Shown here: positions 1 to 64,000 of the stretch, piece by piece
How positions within the stretch are numbered: position 1 is the stretch's first letter
Layout: the number at the start of each line of letters is the position of its first letter
Origin: Patescibacteria group bacterium
Lineage (GTDB): Bacteria; Patescibacteriota; Patescibacteriia; UBA9934
Assembly (NCBI GenBank): GCA_041659765.1
Contig: JBAZXR010000001.1
Coordinates: forward strand, 531,338 to 595,337
Reading direction: 5' to 3'
DNA: 64,000 nucleotides
Program-made: the position numbers and the translations under genes
Notes under the pieces: model-generated
The model's database searches: none
What the model saw: only the letters and a program-made list of their open reading frames with translations
What the model was told of the DNA's origin: nothing

Positions 1-226
1 GCCACGCATGGTAGCCACACGGTTATCAACCACATCGCACCAGTCCACGTTTGGCTTGCCGGTCACACCAATAGCGTTCAAGACAGCGTCAGGCTGGTAC
101 TTCTTAATCTCGGCCAAAGCATCCTCGCGACTTGAAATACGCTGATCAGAAAGAATCGCGTCATCTCCCCACGCACCCTTAGCGCGTGCGCCTAGGAAGC
201 CCTTACCCAAGATTAAAATCCTCATA
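1..226 (-). CDS. NAD-dependent epimerase/reductase, RmlD-like (dTDP-4-dehydrorhamnose reductase family). Partial: the C-terminus runs off the window. Start ATG at 224-226 overlaps the rfbB stop (ATGA).
   Basis: Reverse-strand translation MRILILGKGFLGARAKGAW...GKPNVDWCDVVDNRVAT. Rossmann GxxGxxG N-terminus; the PNVDWCE motif is typical of RmlD/NRS-ER reductases. Confidence 0.55.
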
Positions 227-1241
227 CTTTAATGTGTTCGTTGACGCCTTTTGATCGCTCTATTGCACGCGCAGCCCAATCCTGGTGCGCCAAGAACCAC
301 TCTACAGTCTCCTTCATACCCTGCTCAAATGTTTCGCGGCCATACTTAGGTTTCCAGCCGAGCTCGCGACGCAATTTTTCACTCGACAATGAATACCGGC
401 GGTCATGCGCAGGACGATCAGTCACATATGTCAGCAAATCTTCCGGCTTGCCGAGCATTTTCAAAATCATCTTGGCTAAATCAATATTCGCCCACTCGTT
501 GTCTGCGCCGATATTATAAACCCCGCCAAACTTTCCGCGCTCGAGAACGGCAAGAATGGCCGAACAATGGTCTTCAACATGCAGCCAATCGCGAACATAT
601 TTTCCGTCACCGTAGAGCGGAAGTTTTTCGTCGCGCAATGCACGCGTGATGAAAAACGGAATAATCTTTTCTGGAAAATGATACGGGCCGTAATTATTCG
701 CCGCGTGGGTGACAATCACCGGGAGGCCATAGGTTTGGTGATACGCGCGACACAGCAAATCCCCGCCAGCTTTACTGGCCGAGTACGGAGAATTCGGTTC
801 AAAGGTGTCAGTCTCCACTTTCGGAAAACCGGAATCAAGGTCTAACGCGCCATACACTTCGTCCGTCGAGATGTGTACGAACGCGGTGGTCTTATGTTTC
901 TTTACGGCTTCGAGCAAAACCTGAACGCCCTGCACGTTCGTTCGTACAAAGTCTGCAGCTCCCCCATGAATAGAACGATCAACATGCGTTTCTGCGGCGA
1001 AGTTGACGATGGCATCTGGCTTGAAATCTTCAAAAACTTTGTCGACAAATCCCGGAGCCGCAATATCGCCCTGTACAAACTTGTAGCGCGGATCCCCCTC
1101 GATGTCTTTCAAATTCTCCGGATTGCCCGCGTAGGTCAGAAGATCAAAGTTCAAAATCTGCACAAACCGGCGCTCGCGCAAAACATGGCGAACAAAGTTC
1201 GAGCCAATAAACCCCGCGCCTCCGGTAACGAGCAATTTCAT
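222..1241 (-). CDS. rfbB: dTDP-glucose 4,6-dehydratase
   Basis: 339-aa ORF starting MKLLVTGGAGFIGSNFVRH..., with extended SDR signatures (YxxxK region, dTDP-sugar dehydratase conserved blocks). Confidence 0.9.
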   Translation of the reverse strand: MKLLVTGGAGFIGSNFVRHVLRERRFVQILNFDLLTYAGNPENLKDIEGDPRYKFVQGDIAAPGFVDKVFEDFKPDAIVNFAAETHVDRSIHGGAADFVRTNVQGVQVLLEAVKKHKTTAFVHISTDEVYGALDLDSGFPKVETDTFEPNSPYSASKAGGDLLCRAYHQTYGLPVIVTHAANNYGPYHFPEKIIPFFITRALRDEKLPLYGDGKYVRDWLHVEDHCSAILAVLERGKFGGVYNIGADNEWANIDLAKMILKMLGKPEDLLTYVTDRPAHDRRYSLSSEKLRRELGWKPKYGRETFEQGMKETVEWFLAHQDWAARAIERSKGVNEHIKV

Positions 1242-1257
1242 ATCACCTGTTACGTTA

Positions 1258-1710
1258 CTAACCTTCTACTCGATCGTCAACTTCTGCGTAATGTTCGCCA
1301 TTTTTCATCCCCTCAAAAACAATCTTGAGCTTGGAAATGAGGTTGTCCGGCAAGGCGTCGTAACCGAACCAGCCGAGGTCATCGCACTTCTCCGGCTCAA
1401 TATTCTTCGGCTCCCCCTCCCACGCCTTGATTCTGAAGTACGCGTCGACTCTATCTCCGTCAGTCGCGAAAGGTCGGTGAAGTGTAAACACGAACTCCGC
1501 ATCTTCCGGCTTGATCGTAATGCCGAGTTCTTCGTGTGCCTCGCGTGCGACAGCTTCGCGAAGTGTCTGCCCGCCATCATGATGCCCGGCCGGCAAGCCG
1601 TACATACCATCCATGTATCCCGTATTAGCACGGCGCATCAAAAAAATCTGCCCGTCCCGCTCTAGAATCATGTACACGGCCACGATGCTTTTGAAGCGTT
1701 CTTTGGTCAT
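1258..1710 (-). CDS. NUDIX hydrolase
   Basis: Nudix box GGQTLREAVAREAHEELGI in the 160-aa ORF. Likely start is MTKERFKS (internal Met), which would avoid overlap with the HIT gene. Confidence 0.75.
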   Translation of the reverse strand: MTKERFKSIVAVYMILERDGQIFLMRRANTGYMDGMYGLPAGHHDGGQTLREAVAREAHEELGITIKPEDAEFVFTLHRPFATDGDRVDAYFRIKAWEGEPKNIEPEKCDDLGWFGYDALPDNLISKLKIVFEGMKNGEHYAEVDDRVEG

Positions 1711-1711
1711 A

Positions 1712-2287
1712 CTACAGCTTTGCCCGAATCTCATCAGCAACAGCTTGGAGCTCTTCCTTCACCGGGTGCGTCTTCACAAAACTGCGCACGTCGCCGTTAT
1801 AGCGGGGCATGATGTGGATGTGCGTGTGCAGCACTTCCTGGCCGGCGTCAAAGCCGTGATTCATGCCGAGGTTATAACCAGATGCGCCGACAGCTTTCAC
1901 AATCTTTGGCGCGAGGTCGTGGATTACTTTCATGAGCTCGAGGGAATCCTCGACGGAACCTGCGGCGAGATCGTTTGCATGGTTCTTCGGAATCACGAGC
2001 GTGTGGCCTTTTGCGACAGGGTTAATATCGAGGAAAGCGATAACCTTATCATTCTCGTAAATCTTAAGCGCGGGAATATTGCCAGCCACAATCTCACAGA
2101 AGATGCAGGACATAGTTTTTGGTTTAAAATTATTGGTTGAAAGAAAATAGAACAGCGCGGTCGCAAAGATGAGCCACGGAAACGGAAAGGCGTAACTCAC
2201 AAACCCCGGCGCACGCCATTCAATAAACAAGAAGACCGCGGTCGCGATGGCTGACACTTTAAAGGCAAAATCGTAAGTAGCTTTCAT
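1712..2287 (-). CDS. HIT-family (histidine triad) hydrolase, with a 58-aa hydrophobic N-terminal extension. An alternative start at MSCIFCEI would make the gene 1712..2113.
   Basis: HIT motif VLHTHIHIMPR and the CxxC-like N-terminus MSCIFCEIVAGNIPA, typical of HINT proteins. Confidence 0.8.
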   Translation of the reverse strand: MKATYDFAFKVSAIATAVFLFIEWRAPGFVSYAFPFPWLIFATALFYFLSTNNFKPKTMSCIFCEIVAGNIPALKIYENDKVIAFLDINPVAKGHTLVIPKNHANDLAAGSVEDSLELMKVIHDLAPKIVKAVGASGYNLGMNHGFDAGQEVLHTHIHIMPRYNGDVRSFVKTHPVKEELQAVADEIRAKL

Positions 2288-2288
2288 A

Positions 2289-3734
2289 TTACCAGATGAG
2301 GTCTTTCACGAATGCCTTGAGGGATGAGGCGAGCGAGCGGAACGTCAGGGGCGGTTTCTTGAAGGTGATGTCAATAGCGTGAATGTTCACTCCCCCGTCT
2401 TTTTCTTTCACGAGCGGCGCCGAAAGCACAAACTTGTAGGCTCCCCGTTCTTTGGCCAACGTTCTCAAATCGAATGTCGACGTCGCCACTCGCCAGTCAC
2501 CCTCTTTCATCTGCGGCGGGAAGTACGCGATCAATGCTTTAAAAGCCTCTGGCGCGGCGGTGAAGTTTGTAAACCCCGCGGGCTCTGGCGCGAAAAATAG
2601 CGCGTCAGCAAGCGCAAAGAACCCTTCACCCGTAACCTTCACGCTTCCTCCCGGAAGAATAATCGCCGAGATATCGCGCACTGCAGTGATGCCCGTCCGT
2701 TTGGCGCGCACGGTGTCTAGCGTGATAGGCGTAGCGCCAAAGATCGCGGAACCCAGCGCGTCCGCGGTAAGCGGTTCGACCGCAATCTTCTTAGCGTTTG
2801 TATTGAGAGCGACAGGACCAACATGCGCGGCGAGCGTGATGGAATTCTTAACGACCAGATAATTCTGTTTAGTAGTAAAAGTCGAAAACACCACGTCAGA
2901 CGTCCCCGAGAGCACGATGCGATATACACCTGCCGGCAAACCGTCAGGGGCGATCGTTACAGACTGGAGCGATCCCATTAAACCGTCAGCCGTGGCATTG
3001 CCGTCATCTGCAAATCCTTGTTCGGCAACCATCTCACCGTTCTTTGTGTAGACGCGAATTGCGCCTTCATCGGCACCGACGACTTGGTTCAGGTCAGACG
3101 CGTTAATGGTGATCTTCAGCGTCTCCCCATCTCCAATAGCCGTAAAAAGTTCATGCGGTCCCTGGAGCGAAAGAGAAAAAGTATGTTCTCTCTTTGAGCT
3201 CGTAGCTCCTCTGGGCGGGGCCCAGGGAAGTGCTGCCCGATAAACCCCAATTTCAGAATCCTTAATAGCTGAAGGGTCTGCACCCACAAATTCTTGGCGA
3301 ACAAAGGCATTGATATTTGCTCCGAGCTTGGCGACTGGTCTCCCCGTCCAGCCATTTGCCTCCAGATTTTCAACAACAGTATTAGCGAACGGGCGAAAAT
3401 CAAAAGCCTGAGCAAACAAATCCTTCAGCACGCCAAGCTCAAGGATGGCGTGACTGCCTGTGTTGAACGACAATTTCACGTCAGCCGTCTCCCAACCTCC
3501 TGGTGGAGCAAACACCGAAAAATAGACGGGCTCGTCGAGTAGCTTCACGGATCCATTTTCGACTTTGCCGACTCGCTCGCTCGGTAAAAGCGACTGAATA
3601 AAGGGCGAGGAATCGCCGACCACATAGCGGACCGTCTTCACGCCGGACAGTCCGAGATAATTATAAAGAAGACCGAGGAAGAGGATGATTGGAACGACAA
3701 CAACGCCTATTTTAACGAGCGGTGACTTTTTCAT
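2289..3734 (-). CDS. Hypothetical exported or membrane-anchored protein.
   Basis: Long ORF; signal-anchor MKKSPLVKIGVVVVPIILFLGLL; no recognisable catalytic motif. Lies downstream of the GT-C-like membrane protein. Confidence 0.6.
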   Translation of the reverse strand: MKKSPLVKIGVVVVPIILFLGLLYNYLGLSGVKTVRYVVGDSSPFIQSLLPSERVGKVENGSVKLLDEPVYFSVFAPPGGWETADVKLSFNTGSHAILELGVLKDLFAQAFDFRPFANTVVENLEANGWTGRPVAKLGANINAFVRQEFVGADPSAIKDSEIGVYRAALPWAPPRGATSSKREHTFSLSLQGPHELFTAIGDGETLKITINASDLNQVVGADEGAIRVYTKNGEMVAEQGFADDGNATADGLMGSLQSVTIAPDGLPAGVYRIVLSGTSDVVFSTFTTKQNYLVVKNSITLAAHVGPVALNTNAKKIAVEPLTADALGSAIFGATPITLDTVRAKRTGITAVRDISAIILPGGSVKVTGEGFFALADALFFAPEPAGFTNFTAAPEAFKALIAYFPPQMKEGDWRVATSTFDLRTLAKERGAYKFVLSAPLVKEKDGGVNIHAIDITFKKPPLTFRSLASSLKAFVKDLIW

Positions 3735-5400
3735 GTGAGAATTTATACAGGGACTCTTCATGCATGGTTTCCACAAGCTCGATCTTGAGGCCAAGGGCTT
3801 TCAGTTTATCGCCATTCAGGTAGTCGAGGTCTGCCTGTGGGAACGTAATGCCAAAGTAATACGTTGGCACGTCTTTCACAAGTTCCGGCAGTGCAGCGTA
3901 AGTTTTATCATCGCGCAACGGAACAATTACTCGACGATACGGGAACAAATATTTGTCCGAACGATCAACTACGATCACCGATTCCGGCTCGGTCAAAGTC
4001 ATGATCCGCGCGCGTTTGCCAATGAACGAATCCATCGCGCGACGCGAGGCCAAGATGCCGTCGTGGCCGAAGAAGACGAGGTTTACATTCGCGGTGAGAC
4101 CGGCCAAGACGGCGAGGATGAGGACGAGGCGCGCAAGTACTCGAAGCAACCGTCGCGCACCCTGACCACCCTGAGACTCCCCCGTAGCATCCTCTTTGAA
4201 AGAGGGGGAATTCCCCAATACCCGCCAGAGTGACAACACGAAGTACGCGGCGAAGGGAATGGAGAGCGCGAAAATCGGTAGCCAATAACGGACGTGAGAA
4301 TTACCAATTGTCACCAAGTCGGTGTTTGGATTATCGAAAAAGTTCCAACTGCCATAGAATGCAAACAAAGAGCCTGCGACAAGAATCGAAATCACCGTCA
4401 ATGTTTTCCACGCTTTGTTTTTGTCGAATCTCCGCAGGACAAGGAGCAAGAAACCAAACACCGACGCGATCGTCATCCATGGATACAGCACGATGCCGTA
4501 GTTCCAAACATTGTTCATCACCGCGCGGGGATGAAAACCGAAAGGCGTCGCGGTAGGGGTCGACCCTTGCGTCGACCCTCCTTCGACAGCGATCGCAGGT
4601 GTAGTCGGTGGAATGTTGTACCCCGTCACCAAAGGAGATCCGTAGACCCAAGAATTCGAGGCACCGATAGCCAACCCCATGAGGCCTAACCCAAAAAGAA
4701 AGGACGCGATATTCCGCCAACCAATAATGTTGCGATAGGCGATAAGGAGGCCGAGAGCGATTGGCAAAACCCAGGCGGCTTCGCTCAACCGGAAGAAAAG
4801 TGCGGTGCCGACCATGATTCCCGAAAGCACGAACTCGAGCCGGCGGAATTCTCGAGTAAAGAGTGACCTTGTCCCGAACGGTCGGGCGACGGCAAAGAAC
4901 ACCGCAAAAATCAAGAAGTCGACAAACGCCACGTTGTGCATCATGACGCGCCCAGAAAAATACAAATAGGCGGGATGCGCCATTAGAAACAACGCCGATA
5001 GATCAGCTAATCCGTCATCCTCAAACACTTTCTGCAGGACGGCTCGAAAAGCCAAGACACCTAACAGGGCGAGCACTGGAGTTAATAAGAGTCCGCCGGC
5101 ATCGCCAAAGCCCATCATTAAGACACCGGCTAAAAGTGGCAGACCAAGAAAACTGCCGGGTACTAAAAATTCGCCCATCACCGCTACACTCCGCGGATGA
5201 ATGAGACCGCCAAGTTTTTCATTAAAGGTTTCGTGAACGGCCAAAGAACCAATGTCGGCAAACTGTTTAGCAAAAAAGAAGGCCGCATTTTCATCCGGGG
5301 AAACGAACACTCGCTCGCCGTAGGCGCTCAAGCACAAAGTCGAAACAAAAAAAGAAACAATTATCAGGCCCTTCAAAAAATCCTTTAAAAATCGGCTCAT
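3712..5400 (-). CDS. Polytopic membrane protein, possibly a GT-C fold glycosyltransferase (ArnT/PMT-like).
   Basis: 562 aa with many predicted TM helices and large loops, located in a sugar-nucleotide/glycosyltransferase neighbourhood. Function is inferred, not supported by a motif. Confidence 0.45.
   Translation of the reverse strand: MSRFLKDFLKGLIIVSFFVSTLCLSAYGERVFVSPDENAAFFFAKQFADIGSLAVHETFNEKLGGLIHPRSVAVMGEFLVPGSFLGLPLLAGVLMMGFGDAGGLLLTPVLALLGVLAFRAVLQKVFEDDGLADLSALFLMAHPAYLYFSGRVMMHNVAFVDFLIFAVFFAVARPFGTRSLFTREFRRLEFVLSGIMVGTALFFRLSEAAWVLPIALGLLIAYRNIIGWRNIASFLFGLGLMGLAIGASNSWVYGSPLVTGYNIPPTTPAIAVEGGSTQGSTPTATPFGFHPRAVMNNVWNYGIVLYPWMTIASVFGFLLLVLRRFDKNKAWKTLTVISILVAGSLFAFYGSWNFFDNPNTDLVTIGNSHVRYWLPIFALSIPFAAYFVLSLWRVLGNSPSFKEDATGESQGGQGARRLLRVLARLVLILAVLAGLTANVNLVFFGHDGILASRRAMDSFIGKRARIMTLTEPESVIVVDRSDKYLFPYRRVIVPLRDDKTYAALPELVKDVPTYYFGITFPQADLDYLNGDKLKALGLKIELVETMHEESLYKFSHEKVTAR
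4178..4216. repeat. Palindromic micro-element, family P3 (CCCCGTAGCATCCTCTTTGAAAGAGGGGGAA), lying in-frame inside the CDS at 3712..5400.
   Basis: Near-identical 33-39 bp copy at 10311..10349. Encodes SPSFKEDATGES on the minus strand. Confidence 0.8.
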
Positions 5401-5412
5401 AACGGCCGTATC

Positions 5413-6000
5413 CTACAAGGAATAGGTCACAACTGCAATAAAGGCAAAGACGAGCGAAATCCCGAGCGTTACCTCGCCAAAACTGATCATCCCAGGGTTA
5501 TTCGTCATGATACCAATGAGCAGTACGGTCATGCTCAGCACCTGTAAAATCATCTTTGTTTTGCCCCACCAGTTAGCCATCATGACCACCATCCCGCGTT
5601 TAGTACTGGCCCAAAGAATGGACGGCATGACGTCGAGCACCAGGGCCAGAATGATAATAATCGGATGGTAGTAATTGATCGCGACCAGCAAAGCCGTTCC
5701 ACCGATCAACAGCTTGTCAGCCAGCGGGTCGAAAAATATACCCCACGGAGTAATCTGATTACGGACGCGGGCAAGCGAACCATCAAGTGCGTCAGTGAAG
5801 GCTGCGAAGATAAAAGCTGGAACGGCGAGGGTAAAATAACCCTTCATAAAAAGATAAAAAATGACCGGCGTAAACAACAGCCGGAACGCCGTGACGTAAT
5901 TCGGCTTCACAAAAGCCGGGACAAACGGCAGCACAAGCGCCTTCATCACTTTGTCATGCGGATAGAGCTTTGGGGCTGTAGTTTGCACTGTTTCTTCCAT
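5413..6000 (-). CDS. CDP-alcohol phosphatidyltransferase (PgsA-like).
   Basis: Signature DALDGSLAR(x)8GIFFDPLADK, i.e. D-G-x2-A-R...G-x3-D-x3-D; multi-TM, 195 aa. Confidence 0.8.
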   Translation of the reverse strand: MEETVQTTAPKLYPHDKVMKALVLPFVPAFVKPNYVTAFRLLFTPVIFYLFMKGYFTLAVPAFIFAAFTDALDGSLARVRNQITPWGIFFDPLADKLLIGGTALLVAINYYHPIIIILALVLDVMPSILWASTKRGMVVMMANWWGKTKMILQVLSMTVLLIGIMTNNPGMISFGEVTLGISLVFAFIAVVTYSL

Positions 6001-6019
6001 ACAAGTACCATCATTTTAC

Positions 6020-7990
6020 ATGTTTACCCGCTTTCTTCAAGCCATCATTTCCGCCGGTGCCGCCCTGGCTGTCTTTAGCATTCTAGCCACCGGAATGTAT
6101 TATGTCATGCCGGTAACAACCATCGGCCTGATTGTGTGTGCGGTGGCCGGCTCGGCGATCGTCGCCGTCATCCTGAGGAGCTCCGCGACGAAGGATCTGA
6201 TTGGCAGTGTCATCCCGATAACGGAGGGATCAGAACGGTTACCAATCAGATCCTTCGCTACGCTCAGGATGACTGCATTACTTTCAGTCTCCCTCCTCTC
6301 GCTCGGCCTCTGGTGGCACGCGGTGCTCACACATCCCATTCTCGAATCCGTACGGTCGCCGTGGCTGGTTATCAATTCGGCGAATTTGCTGTGGCTGTTT
6401 ATCCCGGCGGTTTGTGCGGCGGTTTTATTGATAGGAGGACGCGAGGACGGGGCGAGCCCCGTCCGTACAGCCGCGGGGTTCGGTGTAATCGTAATCACGT
6501 TATTTTCCGCGTTGTCATTTGCCGCTGCGGCATATCCCCTCGGTTTCGGTTTTGATCCGTTTCTGCATCGAGCGACCATCCAACATATCGCTGAGCATGG
6601 GACGATCACGCCGAAGCCGCTCTACTACATTGGCGAATATGTGATCGAATTGTTTGCGATGAAGGTGCTCCATTTGCCACTCATGTTGGTCGACGTATTC
6701 TTGGTGCCGCTCTTGGCGGCGACGTTGATTCCGGCGGCGGTGTTTTTGCGGGCGATACGCCAGGGCGGGGCAAGCCCCGCCCCTACCGCGGCGATTTTAT
6801 TATTTCTACCTATCGCCGCATTTGTCCAAACCACACCGCAGGCGTTGGCGTTCGTTTTTACAACGGTCGCGATATTGATCACGCAAAATACAAAAACCGA
6901 CAGCGGGGTTAAAAACCCCGCCTTCCCGATAATCCCATCGATCTTTGCCGTTGCGGCGCTGACCGCGCATCCGATTGCCGGACTCCTCGCCGTCTTCTTC
7001 GTCGTTTTGAATTTCTTGGCCGATAAGAAACGCGCGTGGTTCATCTGGACGTCCGTCTTGGCGACATTCGCCCTTCCCTTTGCATTTATTGCGCAGTCGT
7101 TCAAAGCACATCAGCCTTTTGGCATTCAAATCCCAGGGCTTCACGAAATTGCAGCCCTGCCCCTGTCCTCATTCTTTGGCACGCATTTCAACGCCTGGGG
7201 CGACACGGCGTATTTGGTGATCGGGAACATGTTCCTCGTCACGGTGACGATCGGGATTTTCGGTGCATGGCGAATGCACAAGGGGGCGCCGCAAGGGGCG
7301 TCCGTACGATGGATTCCCTTGATTTGCGCGGGGATTGCGTTTTCGAACTTCTTGATCTTGGGATTATTCTTTGAGTTCCCTTTCTTAATTTCGTACGAAC
7401 GGACGGATTTTGCGGCGCGGATGCTCACCCTGACGGTGTTGTTTTTGATGCCGTATATGCCGTACGCGATGACGCGTGCGAAGGGCGGGGCAAGCCCCGC
7501 CCTTACAGCGCGACGCGCGTTTGGTGTCGCCATTGTCGGCGTTGTATTTGTATCGTCGGTGTACGGCGCGTTCCCACGGTACGACGCATATGCATCTTCA
7601 GCGGGGTTCAATGTGACAAAGGCGGACTTTGACGCCGTTAAGGCCATCGAAGAATACGCCGCCGGACGGGATTACGTCGTTCTTGCGAACCAGGCCACAT
7701 CGTCCGCGGCCATCTCGACTCTCGGTTTCAAAAAATATTATCACGGCGACATCTACTTCTACCCTATCCCCACTGGCGGCCAGCTGTACCAACTCTATCT
7801 CGCCATGGCTGACAAACCGCGTGAAGCGATCATCGACAAAGCTCGTGCACTCACCGGCGCCCAACTGGTCTTCTTCGTCATGGACGATTATTGGTGGGAC
7901 TCCAAACGCGTCGTGGAACAAACAAAAACCATCACGGACATCACCTGGACCTTCGGCGACCACGAGGTGATGGTGATGGTGTTTGAGTAG
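6020..7990 (+). CDS. Large integral membrane protein of unknown function (about 14+ TM helices). Carries four in-frame palindromic micro-elements.
   Basis: 656-aa ORF, strongly hydrophobic, with a soluble C-terminal region. Function unknown; possibly envelope biogenesis or a GT-C-like protein. Confidence 0.7.
   Translation: MFTRFLQAIISAGAALAVFSILATGMYYVMPVTTIGLIVCAVAGSAIVAVILRSSATKDLIGSVIPITEGSERLPIRSFATLRMTALLSVSLLSLGLWWHAVLTHPILESVRSPWLVINSANLLWLFIPAVCAAVLLIGGREDGASPVRTAAGFGVIVITLFSALSFAAAAYPLGFGFDPFLHRATIQHIAEHGTITPKPLYYIGEYVIELFAMKVLHLPLMLVDVFLVPLLAATLIPAAVFLRAIRQGGASPAPTAAILLFLPIAAFVQTTPQALAFVFTTVAILITQNTKTDSGVKNPAFPIIPSIFAVAALTAHPIAGLLAVFFVVLNFLADKKRAWFIWTSVLATFALPFAFIAQSFKAHQPFGIQIPGLHEIAALPLSSFFGTHFNAWGDTAYLVIGNMFLVTVTIGIFGAWRMHKGAPQGASVRWIPLICAGIAFSNFLILGLFFEFPFLISYERTDFAARMLTLTVLFLMPYMPYAMTRAKGGASPALTARRAFGVAIVGVVFVSSVYGAFPRYDAYASSAGFNVTKADFDAVKAIEEYAAGRDYVVLANQATSSAAISTLGFKKYYHGDIYFYPIPTGGQLYQLYLAMADKPREAIIDKARALTGAQLVFFVMDDYWWDSKRVVEQTKTITDITWTFGDHEVMVMVFE
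6446..6470. repeat. Palindromic micro-element, family P1 (GGACGGGGCGAGCCCCGTCCGTACA), in-frame in the CDS at 6020..7990.
   Basis: Perfect palindrome GGACGGGGC-GAGCCCCGTCC. Same core plus the GTCCGTACA flank occurs at 23330..23354. Encodes DGASPVRT. Confidence 0.8.
6764..6783. repeat. Palindromic micro-element, family P1 (GGGCGGGGCAAGCCCCGCCC), in-frame in the CDS at 6020..7990.
   Basis: 20-bp perfect palindrome, identical to the copy at 7484..7503. Encodes GGASPAPT. Confidence 0.85.
6904..6922. repeat. Palindromic micro-element, P2 variant (GCGGGGTTAAAAACCCCGC), in-frame in the CDS at 6020..7990.
   Basis: Same stem as the P2 copies at 14921 and 36941 (GCGGGGTTAATAACCCCGC). Encodes SGVKNPA. 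Confidence 0.7.
7484..7503. repeat. Palindromic micro-element, family P1 (GGGCGGGGCAAGCCCCGCCC), in-frame in the CDS at 6020..7990.
   Basis: Identical to the copy at 6764..6783. Encodes GGASPALT. Confidence 0.85.
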
Positions 7991-8066
7991 GATGGATTGG
8001 TCCTGATCAGGATCCATCCTGAGCGCGAGCGAAGGATCAGACCCTCCCCTCCACCTCAGGAGAGCT
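7991..8066. repeat. Degenerate copy of an intergenic MITE/REP-like element (unit TCCATCCTGAGCGCGAGCGAAGGATC). Overlaps the 3' end of the GIY-YIG gene.
   Basis: Shares the unit with 8431..8455 and, in inverted orientation, with 57283..57311. Also contains the palindrome TCCTGATCAGGA. Confidence 0.7.
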
Positions 8067-8358
8067 CGACGAGCTTCTCAAACAGGTCTTCCCACTTCGG
8101 ATTCTTCGAGGTAACGAGCTCAGCCTTCCTCGCTCGGTTCCATCCCTTCAATTGTTTCTCTCGAAATAATGCCGTGTCTCGATCTGGAGTAGTTTCAAAA
8201 TAGACGAGCTTCACACAGTTATTCTTACTTGCAAATCCAGGCACGAGTTTATCTTTATGTTGCTGAATCCGTTCCGGCAATTGCGTGCTCATCCCAATAT
8301 ACAAAACATTGTTCGTTGGGCTCGCCATGATGTAGACGCCACATGAATCGTCATTCAT
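8056..8358 (-). CDS. Small GIY-YIG nuclease domain protein (URI/YhbQ-like).
   Basis: N-terminal GVYIMASPTNNVLYIGMS (GIY...YIG) and a conserved Glu region in a 100-aa ORF. Flanked on both sides by copies of the palindromic element. Confidence 0.8.
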   Translation of the reverse strand: MNDDSCGVYIMASPTNNVLYIGMSTQLPERIQQHKDKLVPGFASKNNCVKLVYFETTPDRDTALFREKQLKGWNRARKAELVTSKNPKWEDLFEKLVELS

Positions 8359-8377
8359 ACAATGCTTGGAGGTGAAA

Positions 8378-8533
8378 GTCTGACTCTTCGCTCTCGCTCA
8401 GAGTGGGGACCATGATAAATTCTCAAGCATTCCATCCTGAGCCATGCGAAGGATCAAACTTTCACCGGTGAGGGTCGGACTCTTCGCGCTCGCTCAGAGT
8501 GGAGACCGGAATAATTCGCAAGCGATCCATCCT
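8378..8533. repeat. Composite MITE/REP-like palindromic element. Contains a half arm (8382..8406), a full ~73-bp hairpin unit (8431..8503) and a truncated arm (8524..8533).
   Basis: Arms TCCATCCTGAGCCATGCGAAGGATC and GGACTCTTCGCGCTCGCTCAGAGTGGA are mutual inverted repeats. Homologous to 57239..57311 and 7991..8066. Confidence 0.8.
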
Positions 8534-9761
8534 ACCGCCCCACAATCATTCTCTCTTTCCGGTGCTTGATGGCTTCTGCACAAACACGCTCTAGTCGCTC
8601 TGCGTACTTCGGCAGCGAATAGTCGGCGACTGTTTTACTAGTCTCGTCGCGGCGCTGGGCGAATTCGTCCTTGCGTTGATCTAGGATTGTGAGCGCGCGC
8701 AAGAAGTCGCCTCGGTCGCCGGGGATAAACAGGAAGCCGTTTTTACCTTCCTCCACCAGTTCGCCCACGCCGCCAATTCTCGAAGCCAGAATCGGCAAAC
8801 CAGCCTGGAGGCCTTCGTAAATAACCGTTGGAGAATTCTCGTAACACAGGCTCGGCACGACGAGTGCGTCAACAACTCCAAACACGTTCACAATCTCCCC
8901 CGGCGGCATGTAACCCAAGTAAGTGATGCGTTCGTTTTCGCTGGCGTGCTTCTCTGTCCACTTTCTGAGCACCCCGTCACCCGCAATCATGAGGCGCGCA
9001 TCAATCGGCAAGGTCGAAATAGCGTCGACCAAAAAGGCTAGACCCTTATGCTGGGCGAGCTGGCCCACGAACAAAAGTTTCAGCGGTCCGCCAGAACGGC
9101 CTTTCTTTGGCGAAATATCATAGGTCGGTGCCGGGTTAGGCATCACCTCAATGTTAGTACCCGTGAAAAAGCCGGACCGGCGATACATGCGCTCAAGATA
9201 ATGCGACGGCGAAATAACGACGTCCGGATTCTTAAATTTAGCGCGACAAAAAAGCTGGTACACCTTATAGAACGGTTTAATGAACCACGGCGTCTGCTCT
9301 TTACCGAACATGACGAGGCCGGAGGGAACGATAAGCTGCAAATCGTGAATCACGTGCACATGCGGAATCTTCATCTGACGCATGACCTTCGGAATAGACA
9401 GGCCGAGTCCTTTTAGGTTATGCGTAATGACCACGTCCGGCTGTTCATTAACCATAACCTTGCGCACCACCTCCGCTCCATGTCCAGAGAAGCCGTCTAT
9501 TAGATGCCAAAATAATCTGATGAGCCACGGATATTTATAATCGTTCAACGTGAAGTACAAATTGCGCGGATAAAAACGATAAACACGCTCAACCGTTGAG
9601 CGATCCAAAATAATTCCCCTCCCTTCAGAGCGCGGCTGGCCGGTAATCACAAACACGTCATGTCCACGAGCCAGGAGTTCCTGGACCGTGCGAACAATGA
9701 CCGTTTCAGCTCCCCCGCGGGCGTGGGGCGGATAGAGATTTGTAATGATTCCTATCTTCAT
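8532..9761 (-). CDS. Glycosyltransferase family 4 (GT4).
   Basis: 409 aa. N-terminal MKIGIITNLYPPHARGGAETV and a C-terminal GT4 (GT-B) EX7E-like region. Confidence 0.8.
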   Translation of the reverse strand: MKIGIITNLYPPHARGGAETVIVRTVQELLARGHDVFVITGQPRSEGRGIILDRSTVERVYRFYPRNLYFTLNDYKYPWLIRLFWHLIDGFSGHGAEVVRKVMVNEQPDVVITHNLKGLGLSIPKVMRQMKIPHVHVIHDLQLIVPSGLVMFGKEQTPWFIKPFYKVYQLFCRAKFKNPDVVISPSHYLERMYRRSGFFTGTNIEVMPNPAPTYDISPKKGRSGGPLKLLFVGQLAQHKGLAFLVDAISTLPIDARLMIAGDGVLRKWTEKHASENERITYLGYMPPGEIVNVFGVVDALVVPSLCYENSPTVIYEGLQAGLPILASRIGGVGELVEEGKNGFLFIPGDRGDFLRALTILDQRKDEFAQRRDETSKTVADYSLPKYAERLERVCAEAIKHRKERMIVGR

Positions 9762-10834
9762 ACCTTGAGTACTCCGTTATACGCCTGGAGCAATTGGCGT
9801 GCAATAGCCCCGCTGTCATACCTTTCCATAACACGTACGCGAGCGGCTGAGCCCATGATTACTGCGTCTTCTGGGCGATCGGCGAACTTCTGAAGCTGGT
9901 ACGCCAAATCATCTACGTCACCAGGTTTGGCGAGGTAGCCCGTACGGCCTTTTTCGACGAGTGTCCTGACGCCAGGAAGGTCGCTGACAACCGAAGGCAG
10001 GCCTGAAGCAGCGGCCTCGAGGGTGACGAGACCGAAGGCTTCCCCGCCGTTAATGCTCGGCAGTACGTGCACATCTGCAGAGCGATAGACGTTCGGCAGT
10101 TCTGTGTCTGACACGCGACCGAGAAATTTCACGCGGTCGGCGATCATCAAGTCAGAGGCGAGGCGCTCGTAGAATGCCTTGAGGTCGCCATCGCCGGCAA
10201 TCACGAGTCGGGCACTCGGCGCAAGTTTAGCGAAGGCACGCAGAAGAATATCCACGCCTTTGAAGTCGTGCGCTTTGTCGAGGCCGCCGACGAAGAGGTA
10301 GACCACCGACTTCCCCGTAGCCCCCTCTTTGAAAGAGGGGGAACACGCCACACCCGGCGCGAAGCGCGTGCTGTCCACGCCGAAAGGCATTTCGGTCAGG
10401 CCGTCGTGAGAGAGACCGGAGGCTTCTGCGTACTCAAGCGAGCTCACGAAAATCTTTTTGGCGATGAGAAAAATAAATGGTTCGATGAACCAACGATGCA
10501 AGGTAAAAATAACGTTGCGCCAATCCTTTGTCACGGCCTTCATGTGATACGTGAGTACAAGAGGCGTTTTGTGAATTATCGACGCGAGCACAGCAAACAC
10601 GTCCATGCCGTAACACGGATAGTGAACGTGGATCACGTCGAAGCCTTTCAGCTTCATGACAAGTGACGGCATCAACGCTGCGTTGCCGTACGCAAAGAGT
10701 GACTTGGTCGTGCTCGGCTCAAAAACGACCACATCATGGCCAAGGGCTTTAAGAGCGTTGGTCTGGGCTTCGGCAACATGTCCAATACCCCCCTTATAAG
10801 GAGGGAAAACTGCGGAAACGACAGCAATTCGCAT
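9758..10834 (-). CDS. Glycosyltransferase family 4 (GT4). Start probably MRIAVVS; carries an in-frame P3 palindromic element.
   Basis: MRIAVVSAVFPPYKGGIGHV...; the C-terminal GT4 fold is retained. ATGA overlap with the upstream GT4 gene. Confidence 0.75.
   Translation of the reverse strand: MRIAVVSAVFPPYKGGIGHVAEAQTNALKALGHDVVVFEPSTTKSLFAYGNAALMPSLVMKLKGFDVIHVHYPCYGMDVFAVLASIIHKTPLVLTYHMKAVTKDWRNVIFTLHRWFIEPFIFLIAKKIFVSSLEYAEASGLSHDGLTEMPFGVDSTRFAPGVACSPSFKEGATGKSVVYLFVGGLDKAHDFKGVDILLRAFAKLAPSARLVIAGDGDLKAFYERLASDLMIADRVKFLGRVSDTELPNVYRSADVHVLPSINGGEAFGLVTLEAAASGLPSVVSDLPGVRTLVEKGRTGYLAKPGDVDDLAYQLQKFADRPEDAVIMGSAARVRVMERYDSGAIARQLLQAYNGVLKV
10311..10349. repeat. Palindromic micro-element, family P3 (CCCCGTAGCCCCCTCTTTGAAAGAGGGGGAA), in-frame inside the GT4 CDS.
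   Basis: Near-identical to 4178..4216. Encodes SPSFKEGATGKS. Confidence 0.8.
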
Positions 10835-10841
10835 AGATGCC

Positions 10842-11189
10842 CTATTCGTTGGGCTTTTTGACGTTCTCAATGGCTACCGCCCGCACAAGCGATGTCATCT
10901 CCGCGGACAGCTTCTGCTGGGCAATCATGAGCCGATACACGGTGAACGTAAGGACCACAATGGCAGAGTAGACAATGACGTCTGCGCCGCGGCCGATGCC
11001 AACAAAGTTAGCAACAATGTTCGCTAAGTTCGGCACGAGCGCGACCGCGATAACGACGATCCACAAAAGCGTGAAGGCGATGGCCCAATATTTGGAAGCT
11101 TCTTTTTTGGAATACTGCTTCCACGTTTTATAAATGGCGTACGCAGCGAATGAAACAAGGATGATTTGGAAAATCATATTAGCCAACAA
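10842..11189 (-). CDS. DUF2304-family small membrane protein (partner of a GT2 glycosyltransferase).
   Basis: About 3 TM helices; GIGRGADVIVY...YRLMIAQQKLSAEMTSLVRAVAIEN matches the DUF2304 pattern. Lies immediately downstream of, and overlaps, the GT2 gene. Confidence 0.65.
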   Translation of the reverse strand: MLANMIFQIILVSFAAYAIYKTWKQYSKKEASKYWAIAFTLLWIVVIAVALVPNLANIVANFVGIGRGADVIVYSAIVVLTFTVYRLMIAQQKLSAEMTSLVRAVAIENVKKPNE

Positions 11190-11856
11190 GTTTCTTTTTC
11201 AAAATATCGGTAGCCGTAGCCATTGCTTTTAGCGTTGATTGTCCCTTCTGCAACGTCTCCTCGCTGTAGCGAATGGTCACGGGACGCTCGACGTACTTTA
11301 AACGCTTGTTCACAATAATGTCGAGAATCTCTGAAGCATGCGCCATGCGGTCGAGTGAAATACGAACCGACAAACCGGCGTTCCTCGAGAAAGCTCGAAA
11401 GCCGTTATGAGTATCGGTCACTTTAATGCCAGAAAGTCCGCGCGTAAACAGAACTCCAAGCAGGATCATCGCTCGGCGAAGTCCTGGCATATTCTCCGCT
11501 TCGCGCCCAAGAAAACGAGAGCCGAGCACCACGTCAGCCTCGCCCTTCATGATTGGTTCGAGCATCAGCGGAATCTCACCTCCCCGCATCTGCCCATCAG
11601 CGTCAAAATGCACAATCGCCTCCGCGCCAAGAACGTTAAGCGCGTAGTCCATGCCAGTTTGGAGCGACGCCCCCTGGCCGCGGTTTAATATATGCGTCAG
11701 CACATGCGCACCGGCTTTACTAGCAACCTCGCCGGTCTTGTCTCGACTCCCGTCATCGACAACTACCGCGAATGGCACGTACGCCAAAGCATCGCGAACT
11801 GCGTCTGCAATCCGCGCTTCTTCGTTATAGCCAGCAATAACCGCCACCACGCGCAT
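11179..11856 (-). CDS. Glycosyltransferase family 2 (dolichyl/polyprenyl-phosphate hexosyltransferase-like).
   Basis: MRVVAVIAGYNEE...VVVDDGSRDKT...HFDADGQ. DxD and GT2 core motifs in 225 aa. Confidence 0.85.
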   Translation of the reverse strand: MRVVAVIAGYNEEARIADAVRDALAYVPFAVVVDDGSRDKTGEVASKAGAHVLTHILNRGQGASLQTGMDYALNVLGAEAIVHFDADGQMRGGEIPLMLEPIMKGEADVVLGSRFLGREAENMPGLRRAMILLGVLFTRGLSGIKVTDTHNGFRAFSRNAGLSVRISLDRMAHASEILDIIVNKRLKYVERPVTIRYSEETLQKGQSTLKAMATATDILKKKLVG

Positions 11857-11868
11857 AGATGGGGTTAT

Positions 11869-12888
11869 CTAACCTATATTTCCACCATTCGTCAAAAGAA
11901 CCTTATTAGCACGAACGTAATCTATTGCTTTCTTAAGTCCGTCCTCAGTCCTAACGAGCGGAATCCAACCAAGCTTTTCACGAGCTTTATTCAAGGATGG
12001 GAGACCAAGCGGCACCATGTGGGCTGCCTGAGCCTCATAACTAATCGCCACTTCCTCACTTTCCGTCAGCGTCATGATCTGTTTGGCGATATCTGAAATT
12101 TTCACCTCAACATCGCTGCCAAGATTTACGGGACCAATCCCCTTCTCCGCCCGCATCAGACGCGTCAAACCGTCTACCACATCTGTGACATAGGCCAGTG
12201 TTGTCGTTGAGTTCTCATCGCCCATGATTACAATTGGCTGTCCGTCAAGCACATTTAAAATAAAATCTGGAATCTGGTGGCCCTGGAACAACGGCATGCG
12301 CGGACCGAAGGTCCTAAAGATACGGGCAATCTTGCAATCCAATCCGTAAACATCCGCATAAGTGGTGAACATGGTTTCTGCGAAGCGTTTGCCTTCGTTA
12401 AAGCAGGCACGGGGGTTCAAATGATCTAGCACGCCGAGCTCTGACTCATCAATCCCTGCTTTTATGCTCGCATCACGGGCGCCATAAACTGTAGCCGAGG
12501 AAGTTAAAAGGGCACGCGACTTATATTTAACCGCCAAATCAAGAACATTTTTAGTACCCAATGAATTAGTGAGCAAAGCCGGCATCCGATACTTTTCAAA
12601 ACCTTTTACGGCTGTGGGCAGGGCCAAATGATAAATTTCCTGGACACCGAGAAATTTTACTTTAAATGGTTCGAGCTCCGGAAAGGTCTCAAGGTCGAAC
12701 GGAACGGAAATGTCGAGCTTCAAAAACTGGAAGTCGGGATTGCGCAAAAGCGATTCAATATTGCGAACATGCCCCGTAGAAAAGTCATCGACGCAGATGA
12801 CGTGATTCCCTTCTTTGAGAAGCACGTCGCACAAAAACGATCCAATAAATCCTGCGCCTCCCGTAACCAAGACATTTTTTTTATCCAT
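11869..12888 (-). CDS. NAD-dependent sugar epimerase/dehydratase (UDP-glucuronate decarboxylase / UXS-like).
   Basis: VLVTGGAGFIGSFLCDVLL...; extended SDR fold, 339 aa. Confidence 0.65.
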   Translation of the reverse strand: MDKKNVLVTGGAGFIGSFLCDVLLKEGNHVICVDDFSTGHVRNIESLLRNPDFQFLKLDISVPFDLETFPELEPFKVKFLGVQEIYHLALPTAVKGFEKYRMPALLTNSLGTKNVLDLAVKYKSRALLTSSATVYGARDASIKAGIDESELGVLDHLNPRACFNEGKRFAETMFTTYADVYGLDCKIARIFRTFGPRMPLFQGHQIPDFILNVLDGQPIVIMGDENSTTTLAYVTDVVDGLTRLMRAEKGIGPVNLGSDVEVKISDIAKQIMTLTESEEVAISYEAQAAHMVPLGLPSLNKAREKLGWIPLVRTEDGLKKAIDYVRANKVLLTNGGNIG

Positions 12889-12897
12889 ATTATTTAT

Positions 12898-14979
12898 TTA
12901 CCAAGCTCCAAGTGAAGTGCCCAAAGAGCCGATAAGTTTAGAGCCAAGTGTGCCCATTATATTCCCATGCGAAGTAAAAACCTGTACTTCACCGGCGCCA
13001 TGTTCTGGGGCCACCACAATATCCTCTTTACCGTCTACATCTATGTCTGAAACGGCTACCACCGCGCCGGTTTTAGAAGATTGATCACCCACCCAGAACT
13101 GTCCCCATACCGCACCAATCTTGTTAAAGATGCGGATATTGGAGGCCCCTGGCGCACGCGGGGCGGTCACAATCTCGTCTCGATCGTCGCCGTCAAAGTC
13201 GCCGGACGACAGTGAGATGCCATAAGTCATGGTTGGCGCATATGCCAAGAAATCCACCAAAGCTTTTCCATCATTATCATACACGGCTACACGGGGGATT
13301 CCAGACAAGGCGCCAAACACCATTTCTTGATCATAGTCCTCATCAATGTCAGCCACCGTGGCGGTGAGCGGAGTGTCGGCGGCGAACCCGACCACCGGAA
13401 ACCGGAATTTCTCTACACCATCTTGGCCGAACACCACAGCATCAGTGCTGACTCCGGCCCCAACCACGGCTACAATGTCATCCGAAAAATCCCCGTCCAC
13501 ATCACCCAGGGCCACAGAGACTCCTTGTCTTGTTTTCTCATCAAAAGCAAAGAACGAACGAATGAGTGCGCCAGTAGCGGTGAAAATTCGTATCTGTGGA
13601 CCGCCGCCTTTTCCAGCCGAAGCAATAACCTCAGGAACACCATCGCCCGTCAGATCAGCCAGGCCCACCCGAACACCGCCCAGAAAAGTTGGCGCAAAAA
13701 CATAGAACTCTGCATATGGCGTACCGTCAGCCTTATATACTCTGACGTTCGGCGGCTCGCCAGGCGCTGCGCCGAGGGCAATAAACGAATATGCCGAATC
13801 TCCAGTCAAACCGCCACTACTCGCCGCTGGCGGCTTAGTGGTTGAAGGAATTGGCGCAACTGGGAGTGGTCCGGCCGGGGCGGTGCCCGCCAATGATTGA
13901 GCCACGGATAGCGCGCGAGCGATATTCAATCGGCCGACGCCTAGCGAACCCGGACCAGATAAGGTCACTTTCACCGGGTCAACCGACAGCTTGATGGCAG
14001 TCCTGACTTGATCAACCGTCAGCGTTGGGAAAGCTGAAAGCATCAAGGCGGCGGCTCCGGCCACCATTGGGCTAGCGGCGGACGTGCCATCCCAAGAAAG
14101 CTGGGTACCAAATAATCCAGTGTCTCCGTCACTCAAAGTTAAACCCTGAATATTCGTGCCGGGCGCGCTTAAATCCGCACAGGCGTTTCCAAAATTAGTG
14201 AATTCAGTTTCAGAATCACTCTCGTCAGTAGCGGCCACGCCGATCACCCAATCCTCCGTTTCTGATCTGAAACAGGCCGGGTAGACCGGCGAGCTGTTCA
14301 CATCCCTTCCATCATTCCCGAGCGCGGCCGTAATGGTCACCCCGGCATGATAAGCATCAATCACCGCCTGCCGCAAAGCCGAACCAGACACGTCCCCCAC
14401 AAAACTGAGATTAATTACTTTCGCCCCATTTTTCACCGCGTAACGAATAGCGCTGGTCGCCTCCTCTTCTCCCCCGCCGCCTTGTTCATCTAAAATTCTG
14501 AGCGGCATGATACGAACGTGCCAATTAATTCCCGCGTAACCAATACTATTATTCGTGGCTGCTCCAATAATGCCGGAGATCAGAGTTCCGTGCGATGTAG
14601 CAAGCGCTGAAGAATTCGCGTCCGGAATAGTCCCCTTGGGAACCGGAGAATTGTCATGATCCACAAAATCCCAACCTTCGACATCATCAACATATCCGTT
14701 CCGATCATCATCCAGGCCATTGCCCGGAATCTCATTAGTGTTCTTCCAAAGATTGTGGACTAAATCTGGATGATCAAGATCCACCCCAGTATCAAGAACG
14801 GCCACGATCACCGAGCCATCACCGACCGACGTATCCCAAGCGGCCTCAACATTAATCAGGCGCAAGTACCACTGCTCAGCAAGATATGGATCGTTCGGGG
14901 TTTTTGCCAAGACGCACAAAGGCGGGGTTAATAACCCCGCCATCACAAAACAGATCGCGACGTTCCCAAGAAAGCGCAT
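12898..14979 (-). CDS. Secreted subtilisin-like (S8) serine protease with C-terminal FG-GAP/VCBS-like repeats.
   Basis: Catalytic triad blocks DTGVDLDHPDL, HGTLISGIIGA and GTSAASPMVAGAAAL. C-terminal repeats of the DxDGDGxxD type (LADLTGDGVPEVI etc.). Signal peptide present. Confidence 0.85.
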   Translation of the reverse strand: MRFLGNVAICFVMAGLLTPPLCVLAKTPNDPYLAEQWYLRLINVEAAWDTSVGDGSVIVAVLDTGVDLDHPDLVHNLWKNTNEIPGNGLDDDRNGYVDDVEGWDFVDHDNSPVPKGTIPDANSSALATSHGTLISGIIGAATNNSIGYAGINWHVRIMPLRILDEQGGGGEEEATSAIRYAVKNGAKVINLSFVGDVSGSALRQAVIDAYHAGVTITAALGNDGRDVNSSPVYPACFRSETEDWVIGVAATDESDSETEFTNFGNACADLSAPGTNIQGLTLSDGDTGLFGTQLSWDGTSAASPMVAGAAALMLSAFPTLTVDQVRTAIKLSVDPVKVTLSGPGSLGVGRLNIARALSVAQSLAGTAPAGPLPVAPIPSTTKPPAASSGGLTGDSAYSFIALGAAPGEPPNVRVYKADGTPYAEFYVFAPTFLGGVRVGLADLTGDGVPEVIASAGKGGGPQIRIFTATGALIRSFFAFDEKTRQGVSVALGDVDGDFSDDIVAVVGAGVSTDAVVFGQDGVEKFRFPVVGFAADTPLTATVADIDEDYDQEMVFGALSGIPRVAVYDNDGKALVDFLAYAPTMTYGISLSSGDFDGDDRDEIVTAPRAPGASNIRIFNKIGAVWGQFWVGDQSSKTGAVVAVSDIDVDGKEDIVVAPEHGAGEVQVFTSHGNIMGTLGSKLIGSLGTSLGAW
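14921..14946. repeat. Palindromic micro-element, family P2 (GGCGGGGTTAATAACCCCGCCATCAC), lying in-frame within the signal peptide of the S8 protease.
   Basis: Identical core plus ATCAC flank at 36941..36965. Encodes MAGLLTPP. Confidence 0.85.
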
Positions 14980-15000
14980 ATGCGCACAGTATACCCGAAC

Positions 15001-15753
15001 CTACTTCACAATACATGTCGTTTTCAGGGCCTGGAGTTCATCCGCAATACTTTGGTTCTTGGGCGAAAGAGTTTTGGCTACAGAAAAATGGTCAATAGCG
15101 CGTTGGCAATCTCCAGCGTTCTGATACCACCGACCAAGCTGCACCATGTTCCAGGAAGTCTGCCCGCGCTTGGCCACGTAAACTTCTAAAAGTTTTTTCA
15201 CCGAATCCTGGTCAGCCGGGAAATGCACCTCCAAGAGCTCGACTAAATTAATATAAAAACTTTCTGGTCCCTGGCCAGCACTGAGTTCTATAGCGTGCTC
15301 AAAGGCTTTTCTGGCACCAGAATAATCACCCATCTTGGCCAGTACGTTGCCGTAAGAATTGGTTGCCGCGTAGTTAAGCGGATTGCCTTTTAGTTCGGCT
15401 TCATATGCTTCACGAGAAGTGATCAGGTCGCCAAGAACCAAGGCATAGTTACCCACCGCATCATATCTATTCAAATTCACCTCTCCGCCATCAGCCTGAT
15501 CAGCCGCTAAAGCTGCCTGCGCGGTCCTCAATTGATTCTCAACATACGCCCGCGTAGCTGGATCCATATCAACCTGAACATAAGTGGTCAGTCCGCGATA
15601 TTTAGCCGACGGTCCAACCAAGAGGAAAACTCCATACCCTAAAGACAGGAGAAGAACGAGAGAAACGGCACCAATAATATAGTGTGTGCGAGTCAAAGCC
15701 ATATGGGCGAAAGTATAGAAAAACCTGGTAAAAAGAGCAACCCCGCGTTTCAT
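15001..15753 (-). CDS. TPR-repeat protein with an N-terminal membrane anchor.
   Basis: 250 aa. TM segment IIGAVSLVLLLSLGYGVFLLV followed by TPR-like helical repeats (AxxxxG...Y patterns). Confidence 0.65.
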   Translation of the reverse strand: MKRGVALFTRFFYTFAHMALTRTHYIIGAVSLVLLLSLGYGVFLLVGPSAKYRGLTTYVQVDMDPATRAYVENQLRTAQAALAADQADGGEVNLNRYDAVGNYALVLGDLITSREAYEAELKGNPLNYAATNSYGNVLAKMGDYSGARKAFEHAIELSAGQGPESFYINLVELLEVHFPADQDSVKKLLEVYVAKRGQTSWNMVQLGRWYQNAGDCQRAIDHFSVAKTLSPKNQSIADELQALKTTCIVK

Positions 15754-15803
15754 CCCTGTACCCTCAAGCGAGAGGGAGGATAAAACACGGGGTCACGATG
15801 GTC

Positions 15804-18764
15804 TCACTGTACGGTAGCTGCCCCGATCCACGCTTCGGTGAACCCGACCAGGTCAGTGGCCGTGACGCCACCGGCGCAGAGGACGAACCCTTCGGTCGTA
15901 TTCCCAGCGGTCAGCCAGGTCACCACCTGCCGATCCGTACCGGCAAGCACGGTCGACGTCGAGTAGAGCTCTGTAGCGGCCACATGATCAACCACGTAGT
16001 CAGACAACCGATACACTCGGAGGATCTGTCCGTTGGTCGACGACTGGTTAGCGTAGTCGAACGTCATGGCGTACTTGTTCCCTACGCCCGCGGTAAAGGT
16101 GTACGCACGACACTCGTCCGCAATACCGGCCGCACCACCAGTGTTGTCAAAGTACGCAGCGTTCCGCGTACTCCCGAGCGTGGTGGTGAAAGCGAGCGGT
16201 CCAGTAGGTCCCCAAGTGGAGGGTCGACCGAGCGTGTACGAGTACGTCGTCCAACTTGAGAGCGCCCCGCACCCCATCGTCACGTCACACGAGTTGCCAA
16301 TGAGGTTCGGTCCCGTGAACCGAGCGACGAGCGCGCTGCCGGAAACTGCAAAGGTGGTCACTCCGTCCGTGTGGGCAAAGGTACCGTCACAGTTGTCATC
16401 AGACGCCGTCTTGGACGACTCCGCCACGCCCGGGTGGACGAACGGCGCACGGTCGTCACAGTCACCGGCGGCCGAAGCGTAGCCAACGGGCGCACTGCAC
16501 GCTTGCTTGGTTGGCGCAGATGTTCCGTACCCATCAGCGTCAAGGTCCTGGAAGAATGTCGGCATAACGCCTTCGTCAATCCCGGACCCGCAGTTGTTGT
16601 CTACCCCGTCGCAGACCTCTACGGCCCCGGGGTTCACGAACTTGTCAGTGTCATTGCAGTCCGTCGAGACGCTGGCGAACCCGGCCGGAGCCGAGCAAGC
16701 AGCAATAGTCGACGTCGGAATTCCGTACGCGTCTCCGTCACCATCCTGGTAGTAGGTGTTCTTCACGCCTTCGTCAACTGCAGTATCGCAGTCATCGTCG
16801 GCCCCGTTGCACGCCTCAGCGGCCACGGGATTGATCAGGCTCTTCGTGTCGTCGCAGTCCGTGCTGTTGGCTGCGAAGCCGACGGGCAGGCTGCAGGCGA
16901 GCGTGGTGACGAGCACGTTGCCGTACTGATCACCGTCTGTATCCGCGAAGTAAGTGTTCTTCACGCCTTCGTCAATTCCGCCTTCGCAGTCGTCGTCCAC
17001 CCCGTTACAGACTTCCGTCTTCCCGGGATTTACGCCGCTCTTGGCGTCATCGCAGTCAGTCGCGTTGAGCACATAACCCGCGGGCGGGCTGCACTGACTG
17101 ACGGATTTGGAGCTGTCCCCATAACCGTCATTGTCACTGTCCCGATAGTACGTGGCACTGCCAGTGGCGCCGTTATCCACGGAGCCGTCGCAGTTGTCGT
17201 CCTTACCGTTGCAGACTTCCGTTCCGGCAGGGCTGACGAGCGCAGTTGCGTCATCGCAGTCCGTGGAGGCGGCTACATACCCGGCCGGAGCCGAGCACGC
17301 TTTGGTCGAGGTGACTCCCCCGTACCCATCTTTGTCGCCATCCAAGTACCACGTCTTTGCGTCAGCAGCGTTGTCGTCGATCTTGCCATCGCAGTTATCG
17401 TCGAGACTGTTGCACACCTCCGTGGCGCTCGGGTTCACAGACTTGCTCGCGTCGTTGCAGTCGCTCTCATTGGCCACGTACCCGGCGGGCGGCGTGCAGG
17501 CTTCCGTAGAAGTCCCGCCGCCAAACCCGTCACCGTCCGTGTCCTTGTAGAACGTCAGCAAGACGCCTTGATCGATGACGCCGTCACAGTCGTCATCACG
17601 GTCGTTGCAGACTTCGCTCTCGTCCGGGTTAACGGCCGGACGGGCGTCATCGCAATCACCGTTCACGAGCGTGTACCCGGCCGGAGCCGAGCACGCCTGT
17701 TTGAACACGTCAGAACCGTAGTTGTCCTTGTCCGTGTCCTGGTAGAACGCGATGAGCGTCCCTTCGTCGATCCCATCCGCGCAGTTGTTGTCCACCCCAT
17801 CGCACACCTCTGTGGCGGCAGGGTTGACCTCAAACGCAGAGTCGTCGCACTCGAGACAAGCAAAGAAGCCGTCTCCGTCACCGTCCTCTGCGCCGTAAAA
17901 GCCGTCGCAGTTGAGGTCCTCCGGGTCCGTGCAACTCTCGGCCGCACCCGGATAGACTGCGGCATTCCCGTCATCACAATCCTTACTCTGGGCTGCGTAC
18001 CCTTCCGGCATCTCACAGGCCAGAATCTGACCAGACTTGCTGTTCGTACCAACTCCGTCCTGGTCAGCGTCCTTGTAGAACTTGTCCTGACCGATCACGG
18101 AAGCGTCTTCGTCGTCCACGAGCAAGTCGCAGTCGTTATCAATGAGGTCGCAGACCTCCTGTGCGACCGGATTGACGGTGGGGTTGTTGTCATCGCAGTC
18201 AACAAAGCCATCGAACCCGTCTTCGTCATCGTCTTTGATCTCCACCTCCGTCGTCTTGCCGTCGCAGTTCCGGTCGACACCGTCGCCAGGAAAGTCAGGA
18301 ATACTCGGGTTGATGTCAGGATCCGTGTCATCGCAGTCATCGGCGTTGTACACGAGTCCCTCAACTCCGTAGACCTCACAGCCCCAGAGCTCGGCACTGC
18401 CGTCTCCAAAACCATCACTATCTTTGTCCGCGTAGCGCGGCAAACGCTGATCGCTGCCCGCGTCTCCCTCCTCGCAGTCATTATCAATCCCGTCACACGG
18501 AATTTCCTCGACTGCCGGGAGGTCATTCTCCTCATCGGTATCACCATCCCAAACGTTCGGGTGAACCAACGCGTCATTGTCGTCGCAGTCATCAATTTCC
18601 ACGAAGAATCCATCGCCGTCCGCATCAACTAGCGGAATGTGATCCGGCAGGATCAACGCGCAACCAGAGAACATGAACGAAGCCATAACCAAACAGTTGC
18701 TGTAACGCATTGAAGCACCCCTAAAAGCTGTGGCTTGATAGCCGTTTTCGTAACTCAAGGCCAA
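15804..18764 (-). CDS. Large secreted Cys-rich protein with about 13 tandem MopE-like putative metal-binding repeats (CxDxDxxVNPxAxEVCNGxDDDCDGxxDEG). Lipoprotein-like signal peptide; the likely start is at an internal Met near 18710.
   Basis: Strongly periodic repeats are visible in both DNA and protein. The antisense 753-aa ORF is an artefact of the GC-rich repeats. Confidence 0.8.
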   Translation of the reverse strand: MALSYENGYQATAFRGASMRYSNCLVMASFMFSGCALILPDHIPLVDADGDGFFVEIDDCDDNDALVHPNVWDGDTDEENDLPAVEEIPCDGIDNDCEEGDAGSDQRLPRYADKDSDGFGDGSAELWGCEVYGVEGLVYNADDCDDTDPDINPSIPDFPGDGVDRNCDGKTTEVEIKDDDEDGFDGFVDCDDNNPTVNPVAQEVCDLIDNDCDLLVDDEDASVIGQDKFYKDADQDGVGTNSKSGQILACEMPEGYAAQSKDCDDGNAAVYPGAAESCTDPEDLNCDGFYGAEDGDGDGFFACLECDDSAFEVNPAATEVCDGVDNNCADGIDEGTLIAFYQDTDKDNYGSDVFKQACSAPAGYTLVNGDCDDARPAVNPDESEVCNDRDDDCDGVIDQGVLLTFYKDTDGDGFGGGTSTEACTPPAGYVANESDCNDASKSVNPSATEVCNSLDDNCDGKIDDNAADAKTWYLDGDKDGYGGVTSTKACSAPAGYVAASTDCDDATALVSPAGTEVCNGKDDNCDGSVDNGATGSATYYRDSDNDGYGDSSKSVSQCSPPAGYVLNATDCDDAKSGVNPGKTEVCNGVDDDCEGGIDEGVKNTYFADTDGDQYGNVLVTTLACSLPVGFAANSTDCDDTKSLINPVAAEACNGADDDCDTAVDEGVKNTYYQDGDGDAYGIPTSTIAACSAPAGFASVSTDCNDTDKFVNPGAVEVCDGVDNNCGSGIDEGVMPTFFQDLDADGYGTSAPTKQACSAPVGYASAAGDCDDRAPFVHPGVAESSKTASDDNCDGTFAHTDGVTTFAVSGSALVARFTGPNLIGNSCDVTMGCGALSSWTTYSYTLGRPSTWGPTGPLAFTTTLGSTRNAAYFDNTGGAAGIADECRAYTFTAGVGNKYAMTFDYANQSSTNGQILRVYRLSDYVVDHVAATELYSTSTVLAGTDRQVVTWLTAGNTTEGFVLCAGGVTATDLVGFTEAWIGAATVQ

Positions 18765-18816
18765 ATAAAAATAGCAAAAAAATGCTGTTTTGTCAAGTAT
18801 TTTACCTAATGTTAGC

Positions 18817-18862
18817 GAAGAAAAACCAAAATCCCCCTCAGCTTTCGCTTTGGGGGATTTTG
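18817..18862 (-). terminator. Rho-independent terminator for the giant surface-protein gene.
   Basis: Hairpin AAATCCCCCTCAGCTTTCGCTTTGGGGGATTT followed on the minus strand by TTTGGTTTTTCTT. Confidence 0.6.
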
Positions 18863-18900
18863 CTGTCTTAAACCTTTTGGCTTAGGACGTCACACTAGTC

Positions 18901-21900
18901 TTAGAAGACCAATGTTCCGCCGGAGACCGTGAGGCTGTCGACCAAGTACGAACCCCAGTAATCACCGGTGTTCGTAGCCGAAGCTGCGGAGTTAGTTCCA
19001 TCATCCTGCCAGAGCAAGGTGCCCGGGAGGCGCTGGATGTCGTCCGTAAGATCGTATGCCGTACCAGTGAGCGTAGCATCAGATGTGTAGATTCTGGAAC
19101 CAAGGTATCCACGAACAACGTAGAGGTTGTGAGTTGCGATACCGGTCACCAACATCTTTTCATCTGTAGAAGCCACCGTCGTAGCATCAGCCGTGCTGTA
19201 GTTGATCACATCGCCTACCTTGAAGGCAGTGCCGTCATCAACTGCGAGCGTGTTAGCCGTTTCCAAGAGATCCGTCACGTTCGAAGCGTCAGCAACGTTC
19301 AAGTACGTTGAAACGATTGGATCGGTCGGAAGATCGAAACGGATAGAGTCGTCGTTGGCTGAGCTTGCACCAGTTGAGTCAAAGTACACAGCGAAGTTAT
19401 TCGAGGTGCCCTTAGCTACAACCTCAGCAACTGGGAGCGCGATGCCCACAAAGCTGAGATCCTGGGTGAAGTTCGTAGTGTCACAAGCTGCACCTGTTGA
19501 CTGGTAAAGTGTCCAGTCAGCATCTGCAGTGTCCAACGTCTGAGACGTGCCATCCATCGTCAAGTTGTATAGATCGAAGTCGGCAGTCGTCGTTGCGACA
19601 GCTGGGTTATCCGTGTCACATTCGTTCCAGTCAACACTGGTAGCGTCTGTGTTGGAAGTGTCGTTATCCGTCAAAGTCACCTTGAAGAGCAGCTTGTTCA
19701 ATACTACGTCTTCGTTAGAAGAAGCAGCAACTGAGAAGCGGAGCACTTCAGAGCGGCCTGGAACAGCGCTACCGGAAGGTGAAGAGGAGCTGAGTGTAAC
19801 CACCGGCTTAGTTTCCTTAACCACGAAGGTAGGAACACTGTCGGTTGCGAACACATCATCACCAAGATCAGCAATTCCTGAAGCTGCCTCGTCAAGCGTG
19901 AAGCCAGAACCGGCTCCAGTTGCCTTGAACGATTCGCTGCCGGAGTTGTCTCCATCAGAGAAGGCCATACGGATCTTTTCGTTGCTGGTAGCGGAACCAC
20001 CAGAATCACGATCCGTAGGAGGCAAGTTCACGTAGACCTTAACATCCTTAGGTGTACCAACCGGTACGTACATCAATAGACCAGAGAACGTCGCAGCGTT
20101 TCCAGACATAGAGGCCGTAGCCGTACCCGTGGTGCCGTCGGCCTTAGGGTAAGAGAGGGTCACGAGAGAGATGTTGTTAGCGTAGACACTGGAATCAGCT
20201 GTAGAAGCCGTTCCAAGCATATCGTCTTCAGCCTGTTCTTCCGTGAAAGACAGCGTCTGAACGTTGAAGGATTCAAGTGTCGCTGCGAAGCGATACTGAG
20301 CTACTTCTACGTTGTTGGTACCTGTCAGCGCGAAGTCTGCGCTTGGGGTGCTTGAACCAACAGTCACTGAAAGCGTACCGGAATCAGATACCGTGACAGT
20401 GCGAGTAGGTGCAGTTCCACCGTTCACCGCGTTGCCCGTAGCTGTAACCGAGTTGCTTGAAGAATCTTCAGCTGTAATGTTGGTACCAGCCAAAGCGATG
20501 TCGAATGCGAAGAACGCATCGCCAGTCGTTGAGGTGTTAGCAAAGTTACACTGAACAGTCATGTTCTTAACGGCACCGGCTGCAATAGTCCAGCTCATGG
20601 TGCTGAAACGAATAGTCTGACCGTTAGTTGCTGGAGCTTCTGGACCGGCTACGCGCGTAACACCGTCATAGAGCGAGCAGGAGTCAACGTAATCGTTAAC
20701 GTCTGCGCTCTCAGAGGTTGTGCTAACGCCACCACCGATATCGTAAGTACCGCTCACAGACGTGTCCTGACCGTAAGCAGAAAGCGTCAGGTCAGTGATC
20801 GTTACTGGAGAAGCCAAACCAGTAGTCATAGTGAAGCCGACCACAGATACGTTCTGTGTACCGTCAACAGTGGTGACGCTGGTTGGCGTGCTGGCCAAGG
20901 AAACTACCAAGGAAGCCTGTCTGGCAACCTGGGTGTAACCAGTGATGTCTGAACCAGGGATGATATCCGCGGTAGCAAGAGCATCGCCGTTCGTGTCTTC
21001 CGTAACAAGACCACTCATGTCAAAGATGGCAGCAAGGGATTCACCAGAGGTGAGGCCGTTGTCTACGTCAGCCGTGACCGCCAAGTTCAATGTCTCACCG
21101 GCGTTCAAGGAGAAGTCATCTGTGAAGTCAATGATCTGAAGAGCGTCTTCTGCAGTACCAGTCAAGCTGGTTTCTGAAGAAGCGTCATCCGTAGTCGTGT
21201 CAAGCTCCAAAGGACCCATGATTACAGCGCCGGTGTCAGCGTTGATGATCTTGATGTCCTTCAAGTTAGCTTCAGAACCGGAGTTAATCAAACCGTCATC
21301 ATCAGCGTCACCAGTTTCCTGACCTTCTGTAACGGTGCCATCGTCGTCATCATCAGCAGCTACCTGGATGTCCAGGTCCTTAATGGTGATGAACTGAGTA
21401 GCCGTGACCGAGAATTTCAAGAGGGTCTGGTCCTGAGAATCTACCTGGACGTCGCCAGCAGCTGGGCCATTGAAAGCAAACGTAAGTTTGCCGCCCTTAA
21501 CCGTGCTGAAGGAACAGTTACCAGATGAAGATGTGCAGGAAGCACCGTCATAAGTACCAACGGTTCCGGTATCAACCGTGAGGCCGAATCCGAAGTCACC
21601 GCCGATAGCTACGATGTCAACATTGTTGTCGATGAACACCTTAACGGTGTCAGCTGACTGTCCACCAATATCCGCGGATACTGAGAAGATGTTGTTGCCA
21701 CCTTCATTGATGTGGAAAGGATGTGCGGAGAGATCAAAGACCACCCAGTCACCGGAGGAGTTAACACCAGTGGTAAGAAGAACACTGCCATCCCACAGAC
21801 GGAAGTCTGAGTGATCAGAAGCGTTGTCTACCTTAACGGTGATAGCGGAGATGTCAGCTGCTTCGGAGCCGTTAGCGGCTGCCTTGAAGGAACCGATTTC

Positions 21901-23154
21901 TGCATCCTGAGCGCCAACCGTTGGGTCAGCGATCGTGCCGGACTTTGTGATCAAGAGAGTTCCAGCATCAGCACCAGTGAAGGTGAAGATGTTACCCGTG
22001 ATTGGGAAGGAACCGCTCACTGATCCTGCAGACACTACGTCAGCAGAGTTGGCAACCTTGAAGCCGAACGTATCAGCTGCTACCTGGGAGGTGGAAGTGG
22101 TCACGCGCACCGTGTAGGTGTGCATGCTGTTGGCAGCGATGGAGCGGTTCAAGTTGTTGAAAGATACCTGGCGAGTGGAGGAGTTCACAGTGCGTGATTC
22201 CGTCAAACGCGTGCTACCTTCGTACAAGTAAACGCTAGAAATGTTGTTGGTGGAACCAGCTCCAATCATGGAGAGGGTTACGCCGCTAAACGTTGCTGCT
22301 GCGCTACCTGCCTGTACGTTGAAAGAAAAGACCTGCACGGAGTTCGATCCACCTGGGAGCGAAGCGCCGGCTGGCATGGAAGAAGCTGCGGAGACCGTCA
22401 GGCCGCCCGTAGAAACTACCGTACCAGTTACCGTCTGTGCGTCATCGGACACCGAAGCTTCCTTCGTGGTCAAATCTGCACCAGCGGACAAGGCACTATC
22501 TACAACACCGGCGCCATCCATGACGTACATGGACTGGAGACCGTTAGCTGACATACCAGCTGAGGATACCAAGCGCTTTGCACCATCCCAGTTAAGGTAG
22601 GTGTTTCCAGCACTCGAGTACATCATGCCGTTGTAAGCTGTTGCACTCATAAGAGATGCACCAACCGTGTAGTCCGTGAAGAAGACATCTGGCACGTCCA
22701 TGATGCGCTGGTTCCAGTCGGATCCAGCGTAAGCGACGGCCACTGCTTCTGTTTCAATCCAGTAAATCTTACCGTTGCGGCCTACTGCGTAGGTCTTCGG
22801 GTCAGAGGTCACCTTGATCCATGAAGAACCTGGGCGGAACACGATGTTGCCACCAAGAGTAATGTCAGAGATCGTGCTGTCAGAGACAGTCATGACGCCG
22901 CTGAAATCAGCTACGCCAGAGCTGTTGGAGTGCCAGCTTGAGTATGTTTTGAGGTTAGGGTACGTGTAGCGCATACCGTCATAACCGTAGTAGTAAACCG
23001 TAGAGAGCGAAGCGCTCCGGATACGGTCACCAGCGGCTGCAGCGTGCGTCACGGCTGGGCTCATAAGAGCACCGGCGCCAATCGAGAAAGCGATCGTCGC
23101 TGCAGCTACTGCGGCAGAGAGAGCGCGCTTTCCTGTTTCTAGAACATGTTGCAT
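18901..23154 (-). CDS. Giant (~1417 aa) secreted surface protein, rich in T/S/G/D and probably beta-rich. Putative adhesin or S-layer-like. The true start is likely MQHVLETGKRA at 23154.
   Basis: Long ORF with signal peptide AFSIGAGALMSPAVTHA and low-complexity, Ig-like repetitive composition. The ORF-track N-terminal extension (to 23355) runs through intergenic palindromes. Confidence 0.75.
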   Translation of the reverse strand: MQHVLETGKRALSAAVAAATIAFSIGAGALMSPAVTHAAAAGDRIRSASLSTVYYYGYDGMRYTYPNLKTYSSWHSNSSGVADFSGVMTVSDSTISDITLGGNIVFRPGSSWIKVTSDPKTYAVGRNGKIYWIETEAVAVAYAGSDWNQRIMDVPDVFFTDYTVGASLMSATAYNGMMYSSAGNTYLNWDGAKRLVSSAGMSANGLQSMYVMDGAGVVDSALSAGADLTTKEASVSDDAQTVTGTVVSTGGLTVSAASSMPAGASLPGGSNSVQVFSFNVQAGSAAATFSGVTLSMIGAGSTNNISSVYLYEGSTRLTESRTVNSSTRQVSFNNLNRSIAANSMHTYTVRVTTSTSQVAADTFGFKVANSADVVSAGSVSGSFPITGNIFTFTGADAGTLLITKSGTIADPTVGAQDAEIGSFKAAANGSEAADISAITVKVDNASDHSDFRLWDGSVLLTTGVNSSGDWVVFDLSAHPFHINEGGNNIFSVSADIGGQSADTVKVFIDNNVDIVAIGGDFGFGLTVDTGTVGTYDGASCTSSSGNCSFSTVKGGKLTFAFNGPAAGDVQVDSQDQTLLKFSVTATQFITIKDLDIQVAADDDDDGTVTEGQETGDADDDGLINSGSEANLKDIKIINADTGAVIMGPLELDTTTDDASSETSLTGTAEDALQIIDFTDDFSLNAGETLNLAVTADVDNGLTSGESLAAIFDMSGLVTEDTNGDALATADIIPGSDITGYTQVARQASLVVSLASTPTSVTTVDGTQNVSVVGFTMTTGLASPVTITDLTLSAYGQDTSVSGTYDIGGGVSTTSESADVNDYVDSCSLYDGVTRVAGPEAPATNGQTIRFSTMSWTIAAGAVKNMTVQCNFANTSTTGDAFFAFDIALAGTNITAEDSSSNSVTATGNAVNGGTAPTRTVTVSDSGTLSVTVGSSTPSADFALTGTNNVEVAQYRFAATLESFNVQTLSFTEEQAEDDMLGTASTADSSVYANNISLVTLSYPKADGTTGTATASMSGNAATFSGLLMYVPVGTPKDVKVYVNLPPTDRDSGGSATSNEKIRMAFSDGDNSGSESFKATGAGSGFTLDEAASGIADLGDDVFATDSVPTFVVKETKPVVTLSSSSPSGSAVPGRSEVLRFSVAASSNEDVVLNKLLFKVTLTDNDTSNTDATSVDWNECDTDNPAVATTTADFDLYNLTMDGTSQTLDTADADWTLYQSTGAACDTTNFTQDLSFVGIALPVAEVVAKGTSNNFAVYFDSTGASSANDDSIRFDLPTDPIVSTYLNVADASNVTDLLETANTLAVDDGTAFKVGDVINYSTADATTVASTDEKMLVTGIATHNLYVVRGYLGSRIYTSDATLTGTAYDLTDDIQRLPGTLLWQDDGTNSAASATNTGDYWGSYLVDSLTVSGGTLVF

Positions 23155-23330
23155 AAAGTTACAGAAACCATTTTCCCCTTTTAAGGGGTAAAGAGATAGA
23201 GGTTTGCACGGGCCTGCGGCCCCGACCTTTGAAGCGTGCTTACCCGGGATGCGTTGAACGCAGTCCCTTTCGGGAGGGCATCGTGCGATGCCCTGCCTGA
23301 AGGAAATGCCTTGCTCTATTCTGAGACGGG
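23155..23330 (-). other. Structured leader / intergenic region containing five consecutive GC-rich stem-loops.
   Basis: Palindromes CCCCTTTTAAGGGG (23177..23190), GGGCCTGCGGCCC, GCGTTCAACGC, GGGCATCGTGCGATGCCC (23276..23293) and the P1 element (23330..23349). Confidence 0.5.
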
Positions 23331-24476
23331 GACGGGGCAAGCCCCGTCCGTACAACTCGCTTCGCTCGTTGCCGCTTCGGCTTTGGCGGCTTCTTCCGCG
23401 GCCTTAGCGTCGGCTTCGGCCTTAGCTTCGGCGTCAGCCCTGGTCTGCATAATGAGGATTTCTGTTTCCGCAATGTTCGCCTCAAGTTTGAGCAGTTCTG
23501 CGTCTATCCCCTGGAGCGTAGCGAAGGCGCTTCTGTAACCACCGGCGGCGAAACCGTTCATAGCCTCCGGAATCTGTAGCTTGGTTTGCTTAATCACGTA
23601 GCTCAGTCTCTTTAGGTCATCGCCGGAAGGAATCCCCTTCACTCCGTCAAACATCTTCACTCCGAGCACCGTCTTGCTAATAGTGTCTAACCGATGCTCA
23701 TCGAAGGTTTGTCTGGCCTCTATAGATCCGAGCTCCTTAGTGAACATGGCCTTCAGTTCAACGGTTGATTTCTCTGTAGCTCCTTGCTCATGGACATCTA
23801 CCGCAACGGTAGTTGCGACAGTCTGCGCCTCCTTCACGGCCTGCTTTGCGTCAACGGTTTCCGTGCCGGCTGCTGAAGTTGAGTTGGTCGATGCCGTTTC
23901 TTCGATCACTGCCTTCATCGAGTCGATCTTATTCTGCACGTCAGTCACGACGGCGAGTGCCGTGGACGAACCAACACTGTCTTTCAAGTTTTTCAAATCG
24001 GCTGAGGCCTGAGAAAGTTCCGAGGCGTATTCCACCATGGCTGTCTTAGCGAGTGCCTGATGGCCCTCGTCCGTAGATCCTGATGAGCGAAGTTCTGCCG
24101 CTTCTCGCAATCTGCGCTCGGCGAACTCGGTATGGAGCACAGCGCGACGATCGAGCGACGCCAACCGAAGCTGAGCCTGTTCCGTAATACGTTTTACTGA
24201 GTAGAGGGTTTCGCCCGGCAAGCTCGACGAAGCCGCGCTCACCGTAGAAAGACTACCGGCAAAAAGAGTAACTGAAGCCACACCGATAGTTACCGGCTTA
24301 GAAATAAAAGAACTGACATACCAAGAGACGTAAGACTTGGAAGTCTGGCGAACTGGCAAGTCAGCGCTCACACGTGAAAGGAGGCGGGACTTAGCCGCGC
24401 CGTGCTCAGAAAGAGAAAGGGCCCCTGCTCGGGGATTATTTTTCAAACTCTTAAGTTGTGATAGAAGGTTCGACAC
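23316..24476 (-). CDS. DUF5667-like membrane protein, a candidate anti-sigma factor. It has a cytoplasmic N-terminus, one TM helix and a long helical extracytoplasmic domain.
   Basis: Motif PGETLYSVKRITEQAQLRL follows the TM helix. 26-nt overlap with the upstream ECF sigma gene. Confidence 0.6.
   Translation of the reverse strand: MSNLLSQLKSLKNNPRAGALSLSEHGAAKSRLLSRVSADLPVRQTSKSYVSWYVSSFISKPVTIGVASVTLFAGSLSTVSAASSSLPGETLYSVKRITEQAQLRLASLDRRAVLHTEFAERRLREAAELRSSGSTDEGHQALAKTAMVEYASELSQASADLKNLKDSVGSSTALAVVTDVQNKIDSMKAVIEETASTNSTSAAGTETVDAKQAVKEAQTVATTVAVDVHEQGATEKSTVELKAMFTKELGSIEARQTFDEHRLDTISKTVLGVKMFDGVKGIPSGDDLKRLSYVIKQTKLQIPEAMNGFAAGGYRSAFATLQGIDAELLKLEANIAETEILIMQTRADAEAKAEADAKAAEEAAKAEAATSEASCTDGACPVPVSE
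23330..23354. repeat. Palindromic micro-element, family P1 (GGACGGGGCAAGCCCCGTCCGTACA), forming the last codons (TDGACPV) of the anti-sigma-like gene.
   Basis: Same core and GTCCGTACA flank as 6446..6470. Confidence 0.8.
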
Positions 24477-25002
24477 AAAGTTCTTGGAGTGCTTTTTTGG
24501 CCCGGTGAAGGGTTACTCTGACATTATTCGGTGTCTGTTCAAGCGTACTCGCGATCTCGCTAATACTTAGCTCGTTCAAATACCTGAGCACTAGCACCTC
24601 ACGGTATTCATCCTTGAGAAGTTTCATCTTCTCTATAAGGTCATCGCTCTCCCCTTTCTGCGTGACTTCTTCAACCAAGGAACCGCTCGCAGGAACCTGT
24701 TCTAGCACCGAGTCCTCGACCACCTCCACCGGCGTATTCTTCCTATAGAAGTCCGCGGTGATGTTTCGGGCGATCCGGAAGAGCAAAGCTCCTACGTTAT
24801 CTACCGCACTCGACGTCATGTATTCCCAACCGCGGAGAAACACCTCGCTCGTGATCTCCTCGGCGTCCTCTTTGCGAGGGACCTTAAAGACCAGGAACCG
24901 ACGAATGCGGTCAGCATGGATGTCATACAACTCTCCGTACGCGTCCGTGTCCTTGAACCGGTACACGCGGAAGGCGAGGAATTTTTGACGGTAAGCTGAC
25001 AT
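24451..25002 (-). CDS. RNA polymerase sigma-70 factor, ECF subfamily.
   Basis: Region 2 (ITSEVFLRGWEY...LFRIARNITADFYRK) and region 4 (LKDEYREVLVLRYLNELSISEIASTLEQTPNNVRVTLHRAKKAL). Likely start MSAYRQKF. Confidence 0.85.
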   Translation of the reverse strand: MSAYRQKFLAFRVYRFKDTDAYGELYDIHADRIRRFLVFKVPRKEDAEEITSEVFLRGWEYMTSSAVDNVGALLFRIARNITADFYRKNTPVEVVEDSVLEQVPASGSLVEEVTQKGESDDLIEKMKLLKDEYREVLVLRYLNELSISEIASTLEQTPNNVRVTLHRAKKALQELCVEPSITT

Positions 25003-25089
25003 GTATGAAGTCGTTGTTAATCGGAAAACATTACAGTCTAGAGAAAATGTTGGCAAGATTAGCCACATGCCTCCTCTTGACCAGCTTTC

Positions 25090-25148
25090 TGAGTTTGTCT
25101 ACACTAGTATGGACAAGTAAAAAAGTTTGTCCACGCTAGTGTAGCATT
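25090..25148. promoter_or_regulatory. Two direct copies of an imperfect palindrome (TTGTCYACRCTAGTRTRGACAA-like, centred on ACTAGT), lying in the divergent sigma/HTH promoter region. Candidate operator.
   Basis: GTTTGTCTACACTAGTATGGACAAG ... GTTTGTCCACGCTAGTGTAGCA, immediately upstream of, and overlapping, the ATG of the HTH gene. Confidence 0.4.
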
Positions 25149-25424
25149 ATGCAAACGCCCATTCGCCTCTCCGTTTCTGAAGCTTCGAAGCTATTCGGTG
25201 TCAGCCCGCGGACTGTTCGCCGTGCAGTCTCCGATGGAGCTGTAACCTATATAGTCGTTCAAGGGCGGTATAAAATTACATTCGAGTCCTTGCTCAAGTG
25301 GAGCCAAGAAACCACGACCGTCAAAAACAAGCTGAACAAGTCCGGTCTTGGCCAGTACGTTGGCCAGTGGAAGATCAAAAACAAACTCTACTCCCCCAAC
25401 CCAAAATCGCTTGAAAATGAGTAA
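25149..25424 (+). CDS. Small HTH DNA-binding protein (excisionase/MerR-like HTH_17). Its last 12 codons are identical to the end of the orphan RHS fragment.
   Basis: LSVSEASKLFGVSPRTVRRAVSDGAVTYI, a helix-turn-helix. The C-terminus is YSPNPKSLENE. Confidence 0.6.
   Translation: MQTPIRLSVSEASKLFGVSPRTVRRAVSDGAVTYIVVQGRYKITFESLLKWSQETTTVKNKLNKSGLGQYVGQWKIKNKLYSPNPKSLENE
25388..25424 (+). repeat. Left copy of a 37-bp perfect direct repeat (CTACTCCCCCAACCCAAAATCGCTTGAAAATGAGTAA).
   Basis: Identical sequence at 32185..32221. Both copies encode the ORF end ...YSPNPKSLENE* and are followed by a terminator hairpin. Confidence 0.9.
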
Positions 25425-25426
25425 TT

Positions 25427-25468
25427 AAAACCCGCCTGTCCGGCACAACTGGAAGGCGGATTTTTGTT
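25427..25468 (+). terminator. Rho-independent terminator after the HTH gene.
   Basis: AAAACCCGCC-loop-GGCGGATTTTTGTT. Confidence 0.5.
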
Positions 25469-25537
25469 ATCCACATCAACCAACCTTTAGAGGCCGCTTT
25501 CGTGTTAGAACGAGCATAAGAATTAAATGAACGCTCT

Positions 25538-28500
25538 ATGAGAAAGCTGCTTCGTTCGGGATTCATAGCAACACTCTGTGTGCTCGCAACTACCCTGCCG
25601 GTGCGTGCGATAGAACAAGACAGTTCGCCGTTTATCGCATCCACACCAGTTCGTGTTGCTCCAGAAGACTCTTCGGGGTCTTTTTCATATTCCTATCCCA
25701 TCTCCGTTCCACCCGGACGCAATGCCATGCAGCCAAACATTTCGCTATCTTATAACAGCGGCGTCGCGGATGACGCTAGTATTACGGGCTACGGCTGGAG
25801 CCCCTCAATCCCAAAGATTGAGCGGGTCAACAAACGCGGGGTCGACAAGCTTTACAACAGACACGACTTCACTTCTTCGCTTGGCGGAGAGCTGGTCGAC
25901 GTATTGTTGTCCGATGGTTCGCACGGAACCTATGCGGTCAAAGTCGAAAATGGAAATTTCCTTACCTACGTTTACAACACGAACGAAACCTGGACGGTGA
26001 CGGACATGCTTGGCACGCAATACACCTTCGGCGGGAGCAGCAACTCGCGGGTCATTGACCCTGCCAACAGTTCTCACGTCTTCTCTTGGTACCTCACAGA
26101 AACTCGTGACACGAATGACAACGTCGTCACCTACTCATATTCCAGTACCAATAACCAGGTTTATCCGAGCAACATTAACTATACTGGACACGCCAACACT
26201 GCCGGTATTTTTGACATCGCCTTTACTCTGGAAGCAAGCTCGACCACAAACGAATCATTCGCCACGGGATTCTCTGTAAAAACCGGCCAGCGAATTTCCG
26301 CGATTACCGTAAAAGTGAATAATACAAATGTTCGTATCTACGACATTAACTATACGGTCGGAGACAACACCACCCGACCGCTTCTTTCAAGTATCACAGA
26401 GACCGGGATAGACGAGGCTAGCAACAGCATCACTAAACCCGCTACCACGTTTACATATTCCGCAAGCCACCGGACCTGGACGGAAGATACGACTGCCTCT
26501 ATTCCTATTGCCATAGCGGCAGGAGGCGCGTCTAGCATCGGCACGTTTGTCTTTGATGTAAATGGAGATTCGCTGCCAGACATCGTAAAATCATTAATAA
26601 TTGACAACGGCGGCACGCCCATCATTGAACGTGGAGTATATCTGAACGATGGAAATAACAACTGGGTAGAAGATGCAGGCTACACCATTCCAGTCTATTT
26701 CGCTGGTAATGGCTATGACCAAGGCGTGCGCATCGCCGATTTTAACGGTGACGGCTATCAGGACATTTTGAAAGCGCGGAGAGATCAGAACACCGGTGTT
26801 TTATACAGCGAAGTCTATATCAACGATGGCGATGGAACTGGGTGGACCCAAGATACTACAGTTGTCATTCCTACAGCCTTTGATAACTCAACAAGGATTT
26901 TTGATGTGAACGGAGATGGTCTTCCTGATATTGTCTATGGACGAATGAATCAATGGACAGCTGCGATCGAGAGCGAGTTCTACATCAACAATGGCGACGG
27001 AACTGGCTGGACCCTGGATGGAAATTATGTACTGCCGATAAACATTTCCACTGAAAAGGGAAAAGATGCGGCGTTCCGAACGGCCGACGTCAACGGCGAT
27101 GGGTTAACAGACCTCCTGCAAGCCGTATCAACAACCAACGAGGTCTATATCAATAAGGGGAACGGAACTGGGTGGATCAAAAACACCAGCTACGTCATTC
27201 CCGCAACCTTCCTCGCGACAGGAAAAGATACCGGCACGCGGCTTCTTGATATTAACGGAGATGGTCTCACGGACGTCTTCCACTCTCGTCTTGACTCAAC
27301 AGGAAACCCTGAAAGCAACCTCTACATCAACCGGGGAGGAGAGGAGGGATGGGTTGAAGATACAAACTTTCAAGGAGCGCCGGTCGCCATGACTACCAGC
27401 GCTGGCGCTGACCGTGGCGTCCGAGAAGATAATTTCTCTGGATCGATGTTGACGGACTTCATGCACTCCGTTAGAACCGGAACGCCCGAGGTTCTCTATA
27501 CCTACCTGTTCGTCCAAGACGGAGGCAGGGGCGATCTTCTAACTAGCGTCTCATCAACAAGCGGAGCGACGACAGATGTAGCCTACACCTCTTCCACCGT
27601 TCCCAACCCCTCACTTCCTTTCTCTCTTCAAGTTGTCGATACCATCACGACGGATGACGGATTCGGGAATGTTTCAACGCAATCTTATACATACGAAAAT
27701 GGTTCATTTTACTACAACAATGAATACGACAGAAAGTTCGCTGGGTTCGGAAAAGTAACGACAACGGACGGGCTTGGAAATGTGACGATTAGCTATTACC
27801 ATCAGGGAAATACTTCGGACTCCGCTCATGGCGAAGCAACGGATGACGTCAGCAAGCTCCTACATCGCTATCGCGAAGAACAATACGACAGTAATGGAAA
27901 CCTCTATCGCACGACAATTGACACGTGGGTTAATACTGACATCGGAAATGGCAGAGACTTTGTCTACAAAACGCAGACACTGGTCATGGACTACGATGGT
28001 GATGCCGATCACCGGGATACTGCCGTTCGGTATACATACAATACGAACAACGGAAACCTCGTTGAGAAAATCGAGTATGGTCTTGGCACTGGAAACGATA
28101 ACGGATCCTTTACGGATTCTGGCACGGATGATCGGACGACTGCCTACGCCTACGCGCAGTGGACGAGCGGTGAATCCGGCTACCTGGCCTCCGAAACGCT
28201 CACGGATCATGTCATTGACACCATTCGCCGAACTACCAGGTTCTATGACGGGAACACGACTAACGCCGTAAGCATTGGCAACGTTACGCGAGAGGTGAAA
28301 AAGATTTCGGCTACTGAAAATGCGGAAACAAACTTCGCCTATGACGCGTATGGTTTCCGTACGGCAGTGATTGATGCAAATGGCAATACTACAACCATTA
28401 CTCCCGACGCAGTGGAACTCTATCCGGCGAGCGTCACAAACGATCTCAGTCAAGTCACTGAGTACGTCTATGATTACTCGTCAGGCAAGGTTATAGAGAC

Positions 28501-31210
28501 CACGGATGCGAACGGCTTCATCAGCCAGACGGTGCTGGACGGATTCGATCGTCCTATCACAGAAAAGAAACCAAATCCGTCATCGCCGGCGTCACTCTTG
28601 AACGTTCGCACGTTCTCATATGACGACGTAAGTTTCCCTTCTTCGATCCATGAATCAGACCTGTTCGACGGTTTAATACAGAAAGAAACCTACACGTATT
28701 TTGACGGTTTCAGCCGGCCAGTGCAGACCCGCGAAGAAGCGGCCAGCAGCTACAGCGTGATCGACACCGCGTATGACGAACGTGGAGATGTGAAGAAGGC
28801 CTCCCTTCCCTATTCTTCTGCCGGCTCAGGCCACACGAGCCCAACCACTACCGTCGCGCTCTACGAGACTTACGCCCGTGACGCACTACATCGTCTCACC
28901 AGCAAAACAAATGCTGCAGGAAGCACCGTCACGAGTTACGACGAAGGTATTTCAACAGAAACAGACGCGGAAAATAACACCAAGAAATATCACTGGGATG
29001 GTTTCGGTCGGCTCGAGAGTGTCATTGAAGTCATCGATGCGACCGAGCTCGAAACGTCTTACGAGTACGATGCTGCCGGAAATCTTACCGGACTAACAGA
29101 CGCGGAAAATAACATTCGCACGTTTGCATACAACGGCCTTGGCAACCGGACTGCGATGACTGATCTCCACGCAAGCGGCGATATTTATTTTGGCGAATGG
29201 AGCTACGGTTTCGATCCCCTGGGCAACATGATTCAAGCCGTGAGCCCGAACGGTGTCACCACTACCTACGCGTACGACGAGCTCAATCGCCTTAAAACAG
29301 AAAACGCCTCCGGCACTAGCGGCACAGACCTCACGTACACCTATGATTCCTGCACGAACGGTGTTGGCAAGCGTTGCTCCGCTGCGGTTCTGGGAGGCGC
29401 AACCACCGCCTACACGTATGACGCGTTGGGACGCACGGCGACTGAAGTAAAAACCATCAGCGGCATTGGCTACACCACCGCCTACGCGTACGATCGCCAG
29501 AACAACGTGTCGACCGTCACCTACCCAGACACCAGCACGGCAACCTACGCGCTCAATAGCGCCGGGCAGATTACTTCTGCAGCGTTCGATGACGTTCACG
29601 GAGCTCCCGTCACCGAAGTCAGCAGCATTACCTACGGTCCGCACGGCAAAGTGACGGCAGCTACTTACGGCAACGGAGTTACTTCCACCTGGAGCTATGA
29701 TGCAGCAGAGCTCTATCGCCTCCAGAACAAGACCACCACGTCAGGCACGAATGGCATCGAAAACTTCATCTACGGTTATGATAACGTAGGCAATCTTGCA
29801 ACACTCGCAGACGCTTCATCGCTCTACGGCAGCCTGGCCATCACCTACGGCTACGATGACCTCTACCGCCTCACGGGTGCCGACTCCGTCAGCGCAGACA
29901 GTGCGCTCGACTACACAAAAACCTGGTCCTACACGGACATTGGCAACATTGTCTCTTCCTCAGACAAGGGTTCTTATACGTACGGCGGCACAGCCTCCGG
30001 CAACTACGCCAACCCTCACGCCCCTACTCACATTGGCAGCAGCACCACGCTGACGTACGACTACAATGGCAACATGACCGGTGACGGGACGTGGACAAAT
30101 ACTTGGGATCATCGGAATCAGCTTCTCACTTCAGTAGACGGAACAACGACGGTCACTTATCAGTACGACGACGCTGGTAACCGTGTGGTCCAGGATGGCT
30201 CGGGTGCGACCAGAATCTATCCGAATTCGTATTACTCCGTAGACGGATCCAACGTCGATCGCAACATTCTCGTCGGCGCCCTCGGCTCCGTAGCCACCTC
30301 AAACTGGAATGGTACAGTCGACAGCATCACCTACCATCACACTGACCACCTCGGTGGAACCCATATTGAAACCAACGAAAACGGGGCTACGGTTGAGTAC
30401 ATCATCTATTCTCCATTCGGTGGAACGCTCGTTGACGTAAAAACCGGAGCGTATGAGAACAAAAACAAATACACAGGAAAAGAAAAGGATATAGATACAG
30501 GTTGGTATTATTACGGTGCACGTTATTACAATGCGGAGAATGGAGTATTCTTGAGTGAGGACCCGGTGTTCTTGAACATGGGAACTTCGAATCATGAGTC
30601 CGAACAGAAACGTGTACTTACAGATCCTCAGCTTGGCAACAGTTACGCATACGCACGTGAGAATCCAATCACATATGTGGACCCCAACGGAGAGTTCATC
30701 CCTGTACTGGTGGCCGGACTTCTAGCAATGGCTCCTGAGATCGCTACAACGAGTGCGATCATAGCGAGTGGCGTTGGAGTTGCGGTCTTGGGCAACGCCC
30801 TAGACGTCGCCAGAAATCCGAATTCAAGCATGGTCGAGAGGCTGATGGCTGGAGCAGACGTAGCGGGCATAATTACCCCGTTTGGTGCGACCGAAAGACT
30901 CGGCACCCAAGGCTTCAGATCATTCACCGCATTCAAACGATTTGCCGGAGCGGCGGGCGAAGGACGGCAATGGCACCATATCGTCGAACAAAGTGCATCT
31001 AATATTGAACGATTTGGAGGGCAGGCAATCCACAGTACAGACAACCTCATCAGTCTTCCAAAAGAAATCCATCAACAAGTCAGTGGATATTATTCTTCAA
31101 AAATTCCTGAACTAACCGGAAATCAAACGGTTCGAGAGTGGCTCAGGCCACAATCCTTCGAAAAACAGGTAGAATTCGGCAAACGGATGCTCGATAAATT
31201 CACCAAGTAA
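25538..31210 (+). CDS. RHS/YD-repeat polymorphic toxin, 1890 aa. Architecture: signal peptide, SpvB-like N-domain, FG-GAP/integrin-like repeats, YD repeats, an RHS core ending YAYARENPITYVDPNGE, then a C-terminal WHH-type HNH nuclease toxin tip.
   Basis: SFSYSYPISVPPGRNAMQPNISLSYNS...GYGWS (SpvB); repeated FDVNGDGLPDIV; many YDxxGN YD repeats; tip contains GRQWHHIVEQ...N...H. Confidence 0.85.
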   Translation: MRKLLRSGFIATLCVLATTLPVRAIEQDSSPFIASTPVRVAPEDSSGSFSYSYPISVPPGRNAMQPNISLSYNSGVADDASITGYGWSPSIPKIERVNKRGVDKLYNRHDFTSSLGGELVDVLLSDGSHGTYAVKVENGNFLTYVYNTNETWTVTDMLGTQYTFGGSSNSRVIDPANSSHVFSWYLTETRDTNDNVVTYSYSSTNNQVYPSNINYTGHANTAGIFDIAFTLEASSTTNESFATGFSVKTGQRISAITVKVNNTNVRIYDINYTVGDNTTRPLLSSITETGIDEASNSITKPATTFTYSASHRTWTEDTTASIPIAIAAGGASSIGTFVFDVNGDSLPDIVKSLIIDNGGTPIIERGVYLNDGNNNWVEDAGYTIPVYFAGNGYDQGVRIADFNGDGYQDILKARRDQNTGVLYSEVYINDGDGTGWTQDTTVVIPTAFDNSTRIFDVNGDGLPDIVYGRMNQWTAAIESEFYINNGDGTGWTLDGNYVLPINISTEKGKDAAFRTADVNGDGLTDLLQAVSTTNEVYINKGNGTGWIKNTSYVIPATFLATGKDTGTRLLDINGDGLTDVFHSRLDSTGNPESNLYINRGGEEGWVEDTNFQGAPVAMTTSAGADRGVREDNFSGSMLTDFMHSVRTGTPEVLYTYLFVQDGGRGDLLTSVSSTSGATTDVAYTSSTVPNPSLPFSLQVVDTITTDDGFGNVSTQSYTYENGSFYYNNEYDRKFAGFGKVTTTDGLGNVTISYYHQGNTSDSAHGEATDDVSKLLHRYREEQYDSNGNLYRTTIDTWVNTDIGNGRDFVYKTQTLVMDYDGDADHRDTAVRYTYNTNNGNLVEKIEYGLGTGNDNGSFTDSGTDDRTTAYAYAQWTSGESGYLASETLTDHVIDTIRRTTRFYDGNTTNAVSIGNVTREVKKISATENAETNFAYDAYGFRTAVIDANGNTTTITPDAVELYPASVTNDLSQVTEYVYDYSSGKVIETTDANGFISQTVLDGFDRPITEKKPNPSSPASLLNVRTFSYDDVSFPSSIHESDLFDGLIQKETYTYFDGFSRPVQTREEAASSYSVIDTAYDERGDVKKASLPYSSAGSGHTSPTTTVALYETYARDALHRLTSKTNAAGSTVTSYDEGISTETDAENNTKKYHWDGFGRLESVIEVIDATELETSYEYDAAGNLTGLTDAENNIRTFAYNGLGNRTAMTDLHASGDIYFGEWSYGFDPLGNMIQAVSPNGVTTTYAYDELNRLKTENASGTSGTDLTYTYDSCTNGVGKRCSAAVLGGATTAYTYDALGRTATEVKTISGIGYTTAYAYDRQNNVSTVTYPDTSTATYALNSAGQITSAAFDDVHGAPVTEVSSITYGPHGKVTAATYGNGVTSTWSYDAAELYRLQNKTTTSGTNGIENFIYGYDNVGNLATLADASSLYGSLAITYGYDDLYRLTGADSVSADSALDYTKTWSYTDIGNIVSSSDKGSYTYGGTASGNYANPHAPTHIGSSTTLTYDYNGNMTGDGTWTNTWDHRNQLLTSVDGTTTVTYQYDDAGNRVVQDGSGATRIYPNSYYSVDGSNVDRNILVGALGSVATSNWNGTVDSITYHHTDHLGGTHIETNENGATVEYIIYSPFGGTLVDVKTGAYENKNKYTGKEKDIDTGWYYYGARYYNAENGVFLSEDPVFLNMGTSNHESEQKRVLTDPQLGNSYAYARENPITYVDPNGEFIPVLVAGLLAMAPEIATTSAIIASGVGVAVLGNALDVARNPNSSMVERLMAGADVAGIITPFGATERLGTQGFRSFTAFKRFAGAAGEGRQWHHIVEQSASNIERFGGQAIHSTDNLISLPKEIHQQVSGYYSSKIPELTGNQTVREWLRPQSFEKQVEFGKRMLDKFTK

Positions 31211-31213
31211 TAC

Positions 31214-31609
31214 ATGAATATGAGTAATCAACTATCTCCATCAAACAAAAAAACGCTTCTCTTGAGCCTCAATACACTCATTCGAAAGAACGGTGCGGAA
31301 TCACTAAATAGGATCGCTAATAATGAATACGAGAAGCTATTCTTTTATCCTCCAAATGAAAAGCTAACGGGAACAGAATCAGAAATGTTAATAGCCCTCC
31401 AGAAGAATCCGGCCATCTATCCTGTACTTCAAAAAATTATCACAAACGAATCTGCACGGGTAATTTTTGAACTACTCAATTGGGTGGATGGAACCGGCGA
31501 TCCAGATGGACCATGGAGCGGAGTAGCTCTCGTCGATAGAACGAGTGATGAAGACACGGAGATGCTGCATGATGCATTCTTGGAGGCTTACTGGGAGACA
31601 CAATCCTGA
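31214..31609 (+). CDS. Candidate cognate immunity protein for the RHS C-terminal nuclease.
   Basis: 131-aa ORF starting 4 nt after the RHS stop, co-directional, acidic and small. Position and size are typical of polymorphic-toxin immunity genes; no family recognised. Confidence 0.5.
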   Translation: MNMSNQLSPSNKKTLLLSLNTLIRKNGAESLNRIANNEYEKLFFYPPNEKLTGTESEMLIALQKNPAIYPVLQKIITNESARVIFELLNWVDGTGDPDGPWSGVALVDRTSDEDTEMLHDAFLEAYWETQS

Positions 31610-31639
31610 TCCACCAAACACAAAACCACCCTCATGATC

Positions 31640-32220
31640 TCTACCTCCTCACAAATGCCGACTCCGTCAGCGCAGACAGTGCGCTCGACTACACAAAAAC
31701 CTGGTCCTACACGGGCATTGGCAACATTGCCTCTTCCTCAGATAAGGGTTCTTATACGTACGGCGGCACAGCCTCCGGCAACTACGCCAACCCTCACGCC
31801 CCTACTCACATTGGCAGCAGCACCACGCTGACGTACGACTACAATGGCAACATGACCGGTGACGGGACGTGGACAAATACTTGGGATCATCGGAATCAGC
31901 TTCTCACTTCAGTAGACGGAACAACGACGGTCACTTATCAGTACGACGATGCCGGTAGTCGTGTTCTTCGGGACGGCTCGGGTGCAGCGAGAATCTATCC
32001 GAACTCTTATTACTCGGTAGACGGCACGAATGTTGATCGCAACATCCTCGTCGGCGCTCTCGGATCCGTCGCAACATCGACTTGGAACGCTTCTACTGCC
32101 ACGACCATCTACCATCACACGGACCACTTTGGTGGAACACACGTCGAAACGGATGAGAACGGTGATGCAATCGAATACAACATCTACTCCCCCAACCCAA
32201 AATCGCTTGAAAATGAGTAA
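31640..32220 (+). pseudogene. Orphan RHS core fragment. It duplicates main-gene region 29860..30420, has no start codon at the homology boundary and carries only a 9-aa tip.
   Basis: About 330 bp are near-identical to the main RHS, then diverge. Ends EYNIYSPNPKSLENE*. The in-frame ORF 31852..32220 begins at an internal Met. Confidence 0.75.
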
Positions 32221-32221
32221 A
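32185..32221 (+). repeat. Right copy of the 37-bp perfect direct repeat.
   Basis: Identical to 25388..25424. Confidence 0.9.
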
Positions 32222-32224
32222 CAG

Positions 32225-32256
32225 AAAACCGTCGAGCTGAGCTCGACGGTTTTCGT
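32225..32256. terminator. Bidirectional hairpin terminator between the orphan fragment and the convergent GT4 gene.
   Basis: AAAACCGTCGAGCTGAGCTCGACGGTTTTCG. Confidence 0.6.
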
Positions 32257-33425
32257 TATCGGGTTGCGAGAACGGGCTTTGCTTGGCTCGCGTGCTCTTC
32301 GTAGACATGAAGCGTCTTCTTCGAAATCGCGTCCCAGTTGAACGTGTCCTCTACATAATGACGAGCCACGTGTCCCATGGAGGCGGCCTTCATAGGGTCC
32401 TCTGTTAGCTCGATAATCTTCTCGGCGAGTTCGTTAATATTTCCCGGCTTGAATGGAATACCGTGGTCACCAATTGCCTCCATGTTCTCCGGAATACTCG
32501 CGGCAATCACAGCCTTGCCGTAGCTCATCGCTTCAAGAATGGCGATCGAGAGGCCTTCGCTGATGGAAGGGTGCACGATGAACCGGGAGCCCATGAAGAT
32601 GGACTCAAGCGTTTCTCCGCGCTGGTAACCGGTGAAGATAATTGAATCATCGCCCTTTGCCATCTCCTTCAGTTCTCGAACATACGCGTCCGTAAAAGCT
32701 GAGTCTCCCACGATTGCGAGCTTCAAATCTTTGAAAAGCTCTGGTCGGAGTTCGCGGGCCTTCTTCCAGCCAGAAATAAGCGTGTGCTGGCCCTTGTGGC
32801 GGACAAGTCGCGACACCATGGCGATGTACCCAAATGGCTCAAGCTTAAATGGCTTGAGTAAAATTGGGTCAGCGGAGGCTCGACGTGGCGAAATACCGTT
32901 AGGGATATACGTGGCAGTGACGCCGTATTCTTTCTTCACGTAGTCGCGAAGAACTTTCGATACTGTGATCGTTTCGTGCGGAAAAGTAATGGCGCAGTAT
33001 TCACCCAAATGCAACATCAAACGCGCCAACGGATTCCATTTATCATGGAAGCGGTCAATGGCGTGGAATGTAACCACCACGCGGGCGCGAGGGGCTAGGA
33101 CGCGAGGAATCCACGAGAGCAGGGACTGCCCGACTCCGTGAAAATGGTAGACGTCCGGACGTACAAAGAAACAGGCGTGCATGGTTGAAAGAAAAGTATG
33201 CGAAATTGCGTCCAGCATCTTCGTCTTAATGCTCGGCAAGCGAACAACCCGGATACCGTTAAACATTTTTGTACCGCGCGGCGTATACCAAAAACGCGCG
33301 TAAGCAATTACGGTGTTGTCGAGTCTCACCAAGCGGGTAGCCAACTCCGTGACATGCGTTTCCACGCCGCCGAAAATATTTGGCACTCCCTTTTGTCCAA
33401 TCATGGCAATTTTCATAACCGCCAA
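32256..33425 (-). CDS. Glycosyltransferase family 4 (GT4).
   Basis: MKIAMIGQKGVPNIFGGVETHV... N-terminus and a C-terminal GT-B GT4 region; 389 aa. Confidence 0.8.
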   Translation of the reverse strand: MAVMKIAMIGQKGVPNIFGGVETHVTELATRLVRLDNTVIAYARFWYTPRGTKMFNGIRVVRLPSIKTKMLDAISHTFLSTMHACFFVRPDVYHFHGVGQSLLSWIPRVLAPRARVVVTFHAIDRFHDKWNPLARLMLHLGEYCAITFPHETITVSKVLRDYVKKEYGVTATYIPNGISPRRASADPILLKPFKLEPFGYIAMVSRLVRHKGQHTLISGWKKARELRPELFKDLKLAIVGDSAFTDAYVRELKEMAKGDDSIIFTGYQRGETLESIFMGSRFIVHPSISEGLSIAILEAMSYGKAVIAASIPENMEAIGDHGIPFKPGNINELAEKIIELTEDPMKAASMGHVARHYVEDTFNWDAISKKTLHVYEEHASQAKPVLATR

Positions 33426-33507
33426 TCTTAGCAGAAAAATGGCTTTCTGTCAACCCAAAACTCGCCTTTTTTCGCTAGGTTCAGCGGTAAGTATAGCCTA
33501 CTTTTGG

Positions 33508-33536
33508 TTGACTTTTCGCTCAAAAAATGGTACTGT
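33508..33536 (+). promoter_or_regulatory. Sigma70-like promoter: TTGACT, 17-nt spacer, TACTGT.
   Basis: GGTTGACTTTTCGCTCAAAAAATGGTACTGT upstream of 33580. The -35 context GTTGACTTTT is shared with the promoter at 39420. Confidence 0.5.
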
Positions 33537-33579
33537 GTGTAGTCGACCTCGCGTTGAGGTTGCACATTAAGGAGACGTC

Positions 33580-34026
33580 ATGAAAGTGCTCACCTGTGAC
33601 AAAGTTCTTGGTTGGCCGACGCGAGCAAACAACCTGTACCTCGCGCTCCAGTACACAATCGAGATCCTACAGCTCTCGATCACCGCGTCGAAACGCGCAA
33701 AAAAGGCGAACATCGAGTTCGTCTGGCAGCTGATCGAGAAGTCCGAGGTCGAGTACCTGAATGAAGAGATTTTTACCAAGAAAGACCTGTCGGAAATAAA
33801 AGAGAGTCTGGGCAAGGATGGGCCGAAACTGGGCGTGCAGCTCTCCTGGGAGCTCAAGATCGCGCTCGGGATCCCAACCAATGGCACGGAACCACGCGAA
33901 CGCGCAATTCCGAGCGAAGCCCTGCCCACGGTCAAAGAGCTGAACGAACGGATCAACCGTCTCATCTGGCTCCGCGACAACTACGACGCCGTGAAAGCGG
34001 GGCTGAAGGCCTTCGACAGTCCGTGA
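33580..34026 (+). CDS. Hypothetical small protein (148 aa).
   Basis: SD AAGGAGA lies 6 nt upstream of the ATG, and the gene is followed by the conserved nested-hairpin terminator. No recognisable domain. Confidence 0.6.
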   Translation: MKVLTCDKVLGWPTRANNLYLALQYTIEILQLSITASKRAKKANIEFVWQLIEKSEVEYLNEEIFTKKDLSEIKESLGKDGPKLGVQLSWELKIALGIPTNGTEPRERAIPSEALPTVKELNERINRLIWLRDNYDAVKAGLKAFDSP

Positions 34027-34049
34027 CGCTCAAGCATACGACAACAAAA

Positions 34050-34108
34050 CACCCCACCCTCTCACCGGCACGAGCCGGAACGTTGAGAGAACGGGGTGTT
34101 GTTTTTTT
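34050..34108. terminator. Nested-hairpin rho-independent terminator, family T copy 1. Bidirectional; overlaps the C39 gene stop.
   Basis: ACACCCCaccCTCTCAccggcacgagccggAAcgtTGAGAGaacGGGGTGTtgttttttt. Confidence 0.7.
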
Positions 34109-34931
34109 ATTTTGGCTCAATGACGACTACTCGAGTAGCACCGTTGGCTGGGTCGCCGTTGTTCCAGTCACCGATGGCGGACATGAAGATGCCTTCGTTA
34201 TAGGAGTAGTTTTCGCCGTGGCGGGTGCCGGGATCGTTCGTGATAAATTTTCCGTCTTTGGTGTAGCCGCGGATAACTAGCATGTGATAGAGCGGGCCCT
34301 CGCCTGTAAAGAACGGATTGCCGAGCTCTCGACCGGCGGCGGGAACAATGATGGGATAGCCTTTGCGCAAAAGTTCCTTGAGTTCTTCCGCGGTCGGATC
34401 CTCAACTACACGCGCCGAAAAATCAGAATATTTTTGAATAGTGTCGACCGTCTGTTCGGCCGTCATACTTAGACCGTAACTCAAAGATTCTTCGAGCGTG
34501 GTCATCTTCAAATATTGGTCATCAGCAAATTGTGGGTCAACTGTTTTGGCTCCGCGGTAAAACTCGAGTGTCATCAAGATTGAAGCCTCCTCACAGGTTT
34601 CTTCATGATACGGATCCCAAATCATAAAGGGCGCCTGGGAGGCGAACGGGACCGCGAGATTGAATTCGATGGGAGACGCGGGAACATCGGCAGGCGGGGT
34701 TTCTAACCCCGCATCTGGTGTTCCCGTCGGGAGCGGCGCCGAAGGTGCGACAGGCTCCACAACTGGCGTCTCAACAATTTGGTCATGCGCCACGGAAGGA
34801 ACGGTGGCCGTGGGGACATCGGGCTGAGATAGATAGGATTTTACTTTTAATCCTCCAGCGATCACGACGATGATCAAAATCGGCCAAAAAGATTTCCACG
34901 TCAGTGATCGCTTTGCTTTGTATGGTTGCAT
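34107..34931 (-). CDS. Membrane-anchored C39-like (papain-fold) peptidase domain protein.
   Basis: IEFNLAVPFASQAPF...WDPYHEETCEEASILM (catalytic Cys context), an N-terminal TM helix and a proline-rich linker. Contains an in-frame P2-variant palindrome. Confidence 0.6.
   Translation of the reverse strand: MQPYKAKRSLTWKSFWPILIIVVIAGGLKVKSYLSQPDVPTATVPSVAHDQIVETPVVEPVAPSAPLPTGTPDAGLETPPADVPASPIEFNLAVPFASQAPFMIWDPYHEETCEEASILMTLEFYRGAKTVDPQFADDQYLKMTTLEESLSYGLSMTAEQTVDTIQKYSDFSARVVEDPTAEELKELLRKGYPIIVPAAGRELGNPFFTGEGPLYHMLVIRGYTKDGKFITNDPGTRHGENYSYNEGIFMSAIGDWNNGDPANGATRVVVIEPK
34694..34712. repeat. Palindromic micro-element, P2 variant (GCGGGGTTTCTAACCCCGC), in-frame within the C39-like gene linker.
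   Basis: Same stem as the other P2 copies. Encodes AGLETPPA. Confidence 0.7.
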
Positions 34932-34932
34932 A

Positions 34933-36321
34933 CTATTTCAAGTTCTTCTCGGCCCATTCTTTCAAGAGGAGCGTAGCACGAACGTCATCTTCGTTGTACT
35001 CGATGATATCTTTAAGCGCAGCTTCATCACCCTTGGTCAGCCATTCGTTAAACCAGAGCACCGAGTTCAAGCCGGACGCGTCCTGGTGCCGCCACTTAAA
35101 GCCGAGGAACTGTGCAATGTCTTTTAGCGAATAGAACGAGAGCGGAAAGACGACCGCTTCGCGCAAACGAATCAGAAGATCAACGCCCTGTTCTTCGAGC
35201 ATCTGCAGCGTGTCGATGGGTGTTCCGTATTTCTCGCCGAGATCCTTGAATGTTGCCTGCTCGCTCCAACCGTAATGATAAATCGGCACGCCAGGATAAT
35301 TTTTCATGAACGCCACAAAATCTTCCCACGCCCTGCGCTCGTCCTTTGGATCTTTGGCTAGGAACGAATGGTACACGTCGATGCCATCGCCCTTCTCAAG
35401 CACGCCGAAGAGATAATGCACGTCGCGGAGTGGATCAGACTCGACGTCAACAATCAACGCGAGATCGCTCTTGGGAAGATCCACGGAACCGACCTTGAGA
35501 AATCTATTTTCGAGCAGTGCCCGAGCCTGCAGATGCAAAAAAGTTAGACGTTCGCGCGTGATGCCTGTCACCCTTCCCGCAATGAGATCCAGATGAAGAC
35601 GTGCGAAGTCTGTAACGGTCTTAAATCCCGCAGCTTCCAGCTCTTTCACCTCGCTCCGCCAGATTCTATTCAGACGCGACAAGGAATCACACTCGATAGC
35701 TTCTACTTTGCACGCGGAAAACCACGGCGACTGTTTGCAGTCGCTCGTCAAAAAATGCGGCTCCTCCTCCCCGTCCATAATTCTCTCAATCGAGTCGAGC
35801 GTCAGACGGTATTTCACCGCGGTCTCTTCGAGCAAGTAGCTCTCGACCTCTTTGTTGGGATGCATGATGTAACCCTGTAGTGGCCGAGTGCTCTGAATTA
35901 GGTTCAATAACTCTGCGTAGAAACACCCTTGAAGTCTATATTCATCTTTTAGTCGGCTAGACCGTTTAATGTCACAGGCTACGTAGTAATAGTCGCCAAG
36001 TTTTGACCGTCCCTCAACTCGCTCGAGAAGATCTGGTTCGGCAACAAATCGACCATGAACCAAGACTCCTCCGTAAATAGTCGGCGTGCCCTTCCTCATC
36101 TCTTCGAGAGTTTTTTCGAAGGCCTCCCCAACCTCCCCAACCCTCTCGACCTCCACCACCTTCTTCCCTTTTAGCATCTCCTTTTCATGCGATGGCAAAA
36201 GACCGTCCTGTTGGAGGCGGTCTTTTAGCTGATTCTCTGCCCTCGCCTCTTTAGCGTCATGAGAAATCCACGAGGGGCATTTGAGATACTGATAGAAATG
36301 TTTTTGAGTTATTCGTTTCAT
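34933..36321 (-). CDS. TM0106-family putative RecB-like nuclease with a C-terminal RNase H-like (YprB-type) 3'-5' exonuclease domain.
   Basis: 462 aa. N-terminal Cys cluster and a PD-(D/E)xK-like segment (YYYVACDIKRS); C-terminal VDVESDP...YHYGWSEQ...EYNEDDV. Confidence 0.5.
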   Translation of the reverse strand: MKRITQKHFYQYLKCPSWISHDAKEARAENQLKDRLQQDGLLPSHEKEMLKGKKVVEVERVGEVGEAFEKTLEEMRKGTPTIYGGVLVHGRFVAEPDLLERVEGRSKLGDYYYVACDIKRSSRLKDEYRLQGCFYAELLNLIQSTRPLQGYIMHPNKEVESYLLEETAVKYRLTLDSIERIMDGEEEPHFLTSDCKQSPWFSACKVEAIECDSLSRLNRIWRSEVKELEAAGFKTVTDFARLHLDLIAGRVTGITRERLTFLHLQARALLENRFLKVGSVDLPKSDLALIVDVESDPLRDVHYLFGVLEKGDGIDVYHSFLAKDPKDERRAWEDFVAFMKNYPGVPIYHYGWSEQATFKDLGEKYGTPIDTLQMLEEQGVDLLIRLREAVVFPLSFYSLKDIAQFLGFKWRHQDASGLNSVLWFNEWLTKGDEAALKDIIEYNEDDVRATLLLKEWAEKNLK

Positions 36322-36989
36322 TTTACGTCTTCGACCGTCACTTTTACTATCTTCTGCTCAGCGAGCGGACGGTCGCCGCCATCAACCGTTGTTCCTGCAA
36401 TCGCATCAACGAACTCCAAGCCGGAAGTCACTTTGCCAAAAATGGAATAAAGATGAGGGAGCGGAACGTCCTGGTGCATGATAAAGAACTGGCTGCCGTT
36501 TGTATTCGGACCAGAGTTAGCCATGGCCACCGTGCCGCGCTCGTATGTATGGGTATCATTAAGTTCGTCTTCAAACTTATATCCCGGGCCGCCCATACCG
36601 GTACCGGTAGGATCTCCGCCCTGGATCATGAAGCCCTTAATAACACGGTGAAAAATTAGTCCGTCATAGTAACCCTTGCTCGCCAGCGAGACAAAGTTGG
36701 AAACTGTCAGCGGAGCAGTGTCTGGATAGAGCTGGATGACAATATCGCCCTTCGCAGTCGTTAAACGAATCTGCTTGTTTTCGATCTCGCTAGGGGTTAG
36801 TTTGCCTGGAAACGTGTTGGCCATAGGAGCAGTTGTTTTTGAAGATGAAAAATCCGACGATGGTTTTACCACAGCGTCGGAAGATTCGGAAGGGGTCGGT
36901 AACGTAACCGAACCCTGCACACAACCCGCGCCGAGAAAAAGCGGGGTTAATAACCCCGCCATCACGAAAGCAACAGGAGCAATGCGCAT
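36318..36989 (-). CDS. Cyclophilin-type peptidyl-prolyl cis-trans isomerase, exported (lipoprotein-like).
   Basis: GYYDGLIFHRVIKGFMIQGGDPTGTGMGGPGYKFEDE...GTVAMANSGPNTNGSQFFI. Signal peptide with Cys; in-frame P2 element. Confidence 0.9.
   Translation of the reverse strand: MRIAPVAFVMAGLLTPLFLGAGCVQGSVTLPTPSESSDAVVKPSSDFSSSKTTAPMANTFPGKLTPSEIENKQIRLTTAKGDIVIQLYPDTAPLTVSNFVSLASKGYYDGLIFHRVIKGFMIQGGDPTGTGMGGPGYKFEDELNDTHTYERGTVAMANSGPNTNGSQFFIMHQDVPLPHLYSIFGKVTSGLEFVDAIAGTTVDGGDRPLAEQKIVKVTVEDVK
36941..36965. repeat. Palindromic micro-element, family P2 (GCGGGGTTAATAACCCCGCCATCAC), in-frame in the signal peptide of the cyclophilin.
   Basis: Identical to 14921..14946. Encodes VMAGLLTPL. Confidence 0.85.
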
Positions 36990-36994
36990 AGAAT

Positions 36995-37306
36995 TTACTG
37001 TTGGTAAGTGAGTTGGGTCTTCAGCTGAGCTACCTCTGCGTGGGAGAGGTTCAGCGCGTAAACCGTAGTGAACAACACGGCTGACAACGAGAACACTAAC
37101 ACCAGCATGAGCGCCGTCAAATCCATACTGCCAACCGGCAAAAGGTGGCAGCTACGGCACACAGTTCCTGAGTGCGGCATGTTTGATGCCGTAGACATTA
37201 CTTTCGTCTTCATAGATTTTGCACGTGGCTTTTTTGCAGTTTGAATTGGCGTGGACATATCCTCCGACATAGAAGTATTCTTATGACTACCGCCCAAGTA
37301 TAACAT
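36995..37306 (-). CDS. Hypothetical small membrane protein (one C-terminal TM helix).
   Basis: 103-aa ORF co-directional with ppi; the start is uncertain. Confidence 0.3.
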   Translation of the reverse strand: MLYLGGSHKNTSMSEDMSTPIQTAKKPRAKSMKTKVMSTASNMPHSGTVCRSCHLLPVGSMDLTALMLVLVFSLSAVLFTTVYALNLSHAEVAQLKTQLTYQQ

Positions 37307-37696
37307 ATGCGCCCACGCGACATCAGATTAAAATCCCCACACACCCGCGCGCTTGTTCCCTGGCTATTTTTCTCGTTCGCCTCGGCTTTATTAATTGGAA
37401 ACTACTTTCATTTTTCGTGGTTGCTTGCACTTTTTATCGGTCTCAACATCGGCGCCTTCCTGTTGTACGGTCTCGACAAAATGATTGCCGGCACCGGAAG
37501 CCAACGCATCCCCGAGCGTATTCTTTGGCTCTCAGCATTTCTTGGCGGATCGATCGGCGCCGTTACTGGCATGTATTTATTTCGCCATAAAACAAAGAAG
37601 ACGAGTTTTCAGCTCGTCCTCGCCATCCTTGTCCTTGTCCAAATTGCGCTAGTAGTTCTGTATCTCAAATATCACACGTCCATTCTTACCCAGTAA
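37307..37696 (+). CDS. DUF1294-family membrane protein.
   Basis: LYGLDKMIAGTGSQRIPERILWLSAFLGGSIGAVTGMYLFRHKTKKTSF matches the DUF1294 conserved core. Confidence 0.7.
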   Translation: MRPRDIRLKSPHTRALVPWLFFSFASALLIGNYFHFSWLLALFIGLNIGAFLLYGLDKMIAGTGSQRIPERILWLSAFLGGSIGAVTGMYLFRHKTKKTSFQLVLAILVLVQIALVVLYLKYHTSILTQ

Positions 37697-38733
37697 CTAT
37701 TCCTCCCATGGCACCCCCTCTCGGCCGAACATGCCGTATGTGGCACATGACGTATAAAAAGGGCGGCGCAAGTTAAAGCGTTCGACAATTGCTTCTGGAC
37801 GAAAGTCGAAGCGGTCTTTGACGACCTGGGAAAGGTCTGTTCCGTCACCCGCACGAGCCGACAATAAAACTGGGTCAGCGAGACCCACGGCGTAAACGGC
37901 GTGAACGAGGACGTTGCTCGCTAAACCTTCTTTGACTAGCTCGCGCGCGGCGTAACGGGACATGTAGGTGCCGGCGCGGGCGGGCTTGAGCGGATCTTTG
38001 CCGGCGAGCGCAACTCCCCCGTGCGGAAGAAGTCCACCATATGCGTCAGCGAGAATTTTTCTGCCAGATACGCCGGCGTTCAATGCAAAACCACCGTTCG
38101 TAAACGGACCGCTCGGGTTAATAAATAATTTTACTCCTTCGACGTTTCCAAGAACCGGAGCGACAGCATGCTCGAGCAACAGCGACTGCACCTGCGACAC
38201 ATCCATGTTCGCGTCGTGCTCGGCGATCACGGTTACATGCTCGACGCTCTTGCCGTCCATGACTAACTGAATCTTCCCGTCGGGCTTGAGCCAAGAAAAT
38301 CGAGGATCGGTTTGTCTGAGGTCGTCGATGCGTCGCGCGAGTGCGTGAACAAGAACAACAGGCAACGGCAAAAGTTCGCGCGTTTCTTTTGTTGCGTATC
38401 CGTAAATGATCGCCGTCCCCTGTGCTCCCCCGCCACGCTGACGTGGGACATCGCCGACGCCGTTCACCGACGGCTTTTCAATGTTCACAAAAAATTCGAG
38501 CGAGTCTGTATAGCCAATCCCGCCGTACGCTTTGCGCGCAACTTCCGCCACATCGAAATCGGCTTTCGAATCTGCCACGCCGCCCATCATCACCATACCG
38601 TTACTGCCGAGCGCCTGAATGTCGAGCTTGCTCAAGGGATCACGACGCAAATACTCGTCCACAATAGACTCAACCAAAATATCGCAGATTTTATCCGGAT
38701 GTCCGGACAGTGGCGCTTCGACTGCTTTGAACA
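37697..38733 (-). CDS. metK: S-adenosylmethionine synthetase (divergent MetK). The start is near MFKAVEAPL and may be off by a base or so.
   Basis: GHPDKICDILVESIVDEYL N-terminal motif; the C-terminal MetK blocks are retained loosely. Confidence 0.6.
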
Positions 38734-38849
38734 TAAGTGACCTGAGTTTAAAGAGTAAAGCGTAAAGAGTAAAGAACGGAAGTGAACATTGACTTCCTAC
38801 CCGTCTTCTGACATGATTATTCGTTACTCGTTCCCTCAAAACTCGCCCT

Positions 38850-39341
38850 TTGGAGACGCTCGTGGACACCGCAGTCACCATCAAAATTTACGACAAAACC
38901 ATCGATCTCCCAGATATCAAGCTATCCGACATACCACTCGAGAAACTTGTCGCGCTCCTCGAGCAGACATCGCACGTGACGTTCACCGTGCGTTCGACAC
39001 CGAAAGCCGTGAAGATCGTACAAGAGCTCGCCCACCTGAACGGAATGTCTAACCTGTCTCACAAGCAGCTCCTAACTCTCGCATCGCCGATCGAGCAACT
39101 ATCGCTCGACACTCGTTGCAAGACCAGCCTCATCATCGACGCGGAACCGCCCCATCTGCTCCAGCTAGAGTTCATCTGGGAACTGTGCGAAAAGACGGAA
39201 TCGGAAGTCAGGCGGATCAAACGTATCGGCGCGAAATCCCTCACCCGCATCGTGGAATCCCTGGCAAAACAGAATCTTACGCTGGGCATGAAAGATGAGA
39301 TCGGCAAGATCAGGCATCTCCTCCCGAAGCGCGAACCGTGA
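38850..39341 (+). CDS. Standalone RNA polymerase alpha-subunit C-terminal-domain-like (HhH) protein.
   Basis: IEQLSLDTRCKTSL...EVRRIKRIGAKSLTRIVESLAKQNLTLGMK aligns with the RpoA alphaCTD (LSVRSANCL...[21 protein letters not shown]). Confidence 0.55.
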   Translation: METLVDTAVTIKIYDKTIDLPDIKLSDIPLEKLVALLEQTSHVTFTVRSTPKAVKIVQELAHLNGMSNLSHKQLLTLASPIEQLSLDTRCKTSLIIDAEPPHLLQLEFIWELCEKTESEVRRIKRIGAKSLTRIVESLAKQNLTLGMKDEIGKIRHLLPKREP

Positions 39342-39355
39342 TTTAACCACCGCAA

Positions 39356-39419
39356 CCCGCCCCGCACCTCTCGCCAGCTCGAAGCTGGAACGATTGAGAG
39401 CGCGGGGTGTTTATTTTTG
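39356..39419 (+). terminator. Nested-hairpin terminator, family T copy 2.
   Basis: CCCCGCaccTCTCgccagctcgaagctggaAcgatTGAGAGcGCGGGGtgtttattttt. Confidence 0.7.
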
Positions 39420-39448
39420 TTGACTTTTTAGCTGACATTTGCTACAAT
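39420..39448 (+). promoter_or_regulatory. Sigma70-like promoter: TTGACT, 17-nt spacer, TACAAT.
   Basis: TTGACTTTTTAGCTGACATTTGCTACAAT. A leader motif CGTTACTCGTTC follows, which is also present upstream of the gene at 38850. Confidence 0.6.
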
Positions 39449-39492
39449 TATCCGTTACTCGTTCTGTTATAACCCTTTGTTTTGGAGGATAC

Positions 39493-40338
39493 ATGCCTGA
39501 AATTACGAAAGAACAGCTGGACCTCATCCGCACACGCTGTAGCTGGCTCCTGACCGCGGTTCGTCAAGGGCAAGTGTCGCCTGAGCTGGCACTCAAGGGA
39601 CTGGAAGAGCTCATTGGCGCGGAGGCCCTCAAGGCCCGCCAAACGCTCCCGAAAAATCCCTACAGAATCTCCGTGAAGGCGGCCATCACGCAGCTACGCA
39701 GAATGAACAAGACGCTCAACCTCGGCTTCTCTGAAGATGAGGTCATTGAGCTCGAAGACACCGCGCCGGCCTGGCCCGATGGAAAGTACATGTTTCGCGT
39801 GATGCGCCCGCGTCTGGACACTGGCGACAACAAAGTCCTCGACACGTTCAACATGCACCTCGCGTGCATCGACAACGTGCGCGGACTGTCCGGAGTGTGG
39901 AAGAAAAAAGACCTCCGTCGGACGGACTTCAAGCTCTCCTTGGCCGGCGGGGACGCTACGCATACGCGCGGGCTCAGCTGGGCCATCATCAATGCGCATG
40001 GACGGCTGCGACTCACTGCGGAAAACAAGATTCCGCCGGAAGCTGCGGCCGACGAAGCCTTGGCGCTCGCCTGGCAATTCCCGAAATACATGACCGAAAA
40101 CGCCGGACTCCGGCACTGGCTCATGGGCTACCAGATGAGTCAGAGACCCTTCGAAGAAAGCGATCTGGCCGCTAGGGAGCCTGGCAACGAAGAACAACAG
40201 CACTTCCTCGCCGTGAGCGTCGGAAAAGTAGGACAGCAAATCCGTCTCAACAACGAATGGACCTACCCTGGCAAACGCGAACAGTACAAGGCACTGAGGT
40301 CAGAGGCCGGCCAATGCTTCCCCGTCATTGCCGGTTAG
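39493..40338 (+). CDS. Hypothetical protein (281 aa).
   Basis: GGAGGA SD before ATGCCTGAA, followed by the conserved terminator. No recognised domain. Confidence 0.65.
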   Translation: MPEITKEQLDLIRTRCSWLLTAVRQGQVSPELALKGLEELIGAEALKARQTLPKNPYRISVKAAITQLRRMNKTLNLGFSEDEVIELEDTAPAWPDGKYMFRVMRPRLDTGDNKVLDTFNMHLACIDNVRGLSGVWKKKDLRRTDFKLSLAGGDATHTRGLSWAIINAHGRLRLTAENKIPPEAAADEALALAWQFPKYMTENAGLRHWLMGYQMSQRPFEESDLAAREPGNEEQQHFLAVSVGKVGQQIRLNNEWTYPGKREQYKALRSEAGQCFPVIAG

Positions 40339-40349
40339 ATCACCCAACA

Positions 40350-40409
40350 CGCCCCGCCTTTCTCACCAGCCACTGCTGGAACCATGAGAGTGCGGGGTGT
40401 TTATTTTTG
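40350..40409 (+). terminator. Nested-hairpin terminator, family T copy 3.
   Basis: CCCCGCctttCTCAccagccactgctggAAccaTGAGAGtGCGGGGtgtttattttt. Confidence 0.7.
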
Positions 40410-40418
40410 GGCTAAAGT

Positions 40419-40447
40419 TTGACTATTTACTGGGTATAGTGTATACT
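40419..40447 (+). promoter_or_regulatory. Sigma70-like promoter: TTGACT, 17-nt spacer, TATACT. It precedes an approximately 100-nt leader of the DEAD-box helicase gene.
   Basis: TTGACTATTTACTGGGTATAGTGTATACT. Confidence 0.55.
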
Positions 40448-40548
40448 TCCGCCTTAGATATTTGTGCCATTTCAGGCACCTCGAACTCCGGTTTTTTGCA
40501 GATTTTGCAGCGAAATCATAGGGGTCCGGGTATCAATCTAATACCCTT

Positions 40549-42096
40549 ATGGTTAATGCCACCGAGGCGCAAAGCGTAAGCTTTGACGATCTCCCTTTGG
40601 CTCCGCAGATGAAAGAAATCTTGCGTAGCTACAAGTTTGTAACGCCTACTCCTATTCAAATCAAAGCCATCCCAGTCGCCATGACTGGTGGTGATGTTAT
40701 TGGCATTGCGCAAACTGGTACCGGTAAGACTCTGGCTTTCGGCTTACCGATGATTGAACGACTCGCCCGCCACAAGGGCCGTGGTCTAGTTATTTTGCCG
40801 ACCCGTGAACTCGCCCTCCAAGTTGAGGAAGAGTTAAACAAACTTGGCAGCAAGCTTGGCATGAAAACTGTGGTCCTGATTGGCGGCGCCAACATGGGCA
40901 AACAAATTCGTGATCTTAAAGCTAAGCCCCACGTTATTGTTTGCACTCCAGGTCGTCTAATTGACCACATGGAGCAAAAGACACTCAGTCTAGCTGACGT
41001 GAAAATTTTAGTACTCGACGAAGCTGACCGCATGCTTGATATGGGTTTTGCTCCGCAGTTGGCGCGCATCATGACGGCCGTTCCTAAGGATCGCCAAACG
41101 CTTTTGTTCTCCGCCACCATGCCGCAAGACATTGTGACTATTGCGAACAAGCATATGAAGACACCGGTGCGCATTGAAGTTGCCCAACAGGGCACAGCTT
41201 CTGAGCGCGTGTCTCAGGAGCTCATCATTGTTCACAAAGCTGAAAAGTTGTCGCTCTTAAAAACTATCTTGAGCGAATACAAGGGAACCATCTTGGTCTT
41301 CTCTCGTACTAAGCACGGCGCCAAGAAAATTTGTGCTGCTGTGAAAGTTATGGGCCACACGTCGGCTGAACTGCACGCGAATAAATCCTTGAGCCAACGC
41401 CGCGAAGCACTTGAAGGCTTCAAGATTGGCCGCTATCGCGTCTTGATCGCTACGGATATTGCTGCTCGTGGAATTGACGTTAAGGGCATTGAGCTCGTCA
41501 TTAACTATGACTTGCCAGATGCTTCTGAAGACTACGTCCACCGCATTGGCCGCACCGGCCGTGCTGGTAAAGAAGGCAAGGCAATTTCTTTTGCTACACC
41601 TGATCAAACTACGGATGTTCGCTCTATTGAACGCTTGATCCGCATGAAGTTGCCAGTCAGCAAGCGCACAGGCCTGACGCGCATTGAATTCCCAGCGGGA
41701 TCTGATGACCGTTACCCATCCCACGGTGCGCGCCCATTCTCTGGACCACGCGCCGGCTCTGGCTCTTCAGCCATCAAGCCTTACAGCAAGTACCGCGCTC
41801 AGGGTTCTTCTTCCTCACGCCCAGCTGCTCGCACACCATACGTAGGCAAGTCTTACCCGGTGCCAGCGCCAAGTGCGTTTGGTGCCCCTAAAGTAGCGAG
41901 CACGAGCGAATACTCGACACCAGCTCCTCGCCCCGCAACAAGCTCTCGCCCTCCCTTCAAAAAGGACGGCTTCAAGGGTCGCAGCGGTGCTAAGGGCAAG
42001 GCTCGCGGTTTCCGCAAGTACGAACCAGCCGAACGTTTTGACAAAGACGATTCCGCACCCGCGACCGGTCAGTACTCGTTCAAAACAACGATCTAA
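40549..42096 (+). CDS. DEAD-box ATP-dependent RNA helicase with an R/S/G-rich C-terminal tail.
   Basis: Q-motif FDDLPL...TPTPIQ, Walker A AQTGTGKT, DEAD motif (VLDEADRML), SAT, HRIGRTGRAG. Confidence 0.9.
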   Translation: MVNATEAQSVSFDDLPLAPQMKEILRSYKFVTPTPIQIKAIPVAMTGGDVIGIAQTGTGKTLAFGLPMIERLARHKGRGLVILPTRELALQVEEELNKLGSKLGMKTVVLIGGANMGKQIRDLKAKPHVIVCTPGRLIDHMEQKTLSLADVKILVLDEADRMLDMGFAPQLARIMTAVPKDRQTLLFSATMPQDIVTIANKHMKTPVRIEVAQQGTASERVSQELIIVHKAEKLSLLKTILSEYKGTILVFSRTKHGAKKICAAVKVMGHTSAELHANKSLSQRREALEGFKIGRYRVLIATDIAARGIDVKGIELVINYDLPDASEDYVHRIGRTGRAGKEGKAISFATPDQTTDVRSIERLIRMKLPVSKRTGLTRIEFPAGSDDRYPSHGARPFSGPRAGSGSSAIKPYSKYRAQGSSSSRPAARTPYVGKSYPVPAPSAFGAPKVASTSEYSTPAPRPATSSRPPFKKDGFKGRSGAKGKARGFRKYEPAERFDKDDSAPATGQYSFKTTI

Positions 42097-42101
42097 TGAA
42101 A

Positions 42102-42130
42102 AGCGCCTCGCAAGAGGCGCTTTTCTATTT
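42102..42130 (+). terminator. Rho-independent terminator after the helicase gene.
   Basis: AAGCGCCTCGCAAGAGGCGCTTTTCTATTT. Confidence 0.7.
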
Positions 42131-42132
42131 CA

Positions 42133-42161
42133 TTGACATTTTGCTCTCTTTCCGCTAGAAT
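42133..42161 (+). promoter_or_regulatory. Sigma70-like promoter: TTGACA, 17-nt spacer, TAGAAT.
   Basis: TTGACATTTTGCTCTCTTTCCGCTAGAAT. A GGAGGA SD and a TTG start follow at 42200. Confidence 0.55.
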
Positions 42162-42199
42162 AATCAGTCGACCTTCATCCCGTCGGCACAGGAGGACGT

Positions 42200-42601
42200 T
42201 TGAAAAACTGGATTGAACTTTATATTGCGTGGTACGGCCGCGACCCACATGACGATCATGATCGTTGTCGCGGTCAGGAGACGCTGAACTTCTACGCGGA
42301 GCCGCTTCCGTTTCACGAGCGTACGCTCGACCGCATCCGTCATCTGGCGATGATCGACTTCGACTTCGGTGAAAACCCCCTCCACGCTGACGAACCCCCG
42401 GACGAGGAGCGCGTCATTATCCAGGAAATTGCCTTCCGCGTCGTCGGCAGCGAACTGCCCACACCGAACGGAGACACCAGCATCCCGGAGGCCTACGTCG
42501 AGGCGCTTCTATATCTGCGGAATACCTGCCACGAAAAACTGCAGATGATGATCGATGATACGATCTGGTGGCTCTTACACACCTATCGGATCGGCAACTG
42601 A
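42200..42601 (+). CDS. Hypothetical acidic protein (133 aa, TTG start).
   Basis: SD GGAGGA 6 nt upstream; terminator downstream. Confidence 0.55.
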   Translation: MKNWIELYIAWYGRDPHDDHDRCRGQETLNFYAEPLPFHERTLDRIRHLAMIDFDFGENPLHADEPPDEERVIIQEIAFRVVGSELPTPNGDTSIPEAYVEALLYLRNTCHEKLQMMIDDTIWWLLHTYRIGN

Positions 42602-42602
42602 T

Positions 42603-42642
42603 CCCGCCCCGCGACCATGTCGTGCGGGCGGATTCTTTTTTA
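42603..42642 (+). terminator. Rho-independent terminator.
   Basis: CCCGCCCCGCgaccatgtcGTGCGGGCGGattctttttt. Confidence 0.65.
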
Positions 42643-42808
42643 TCCACACCTCGATTACGTGTGGCTCGGAAACGTGGTGCAATAGAAGGGTAAGAAATCA
42701 AACTCCCCATTAACTTGGCGGGGTTTATTTTTTTGAAAAATCTTAATAAACGGAGGGCCTATGTGAACAAATAACGGTGCGGTATACTTTATTCAATAAC
42801 TGTTTTCT

Positions 42809-43069
42809 ATGAACGAACAGAAATTCAGGGAATCGCTCACGCAGGACTTCAAGGGAATCCTCATACAGGCACTTACCGACCAATCTCGCGATATGCGCGA
42901 TTACACAGATGAACGGGTCGCGGTGTCCGAAGCTCGTCTCGAAAAAAGAATCGACGAATCGGAAAATAGAATTCTTGACGCAATCGCCGAAACACAAGAT
43001 ATGTTCATCAAGCCCAAACTTGAGGATCATGAACGACGCCTCCTGAAACTAGAAGCAAAAATTGCCTAA
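42809..43069 (+). CDS. Small coiled-coil protein (86 aa), hypothetical.
   Basis: Heptad-rich sequence ending LLKLEAKIA, followed by a strong terminator. Confidence 0.5.
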   Translation: MNEQKFRESLTQDFKGILIQALTDQSRDMRDYTDERVAVSEARLEKRIDESENRILDAIAETQDMFIKPKLEDHERRLLKLEAKIA

Positions 43070-43074
43070 CAGAA

Positions 43075-43112
43075 AACCCGCCGTCCCCAAGGGACAGGCG
43101 GGTTTTTCTATT
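43075..43112. terminator. Bidirectional terminator between convergent genes.
   Basis: AAAACCCGCCGTCCCCAAGGGACAGGCGGGTTTTTCTATTT. Confidence 0.7.
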
Positions 43113-43623
43113 TAATCTTGAACGAGTCAAAGATCGACGAGATATCTTTCATCGGCTCTGCATAAACGTCCTGTCGGCCATCATACAAATACGACCATTC
43201 CTGACTATTCCTGGTGACTACTCCGCCGTAAAAAGCGCTTAAGGAGTTCTGACCGAGGAACGTATCCTCTGCGGGAATTGATTTGTGACCTTTATACTTA
43301 AGATCAACTTTTATCACGGCAAAAAGTGGCACCATGTCTGCCCCAAAACCAAAAGTTCTAACTTTTCCCGGCACATCAAAATCTGGTGGTCCGCTCTCGC
43401 CTACGTATCCACCAAAATCCTCGACGCTCTCCACACCAAACCAGCTATTGGGAAAGGTTAACGAATAACTCAGATCTCCCGTATATTCAAACGTGACCGG
43501 GCCTAACTCTGACTCGTCTGCCGGCATGGAGGTTTCTGTACTTGGCGACGGAGCGGTCGGTGAATTAGTGCAGCCCGCACCGAGAAGCGAGAGTACGAAG
43601 AGAGAAAAATAAATCTTTTTCAT
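43108..43623 (-). CDS. Hypothetical lipoprotein.
   Basis: Lipobox MKKIYFSLFVLSLLGAGCTNS. About 170 aa; function unknown. Confidence 0.6.
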   Translation of the reverse strand: MKKIYFSLFVLSLLGAGCTNSPTAPSPSTETSMPADESELGPVTFEYTGDLSYSLTFPNSWFGVESVEDFGGYVGESGPPDFDVPGKVRTFGFGADMVPLFAVIKVDLKYKGHKSIPAEDTFLGQNSLSAFYGGVVTRNSQEWSYLYDGRQDVYAEPMKDISSIFDSFKIK

Positions 43624-43675
43624 ATGCAAAGATGGTAGCACGACCAAGAGACGACAACTTATCCCCACGAACTTC

Positions 43676-43692
43676 TTGCGTTCGGTTCCTGT
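43676..43692. promoter_or_regulatory. Candidate LexA operator (CGAAC-N7-GTTCG inverted repeat) upstream of lexA.
   Basis: CGAACTTCTTGCGTTCG. The spacer differs from the canonical Cheo box (N4), so this is speculative. Confidence 0.25.
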
Positions 43693-43737
43693 TCGGCTAT
43701 GATCAAGACAAGACCGAACGTAATACAGACATAAACT

Positions 43738-44358
43738 ATGACCTCACTTCCCCCGCTGACCAAGAAGCAACGCGAAGTACTAGATTGCATTGAAGCTTTC
43801 GTACGGAAAAACAGCTACACGCCGTCGTACCGAGAGATCGCCGAGGAATTAGGTCTATCGTCCCCCGCCACGGTACATCAGCACATTCGCGCGCTGTGCG
43901 ATAAAGGCGTGATCAACACAGGAGAACATGGCATTGCGAGATCAATTGAAGTAGTCGAGACCGAACCATTGTCCCCAATGGCGATCATGCTGCCGCTCGC
44001 CGGACTCATCACCGCTGGCGAGCCGATCGAAGCCATAGAGACTCGAGAGACTATCTGCGTGCCGACAGACTTTGTACTGGATTCAATGAACTCGTATGTG
44101 CTCAAGGTCAAAGGCAGATCGATGATCGAGGATGGCATCTTTGACGGAGACTTTGTGGTCATTGAACGGAATCCTTCGCCAAAAAATGGAGACATCGTTG
44201 TAGCCTTGCTCGATAACGCTTTTGCCACACTCAAAAGATTCTACCGAGAAAAAGACCACATCCGCCTGCAGCCAGCCAACAGCACCATGAAGCCATTCAT
44301 CATCAAAGGTGACCTTAACATTCAGGGAGTCGTCCGCGCAGTACTGAGAAAGTTCTAA
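43738..44358 (+). CDS. lexA: LexA repressor (S24 peptidase).
   Basis: N-terminal wHTH (LTKKQREVLDCIEAFVRKNSYTPSYREIAEELGLSSPATVHQHIRAL), Ala-Gly cleavage site, Ser (KGRSMIEDGI) and Lys (ATLKRF) catalytic dyad. Confidence 0.9.
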   Translation: MTSLPPLTKKQREVLDCIEAFVRKNSYTPSYREIAEELGLSSPATVHQHIRALCDKGVINTGEHGIARSIEVVETEPLSPMAIMLPLAGLITAGEPIEAIETRETICVPTDFVLDSMNSYVLKVKGRSMIEDGIFDGDFVVIERNPSPKNGDIVVALLDNAFATLKRFYREKDHIRLQPANSTMKPFIIKGDLNIQGVVRAVLRKF

Positions 44359-44609
44359 TTCTACAACTTTATAACTTTACAACTCTAGAACTCCTCACTA
44401 TGTCCATATTAGCTCTTCGCCACATTCAAGTGGCGCCTGATTATCGCGTCTCAGTGGTGACTGTTCGTGACCGAAACAAACGCATTTCAAAACTCCGCAT
44501 TCATCGCCGTAAGATCAAACAACATTTCAGAACAATCCTAGCTCAGCTTTCTCTACCGAGAACGATCCATCTTCGTTACAAGCTTCGATAATTCCTAAAG
44601 GAGGACCAT

Positions 44610-44855
44610 ATGCACGAATATCTCAATGACCCAGTTGACGTAGACGTAGCGTTTGCGGGACGGAAAGTGCGACCAAGCAAAGTCACTTGGGGCAAGCGAG
44701 AGTATGCAGTTAATAAAGTAAATTTAGTTCACGGCGCTCGTGAGGGAGCAAAGCGGATATTCTATTTCTCCGTTTCGGACGCCGTTAACTTCATGAAGCT
44801 GAGACTTGATACAGAAACTTTAGAGTGGAGGCTGGTTGAGATGTATTCGTCGTAA
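44610..44855 (+). CDS. Small hypothetical protein (81 aa) between lexA and dinB; possibly a YolD-like accessory protein.
   Basis: SD AAAGGAGGA upstream; ends 2 nt before the dinB ATG. Confidence 0.5.
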   Translation: MHEYLNDPVDVDVAFAGRKVRPSKVTWGKREYAVNKVNLVHGAREGAKRIFYFSVSDAVNFMKLRLDTETLEWRLVEMYSS

Positions 44856-44857
44856 GT

Positions 44858-46132
44858 ATGCGTATCATCCTGCACGTCGACTTCAATTCATTCTTTGCGT
44901 CAGTCGAGCAGCAGGCCAACCCCTTTCTTCGAGGGAAACCGATTGCGGTTGCGGGAAAGGGACGGGAATCGATTGATGTGTCAGCGACTCATGCGGGACG
45001 GGCGAGGGTCGACATCGGGCAACTGAGATACACGAGAAGCGTGGTCACTACTGCCTCGCGCGAGGCGAAGAAACGGGGAGTTAAGACAGCCATGGCTACT
45101 TGGGAAGCCAGAAAGCTGTGCCCCGAACTTATCATCATTCCAGGCGATCCGCACAAATACAGTGTGATCACCGCACGACTGATGAAACTTCTTCGCTTAA
45201 CCGCCGACGCGGTAGAACAGTTCAGTACGGACGAGGCCTTTGCTGACATTACCGCAGCGAGCGGCGGGGACTACTTTGGCGCAACATTACTCGCCGAGCA
45301 GCTGCGATCCGATATTCGTCGAGATTGCGGCGAGTACTGCACGGCTTCAATTGGCATCGCACCAAATCGCCTAATAGCCAAACTAGCTTCTGAATCCCAT
45401 AAGCCGGATGGCCTCACGGTTGTCCGGCCAGAAGCCGTTCTTGATTTTATTGACTCACGTCCGCTTGGGGACTTTTGTGGCATTGGTTTTAAAATCGAAA
45501 AACATCTAAACATGCTCGGCGCGACTACCACAAAAACAATGCGCGAGCTTTCTTACGCCCAACTCCGTACCGAATTCAAAAGTTACGGTGATTTTTTGTA
45601 CGCCGCCGCTCGAGGCCTGGGCGATGATTCAGTTTTCAACGACACCGACGATCCTAAGTCCGTCGGTCACTCTTACACCTTCCCCACCAGCCTAGACAAT
45701 GACCGGGACGTCCGCCGGCATCTCCTCGCCCTCGCTGACCGGGTTTCCTGGCGCATGCGCAAACAAGGACTAGCTGGCACGCATGTCACCACCTACGCGA
45801 GATATGATGACATGGGCGGCGTGGGCTTTGGCAAACAATTTAAGGAACCAATGTTCGATGGGCTCGCTATTGCTAATACAGCGCTATCAATTCTGCTCCC
45901 AAACCTTTCAATCCCCCGAGGCATCAGGCTCCTCGGCGTCAGCGTAAGCGGACTCGTCAAGCTGGCCGGAGCCAACCCCCTCCTTCCAAGGGACATCAAA
46001 AACCGAAACGCGCTCATCTCGCTCGATAAAATATCGACTAAATATGGAGGTGGCACCTGGCAACGACTCTCAACCCTCGGCACTGTCTTCAAAGAACGCG
46101 TTAGCGGATGGCACTATGACCATGAAGTCTAA
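44858..46132 (+). CDS. dinB: Y-family DNA polymerase IV (DinB) with a roughly 25-aa insertion in the N-terminal region.
   Basis: MRIILHVDFNSFFASVEQQANPFLRGKPIAV..., catalytic D/E motifs (STDEAF), and little-finger domain conserved blocks. Confidence 0.85.
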   Translation: MRIILHVDFNSFFASVEQQANPFLRGKPIAVAGKGRESIDVSATHAGRARVDIGQLRYTRSVVTTASREAKKRGVKTAMATWEARKLCPELIIIPGDPHKYSVITARLMKLLRLTADAVEQFSTDEAFADITAASGGDYFGATLLAEQLRSDIRRDCGEYCTASIGIAPNRLIAKLASESHKPDGLTVVRPEAVLDFIDSRPLGDFCGIGFKIEKHLNMLGATTTKTMRELSYAQLRTEFKSYGDFLYAAARGLGDDSVFNDTDDPKSVGHSYTFPTSLDNDRDVRRHLLALADRVSWRMRKQGLAGTHVTTYARYDDMGGVGFGKQFKEPMFDGLAIANTALSILLPNLSIPRGIRLLGVSVSGLVKLAGANPLLPRDIKNRNALISLDKISTKYGGGTWQRLSTLGTVFKERVSGWHYDHEV

Positions 46133-47394
46133 CTGTCCACCTCTTCTTCAATCTCAAGTAGCCGATTGTATTTCGCGAGACGCTCCGAACGTGATGGCGC
46201 GCCAGTCTTAATGTATTCAGCGTTCACGGCAACGGCCAGATCGGCAATGGTCGTATCGGTCGTCTCCCCGGAACGGTGTGAGATAACCATTTTGTATTTT
46301 TGTTTCTGACCGTATTCGATGGTGTCGATCGTTTCCGAGAGCGTGCCGATCTGGTTAGGTTTGATAAGCACTGCGTTTGCGCAGTGTTCGGCCACCCCGC
46401 GTTTAACGCGTTCTATGTTAGTTACGAACAAGTCGTCACCGATCAAAAGAAGTTTATCGCCTAGTCGTTTGGTCAGCTTCTGCCAGCCGCTCCAAGCATC
46501 CTCCGCCAAACCGTCTTCAACAGACAACATGGGATACTTTTCCAGCCACTCTTCATACAAACCGATCATCTCATCTTCCGCCATCTTTCGCCGATCAGTA
46601 TTTAATATGTATCTGCCGGTTCGCTCGTCGAAAAACTCACTCGCGGCCACGTCAATTCCAAAGTGTATCTGTTTGCCTAGTTTGTAACCCGCAGCTTTAG
46701 TTGCTTTTACTAGGTACTCGAGCGCCGCTTCGGTCTTGCCAACGTCTGGAGCATATCCGCCCTCGTTCCCTACGTCTGTATCGAGTCCGTCTTTACGAAG
46801 AACATCGCCGAGAGCATGAAAGATCTCACTGCCAGCCTGAAGTTGCTTCGAGTATTTTTTAATGCCATCAGGCACAATAATAAACTCCTGCATGTCTAAG
46901 TTCGTATCCGCATGCCGTCCCCCGTTAAACACGTTCATGAGCGGAGTTGGAAGATTCCAAGTCTTGTGGTTAATACCAAATATTGCCCGCAGATGAACAT
47001 ATAACGGAGTGCCAGCTCGACGAGCTCCGGCGTGCACACAAGCCATCGATACACCAAGAATCGCGTTAGCACCCAGCTTGGCCTTGTTATCAGTCCCGTC
47101 AAGAACTCTCATTACATCGTCAATCTTCCGCACATCAAAAACGTCCATTCCACGAATAGCTTTTGCAATGGGACCGTTCACGTTATTCACGGCCTTCATG
47201 ACGCCAAGGCCTCGATACCGCTTCTTGTCGCCATCGCGGAGTTCAAGCGCCTCATGTACCCCCGTTGACGCACCCGAAGGAACCGAAGCCGATCCCCTCG
47301 TGCCATTTCTGAGCGTAACCGTAACGTTGACCGTCGGATTTCCACGGGAGTCCAGAATCTCATGAGCGTGAACCTCGGAAATCCTGTCTAACAT
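46129..47394 (-). CDS. eno: Enolase.
   Basis: ILDSRGNPTVNVTV...SVPSGASTGVHEALELRDGD. Confidence 0.95.
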   Translation of the reverse strand: MLDRISEVHAHEILDSRGNPTVNVTVTLRNGTRGSASVPSGASTGVHEALELRDGDKKRYRGLGVMKAVNNVNGPIAKAIRGMDVFDVRKIDDVMRVLDGTDNKAKLGANAILGVSMACVHAGARRAGTPLYVHLRAIFGINHKTWNLPTPLMNVFNGGRHADTNLDMQEFIIVPDGIKKYSKQLQAGSEIFHALGDVLRKDGLDTDVGNEGGYAPDVGKTEAALEYLVKATKAAGYKLGKQIHFGIDVAASEFFDERTGRYILNTDRRKMAEDEMIGLYEEWLEKYPMLSVEDGLAEDAWSGWQKLTKRLGDKLLLIGDDLFVTNIERVKRGVAEHCANAVLIKPNQIGTLSETIDTIEYGQKQKYKMVISHRSGETTDTTIADLAVAVNAEYIKTGAPSRSERLAKYNRLLEIEEEVDS

Positions 47395-47396
47395 AT

Positions 47397-48182
47397 TTAT
47401 TCGATGGCAAACTCGATCTGCACGGTCTTAGAAACCTCGGTCTGACCGGGCTGCAAACTAGGAGCCTCGCCAGCACCGCCCATGGCTTTCATACTATCAA
47501 AAGCGTAAGGATAGGGAGACGGTGAATTGTCATATTCTGAATAAGAAATTACGCCGCCAAGTCTAGCGTGCATAGCAGTTGCGATAGCCGCTGCCTGTTC
47601 ATAGGCTTTAGCGATGGCATTCTTACGAGCTTCCGCCTCTACCGCGGCCGGTTCCTCAACCGTATATCGTAAACCGCTGATGTTAGTCGCGCCGAGCGAC
47701 AAAACTTTAGCTAAAACGCTGCCGGCAATATCAGTATTACGAATTTTAACCGTCAGGGTCTCATTCGCGTCATAACCAACAACTCTGGCAGGAGAAACGT
47801 CATAGTCATAGGACGGATTAACGCTGTAATTGGAAGTTTGGATATCCTTAGCATCTACGCCGAGCGCTTTCACCGCTGCAATAATCGCGTTAGCCTTACT
47901 GGCGTTATCAAATCCCGCTTTATCCGGAGTGCTCGCCGTATTGCTCACACCCAGGTCTACCGTAGCCACGTCGGGAGCAACACTGGCTGTATCAGTCGCT
48001 GACACAGAAATAGATGGCGGCTGACGATCAGCAACTCCAATTCTATTTGTCTCAGCCAAGGACTTCCTAATCAGCACGCCCGTATACACAATTCCGTAGA
48101 CAAGAAAAATAGCGAGCAGAAGCGCAAACAATTTATTCTCACTCCACTGCGGCCAAAATCCGCCCGAAGATTCTTTAGGCAT
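47397..48182 (-). CDS. SIMPL/DUF541-family periplasmic protein with an N-terminal TM anchor.
   Basis: KANAIIAAVKALGVDAKDIQTSNYSVNPSYDYD pattern and the C-terminal SIMPL region. Confidence 0.55.
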   Translation of the reverse strand: MPKESSGGFWPQWSENKLFALLLAIFLVYGIVYTGVLIRKSLAETNRIGVADRQPPSISVSATDTASVAPDVATVDLGVSNTASTPDKAGFDNASKANAIIAAVKALGVDAKDIQTSNYSVNPSYDYDVSPARVVGYDANETLTVKIRNTDIAGSVLAKVLSLGATNISGLRYTVEEPAAVEAEARKNAIAKAYEQAAAIATAMHARLGGVISYSEYDNSPSPYPYAFDSMKAMGGAGEAPSLQPGQTEVSKTVQIEFAIE

Positions 48183-48235
48183 AAAACGTAAAGAAAAAAG
48201 TATTAAAGCGTAAAGTACTAAGTGAATAATACCAT

Positions 48236-49363
48236 CTATGCCTGGAGAGCTTCGAGTCCGGGGAGTTTTTCTCCAGACAGAAGGGCGAGCATAGCACCGC
48301 CACCCGTCGACACATGCGTGAAGCCCTTGAGGAGATCCAATGACTCAAGAAACTCGACGGTGTCTCCCCCGCCAACGATTGCAGTTTTTGGCAGAGCGTC
48401 ACCAATAGCTTTGGCAACAGCCTTAGTTCCCGCTCGAGCCCCAGGTTCTTCGATTATGCCCATCGGGCCATTCCAGAGGACGCTCATCGCGCCGGCAATT
48501 TTTAATGCATACAACTCAGTCGTCTTAGGGCCGATGTCGATCACGCGTGAAGCACCCTCTATGTGCAGGTCCTCGGGCAGAATAATTTTCTCCATGTATC
48601 TTCGTAACAGACTCTCCGCCGCCTTCACGTCTTCTACTTTCATGTCTTTCTTCACTTTCTCGGGAAGTGGTCTATCAAGCGCATGCAAGAGCGGCAAACA
48701 GAGCGCTCCGCCCACGAGAACGACATCCGCCGGCTCGGCCAGGTGTTCGACTAGCGGCAACTTCGTCGCAAGCTTGGCCCCGCCGAGCACAACGACGTAT
48801 GGATGACTGTGCTGCTTCTCGAGCGTCCTTACTTCACGAACAACGAGTTCGCCCGCAAAGCTCGGAAGCTCGCGGGTAATGGCGTCGACCGACGCATGCG
48901 CCCGATGACACACGCCAAAGGCGTTATTCACGTACACATCCGCCAAGCGCGCGAGGGATTTTGCGAAAGCAACGCTATTTTCTTCTTCGCCAGGATCAAA
49001 ACGTAGATTTTCGAGCATGAGAATCTCGCCTGCGTCAGCACCAAGCACCTCGCGCTCGACAGCCTGCCCGACGATACCAGATAACACGCGCACAGGCTTG
49101 CCAAGCTTCTCCGCGAGCAGTCTAGCAATGGGCACAACCGACAATTGATCGTCGACTTTTCCGCCGGGGTCGCCGAGATGCGTCGCCAAGATGATTCGGG
49201 CTCCATGCGCCCTAAGCTTCACAATCTCCGGAATCGTTTGTTGCAACCGCCCATACGCGCCATCCTTTGCCTGGCCTCGAACCACCGGGACATTACCGTC
49301 GATACGCAAAAAGACCCGCGTGCCTAATGTAATATCGGAAGATGTCCAAGTTCGGAGATGCAT
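48236..49363 (-). CDS. pgk: Phosphoglycerate kinase.
   Basis: FLRIDGNVPV..., ILATHLG and GGGDT motifs; 375 aa. Confidence 0.85.
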   Translation of the reverse strand: MHLRTWTSSDITLGTRVFLRIDGNVPVVRGQAKDGAYGRLQQTIPEIVKLRAHGARIILATHLGDPGGKVDDQLSVVPIARLLAEKLGKPVRVLSGIVGQAVEREVLGADAGEILMLENLRFDPGEEENSVAFAKSLARLADVYVNNAFGVCHRAHASVDAITRELPSFAGELVVREVRTLEKQHSHPYVVVLGGAKLATKLPLVEHLAEPADVVLVGGALCLPLLHALDRPLPEKVKKDMKVEDVKAAESLLRRYMEKIILPEDLHIEGASRVIDIGPKTTELYALKIAGAMSVLWNGPMGIIEEPGARAGTKAVAKAIGDALPKTAIVGGGDTVEFLESLDLLKGFTHVSTGGGAMLALLSGEKLPGLEALQA

Positions 49364-49365
49364 AA

Positions 49366-50628
49366 CTAATCATTCTTATTATACAAAACAATTCCTTTTA
49401 GCCATTTCCGCAGGGCGTATGGCCAAGGGAGGATAGAAAAGAAATAGCGGCCATCAACTAGCCGACGAAGATAAAAGGCTAGCGGGCCTTTAATAGAAAG
49501 GCCAAAGACGTAACCAACGCCGTATGTACCGCCAACGGCAATCAAAGAATCCCAACGCGCTCTAAAGGGATACGCCGTCATCGAACGACCGGTGAGTTGC
49601 GCAATAAGATTCTTAGCGATCCATTTCGCTTGAGCAACTCCGCTCTGCGCAGTCATTGGCTCGACTGAATTAGAAAGCGGATTCATAAGCGAAGCACAGT
49701 CCCCGGCGCAATAGACATTCTTCTTACCCTTCACGGCAAACATCGGATCAACCAGAATTCTGCCTTTTGGATCCAGTGGCAGACCCAGGCTCTTGATAAC
49801 AGAAACCGGCGCGACTCCCCCGCTCCAAATCGCCAAATCACAGGGATGAACCATGGCGTCACCCGCGGCATTCTTGAGCTCAATTACTTTCTGGTTAACA
49901 GACATAACCGCCAGATTGCACAGCACATTAACACCTAGTTTTTCTAAACGCTTCGTAGCTGCGCGCGTTAGCGAATCCGGAAAGGCCCCGAGCGGACATT
50001 TTCTATCGATCAATGACACTTTTACTGCGCCAGTTGCAAGCTCGCCACGTTCTATTTGTTTTCGAATAGACATCATGAACTCACCGGCAAATTCAACTCC
50101 GGTTGGTCCGGCGCCGATAATAGAAATGTTCTTTTGGTTAGCTGATGAAGCATCAACCAGCAAATCCCTAACCTGTCTCTCAATATCTACCGCATCAGAT
50201 GCAGATTTCAGCGGCGAACAATGTTCCGGCAAGCCGGGAATACCGAAATAATTAGACTCAGTTCCGAGCGCAATAATCAAAATGCTATAACGAACTGTTA
50301 AACCGTCAGCCAGAAATACTGAACGCGATCGAAAATCAACACCGGTAATCGCTTCCTGGCGAAAACGGACATCCTTGTATCCCGGGATCCCCACAAATGG
50401 CACGCTCGCCGAAGTGTAGAGCTGGCAACGGCCCTTCCGACCATCATTCCTCGACAAATAGCCTGAGCTCACCTCATACAGCCAGGGTGTATAGGTGTGC
50501 GACGAAGATTTATCGATCACAGTCACTTCACAAGACTTCCCAACCACCCCCGCTTTAACAAGTCTCCGCGCCAAAGTAAGGCCGACAAAGCCCCCGCCTA
50601 AAATAACAATATTCTCCTTCTGGCTCAT
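49366..50628 (-). CDS. Type II NADH dehydrogenase / FAD-dependent pyridine nucleotide-disulfide oxidoreductase.
   Basis: IVILGGGFVGLTLARRL (FAD GxGxxG), a second dinucleotide site ISIIGAGPTGVEFAGE and a hydrophobic C-terminus. Confidence 0.65.
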   Translation of the reverse strand: MSQKENIVILGGGFVGLTLARRLVKAGVVGKSCEVTVIDKSSSHTYTPWLYEVSSGYLSRNDGRKGRCQLYTSASVPFVGIPGYKDVRFRQEAITGVDFRSRSVFLADGLTVRYSILIIALGTESNYFGIPGLPEHCSPLKSASDAVDIERQVRDLLVDASSANQKNISIIGAGPTGVEFAGEFMMSIRKQIERGELATGAVKVSLIDRKCPLGAFPDSLTRAATKRLEKLGVNVLCNLAVMSVNQKVIELKNAAGDAMVHPCDLAIWSGGVAPVSVIKSLGLPLDPKGRILVDPMFAVKGKKNVYCAGDCASLMNPLSNSVEPMTAQSGVAQAKWIAKNLIAQLTGRSMTAYPFRARWDSLIAVGGTYGVGYVFGLSIKGPLAFYLRRLVDGRYFFSILPWPYALRKWLKGIVLYNKND

Positions 50629-50631
50629 ATG

Positions 50632-51039
50632 TTAGGAAAAGAGGAACTTAACGACCGCACTGGGGTTTTTAATGTTACGAAGAATCAAACCGTTGAGTCC
50701 GAAGGCGTTACCCAGACCGCCAGCAAGTCCCATAAGGGCCACACTCACTACTATAAGCTGTGGCCAGATGAGCATCTTCAGCATGGGGAGCGGCATAAGC
50801 ATAATATCGAGCACGATCAAGGCCAGGAGCACGACTAGGCTAGCGGGTCTCACAAGAAGTCCGGCGATGAATAGAACACCGATCACGAGCGCGAATGGTT
50901 CAAGCCAAAATAGAAACGTGGTGTGATAAGACATGACGAGTATAGCGCCGAAAGCTATGCGCAGAAGCACGAGCGCCGGCCCAAAAAGCTGTTCATTCGT
51001 TCCTGCTATGATTCGACCAAGCATTGTTTGCACTCTCAT
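50632..51039 (-). CDS. DoxX-family small membrane protein.
   Basis: Four predicted TM helices, 135 aa; DoxX-like. Confidence 0.45.
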   Translation of the reverse strand: MRVQTMLGRIIAGTNEQLFGPALVLLRIAFGAILVMSYHTTFLFWLEPFALVIGVLFIAGLLVRPASLVVLLALIVLDIMLMPLPMLKMLIWPQLIVVSVALMGLAGGLGNAFGLNGLILRNIKNPSAVVKFLFS

Positions 51040-51041
51040 AC

Positions 51042-52052
51042 TTAGAGTTTATGTGCGGCAGCCATGAGAACAACTTCAACCAGTCTGTTTGAATAGCCCC
51101 ACTCGTTGTCATACCAAGCGACGACTTTTACGAGGTTGCCAGCGACGACATTTGTGAGTTCGGCGTCGACGATTGCCGATCGAGAGTCGCCAACATAATC
51201 ACTCGAAACGAGCGGCTCAAAACTGACACCGAGAATGCCTTTGAATCTTGGCGTCTCGCTCGCCTTTACGAGCGCGTCATTCACTTCTTCAATAGTCACA
51301 TCGCGTTTGAGGACGAAGGTCATATCGGAAAGCGAGACCGTCGCGAGCGGGACACGAATAGATAGGCCGTCAAACTTTTCTTTAAGTACTGGAATAGTTT
51401 CGGTGACCGCAATAGCGGCACCGGTTGAAGTTGGCACCAGGTTCTCAGCCGCGGCTCGACCCTCCCGAAGATCCTTTCTCGGCGAATCAACAAGAGCCTG
51501 CGAGGCGGTGTAACCATGAACCGTGGTCATGATCGCTTTTTCTATGCCAAAGGCTTCCTCAATAACCGCTGTAACCGGAGCGACGCAATTAGTAGTGCAC
51601 GACGCATTATTGATCACGGCATGGCGATCAGTGGCTATGCCGTCACAATTCACGCCTCGAACATAAGTAGGCACATCTCCCCCCTTGGCTGGGGCCGACA
51701 AAACTACGCTCTTAGCGCCGGCCTTAATATGAGCCTCAGCTTTTTCCTGAGTAGTGAAAAAACCGGTTGATTCAATAACCACATCAATACCCAGTTTCTT
51801 CCAGGGCAACATGGCCGGATCTTTCTCGGCTAGTAACTCGACTTTCTTCCCGCCAATCACGAGCGAGTTGCCCTCAGCTACAACCTCCACGTCCCACAAA
51901 CCATAATTAGTATCGTGCTTCAGCAAGTAAGCCAAGGTCTTAGCGTCAGTTAAATCATTAATCGCCACAACATCGAATCCATTCTTACCCCAACCCACCT
52001 TCAGCGCGCTTCGACCGATTCGCCCAAAACCATTGATTGCAATTTTTGCCAT
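51042..52052 (-). CDS. gap: Glyceraldehyde-3-phosphate dehydrogenase.
   Basis: MAKIAINGFGRIGR...ASCTTNCVAPV. Start at the internal Met (cat at 52050..52052). Confidence 0.9.
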   Translation of the reverse strand: MAKIAINGFGRIGRSALKVGWGKNGFDVVAINDLTDAKTLAYLLKHDTNYGLWDVEVVAEGNSLVIGGKKVELLAEKDPAMLPWKKLGIDVVIESTGFFTTQEKAEAHIKAGAKSVVLSAPAKGGDVPTYVRGVNCDGIATDRHAVINNASCTTNCVAPVTAVIEEAFGIEKAIMTTVHGYTASQALVDSPRKDLREGRAAAENLVPTSTGAAIAVTETIPVLKEKFDGLSIRVPLATVSLSDMTFVLKRDVTIEEVNDALVKASETPRFKGILGVSFEPLVSSDYVGDSRSAIVDAELTNVVAGNLVKVVAWYDNEWGYSNRLVEVVLMAAAHKL

Positions 52053-52109
52053 AAAAAAGAAAAGCCTTCGGAGGTATTTTACCACGAAGGCTCTCTTTTT
52101 ATTCGTCAC

Positions 52110-52703
52110 TTATGCGCCCAACTGCATTCTCACGAAGCGGCCAATCTTCAGACTCTCGCCAATGGAGAGCACTTTGCTTTCCATGAGCTGCTGAACCGTC
52201 ATTGAATCGTCTTTCACGAAGGGCTGATCCATGAGACAGATTTCTGCGAAGTACTTGGCCAGTTTACCCTCAATGATCTTCTCGGCTACCTCAGCCGGCT
52301 TGCCTTCAGCGGCCAGCTGCTCCATGTAAATCGCCTTTTCGCGATCAACCGTTTCCTGCGGGACGTCCTCGCGTGAGCGATAGATTGGACCGGCAGCGGC
52401 GATATGCATAGCTAAGTCCTGACAAAGGGACTGGAACTGTTCAGTACGCGCCACGAAGTCCGTTTCGCACATAACTTCTACGAGTACTGAGAGCTTACCG
52501 TTGCCGTGCGTGTACGCATGGACGCGGCCTTCGCCCGTCACGCGATCAGATTTCTTGGCGGCCTTCATGGCTCCACTCTTGCGAAGTCCGTCAATGGCCT
52601 TTTCCATGTCACCGTCAGCCTCCGTGAGCGCTTTCTTGGCATCCATCATGCCTGCGCCCGTCATGTCGCGAAGTTTTGCGACGTCACCTGCGGTAAATGC
52701 CAT
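52110..52703 (-). CDS. tsf: Elongation factor Ts.
   Basis: VAKLRDMTGAGMMDAKKALTEADGDMEKAIDGLR...TDFVARTEQF. Confidence 0.9.
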   Translation of the reverse strand: MAFTAGDVAKLRDMTGAGMMDAKKALTEADGDMEKAIDGLRKSGAMKAAKKSDRVTGEGRVHAYTHGNGKLSVLVEVMCETDFVARTEQFQSLCQDLAMHIAAAGPIYRSREDVPQETVDREKAIYMEQLAAEGKPAEVAEKIIEGKLAKYFAEICLMDQPFVKDDSMTVQQLMESKVLSIGESLKIGRFVRMQLGA

Positions 52704-52714
52704 ATCTGTAGGGA

Positions 52715-53560
52715 TTATTTCTTTACTTCAGCTACTTTCTTAGCAGCCAGTTCTTCTTTCACCTTTTCGTCAATGTCCTGGACAGCGTCATGAGACTTTT
52801 CGGAAACCTTCACATCATCTGCTTCGGCATCAAACTTTTTGATTGGCGCCAGAGCCGCTGCACGTAGTGTAGCATTCTTGGTCTTACCTTCCTTCACTGC
52901 TTCAGAAATCATCTTGGTGATGAGGTCAATGCTGGCGGAAGCGTCGTCGTTGCCAGGGATAACGTACTGGATACCTGTGGAGTTTACGTTGCTGTCTACC
53001 AAAGCGACGATTGGTACTTTAACCGTTGTAGCTTCGCGGACAACCGTCTTTTCAATGCGCGCGTCCAAAATGAACACAGCTTCTGGCAAGCGAGTCATGG
53101 TGGAGATACCACCGATCTTCTCATCAAGTTCAGCAATTTCACGATCAAACTGGAGCTGTTCCAGCTTGGTGTACTTGCGGAGTTCACCCTTCTCGCGCTT
53201 ATCCTTCAAATCCAAGTAGTGGCGGATGAGGCGCTGGATCTGTGGGAAGTTTGTGAGCGTACCGCCCAACCAGCGAACGTTCACGTACGGCATACCGCAC
53301 TCCTTACCGTACTTAGCAATAATATCCTGAGCCTGGCTCTTAGTGCCGACGAGCAAAATGCTGCCGCCCTTAGCCACCACGTCAGTGACGAAAGTCATAG
53401 CCTTCTCAAGCTGAGCCTGAGTCTTCTCTACGTCAATTACGTGCACGCCCTGGCGAATTCCGAAAATAAACGGTCTCATCTTTGGGTGCCACTTAGCGGA
53501 CTGGTGTCCAAAGTGCACGCCCGACTTCAACATCTCTTCAATGCTTGGCATTTTAGCCAT
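52715..53560 (-). CDS. rpsB: 30S ribosomal protein S2 with a K/E-rich C-terminal extension.
   Basis: LKSGVHFGHQSAKWHPKMRPFIFG...RWLGGTLTNF. Confidence 0.95.
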   Translation of the reverse strand: MAKMPSIEEMLKSGVHFGHQSAKWHPKMRPFIFGIRQGVHVIDVEKTQAQLEKAMTFVTDVVAKGGSILLVGTKSQAQDIIAKYGKECGMPYVNVRWLGGTLTNFPQIQRLIRHYLDLKDKREKGELRKYTKLEQLQFDREIAELDEKIGGISTMTRLPEAVFILDARIEKTVVREATTVKVPIVALVDSNVNSTGIQYVIPGNDDASASIDLITKMISEAVKEGKTKNATLRAAALAPIKKFDAEADDVKVSEKSHDAVQDIDEKVKEELAAKKVAEVKK

Positions 53561-53749
53561 AATGTTTCCTTTTTAACCTCGATTCCCTGCTACCGGGCCC
53601 CGTCGATTACTCGACAAGGGAAGGTTCGATAGCGTTTGTAGTGGGAATCTGTGAATTAATAGTTTCTAAATCCCTAACGGGACGGCGGTAGAGTACTTGA
53701 TCAAAAAGCTCCGGTCAAGTAGGATCCGGGGGTCTTTTAGGGGGATAAG

Positions 53750-54055
53750 ATGTCTGAGGTTAGCGCAAAAAAGAAACCAAGCCGCCCCGGCGCACAGTTT
53801 GTGGTTCGCTGCGAACCAGAGCTCGCCACAAAGGTTAAGGAAAGGGCGAAAGCTCACGGACGGAAAACAGAGCCGTATATCCGAGAGCTTCTCATGGAGG
53901 ACGTGACAAAACCCGCTCCCGTAGCTCCCCCGGTTCCCTTACACCCGCTCGAGGCGCGGATCGAGCTCATGCTCAAAGCGATGCGCCTCCAAGAAATGTT
54001 TCGCGGGATCGAGATTCCGCTCACACTCCCGGGCGATGCAGTGTCAGTGAGATGA
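53750..54055 (+). CDS. Ribbon-helix-helix (CopG/Arc-like) small DNA-binding protein.
   Basis: FVVRCEPELATKVKERAKAHGRKTEPYIRELL, the RHH beta-alpha-alpha pattern. Confidence 0.5.
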   Translation: MSEVSAKKKPSRPGAQFVVRCEPELATKVKERAKAHGRKTEPYIRELLMEDVTKPAPVAPPVPLHPLEARIELMLKAMRLQEMFRGIEIPLTLPGDAVSVR

Positions 54056-54063
54056 CTCCAATT

Positions 54064-54110
54064 CGCGAACCCCGTACTGGCCACATGCCGGTGCGGGGTC
54101 TTTTTTTTTA
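54064..54110. terminator. Bidirectional terminator between the RHH gene and rdgB.
   Basis: AACCCCGtactggccacatgccggtgCGGGGTcttttttttt. Confidence 0.65.
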
Positions 54111-54662
54111 GAGGGTGATGCCGGCTTCCTGGAGTTTTTCTTTCATGGCGAGGAAGGCTTTTGTGCGGTGGGAGATTTGGATCTTTCGTTCGGGTCCCAT
54201 TTGGGCGAAGGTTTCGGTCTGGCCGTCGGGAATGAAGTAGAAATCAAATCCCCAACCTTTGCCGTCTGTTTTTGCTACATGACGGCCGTAGAGCGTTTCG
54301 AGCACAATGATCTCATGTTCTGCATCTTTGTAGGCTACAGCGCACAACACTTTTGCTTTGCTATTACCCGTCTTTTCAATATTCGCCATGACGCCGTCAT
54401 GCAGGCCGGCTTTTTCCCAAAATTTTACAAAAGGCCCTGGAAAGCCATTAACGGCCTCGACCTCATAGGAGACATCTTCGACGAGCACAGGTGCGCCGAC
54501 CCACTTAAAGGCGGCCTGAAGTTTCTCGGTCACGATCTCCTTGAGATCCATCGATTGTTTTTCGGGGAGATCAATCTTTGTACTCATGAGTCCGGGCATG
54601 TCCAAAATGGCAGCCACTTCTCGGCGTTTGTTTTCGTTACCGGTGACGAAGGTGATATTCAT
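54108..54662 (-). CDS. rdgB: Non-canonical purine NTP pyrophosphatase (RdgB/Ham1, ITPase).
   Basis: MNITFVTGNENKRREV..., FDFYFIPDGQTETFAQM and SHRTKAF. Confidence 0.85.
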   Translation of the reverse strand: MNITFVTGNENKRREVAAILDMPGLMSTKIDLPEKQSMDLKEIVTEKLQAAFKWVGAPVLVEDVSYEVEAVNGFPGPFVKFWEKAGLHDGVMANIEKTGNSKAKVLCAVAYKDAEHEIIVLETLYGRHVAKTDGKGWGFDFYFIPDGQTETFAQMGPERKIQISHRTKAFLAMKEKLQEAGITL

Positions 54663-54689
54663 ACAAGGTGTTAGGTGATAGGTGGTAGG

Positions 54690-55697
54690 TTACCTGATGA
54701 ACATCGCGTCGCCGAAGGAGAAGAAACGATAGTCGTTTGTCTTGGCAGCTTCGTATGCAGCGAGCATACGCTCTCGGCTGGAAAATGACGAGACGAGGAC
54801 AAGCAACGTTGATTTTGGGAGGTGGAAGTTGGTAATCAAACCATCAATCACTTTAAACTCGAACCCTGGCGTAATGAAGATATTGATCTCGCCTTCGTAG
54901 CCCACGAGCGAACCCCGCGTCGACGCAATGCCCTCGAGCACTCTTGTCGTCGTTGTCCCGACCGCGATCACGCGACGTCCCTCGGATTTGGCGGCATTGA
55001 TCCGTTCGGCGGTCTCTTTCGAAAGACTCACCCACTCGCTGTGCATTTCGTGCTCTTCAAGGGTTTCTGTTTTTACCGGACGAAAAGTGCCAATGCCGAC
55101 ATGAAGCACGACTTCCTCGATTTGTACGCCTTTTGCTTTTATCTTTTCGAGGAGTTCTGGCGTAAAGTGAAAGCCTGCGGTTGGAGCGGCGACGGAGCCA
55201 ACTTGCTTAGCGTAAATGGTTTGATACTTCGACTCGTCCTTGAGAGAACCTTCGACGTACGGCGGTGTTGGGATATCCCCATATTTGTCACAGAAGACGA
55301 GCATCTCCGCGGCGGTCATCCCTGTTCTCAAAATAACGACCCCGTCGGTACTTTTTTCTTGCACGATGAATTCGTGCGCTGCGACGTTAATAACGTCGCC
55401 TTCTCGAAATTTGCGACCGGGTTTTAATAACACCTCGGCCTCGCCCTCTTTTATTCGAAGAACGAAAATCTCCAATCCCTCCTTTAAAAGACGGGCCTTA
55501 AATACCTTCGAGGTATTAAAAACCAGCACGTCACCGGCTTTTAGCTCCTCGATAATATTGAAAAACTGCTTATGTTGGACCTCTCCTGTTGCCCGGTCGA
55601 CAACCATCAATTTGGAGTGATCCCGGGGTTCAACTGAAGATTGGGCGATAAATCGCTCGGGGAGATCGTAGTCGAATAAGCTGATGGGGGTATTCAT
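54690..55697 (-). CDS. queA: S-adenosylmethionine:tRNA ribosyltransferase-isomerase.
   Basis: LFDYDLPERFIAQ...LVFNTSKVFKARL...HFT conserved blocks. Confidence 0.85.
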   Translation of the reverse strand: MNTPISLFDYDLPERFIAQSSVEPRDHSKLMVVDRATGEVQHKQFFNIIEELKAGDVLVFNTSKVFKARLLKEGLEIFVLRIKEGEAEVLLKPGRKFREGDVINVAAHEFIVQEKSTDGVVILRTGMTAAEMLVFCDKYGDIPTPPYVEGSLKDESKYQTIYAKQVGSVAAPTAGFHFTPELLEKIKAKGVQIEEVVLHVGIGTFRPVKTETLEEHEMHSEWVSLSKETAERINAAKSEGRRVIAVGTTTTRVLEGIASTRGSLVGYEGEINIFITPGFEFKVIDGLITNFHLPKSTLLVLVSSFSSRERMLAAYEAAKTNDYRFFSFGDAMFIR

Positions 55698-55743
55698 TTG
55701 ACAAAGACTAGCCCATTTTGTACTATTTGGCCAATCTTTTCTT

Positions 55744-56055
55744 ATGAAAGCCGATATCCACCCAACGTATTTTGAGAACGCCGTAATCGCTTGCGCTTGC
55801 GGAGCTAACTATAAGACCGGTTCTACCCAGGAACGGATCGATATTGAATTGTGCGCCGCTTGTCACCCATTCTTCACCGGTAAGCAGAAGATTGTAGATG
55901 CTGCTCGCCGTGTGGAAAAGTTTGCTACTCGTTCTACTGAGAAGGCTGCTTCCGTAAAAACCTCAGCTGACAAGACCGCTGAAAAGGCCGCTCGCTCCAA
56001 AGCCAAGGCCACTAAGAAAGCTGCCCGCGATACTTCCATTAAAACAGCACGTTAG
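55744..56055 (+). CDS. rpmE: 50S ribosomal protein L31 (zinc-binding type) with a roughly 30-aa Lys/Ala-rich C-terminal extension.
   Basis: MKADIHPTY...CACG...[13 protein letters not shown]. Confidence 0.85.
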
Positions 56056-56061
56056 GAAAAC

Positions 56062-56095
56062 ACAACGCCTGGTCGCCAACGCGACGGGCGTTTTT
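56062..56095 (+). terminator. Rho-independent terminator after rpmE.
   Basis: CGCCTGGTCGCcaacGCGACGGGCGTTTTTGTTT. Confidence 0.55.
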
Positions 56096-56127
56096 GTTTA
56101 TCTGTAATGTTCAATGTTGAATGTGTA

Positions 56128-57228
56128 ATGTACGATACCTCTACTATGGATTTCGCTTCGGCAATTGCCGTGAAAAGACAAGAATTTCAGAAGCTTGAAC
56201 AGGCCCTCATGGACCCGGCTGTTTTGGCTGACCGTAAAAAGTTGAAGGAAACCAACCAGGCTTACCAGGGCATGCGCAAAACCATGGAAGCTGCGGCGGC
56301 CTACGAGAAAGTCGCAAATGACCTCGATGGCGCAAAGAAGACCCTCCATGATACGGATCCAGACATGCGAGCAATGGCAGAGGCCGAAGTCGCAGAACTA
56401 GAACCTAAGTTGCCCGCACTTGAACGTACCCTCGAACTTGAACTCGTGCCAAAAGACCCAATTGACGAGAACGACGCTATTGTGGAAATCCGTGCTGGCG
56501 CAGGAGGAGATGAAGCTGCACTTTTTGCATCTGAACTTTTCCGCATGTATGTGCGCTATGCAGAACGCCACGGCTGGAAGGCGAGCGTTATCTCTCAGAG
56601 CCAGAGCGACTTGGGCGGTTTCAAAGAGGTAATCTTCGAGATCGGGGGTCCAGGTGCATACGGTACAATGAAACTTGAAAGTGGAGTTCATCGCGTACAG
56701 CGCGTGCCGGATACGGAGAAAGCTGGTCGAGTTCACACCTCAACAATTACCGTCGCCGTTCTTCCTAAACTTGAGGAGGAAGACTTCGAGCTCAATCCGA
56801 AGGACCTCACCATCGAAGCGACCACGTCGCAGGGAGCTGGCGGACAGAGCGTGAACACCACATATTCCGCATGTCGCATTGTCCACGTGCCAACGGGTCT
56901 CACGGTGCACTGTCAGGACGAACGTTCGTTCTCCCAGAACCGCGAACGTGCCTTATCGGTTCTCCGCGCCCGTGTGTATGCCGCCGAGCAGGAAAAGAAG
57001 CGTGCCGCCCTGGAAGCCGAACGCCGAGGACAGATTGGAACGGGTGATCGATCGGAGAAAATCCGCACATATAACTTTCCTCAGGACCGCATTACCGACC
57101 ACCGTCTGAAGCAGTCATGGCACGGCCTTCCAGGAATCATGGACGGAGATATTGAGGATATTATCGAAGCCCTCCGTCTGGCCAGCCGAGATGAGAAGTT
57201 TGGAGCGATTATCGAGGATGAAGAGTAA
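56128..57228 (+). CDS. prfA: Peptide chain release factor 1. The start is uncertain (56107, 56128 or 56146).
   Basis: [11 protein letters not shown]...[20 protein letters not shown] (GGQ motif); PxT-type RF1 decoding region. Confidence 0.9.
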
Positions 57229-57238
57229 TCAGGACGTC

Positions 57239-57311
57239 TCCACTCTGAGCCATGCGAAGAGTCCGACCCTCAGAGGGGAAAGTCGGATCCTTCGCTCTCG
57301 CTCAGGATGGA
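57239..57311. repeat. Solo MITE/REP-like palindromic element (~28-bp imperfect inverted arms, 14-nt loop) lying between prfA and prmC.
   Basis: TCCACTCTGAGCCATGCGAAGAGTCCGAC-cctcagaggggaaa-GTCGGATCCTTCGCTCTCGCTCAGGATGGA. Homologous to the units at 8431..8503 and 8013..8038. Confidence 0.85.
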
Positions 57312-58230
57312 GACACTCGATCACATGACCATCTTCGAAGCACTAACGGTTGGTGCTGACAGACTCAAATCGACTCAGCACGAAAAACTACAGGCGCCGG
57401 GGAGCCCCAAGCTCGACGCGCAAGTTTTGCTTTCGTTTGTGCTCGGCAAACCATCGAGCTATCTGTTTGCACATGGAGACGATGCTGTCGATGCGCCCGC
57501 ACTCGACCGGTACCTCGCATTCATCGAACGGCGCATAACGCATGAACCGATTGCGTACATCACGGGCGAAAAAGAATTCTTCAAGCGTCCATTCATCGTG
57601 ACACCGGCAACATTAATCCCTCGACCCGACACGGAGGTTCTCGTCGAAGAAGCATTGAAGGCCGCTAAGCCAGACTCGGTCTTTCTCGACATCGGCACGG
57701 GCAGCGGTGCGATCGCAATTACGCTCGCAGCAGAATCTTCGAGCGGGGTCTTCGCGACGGACATTTCAGCCGAGGCACTCGACGTTGCAGTGCGTAATGC
57801 AAACAAACTCGGCGTTGCTGACCGTGTCATATTCCTGCATGGCGACCTGCTTAAACCATTCATCGAGAAGCTCAGAGAATGGAAAGATAAGGCTAGTATT
57901 CCTTCCCTCATTATCACGGCAAATCTTCCCTACATCGCCCGCCGACAATACGAAGGGCTAGACCCAGACGTGCTCAACTTTGAACCAAAAAGCGCGCTCC
58001 TCGCAGGAATTGACGGGCTTGATCTCTACGATCAATTGCTCGACGAACTCTACGAATCACGCGCTCTTTTCCCAGCCGACCTTCAATTACTTATCGAGAT
58101 CGATCCCTCGCAAGCATTTTCTGCCGAACGCTTGATCAAACACTACTTCCCGAAAGCGTCGATCTCACTTATTGCTGATTTGTCACGTCAACCGCGGGTG
58201 CTTTTGGCTGTGATTCCGACACGTTCTTAA
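57307..58230 (+). CDS. prmC: Release factor glutamine methyltransferase (PrmC/HemK). The annotated ATG lies inside the repeat arm; the true start may be MTIFEAL at 57325.
   Basis: IAYITGEKEFFKRPFIVTPATLIPRPDTE, DIGTGSGAIAI and NLPY (an NPPY variant). Confidence 0.8.
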   Translation: METLDHMTIFEALTVGADRLKSTQHEKLQAPGSPKLDAQVLLSFVLGKPSSYLFAHGDDAVDAPALDRYLAFIERRITHEPIAYITGEKEFFKRPFIVTPATLIPRPDTEVLVEEALKAAKPDSVFLDIGTGSGAIAITLAAESSSGVFATDISAEALDVAVRNANKLGVADRVIFLHGDLLKPFIEKLREWKDKASIPSLIITANLPYIARRQYEGLDPDVLNFEPKSALLAGIDGLDLYDQLLDELYESRALFPADLQLLIEIDPSQAFSAERLIKHYFPKASISLIADLSRQPRVLLAVIPTRS

Positions 58231-59329
58231 GGTCAGGAACAACTTCCATCCAGGTCTTTCCGGCGTTCATAGCAATTTCTGAACCTCCAAGGTCAATAAA
58301 GCGTAGGCGGTCAGTCCGCTCGTGTTTTACCCATCTTGCCTCAAGACCCTGCTCACCGTTCTGATACACAAGCGCCAGCGACTCACCCTCCCCCGTTGTG
58401 CGAATATGGCGTCGACCAGTGGAGTCCACAACAGAAATATCACTTGCAAAAACGATGACGTTATTTGCCGTGATGTTTGCGCCCGAGCTGGTCTTCATCA
58501 TCTGTTTGCCCTGGTAGCGAATATACAAATTCGTAGCTTTGTCATACTCCCACGTCACGTCATACGTTGAGCCGCTCTCCCAGTCGATCACCGGTGAGAT
58601 CTCCTTGCCAGAGGCCTCTCCGTCAACAAACAACCACGACGTGTAGGCCTTCGTACTCCTACCAATCTCGTCTAACGAACTCATGAGCAGATCCATCGAC
58701 GTGTAGACGTTATGCGGAGCAAAGCGCCCCACATTATCGCGCCAGAAATATTCGCTCTGGAAAAACTGGTCAAAATCACGCGTCGTTCCATTCTTATGAA
58801 TGAGGTCGAGTGCCTCTGGGCTGCCGCCAACGTGTGCGTAAATAGATTCAAACTCATCTGCCCAGTCCAAGTAATACGGACGAGCCGAACGTACTGGACC
58901 GATCTTCTTTGAAACCGCTCCTTCCTCAAAGAAGGTGATGAACCGCGGAATATTTCCTTCCACTGGTGCTTCAATCACAAAGAACGCCTGGTCAAGTCCA
59001 GACAACGGCCACGCTTCATACGAGTTCTCGATCATGACAGCAAATACTTGTGGAAGCGTGGTGAGAGGTGCGGGAATAACAAGGCCGGTCAAGGGATCCC
59101 GAGGGAACGCATCAGCCGATTCAGCGATGACCGGTACCGGAGCGATCTTGGCGGTAAATGACCGTCTGATCACGAGCGCAGAAACGCCAACGGTCATGAT
59201 GGCCACGATCGCTAACACCGGAAGAACGCGTGACCAGCTGGCTTTCCTAGCGACGCCAACAAAAGCGCCCCGCAATTCCGGGATAGTCTGTTTAAAACGT
59301 CCTTTAATATATTTGAGTCGGGATTGCAT
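58169..59329 (-). CDS. DUF3048-family exported protein (YerB-like).
   Basis: VFAVMIENSYEAWPLSGLDQAFFVIEAPVEGNIPRFITFF...IGPVRSARPYY with an N-terminal TM anchor. Its 3' end overlaps the prmC 3' end by 62 nt (convergent). Confidence 0.6.
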   Translation of the reverse strand: MQSRLKYIKGRFKQTIPELRGAFVGVARKASWSRVLPVLAIVAIMTVGVSALVIRRSFTAKIAPVPVIAESADAFPRDPLTGLVIPAPLTTLPQVFAVMIENSYEAWPLSGLDQAFFVIEAPVEGNIPRFITFFEEGAVSKKIGPVRSARPYYLDWADEFESIYAHVGGSPEALDLIHKNGTTRDFDQFFQSEYFWRDNVGRFAPHNVYTSMDLLMSSLDEIGRSTKAYTSWLFVDGEASGKEISPVIDWESGSTYDVTWEYDKATNLYIRYQGKQMMKTSSGANITANNVIVFASDISVVDSTGRRHIRTTGEGESLALVYQNGEQGLEARWVKHERTDRLRFIDLGGSEIAMNAGKTWMEVVPDLKNVSESQPKAPAVDVTNQQ

Positions 59330-59349
59330 AGGTCTTATTTAGTATACCA

Positions 59350-59390
59350 ATTGAAAATCCCCCTTCGCCAAGCTTCCGGGGGACTTTCTT
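59350..59390 (-). terminator. Terminator for rplY.
   Basis: AAATCCCCCTTCGCCAAGCTTCCGGGGGACTTT hairpin with a T-run on the minus strand. Confidence 0.5.
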
Positions 59391-59393
59391 TGC

Positions 59394-60101
59394 TTACTTT
59401 TTGTCTGACTTTTCTTTCTTCTCTGGCTTTGCGTCAGCCGGAGCAGCACCTTCAGCACCAGGTTCTTCTTTCTTCTCTGTAAGAACCTCTACCTTGGACA
59501 CGTCAGTGTCAACGGCTGCATCAAGAGCGGCCATTTCAGCTTCAGAACGAGGCGGCTGAACCGTAGCTACAGTTTGCTCGGCCCAGGTCTTGACTTCAAT
59601 ACCTTCTGGCAACTTCACATTCTTCACGCGGATCATATCATCAAAGGTCACAAGAGCGGAGATATCTACCTCGATCTCATGCACGAGCGCATCTGGAAGA
59701 GAGAGCACTTCCACTTCCTCCAAGGACTGAACGAGGGTACCACCGAGAGTTTTCACGGCTGGCGCTTCGCCCACGAGCTTGAGTGGAATCTTGGCTTCAA
59801 TCTTGCGCTTCAAGTCCACGCGGCGGAAGTCCACATGCGTGAAAAAGTCCGTGAGAACGTTGCGCTGAATGTCAGCAATAAGCACTGGGTGCGTCTTGCC
59901 ATCAATCTCCAGGTCAACGACCATGGATTCGCCGGCCTTAGCGTAAATTTTATTAAAGGCGTTGCGGTCAACGGTCACAGAGACCGGAGCCGTTACTTCG
60001 AAACCGTACATAACTCCTGGAACTTTTCCTTCAGCGCGAAGGATATTCGTCTTTCGGCCCTTCTCCTGTCGGAGCCCGGCGGTAATTTGAGCGTGTTGCA
60101 T
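59394..60101 (-). CDS. rplY: 50S ribosomal protein L25/Ctc with an acidic/Lys-rich C-terminal tail.
   Basis: RQEKGRKTNILRAEGKVPGVMYG...HPVLIADIQRNVLTDFFTHVDF. Confidence 0.85.
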   Translation of the reverse strand: MQHAQITAGLRQEKGRKTNILRAEGKVPGVMYGFEVTAPVSVTVDRNAFNKIYAKAGESMVVDLEIDGKTHPVLIADIQRNVLTDFFTHVDFRRVDLKRKIEAKIPLKLVGEAPAVKTLGGTLVQSLEEVEVLSLPDALVHEIEVDISALVTFDDMIRVKNVKLPEGIEVKTWAEQTVATVQPPRSEAEMAALDAAVDTDVSKVEVLTEKKEEPGAEGAAPADAKPEKKEKSDKK

Positions 60102-60141
60102 AGTGGCGGTATTTTACTGATTTCTGCGGAGAAGTCAAGCC

Positions 60142-61215
60142 TTATCCCCTAGTTTTAGACGCCACGCTCTCAACCATACCCAAGAGAGCCAAAGAAAGCA
60201 TAAGCGAGGTGCCGCCGTAGCTAACCAAAGGAAGCGGGATGCCCGTAGCGGGCATGAGGGCTAGGTTCGCCCCCACATGAATGACGATTTGCATGAAAAA
60301 GAGAGCTAGCACTCCTATAACAAGGTAAGAGCCGAAGAAATCCCGGCCCCTGTAAGCTAATAGGAGCATGCGAGAAAGAAGGAGGAGAAACCCGCCAAAA
60401 AGCAGCATGATGCCCACAAACCCTAACTCCTCTCCAATAACCGCAAAGATAAAGTCTGACTGACTCTCAGGAAGGAATCGAAGCTGGCTCTGGCTCCCCC
60501 CGCCAAGACCTCGACCAATGATGCCACCGGAACCGATGGCCACCAGCGCCTGCGTCACGTTGTAGCCGGAACCCTGAGGATCAGAAGCGGGATTCATAAA
60601 AGTCAGAATGCGTTCGCGCTGGTAGCTAGCAAACAAGGCAAACCAGCCGATCAAAAATCCGCCGAGTAGAATTCCGGAAACTGTAGCGACGTGCTGGGCA
60701 CGCAAGCCGGCAAAAAAAGCCATCACAAACCAGATACCACACAACAAAAGCGCACTGCCAAAGTCTGGTTGTAGTAGGACGAGAAATACAGGAAGGCCGA
60801 GGCGAATACCACTCCCAAAAAATTCTCGCCAAGCGAATGGTCTCTCGGCGTCGTCAGCGAAATACCGGGCGAGCTCCAGAATAAGGCCAAGCTTCATAAT
60901 CTCCACCGGCTGAAAAGCGAATCCGCCAACAATGTACCAACCTGTCGTACCGTTCAACGTCGAGCCGAGCACAAAGAGACCAAGGAGCGAGAGAACTCCC
61001 ACGCCATACATAATGCGGGCGTACGAACGAAAAATTTGATAATTCGCCCGAGCGGCGAGCACGGCAACGACTAAGCCGAGAACAAGTGCGATCAGCTGCT
61101 TCTCGACGAACGCCGAATGTCCGCCACGAGACAACTCGACGGAAGCAATAGCCGCAATGCCAATAGAAAAAAGCAAAAAACCCGCAAGCACTAATAGCCA
61201 ATCAAAGCGGCGCAT
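60142..61215 (-). CDS. SEDS-family cell-wall polymerase (FtsW/RodA).
   Basis: About 10 TM helices in 357 aa; conserved SEDS blocks (GxxxNGAxxWxxxG..., PLPxxSYGGSS-like C-terminus). Confidence 0.8.
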   Translation of the reverse strand: MRRFDWLLVLAGFLLFSIGIAAIASVELSRGGHSAFVEKQLIALVLGLVVAVLAARANYQIFRSYARIMYGVGVLSLLGLFVLGSTLNGTTGWYIVGGFAFQPVEIMKLGLILELARYFADDAERPFAWREFFGSGIRLGLPVFLVLLQPDFGSALLLCGIWFVMAFFAGLRAQHVATVSGILLGGFLIGWFALFASYQRERILTFMNPASDPQGSGYNVTQALVAIGSGGIIGRGLGGGSQSQLRFLPESQSDFIFAVIGEELGFVGIMLLFGGFLLLLSRMLLLAYRGRDFFGSYLVIGVLALFFMQIVIHVGANLALMPATGIPLPLVSYGGTSLMLSLALLGMVESVASKTRG

Positions 61216-61227
61216 ACTCTGCCTCTT

Positions 61228-62136
61228 TTACTCTCCTAGCGGATTCATGTAAACGCCGTCATCAAAAAAGTTTATGGCCGGGGTAATTTTTACGCCGGCT
61301 CCGGCTGGAACGGGCTGAAACCACCTGACGCTTACAGGCCTAGACTCGCCGGCCATGAAAGATGAAACCGTAACCTCCTGAATGGCAACCGGATTACCAC
61401 CGCGAACTAATTGAATAATAAATTTTGGTTCCCAATAGCTATAGGCGGTACGATTTTCCACCGTAAAATCCGTCCGAGCTACTGCGCTCTTCCCAATCAC
61501 AATATCAGCGGCCGAAACAATATTAGAGACAGGAAACTCATTGTGGTTGGTCAGAAAGGCAGCCGTATCCGCAATCAGATGACGATTAACTCTGTGCCAA
61601 ACGATATCTCTGAGGACAATCTGTGGATTCTTAGCTAGGCTGTCTGTTTTTACATGAAGCACAGTCAGCGGCCGGGATTCGCCGGGATTCAAAAAACTGA
61701 TCACTGGCTCTGTTTCACCGCCATCATAAGAAAAGGCGTAAGAAAAAGTTACATACCACTCGCTATTTGGGTTAGTCGCGTCAGCCAGGAAGTCTGTGGT
61801 TCCAGTGTCTCCGGCCAAGGCCTTAGCATTACCCACCTCCAGCGACTCGGCGGCCTGAGCCAAAACGAGCGCATGGGTGTTGCCACTGTTCGCTAACATC
61901 CCCGCCGCCTGTCTGGAATCGGCAAAACTGCCAGAAATTATGTAGACCGGTACGGTGGCCACGAAAATGATCAGCAAAATCACATCTGCCATGCCCCACA
62001 GAATAATCCCCCACTGTTTTATTTTGGGCGCAGCCTCAAGAATGGTCACGTCCCGGCGGTACGCGCCCTCAATAGCCCTATACTCGCCCGCCAACGGATT
62101 TGGGGGAACGGTTTTTTCGTTCGCCTGCTCAGCCAT
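61228..62136 (-). CDS. Hypothetical membrane-anchored protein.
   Basis: 302-aa ORF with an N-terminal TM helix; no motif recognised. Confidence 0.5.
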   Translation of the reverse strand: MAEQANEKTVPPNPLAGEYRAIEGAYRRDVTILEAAPKIKQWGIILWGMADVILLIIFVATVPVYIISGSFADSRQAAGMLANSGNTHALVLAQAAESLEVGNAKALAGDTGTTDFLADATNPNSEWYVTFSYAFSYDGGETEPVISFLNPGESRPLTVLHVKTDSLAKNPQIVLRDIVWHRVNRHLIADTAAFLTNHNEFPVSNIVSAADIVIGKSAVARTDFTVENRTAYSYWEPKFIIQLVRGGNPVAIQEVTVSSFMAGESRPVSVRWFQPVPAGAGVKITPAINFFDDGVYMNPLGE

Positions 62137-62243
62137 ATTTCATCAAACATTTTACCACATCCCGGGGTTGTTCGGCATCCGTTAACGTGATACGATGGAC
62201 GCCGAACGAGGGTCGACACCTGGGTCGACCCCTACCTCAAAAT

Positions 62244-64000
62244 ATGGCCTCAAAACCCGACGCAAAATCATCCGACTACAGCGCGAAAAATATTACAGTC
62301 CTGGAGGGACTTGATCCGGTGCGCAAGCGCCCGGGCATGTACATTGGCTCAACCGGCCCCGAAGGTCTCCACCATCTTATTTGGGAGGTGGTAGACAACT
62401 GTTTTGATGAAGCCATGGCCGGCCACGCCTCCATGATCACTGTCCATGTCCAACCGGACAACTGGATTAGTGTTGAAGATGACGGCCGCGGTATCCCTGT
62501 AGACATTCACCCCGAGCAAAAGATTTCGGCTCTCGAACTTGTCCTGACCAAGCTGCACGCCGGAGGTAAATTTGGTGGCGAAGCTTCTGGATATAAGGTG
62601 TCTGGTGGTTTGCACGGTGTTGGCGTATCTGTCGTGAACGCACTTTCCGATCATCTGAAGGCCGAGGTTCATCGCGACGGCGAAATTTGGGTGCAGGAAT
62701 ATAAGAAAGGCATCCCAGTAGCAAAAGTGAAGGCTATTGGCAAAACCAAAAAGCGCGGAACCATCATCAGTTTTCACGCTGACAAAACAATTTTTGAGTC
62801 TATCGAGTTCAAGCTCGACACTATCATTGACCACTTGCGCCAGCAGGCATATCTAACCGCCGGGATTCACCTTGAAATTATCGACGAAACCGGCGCCACA
62901 CCAAAGCCCTACGGCTTCTTCTTTGAAGGAGGCGTAGCCTCATACGTTCGCCATCTTAACGAACGCAAAGAGGCCAAGCACCCGAGCGTGTTCTACGTGC
63001 ACAAGGCCGTAGAAAACTGTGATGTCGAAGTCGCCTTGCAATACACGACGGAGTACCACGAGAGCGTGTATTGTTACGCAAACAACATCGTGAACCCTGA
63101 AGGCGGTACCCACATGAACGGCTTTAAAACCGCGCTCACTCGCGTCTTGAATAGCTACGCACGCGTGAAGGGTTATCTCAAAGAGAAAGACCCAAGCCTG
63201 ACTGGCGATGATGCTCGAGAAGGCCTGACGGCAGTGATCAGCGTCAAGATTCCTGAACCGCAGTTTGAAGGTCAAACCAAGGGCAAACTTGGCAACCAGG
63301 AAGTAAAAACCGCGGTTGACGCCGTCTTTGGCGAAGCGCTCCAAATTTTCCTAGAGGAACACCCGCGTGATGCCGAAGAAATAATCGGTAAATGTTTATT
63401 GTCCGCTCGTGCCCGCGCGGCTGCCCGCGCCGCCCGCGATACCGTACTCCGTAAGGGTGTGCTCGACGGCCTGACTCTTCCCGGTAAGTTATCCGACTGC
63501 TCAAGCAAAGACTCCACGAGCACCGAGCTATTCATCGTTGAGGGAGACTCCGCAGGCGGCTCAGCTAAACAAGCTCGCAACCGCGAGTTCCAAGCCATTC
63601 TTCCTCTGCGCGGTAAAATCCTGAACGTTGAACGCGCTCGGCTCGATAAACTCCTGGCCAACAATGAAGTAAAGAACCTGGTCATTGCGCTCGGTACAAA
63701 CATCGGCGAAGCTTTTGACATTACGGCCATGAGATATGGCCGAGTAGTCATCATGACCGACGCTGACGTGGACGGCGCGCACATTCGCACACTTCTGTTG
63801 ACGCTCTTCTATCGTCACTTCCCACAACTAGTTAGCAACGGCAACATCTACATTGCCATGCCTCCACTCTTCCGAATCCAAGTTGGCAAGGAAGTTCGCT
63901 ATGCCTTCGCCGAAGAGGAAAAAATTCAGTTCGTCAAAGAAATGACCGGCGGCAAGGGCGAAGAAGCGCTAAAAAATCATGGCGAGACCACACCGCTTGA
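62244..64000 (+). CDS. gyrB: DNA gyrase subunit B. Partial: continues past the window end.
   Basis: Translation MASKPDAKSSDYSAKNITVLEGLDPVRKRPGMYIGSTGPEGLHHLIWEVVDNCFDEAMAGHA... (GHKL ATPase), with the TOPRIM region later. Not in the ORF track because there is no stop codon within the window. Confidence 0.9.
   Translation, partial: MASKPDAKSSDYSAKNITVLEGLDPVRKRPGMYIGSTGPEGLHHLIWEVVDNCFDEAMAGHASMITVHVQPDNWISVEDDGRGIPVDIHPEQKISALELVLTKLHAGGKFGGEASGYKVSGGLHGVGVSVVNALSDHLKAEVHRDGEIWVQEYKKGIPVAKVKAIGKTKKRGTIISFHADKTIFESIEFKLDTIIDHLRQQAYLTAGIHLEIIDETGATPKPYGFFFEGGVASYVRHLNERKEAKHPSVFYVHKAVENCDVEVALQYTTEYHESVYCYANNIVNPEGGTHMNGFKTALTRVLNSYARVKGYLKEKDPSLTGDDAREGLTAVISVKIPEPQFEGQTKGKLGNQEVKTAVDAVFGEALQIFLEEHPRDAEEIIGKCLLSARARAAARAARDTVLRKGVLDGLTLPGKLSDCSSKDSTSTELFIVEGDSAGGSAKQARNREFQAILPLRGKILNVERARLDKLLANNEVKNLVIALGTNIGEAFDITAMRYGRVVIMTDADVDGAHIRTLLLTLFYRHFPQLVSNGNIYIAMPPLFRIQVGKEVRYAFAEEEKIQFVKEMTGGKGEEALKNHGETTPL

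Follow-up and report, generated by a model that had tools for sequence, protein, structure and literature searches.

A 38-bp direct repeat around an RHS toxin island of a Patescibacteria genome: a probable scar of illegitimate recombination

The window, that is, the whole analysed stretch of 64,000 nt, harbours an RHS (YD-repeat) polymorphic-toxin island, which occupies a strain-variable slot between the convergent genes of a small HTH protein and a GT4-family glycosyltransferase (Table 1). The HTH protein scores 28.1 bits against TIGR01764, slightly below the cutoff of 28.8, and its ORF ends with ...KLYSPNPKSLENE*, being closed by the first copy of a direct repeat.

Table 1. Features of the RHS island and its borders; positions are those of the window.
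Feature	Position	Strand	Evidence or remark
HTH_17/excisionase-family small DNA-binding protein, 91 aa	25149..25424	+	Pfam PF12728, E = 2.8e-8
Direct repeat copy 1, 38 bp exact	25387..25424	+	Last 12 HTH codons and stop codon
Terminator hairpin after HTH (termY')	25431..25460	+	-21 kcal/mol, z = -3.7
TTATCCACA 9-mer, DnaA-box consensus	25467..25475	+	Inside conserved left-edge block
Main RHS/YD-repeat polymorphic toxin gene, 1890 aa	25538..31210	+	Pfam, TIGR01643, TIGR03696
Rhs_assc_core domain, residues 1624-1718	30407..30691	+	TIGR03696, 63 bits vs cutoff 32.5
C-terminal toxin region, 172 aa	30692..31210	+	Homologues at RHS C-termini; toxin assignment putative
Putative cognate immunity gene, 131 aa	31214..31609	+	Position only
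Orphan RHS core fragment	31634..32182	+	5' ~300 nt 99% identical to main gene; 3' ~230 nt a different allele
Direct repeat copy 2, ending the orphan frame	32183..32220	+	Microhomology (32183-32192) and HTH-only tail (32193-32220)
Bidirectional terminator (termZ), ancestral HTH-GT4 spacer	32224..32254	.	-24.7 kcal/mol, z = -7.7
GT4-family glycosyltransferase	32256..33425	-	Pfam PF00534 8.3e-27, PF13439 9.4e-19

The product of the main RHS gene is composed of a signal peptide-like N-terminus (judged by eye from the translation), SpvB, FG-GAP repeats, TcdB_toxin_midN, RHS repeats, Rhs_assc_core and a C-terminal toxin region. Pfam matches include PF05593 (1.7e-28, five stretches), PF03534 (2.6e-21), PF13517 and PF12256, and RHS/YD shell repeats are detected by TIGR01643 with 78 bits at a cutoff of 15.8. 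The Rhs_assc_core domain ends with ...ITYVDPNGE, a DPxG(L)-type motif demarcating the variable C-terminus. The last ~100 aa of the toxin region form a conserved WHHIVEQ...N...H...SGYYSSK...TVREW domain, which matches no Pfam model, nor is any on record for its 41 homologues, several of which are C-termini or orphans of other RHS proteins. The region gives a weak match to HNH_2 (E = 0.007, below cutoff), its AlphaFold2 model has a pLDDT of 85, and the best Foldseek matches in the PDB, albeit non-significant (E > 1), are His-Me/HNH nucleases; the predicted toxin domain may be a nuclease of the His-Me/HNH type. The ORF in the immunity position begins 3 nt past the RHS stop codon, has no family match in profile searches and is not homologous to the gene that follows a toxin homologue in L022.

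The orphan fragment lacks an in-frame start codon upstream of 31852, and the NCBI annotation within it is limited to a 122-aa ORF starting at this position (WC813_03040). Positions 31656-31949 of the orphan match 29878-30171 of the main gene at 291 of 294 nt, including a perfect run of 206 nt, whereas the identity between 31950-32182 and 30172-30404 is only 74%. Immediately after the YSP codons the main gene continues with FGG... and the orphan with NPKSLENE*, so that its frame, ending with ...EYNIYSPNPKSLENE*, is closed by the second repeat copy. No toxin or immunity module is found 3' of the orphan, the next elements being a terminator and the convergent GT4 gene. A preliminary description of the locus, made by a model from the letters alone, had reported an orphan RHS fragment that duplicates the RHS core, then diverges, leaves the main gene right after YSP and carries neither toxin nor immunity gene; this is confirmed, as is the interpretation as an RHS locus, in which the main gene and a gene in the immunity position are accompanied by a displaced piece of core. 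In an earlier, separate event the orphan itself probably arose by displacement of an RHS 3' fragment belonging to a different allele; its first ~300 nt would later have been homogenised with the main gene.

Sequence comparison within the window revealed an exact direct repeat of 38 bp. The 37-bp perfect repeat reported in the preliminary description is thus real, although one base short of the full exact length; the 37-mer occurs exactly twice in the window (chance expectation 0), at 25388-25424 and at 32184-32220, the latter copy having been placed one base off, at 32185-32221. In the upstream direction the similarity extends as a 51-nt repeat of 92% identity (family D5). The two copies are separated by a start-to-start distance of 6,796 bp, and the RHS toxin island lies between them.

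As to the origin of the repeated sequence, it had been suggested that the C-terminus of the HTH protein is chimeric. The HTH gene, however, is conserved in Patescibacteria (712 homologues were found), and in an alignment of 35 Patescibacteria HTH homologues (A1), including those of island-free genomes, S82, P83 and N84 are invariant, the family-wide conserved tail being ...KIKN(K/R)LYSPNPK(S/A)LE... The tail ...KIKNKLYSPNPKSLENE is therefore native to the HTH family also where no RHS island is present, the HTH gene is the source of the repeated tail, and the direction of copying was from HTH to the orphan. Hence the tempting reading has to be reversed: the upstream regulator gene is intact, and the chimera is the orphan RHS fragment, which carries the copied tail.

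The junction within the orphan can be delineated precisely. The first part of copy 2 is TCTACTCCCC, a 10-nt microhomology common to the IYSP codons of RHS and the LYSP codons of HTH, where it occupies 25387-25396 (its RHS counterpart being the IYSP codons as in L001), and the second part is 28 nt of HTH-only tail with the stop codon. The orphan is thus RHS-like up to TCTACTCCCC and HTH-identical beyond it, RHS reading "IYSPFGG" and HTH "LYSPNPK" at the YSP codons. The break coincides with the first residue of the Rhs_assc_core domain, Y1624 of the main protein, which is the Y of YSPFGG, and both the main gene and the first orphan of the related locus L001 have native RHS sequence, ATCATCTACTCCCCATTCGG, at this position. 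Both parental sequences are recognisable at the novel joint, and the length of the microhomology lies within the 3-10 bp range of homology-facilitated illegitimate recombination (HFIR). Since stretches of 10-11 nt common to HTH and the island arise about four times by chance, the junction site need not be designed and the microhomology may be regarded as opportunistic.

Comparison with related genomes showed that the island is absent in five lineages (L005-L008/L010/L012, L009, L014, L019 and the P0006 contig), so that the 6.8-kb block is a true insertion. In these empty sites the HTH gene is followed by a terminator and by the convergent GT4 gene within ~30-80 bp of HTH; GT4 is the conserved right-hand neighbour of HTH in island-free genomes. 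Window positions 18001-25424 align to 2851-10276 of L009, and positions 32170-33495 correspond, as a single BLAST piece with 81% identity, to 10226-11545. Because the two alignments overlap in L009, both repeat copies map to the same bases: the repeat flanks the block, and the empty site of the relatives contains one copy. The tail, the terminator and the GT4 gene after copy 2 form one block colinear with the empty site of L009, and termZ, for which the scan gave a 14-pair stem, is colinear with the empty-site spacer of the relatives.

In the same slot, RHS islands with different toxins were found in the L001-L004 lineage, in L015 and in the P0014 lineage, and in many lineages the region that follows HTH differs in content. 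The L001 locus contains a canonical array of three orphan toxin/immunity pairs. The second tail copy is absent from the L001 island, the only complete one of the three other occupied lineages and the one in which tail duplication was scored; in L001 and the other retrieved loci the tail pattern occurs once only (the right ends of L015 and the P0014 lineage lie outside the coverage). By this comparison, several lineages of Patescibacteria share a conserved hot spot for RHS polymorphic-toxin arrays with orphans.

We consider it rather probable that the 38-bp repeat is the scar of a single illegitimate, HFIR-type recombination between an island-bearing and an empty allele. This reading builds on direct observations, namely the native HTH tail, the empty-type right flank, the microhomology junction, the presence or absence of the island among relatives and the lack of a nearby recombinase, and the idea of a recombination scar put forward in the preliminary description is supported inasmuch as the repeat marks a recombination junction and the block is a true insertion with respect to the relatives. 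One parent would have carried HTH, terminator, RHS, immunity gene, orphan and further sequence, the other HTH, terminator and GT4. One end of the exchange would have been resolved by ordinary flanking homology, situated either within HTH or 5' of it, or else within GT4 or beyond it; the conserved genes on both flanks are colinear with their counterparts in the empty-site genomes and represent candidate homologous anchors. At the other end, ...ATC-TAC-TCC-CC (IYSP) of the orphan would have been joined to ...CTC-TAC-TCC-CC (LYSP) of HTH across the 10 nt of microhomology. The orphan would thereby have lost everything from FGG on, i.e. the Rhs_assc_core domain, toxin and immunity gene, and gained 28 nt of HTH tail plus stop codon, followed by the terminator of the empty site, while the intact upstream HTH would have kept its own native tail. 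Both parents would be conspecific alleles, as modelled on the alleles of other species, and either of them may have served as donor or as recipient. The simplest route to such an event would be the uptake of conspecific DNA, presumably transformation with RecA. Transformation in the lineage is assumed here from what is generally known of Patescibacteria. Once formed, the repeat could permit rare RecA-mediated precise loss of the whole island.

As had been described, each repeat copy is followed by its own terminator hairpin, and the two hairpins, both strong (-21 and -24.7 kcal/mol), are different. The hairpin after HTH, termY', has its L001 homologue in the terminator that closes the island on the right, next to GT4: its pattern matches L001 20161-20188, with a local alignment score of 37 against a shuffle maximum of 24. 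Meanwhile the flank of the HTH-proximal terminator of L001 resembles that of the terminator after copy 2 of the window. The island-associated terminator thus lies on opposite sides in the two species, an arrangement of which the HFIR model gives no account and which counts against it. A further point against the model is that an intragenomic template switch would produce a left junction like that of HFIR. At the left edge of the island, the block TGTTATCCACA(C/T)CA containing TTATCCACA is conserved in three lineages, and the order HTH, terminator, TTATCCACA, RHS is found in L001-L004 and L015 as well.

A template switch during replication within one genome (MMBIR-like) would require no second allele, and we regard it as an unlikely alternative. 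A strand stalled in the orphan at TCTACTCCCC would re-prime 6.8 kb upstream, where HTH contains this 10-mer too, copy 28 nt to the stop codon and return beside a pre-existing right-end terminator, with deletion of the toxin/immunity module of the orphan. The left junction would use the same 10-nt microhomology, the 38/38 identity of the copies is as expected of copying within the same genome, and no conspecific empty allele has been observed: a same-species genome was searched for and not found, all relatives being at least ~19% divergent at the DNA level. Nevertheless, the point of return must lie directly behind GAGTAA, a position without evident microhomology, copy 1 continuing with TTAAAACCC and copy 2 with ACAGAAAACC. 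Moreover, TAA-ACAGAAAACCG... after copy 2 matches the native HTH-stop flank of L001, TAA-CAGAAAACCG, and the colinearity of the sequence following copy 2 extends over the entire L009 spacer of the empty site, which argues that tail and terminator came as one native block.

Somewhat less probable still is a Campbell-type insertion or excision of the island as a circle containing the tail, termY', RHS, immunity gene and orphan up to YSP, by a single homologous crossover in the 28-38 bp tail at an empty site, the repeats then being recA-dependent pseudo-att sites and the circle itself having looped out of a donor by microhomology. The 6,796-bp block is exactly bounded by the repeats, and recombination between them would restore a perfect empty site. 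The same microhomology event would be required, however, plus additional steps; after loop-out between HTH tail and orphan, the donor would be left with an HTH-RHS fusion, the island contains no replication or transfer functions, and the L001 island has no repeat. A chimeric or collapsed contig, in which an empty-site strain was joined to an island strain, is very improbable. Admittedly, the source is a metagenome-assembled genome, the slot is strain-variable, and a 38-bp repeat, shorter than a read, could mislead small-k graph steps. Yet the native orphan (…TCTACTCCCCATTCGG) and HTH share 10 nt only, below any assembly k-mer, and since assemblers join at shared k-mers, the orphan-tail junction must exist in the reads; in addition, the left pairing of HTH, terminator, TTATCCACA and RHS is independently present in L001-L004 and L015, and the contig is 897 kb long.

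Integrase-mediated genomic islands are flanked by att direct repeats at the 3' ends of tRNA genes or of small conserved genes. The present locus resembles them in that a strain-variable block of several kb lies between the copies of a direct repeat, one of which completes a conserved gene at its 3' end, and the preliminary description had offered att-like sites as an option. Site-specific integration at an att in the HTH 3' end, with the island bringing a replacement gene end, is nevertheless largely refuted and scarcely credible: the variable slot in many lineages and the excisionase-family annotation of the neighbouring HTH, which might act as a recombination directionality factor, would suit it, but Pfam searches of all large ORFs at 12.9-38.9 kb revealed neither an integrase nor a transposase or relaxase in the island and about 10 kb around it, genomes without the island contain the HTH as a conserved chromosomal gene in the identical synteny, the L001 island sits in the same slot without a second tail copy, and the inner edge of the repeat is a microhomology inside the RHS codons of the cargo. 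The repeats were accordingly rejected as att sites; nor did the island DNA match any phage or plasmid.

Events of this type are already known, and the scar is real but ordinary. Rhs loci with orphan rhs-CT/rhsI modules arise by "C-terminal displacement" (Jackson et al. 2009; Poole et al. 2011, PMC3150448; Steele et al. 2017, PMC5727410). As in such loci, a full-length rhs gene is followed here by a small immunity-position gene and a 5'-truncated rhs fragment with no start codon, and the core shared with the upstream full-length gene (291/294) could permit recombination. A canonical orphan, however, consists of a toxin C-terminus and an immunity gene; both are present in the L001 relatives and missing from the orphan of the window, which is the reverse of the canonical one, with only ~550 nt of core kept, Rhs_assc_core lost and 28 nt of a neighbouring non-rhs gene at its end. 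The locus also differs from canonical Rhs systems in its host, a member of the Patescibacteria (CPR), and in having a signal peptide-like N-terminus with SpvB/TcdB-midN and no association with T6SS PAAR/VgrG. In HFIR, microhomologies of 3-10 bp are combined with a one-sided homologous anchor (PMC6382021); according to the summary given there, it has been described in naturally transformable bacteria (de Vries & Wackernagel 2002; Prudhomme 2002; Meier & Wackernagel 2003). The likeness comprises the 10-nt microhomology join, the presumed one-sided anchor, heterologous DNA placed on truncated resident sequence and a short duplication, though those studies were experimental and the present case is deduced from a natural genome.

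The current picture of Rhs evolution is unchanged by this locus, the value of which is illustrative rather than conceptual: it offers a clean natural case, from an uncultivated CPR/Patescibacteria genome, in which alleles with and without an island were probably joined at a microhomology-type junction, and recombination and toxin-island turnover in these organisms cannot be followed in culture. The RHS hot spot also bears on competition among small-genome bacteria. It is conceivable, though doubtful, that the HTH-GT4 spacer is a dedicated swap slot in which Patescibacteria populations gain and lose RHS islands by recombination with island-free alleles, the window representing an intermediate, an excisable on/off cassette. 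If so, the repeat would allow precise, reversible and recombinase-free excision of the 6.8-kb toxin/immunity island, and the "swapped" left and right terminators together with the TTATCCACA block would be functional island ends rather than a coincidence.

The main RHS protein also resembles Tc-toxin TcB/TcC-like and teneurin-like YD-shell proteins in its SpvB, FG-GAP (beta-propeller), TcdB_toxin_midN, RHS repeat and Rhs_assc_core regions followed by a variable C-terminal toxin. No TcA-like partner was identified in a non-exhaustive search of the window, and, unlike these proteins, the RHS protein is a single fused polypeptide encoded by a tiny-genome bacterium.

The RHS island is bounded by a direct repeat (see the table). 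A 37-mer within it is present at exactly two places in the 64-kb window, against a chance expectation of zero. The preliminary description had reported this perfect repeat and had placed its second copy one position off. The exact repeat is 38 bp long (TCTACTCCCCCAACCCAAAATCGCTTGAAAATGAGTAA), the 37-mer plus one shared base upstream, and belongs to a looser 51-nt repeat of 92% identity which reaches further upstream; the copies are spaced 6,796 bp apart. Copy 1 forms the end of the 91-aa HTH ORF and copy 2 the end of the reading frame of an orphan RHS core fragment. The hairpins that follow the two copies differ, both being strong (-21 kcal/mol, z = -3.7, vs -24.7 kcal/mol, z = -7.7).

The HTH protein carries a Pfam HTH_17 domain and is of the "excisionase family" by name. 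It has 712 detectable homologues, the named ones all from Patescibacteria and many of them equal in length, sharing 70-99% identity. Its C-terminus, ...W(K/N)I(K/R)N(K/R)LYSPNPK(S/A)LE.., is conserved in an alignment of 35 homologues, in which S82, P83 and N84 are invariant. Hence, the tail is native to the HTH protein, contrary to the chimeric C-terminus proposed previously, and the last nine codons of the orphan are the copy.

The relatives found belong to other species only, with DNA identities to the window of 69-82%; a search of metagenome_contigs and genome_contigs for same-species genomes, using a degenerate form of the tail, gave five loci, all from other species, and exact look-ups of the window's own HTH and orphan ORF matched no record. 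In five lineages (loci L005-L008/L010/L012, L009, L014, L019 and the P0006 contig) the slot is empty, and the convergent glycosyltransferase gene GT4 lies within ~30-80 bp of HTH. The two alignments of the window to L009 overlap, so that both repeat copies map onto the same L009 bases; from the copy-2 tail through the terminator to the GT4 gene, the window is colinear, as one block, with this empty site. The slot is occupied in the lineage of loci L001-L004 and L013, by an RHS gene of 1,818-1,909 aa followed by three orphan toxin/immunity pairs, and in the lineage of contig P0014, where the RHS is fragmented and accompanied by a ribonuclease toxin and Barstar. Locus L015 is grouped with the occupied sites: its contig stops 70 bp past HTH, yet it shares its left-edge sequence with the window and L001. 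In L011 and L016, HTH has other downstream neighbours. The region right behind the HTH stop is variable, with RHS islands as frequent occupants. The observation in the preliminary description is confirmed and its interpretation is partly right, in that this is a recombination scar in an RHS island and the island is a true insertion relative to the relatives. Further neighbourhood states were seen in the P0014-lineage contig, L017 and L019. In one lineage, the HTH stop lies inside an overlapping MATCAP-domain gene, after which comes a fragmented RHS with a barnase-like ribonuclease toxin and Barstar; another has an empty HTH-GT4 slot, yet a 1,906-aa RHS a few genes upstream.

At the junction point, the native RHS sequence (main gene and first orphan of L001) reads ATCATCTACTCCCCATTCGG and that of HTH AAACTCTACTCCCCCAACCC, the exact stretch common to both being the 10-mer TCTACTCCCC. 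The orphan of the window is RHS-like up to this 10-mer (…GAATACAACATC) and HTH-identical beyond it; the 38-bp repeat can thus be divided into 10 nt of microhomology and 28 nt specific to HTH (tail and stop codon). Since about four chance matches of 10-11 nt exist between HTH and the island, the junction represents an opportunistic microhomology rather than a designed site. At the protein level, the main gene continues as ...EYIIYSPFGG... and the orphan ends as ...EYNIYSPNPKSLENE followed by the stop. The break point coincides with a domain boundary: the TIGR03696 match to Rhs_assc_core (residues 1624-1718) starts at Y1624 of YSPFGG. The orphans of L001 start just upstream of (L/V)EY(I/T)IYSPFGG; the orphan of the window is thus what precedes a cassette, the cassette itself having been removed.

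The orphan duplicates the main RHS gene at 291 of 294 positions, with a 206-nt perfect run, and over the remaining 233 nt identity falls abruptly to 74%. This switch from 99% to 74% near 30171/31949 marks a recent gene-conversion or crossover boundary. The last 82 residues of the orphan share 62 identities with its own main gene and 68 with the RHS of the L001 species, indicating that it derives from a different allele. No in-frame start codon precedes position 31852, and a protein search with the orphan matched only the window's own 122-aa ORF. Its origin is consistent with the model in which Rhs loci undergo C-terminal displacement (PMC3150448, PMC5727410).

The best-supported explanation is that two alleles of the slot, one island-bearing and one empty, underwent a single illegitimate recombination, in which ordinary homology would have anchored one side and the 10-nt microhomology joined the other. 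Such a combination would be the signature of homology-facilitated illegitimate recombination, which uses microhomologies of 3-10 bp (PMC6382021). Either island DNA would have entered an empty genome, with the anchor in or upstream of HTH, or empty-allele DNA would have entered an island genome, with the anchor in GT4 and deletion of the orphan's toxin/immunity module; both directions give one product and are indistinguishable here. For this exchange we infer a conspecific partner, a route of DNA entry and the involvement of RecA. This Patescibacteria locus adds a further instance of known processes, namely Rhs orphan formation combined with illegitimate recombination mediated by microhomology.

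Intragenomic template switching would fit the left joint; however, the native-looking block of tail and terminator does not agree with it. Campbell-type insertion of a circle would require extra steps, and an assembly artefact is unlikely, given that the two parental sequences have only 10 nt in common and that the left pairing is independently present in L001 and L015. Integrase-mediated integration fails its own defining tests: no integrase or transposase is encoded within about 10 kb of the island, and the second tail copy is absent from the L001 island, the sole occupied-slot island compared at full length. The repeats are not the att-like sites that the preliminary description had raised as an alternative. 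The right end of the L001 island was also checked for a degraded second copy of the HTH tail; the local alignment score lay within the shuffle range, and this reading was rejected. An origin from a mobile element was also rejected, the island DNA having no phage or plasmid match and the window no tRNA or Rfam family.

The terminator after copy 1 is clearly homologous to the right-end terminator of the L001 island, on the GT4 side, and the HTH-proximal terminator flank of L001 (TAA-CAGAAAACCG) resembles the copy-2 terminator flank of the window. The terminators look swapped between left and right; speculatively, this could be explained if the left edge of L001 had undergone the mirror image of the exchange, again with an empty allele. 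The hexamer GTTATC at the left edge of the island may be left over from the GT4 stop region, which would imply insertion inside the GT4 end; the extended terminator palindrome includes the hexamer too, and the GT4 end of L001 is intact. Just past the left terminator, 3/3 islands with sequence there carry the block TGTTATCCACA(C/T)CA, which contains the DnaA-box 9-mer TTATCCACA. Two perfect copies of the 9-mer occur in the window (0.18 expected), both directly following a GC-rich terminator hairpin and T-tract, GGCGGATT(T/C)TTT(G/T)TTATCCACA(T/C)C. Three lineages share the box at the left edge of the RHS island, and in L019 it is intergenic; it is a possible promoter or operator element. From the second box, an intergenic stretch of ~90 nt extends to a terminator-like hairpin (CCCCATTAACTTGGCGGGG, then a T-run) and might be a small RNA; the window-wide Rfam search, with no family found, included it.

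Coordinates of the features discussed
Feature	Window	Other locus
38-bp repeat, copy 1 (37-mer)	25387-25424 (25388-25424)	
38-bp repeat, copy 2 (37-mer)	32183-32220 (32184-32220)	
Left alignment to L009	18001-25424	L009 2851-10276
Right alignment to L009	32170-33495	L009 10226-11545
Further neighbourhood states		L017 2632-5110; L019 1-1535
Duplicated RHS segment, main gene	29878-30171	
Duplicated RHS segment, orphan	31656-31949	
Terminator after copy 1 and homologue	25432-25459	L001 20161-20188
TTATCCACA	25467-25475; 42640-42648	L001 10309-10317; L015 1927-1935; L019 9604-9612 (-)
Intergenic stretch after second box	42650-42740	
FG-GAP/VCBS blades	26806-27331	
Toxin domain (RHS residues ~1790-1890)	30900-31207	
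Toxin-family orphans interleaved with Y1 transposase/DnaA_C genes		L022 1974-2942; 4545-5531
HTH promoter region	25077-25148	
MopE-repeat gene	15804-18764 (-)	
Antisense ORF	16371-18632	

The main RHS gene encodes, after an N-terminus judged by eye from the translation to be signal-peptide-like, SpvB, FG-GAP repeats, TcdB_toxin_midN, RHS repeats and an Rhs_assc_core ending in ...DPNGE. Three to four tandem-like repeats of 165 nt (68-72% identical) inside the gene correspond to FG-GAP/VCBS beta-propeller blades. The RHS C-terminus comprises 172 aa, the terminal ~100 aa forming a conserved domain, GFxSFxAFK...WHHIVEQ...N...H...SGYYSSK...TVREW. Among its 41 homologues several lie at RHS C-termini, and the family, for which Pfam has no model, is found both there and in orphans of several phyla (Bacteroides, Archangium, metagenomes). 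Pfam HNH_2 matched the toxin region at E = 0.007, below cutoff, and the AlphaFold2 model was confident (pLDDT 85); its Foldseek comparison with the PDB gave no significant match, the top non-significant ones being His-Me/HNH nucleases. The domain is probably an HNH-type nuclease toxin. The 131-aa ORF starting 3 nt downstream of RHS is a putative immunity gene by position only; the neighbour gene of a toxin homologue gave nothing as to its identity. In L022, an unrelated metagenome contig, toxin-family orphan copies are interleaved with genes that each join a Y1 transposase domain (PF01797) to a DnaA C-terminal DNA-binding domain (PF08299), which may represent a mobilisation system for RHS cassettes. 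As a link to the TTATCCACA box these genes were rejected, having no homologue in the window.

The HTH promoter region, very strongly conserved across species, is located between HTH and a divergent ECF-type sigma factor gene. In it, TTGACC is separated by a 17-nt spacer from TACACT, which overlaps a long inverted repeat (TTTGTCTACACTAGTATGGACAA / TTTGTCCACGCTAGTGTAG), probably an autoregulatory operator. The HTH ATG follows with no obvious Shine-Dalgarno sequence, and the transcript is possibly a leaderless mRNA. Elsewhere in the window, a 986-aa protein with 11 Cu-binding_MopE repeats is encoded in a locally GC-rich stretch (0.61 vs ~0.52 elsewhere), and the long antisense ORF overlapping it is probably a compositional artefact.

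Follow-up and report, generated by a model that had tools for sequence, protein, structure and literature searches.

The closest described relatives of the locus reported here are the TcdB/TcaC-type RHS toxins (Zhang et al., 2012; PMC3482391), an export class defined by a signal peptide, an SpvB domain and an integrin-like beta-propeller, and the fused TcB-TcC cocoon of ABC toxins. With these it shares a signal peptide, SpvB, an FG-GAP propeller, a TcdB mid-N region, a YD/RHS shell and an Rhs core that terminates in DPxG, after which come a toxin at the variable C-terminus and then a candidate immunity gene; it differs from them in that the families of its tip and of its candidate immunity protein have no curated model. 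Sec-dependent YD-repeat toxins also occur in monoderm bacteria, as WapA/WapI in Bacillus subtilis and WapA in Streptococcus suis. The present locus resembles WapA/WapI in its Sec-dependent RHS/YD protein, probable nuclease-type tip and adjacent candidate immunity gene, with no need of a specialised secretion machine; by description, WapA has tRNase tips and lacks the SpvB/propeller module present here. Two further families, Tox-WHH (PF14414) and Colicin-DNase (PF12639), share with the tip of our protein a strand-terminal WHH tripeptide, a predicted HNH/EndoVII-type fold, and a distribution on RHS proteins and myxobacterial lipoproteins. Tox-WHH carries the signature 'WHH, L, H, HxG' and is partnered by Imm-SUKH, Imm28 and Imm37 (PMC3482391), and the C-terminal domain of SitA1, of the Colicin-DNase PF12639 family, contains a WHH motif and produces effects in E. 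coli like those of a DNase (PMC5562445). Against this background the rhs toxin described below looks otherwise ordinary; the putative protective gene that adjoins it differs from the near-invariant partner found elsewhere.

The gene lies in a 64-kb window, the whole stretch of DNA that we analysed. An intact rhs gene (25538..31210, plus strand) encodes a protein of 1890 aa (MFA5946973.1), its TAA stop ending at 31210, and a 131-aa ORF on the same strand (31214..31609, plus) starts with an ATG at 31214; the initial annotation had paired these two ORFs at a distance of 4 nt, and the ORF listing agrees with its coordinates. In the NCBI record (MFA5946974.1) the latter begins two codons further in and encodes 129 aa. 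Upstream, 113 nt before rhs, is a 91-aa ORF of the HTH_17/excisionase family of DNA-binding proteins (25149..25424, plus; Pfam HTH_17, E 2.8e-8), which NCBI labels 'excisionase family DNA binding protein' (MFA5946972.1). Downstream of the 131-aa ORF, a displaced fragment of rhs shell precedes a GC-rich 14-bp hairpin (32224..32254) that closes the unit and is common to it and a convergent glycosyltransferase gene; rhs, the 131-aa ORF and the shell fragment are separated by no predicted terminator-like site. The three proteins are NCBI entries of 'Patescibacteria group bacterium' from a contig of 897,219 bp, which confirms the host context considered initially. An open frame of 1890 codons together with the domain E-values below is far beyond chance.

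Matches in Pfam and NCBIfam bore out the Tc-toxin-like layout of SpvB, FG-GAP, YD/RHS repeats, core and tip that had been proposed. The N-terminus reads MRKLLRSGFIATLCVLATTLPVRA and then IEQ, with a hydrophobic core at aa 4-26, and direct reading and hydropathy together point to a probable Sec signal peptide at aa 1-24 (25538..25609, plus), cleaved after VRA. It is followed by a TcB-like N-terminal module (25673..27781, plus) made up in Pfam of SpvB (aa 46-211, E 2.6e-21), an FG-GAP beta-propeller (FG-GAP_3, E 5.5e-18; repeats at about aa 399-581) and TcdB_toxin_midN (aa 633-748, E 8.8e-16); in the DNA, the FG-GAP region is a 165-nt periodic repeat (repeat family D2). The order of a directly read signal peptide, then SpvB and an integrin-like propeller, is that of the TcdB/TcaC export class. 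Next comes a YD/RHS repeat shell (27782..30406, plus), matched by RHS_repeat PF05593 in 11 stretches (E 1.7e-28), by YD_repeat_2x TIGR01643 (E 3.4e-22) and, over aa 1111-1482, by NF041261. The Rhs-associated core (aa 1624-1719; 30407..30694, plus) matches TIGR03696 at aa 1624-1718, scoring 63 bits where the cut-off is 32.5, and ends in YVDPNGE. Its end, ...ENPITYVDPNGE, fits the PxxxxDPxG motif, and the DPNGE at aa 1715-1719 is the presumed autoproteolysis site and toxin boundary, after which exactly 171 aa remain. The RYYDPxxGRF motif appears as RYYNAENGVF, departing at the first acidic position, where homologs also vary (DPD, RAD). The protein thus has the multiple YD/RHS repeats and the core with a DPxG end and variable tip by which RHS/YD-repeat toxins are recognised.

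Unlike its closest described relatives, this protein comes from a small-genome Patescibacterium and is encoded in a window where no TcA-like partner was found, that is, none of the pentameric injectors expected nearby in an ABC (Tc) complex. As had been remarked for T6SS, the 64 kb hold no T6SS gene, nor any T7SS, T5SS or TcA gene. The other large ORFs in the window encode a 1484-aa protein with no Pfam match, an S8 peptidase that carries FG-GAP repeats, and a protein of MopE repeats.

The tip is divided into a pre-toxin linker (aa 1720-1788; 30695..30901, plus) and a toxin domain (aa 1789-1890; 30902..31210, plus). The first ~40 linker residues are hydrophobic and helical, and AlphaFold2 (AF2) gave tip residues 1-69 a pLDDT of only 44-61, against 93-98 for the toxin domain. 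The strings GRQWHHIVEQ, TDNLISLP and EIHQQ singled out by the initial annotation are all present, with W1812-Q1818 encoded at 30971-30991, N1836 at 31043-31045 and H1845 at 31070-31072 (plus strand). A word-index search returned 17 homologs of the tip, and GTDB species-representative genomes contain at least 294 relatives, mostly in Myxococcota. The domain is found on RHS proteins, on SitA-like lipoproteins and on one PT-TG pre-toxin protein, indicating that this is a genuine polymorphic-toxin tip. Comparison of 86 copies of the toxin domain shows no variation in WHHIVEQ (including H1813 and H1814), FG, N1836, Y, RxWL, Q and G; at position 1845, 82 copies have H and 4 have N, an HNH/HNN alternation; the family signature is WHHIVEQ..FG..N..[HN]..YSS..VRxWL. 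The window tip keeps every family-invariant residue and is basic (pI 9.1; family median over the 86 domains, 9.9). NCBIfam has no model for the toxin domain, nor for the family of the 131-aa protein, and judged from these searches the tip belongs to a large family that neither Pfam nor NCBIfam models.

What activity this family has is less directly read. AF2 predicts a strand at 91-95, a second strand at 118-122 and a helix at 123-133, so the beta-beta-alpha-metal topology of HNH/EndoVII (His-Me finger) nucleases is present in the predicted structure only, and a helical insert of ~20 residues separates the two strands. The 9-residue spacing from N to H is typical of HNH; in ColE9 we take the same spacing to run from N118 to H127. 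Profile and fold comparisons leaned in the same direction, all below threshold. HNH_2 was the only recurrent Pfam near-match in the family, turning up in 3 of 18 members with an E of 0.0015 at best, and scored 16.6 bits on the window tip against a cut-off of 21. Foldseek listed IscB, Cap5, SspE-CTD and Cas9 as top matches in the PDB, and most of the named top matches in BFVD were HNH endonucleases; none was individually significant, the best E-values for the tip being 0.28 to 0.86. A sequence search of the PDB with the tip and the family profile gave only chance matches (Hsp90, superoxide dismutase). Aligning the ColE9 DNase with the toxin profile in hhalign lent no support, with a probability of 9%, the HNH motifs unaligned and FKSFDDFRKA paired with FRSFTAFKRFA; the ColE9 sequence used matched PDB 1bxi_B over its full length with 298 bits. 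The earlier assignment to an HNH fold therefore stands as the best reading, with a beta-beta-alpha unit predicted and sub-threshold matches throughout, and on the model the tip is probably an HNH-like DNase.

The accompanying assignment to the named WHH family did not hold. At E<=1 the tip drew no match from PF14414, which matched just 1 of 18 relatives, with an E of 0.16, and Colicin-DNase PF12639 had no match to the tip in Pfam. The tip has the WHH of Tox-WHH and no conserved HxG: its family signature is WHHIVEQ-FG-N-[HN]-YSS-VRxWL as opposed to 'WHH, L, H, HxG'. The presumed immunity proteins that accompany it are DUF2019, the family of the 131-aa protein (hereafter imm131) and DMP19, as opposed to SUKH, Imm28 and Imm37.

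The initial annotation had called the 131-aa ORF the obvious immunity candidate, a view that the relatives of the toxin weaken. In 82 of all 86 loci the gene that directly follows the toxin domain encodes DUF2019 (PF09450), a HEAT-like small protein, and in genome loci 84 of the 85 toxin-domain copies have DUF2019 after them, a near-universal partner that is absent from the 64-kb window; an imm131 member was found in none of the 79 genome loci of the toxin domain. The literature we searched assigns DUF2019 no function. DUF2019 and the 131-aa protein occupy the same position beside the toxin and show no homology: the latter has no Pfam match, and hhalign returned a probability of 0.3% against DUF2019 profiles of 4 and of 92 sequences, so that we rejected the idea of a diverged DUF2019. 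DUF2019 is nevertheless replaceable, since the partner in one clostridial RHS locus (L080) is an unrelated DMP19-like protein (E 2.5e-12). DMP19 is a DNA mimic.

The 131-aa gene (GC 0.42, window 0.52) encodes an all-helical, acidic protein of pI 4.55, as opposed to 9.1 for the tip. That it matches no family was right for curated libraries; an exhaustive phmmer search gave 192 cluster representatives, overturning the impression of an orphan left by the word-index search and defining imm131 as an acidic, helical, unannotated family. Three observations tie imm131 to the toxin. The two genes are adjacent in the window; one protein (P0150) is a natural fusion of an imm131 domain (aa 2-134, E 2.8e-37) with DUF2019 (aa 163-272, E 6.7e-36; 26.9 bits in Pfam, where the cut-off is 23.3); and on plasmid pFDU301A of Priestia megaterium the toxin, a DUF2019 gene and an imm131 member are consecutive. 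Further members lie in arrays resembling poly-immunity loci. Of 17 other imm131 contexts, about 15 lack a nearby toxin of the WHHIVEQ family, and many members are stand-alone genes amid housekeeping or mobile genes. A metagenome search with a 5-sequence imm131 alignment found only 4 loci, none with the toxin, and tblastn of the window imm131 and P0204 against plasmids found nothing. From the three ties to the toxin we infer that the 131-aa protein takes the immunity role in this Patescibacterium genome.

The DNA also records the arrival of the pair. A tract within rhs (29878..30170, plus) is 98-100% identical to 31656-31948 (repeat family D1), and identity falls to about 77% downstream of it. 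The second copy belongs to the displaced shell fragment (31634..32220, plus), which corresponds to aa 1441-1626, is truncated exactly at the start of the Rhs core (YSP) and is fused in frame to a 37-nt tail of the HTH gene: the last 37 nt of the HTH_17 ORF (25388-25424) are exactly repeated at 32184-32220 (2 matches, as against 0 of 100 shuffles). This footprint shows that a single cassette of about 1.46 kb brought in the end of the core, the tip and the candidate immunity gene together. The 37-nt repeat had no match in viral contigs, leaving a phage att site without support. Neither a tandem duplication nor a single crossover at the YSP microhomology reproduces the gene order, on reasoning only.

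Taken together, we think it rather probable that the locus encodes a Sec-exported TcdB/TcaC-type polymorphic toxin with an HNH-like tip, for which imm131 serves as immunity in place of DUF2019. The architecture, the family relationships, the linkage of the genes, the recombination footprint and the host are read from the data; cleavage, delivery, nuclease activity and neutralisation are inferred. In this mechanism, whose steps follow what is established for Tc and Rhs proteins, the C-terminal 171 residues would be enclosed within the RHS shell and the DPNGE boundary cut by the Rhs core domain. Contact with a target cell would then lead to release of the tip and its passage across the membrane, possibly aided by the hydrophobic first ~40 residues. 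The C-terminal 102-residue domain would act as a metal-dependent HNH/His-Me-finger nuclease, with H1814 at the end of strand 1 as the putative catalytic histidine, N1836 before strand 2 and H1845 in the helix as a likely metal ligand, and the non-homologous, acidic, helical 131-aa protein, not DUF2019, would confer immunity. Homologous recombination in the rhs shell brought the cassette and displaced the former 3' end, of which a 186-codon fragment survives.

The 131-aa ORF might instead not be the cognate partner, being an orphan or hitch-hiker that serves another toxin or another function, with DUF2019 encoded elsewhere or self-protection dispensed with. The prevalence of DUF2019 beside this toxin domain, the many imm131 members away from it, and the Priestia plasmid, where DUF2019 adjoins the toxin and imm131 comes second, all argue for this reading. 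We nonetheless regard it as unlikely, if deserving of some weight, because the window has no DUF2019, the imm131 gene sits within the recombined cassette 4 nt from the toxin stop, both the DUF2019 fusion and the array on the Priestia plasmid connect the family to this very toxin/immunity system, and the clostridial locus shows DUF2019 to be replaceable by an unrelated protein. Doubt about the tip is of a different kind: WHH...N...H could underlie some other function, metal-dependent or binding, with only a superficial likeness to HNH, as the sub-threshold model and structure matches, the motif left unaligned with ColE9 and the insert between the strands would allow. Such a coincidence seems to us distinctly unlikely given the residue pattern, the N-to-H spacing, the switching between H and N at the final position, the beta-beta-alpha topology that AF2 predicts, the over-representation of HNH proteins in the list of weak fold matches, the basic pI and the partner of DNA-mimic type in the clostridial locus.

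It would be more surprising still, and in our view very improbable, if the locus were a remnant, decaying or without function, or were in part a chimera that assembly had made from strain variants. The truncated shell fragment, with its odd in-frame fusion to a copied tail of the upstream gene, invites that suspicion, and a near-identical 290-nt repeat within 1.8 kb might confuse assemblers. Against it, the 1890-codon frame is intact, the family-invariant residues are all kept and the core scores above its cut-off; the junctions at 31610-31655 and the 37-nt repeat have unique flanks and are presumably shorter than usual assembly k-mers; and displaced 3' fragments are, by established knowledge, normal at active rhs loci (PMC3482391). 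A bolder version of the favoured reading, speculative and on balance improbable, would make imm131 a second inhibitor of WHHIVEQ nucleases, structurally unrelated to DUF2019 and widespread as orphan 'pre-emptive' immunity in Bacteroidota, Bacillota and other phyla, and would aim the RHS DNase at the host bacterium, for damage or nucleotide harvest, and not at sibling episymbionts. Reduced episymbiont-type genomes generally cannot make nucleotides.

The general picture of RHS biology is unchanged by this locus. What it provides is a concrete, clonable candidate toxin/immunity pair from a Patescibacterium, a group whose RHS and polymorphic toxins are almost absent from the literature we searched. 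DUF2019 gains a testable role as the usual immunity protein for a large clade of HNH-like toxins that has no model, and imm131 one as an alternative or additional partner of the same clade. With DUF2019, imm131 and a DMP19-like protein as three partners of one toxin domain, the family makes a good small system in which to ask by what route unrelated immunity proteins may neutralise the same enzyme.

The 1890-aa rhs ORF (25538..31210, + strand) and the 131-aa ORF that starts 4 nt past its stop codon (31214..31609, +) lie exactly where the initial annotation placed them, with the same lengths and spacing. The layout proposed there, running from signal peptide through SpvB, FG-GAP, YD/RHS repeats and core to a C-terminal tip, was also recovered. 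Pfam matched SpvB (aa 46–211, E 2.6e-21), FG-GAP_3 (E 5.5e-18), TcdB_toxin_midN (aa 633–748, E 8.8e-16) and RHS_repeat (11 stretches, E 1.7e-28), and NCBIfam placed the Rhs-associated core (TIGR03696) at aa 1624–1718 with 63 bits against a cut-off of 32.5. Direct reading and hydropathy suggest a Sec signal peptide at the N-terminus (MRKLLRSGFIATLCVLATTLPVRA|IE). The motif DPNGE (aa 1715–1719) is followed by a 171-aa tip with a pI of 9.1. The protein is almost certainly an RHS polymorphic toxin; its architecture fits the TcdB/TcaC class (PMC3482391), and it functionally resembles the WapA-type Sec-dependent toxins of monoderm bacteria. NCBI entries for rhs, the 131-aa ORF and the upstream excisionase-family HTH_17 gene (25149..25424, +) (MFA5946972-74) belong to an 897,219-bp contig of a 'Patescibacteria group bacterium' MAG, confirming the host.

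The initial annotation assigned the tip to the WHH nuclease family. This assignment was not upheld: Pfam WHH does not match the tip, and the published Tox-WHH signature and immunity partners (PMC3482391) do not fit it. The HNH part of the assignment fared better, although the sole Pfam near-match with the tip scanned alone, HNH_2 (16.3–16.6 bits, E 0.007–0.009), fell below its cut-off of 21; PDB sequence searches and NCBIfam returned nothing. The C-terminal domain of the tip (aa 1789–1890) and its relatives, hereafter the WHHIVEQ toxin domain, form a clade separate from both Pfam WHH and the Colicin-DNase family, which includes the WHH-motif toxin SitA1 (PMC5562445).

Across 86 toxin domains, W1812-H-H-I-V-E-Q1818, F1826-G1827, N1836, Y1852, W1868, Q1877 and G1881 are invariant, and S1853, R1866 and L1869 are each kept in 85. 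Position 1845 is His in 82 copies and Asn in 4, an exchange familiar as the HNH/HNN alternation. AF2 modeled tip residues 70–171 with high confidence (pLDDT 93–98), giving a WHH strand (91–95), a helical insert, the Asn, a second strand (118–122) and a His-bearing helix (123–133), which in the model is a beta-beta-alpha-metal arrangement. Foldseek produced no significant match with this model; the best PDB entries, none significant, were IscB, Cap5, SspE-CTD and Cas9, and most named entries in the BFVD top 50 (again none significant) were HNH endonucleases. Aligning the toxin profile to ColE9 DNase with hhalign gave a probability of 9%, with the HNH motifs left unpaired. Just before WHH, FRSFTAFKRFA (aa 1792–1802; 30911–30943) resembles FKSFDDFRKA of ColE9 DNase (residues 46–56), but because hhalign supports this pairing at only 9%, the resemblance may be chance. 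Based on the conservation, the AF2 topology and the weak HNH fold matches, we predict that the tip is probably an HNH-like nuclease.

A word-index search found 17 relatives of the tip, and the pattern WHHIVEQ[ST], applied to one genome per species, found 294, with Myxococcota predominating and others in Bacteroidota, Acidobacteriota, Planctomycetota, Chloroflexota and Clostridia. Three copies are plasmid-borne (in Priestia, Ralstonia and Azospira). The domain is carried by RHS proteins, by myxobacterial lipoproteins resembling the SitA type (lipobox LLSAC) and by a protein with a PT-TG pre-toxin domain (E 2.5e-10), a diversity of carriers that is a hallmark of polymorphic-toxin tips. A C-terminally truncated version (P0017, 124 aa) sits between the S3 and L16 genes of a ribosomal-protein operon, without an immunity gene, in two fetched loci (L005, 1292–2443; L006, 446–820); two small unknown ORFs precede it in L005.

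To survey partners of the toxin, six-frame translations of every fetched locus were scanned with HMMs built for the toxin domain, DUF2019 and the 131-aa family. In the 79 genome loci (L014–L092), 84 of the 85 toxin-domain copies are immediately followed by a DUF2019 (PF09450) homolog; overall, 82/86 toxin-bearing loci, spanning many phyla and including L001–L004, L098 and L099, show this arrangement. Given this pairing, DUF2019, a Pfam domain of unknown function, is very probably the immunity protein of the WHHIVEQ toxin. The literature searched says nothing of its function; one copy has a HEAT_2 match below threshold. The loci without this partner are the two with the truncated copy, a Clostridia MAG (L080) and the window, where the HMM found no DUF2019. 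In L080 (2846–4829), downstream of an RHS protein with a WHHIVEQ tip, comes a DMP19-like protein (PF14300, E 2.5e-12), which brings the unrelated partners of this toxin domain to three.

Could the 131-aa protein be a diverged DUF2019? A profile-profile probability of 0.3% ruled this out. The initial annotation recognized no family for it, and neither Pfam nor NCBIfam has a model; a word-index search returned only the protein itself. It is not an orphan, however: exhaustive phmmer over 1.84 billion representatives yielded 192 proteins at E<=1e-3, including 59 at E<=1e-10; their lengths lie almost without exception between 110 and 175 aa. This family, imm131, is acidic (median pI 4.6), and its AF2 model is confident and all-helical (pLDDT 91), with no fold match in the PDB. 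Most members are solitary and found in variable regions; their neighbors are IS elements, restriction-modification genes or toxin-antitoxin genes, or they are flanked by housekeeping genes on both sides. Others occur in poly-immunity-like arrays, with CdiI_ImmP, DUF5071 and DUF6933 in Cohnella and with ankyrin, DUF2711 and DUF6678 genes on Priestia pB1.3.

Directly after the 131-aa ORF, just outside the initially annotated region, lies a displaced rhs shell fragment (31634–32220). It is 98–100% identical to 29878–30170 over ~290 nt, after which identity falls abruptly to ~77% up to the would-be start of the Rhs core. This is what one would expect if a new 3' cassette had recombined into the shell and displaced its former end. 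Such a cassette, spanning roughly 30171–31633, would carry the end of the shell, the core, the tip and the immunity gene; the 131-aa ORF lies inside it and is a compositional outlier (GC 0.42 vs 0.52 for the window), supporting the idea that tip and ORF traveled together. No core, tip or immunity gene of its own remains in the fragment; its rhs sequence stops at codons YSP, where it is joined in frame to a 37-nt exact copy of the HTH_17 gene's 3' end (25388–25424 = 32184–32220). These two copies, 6796 bp apart, flank the entire rhs unit, with no integrase between them, and the repeat had no match in viral contigs. A hypothetical microhomology (CTACTCCCC) deletion against a second HTH_17 gene copy would explain the fused tail. 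No terminator-like sites occur between rhs, the 131-aa ORF and the fragment; a strong hairpin (32224–32254) lies 3' of the fragment.

Three independent links tie imm131 to the WHHIVEQ toxin system. The 131-aa ORF adjoins the toxin in the window; a 275-aa protein, P0150 (L012, 1425–2252, on a short contig without an adjacent toxin), naturally fuses an imm131 domain (aa 2–134) to a DUF2019 domain (aa 163–272); and on Priestia megaterium pFDU301A (L099, 2675–5185), a toxin with a PT-TG pre-toxin domain and a WHHIVEQ nuclease-like tip is followed by DUF2019 and then an imm131 member. Besides the window, this plasmid is the sole locus found in which the two are linked. The initial annotation called the 131-aa ORF the obvious immunity candidate. 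Adjacency, the cassette, the fusion and the Priestia locus favor this role, whereas the toxin's near-universal partner is DUF2019; we therefore regard cognate immunity as somewhat the better bet for this candidate. Overall, the initial observation was borne out and its interpretation supported in part.

The remaining window genes encode cell-envelope and sugar-nucleotide functions, an ECF sigma factor, large surface proteins and housekeeping functions (glycolysis enzymes, release factor, FtsW). As initially noted for T6SS, the 64-kb window has no T6SS genes, nor any T7SS, T5SS or TcA-like genes. A divergently oriented block (18901–25068, –) adjoins the HTH-rhs unit and encodes an ECF-type sigma factor (24451–25068, –), a DUF5667 protein, possibly the anti-sigma partner of that factor (23316–24476, –), and, without any Pfam match, a 1484-aa protein of secreted or surface type (18901–23355, –). 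A 986-aa ORF (15804–18764, –), which contains 11 putative metal-binding repeats of MopE type (Pfam E 2.6e-94), lies in a stretch with a GC of 0.61 vs 0.52 for the window, and a subtilase (Peptidase_S8) fused to FG-GAP repeats (12898–14979, –) is the window's second FG-GAP propeller protein.

Established Tc/Rhs biology and the anatomy of the locus suggest how the system might work. The RHS protein would be exported by Sec, with the tip held in the RHS cocoon and cleaved at DPNGE by the core domain. Upon target contact the tip would be released and enter, perhaps aided by its hydrophobic first ~40 residues, and its HNH-like domain would cut nucleic acid; the producer would be protected by the acidic 131-aa protein blocking the toxin domain. 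Rival episymbionts are a possible target, as is the host bacterium. The literature searched has hardly anything on RHS toxins of CPR/Patescibacteria. What is new here is the host lineage, a toxin clade that had not been modeled, and a partner family, unrelated to DUF2019 and equally unannotated, in the position beside this toxin that DUF2019 almost always takes.
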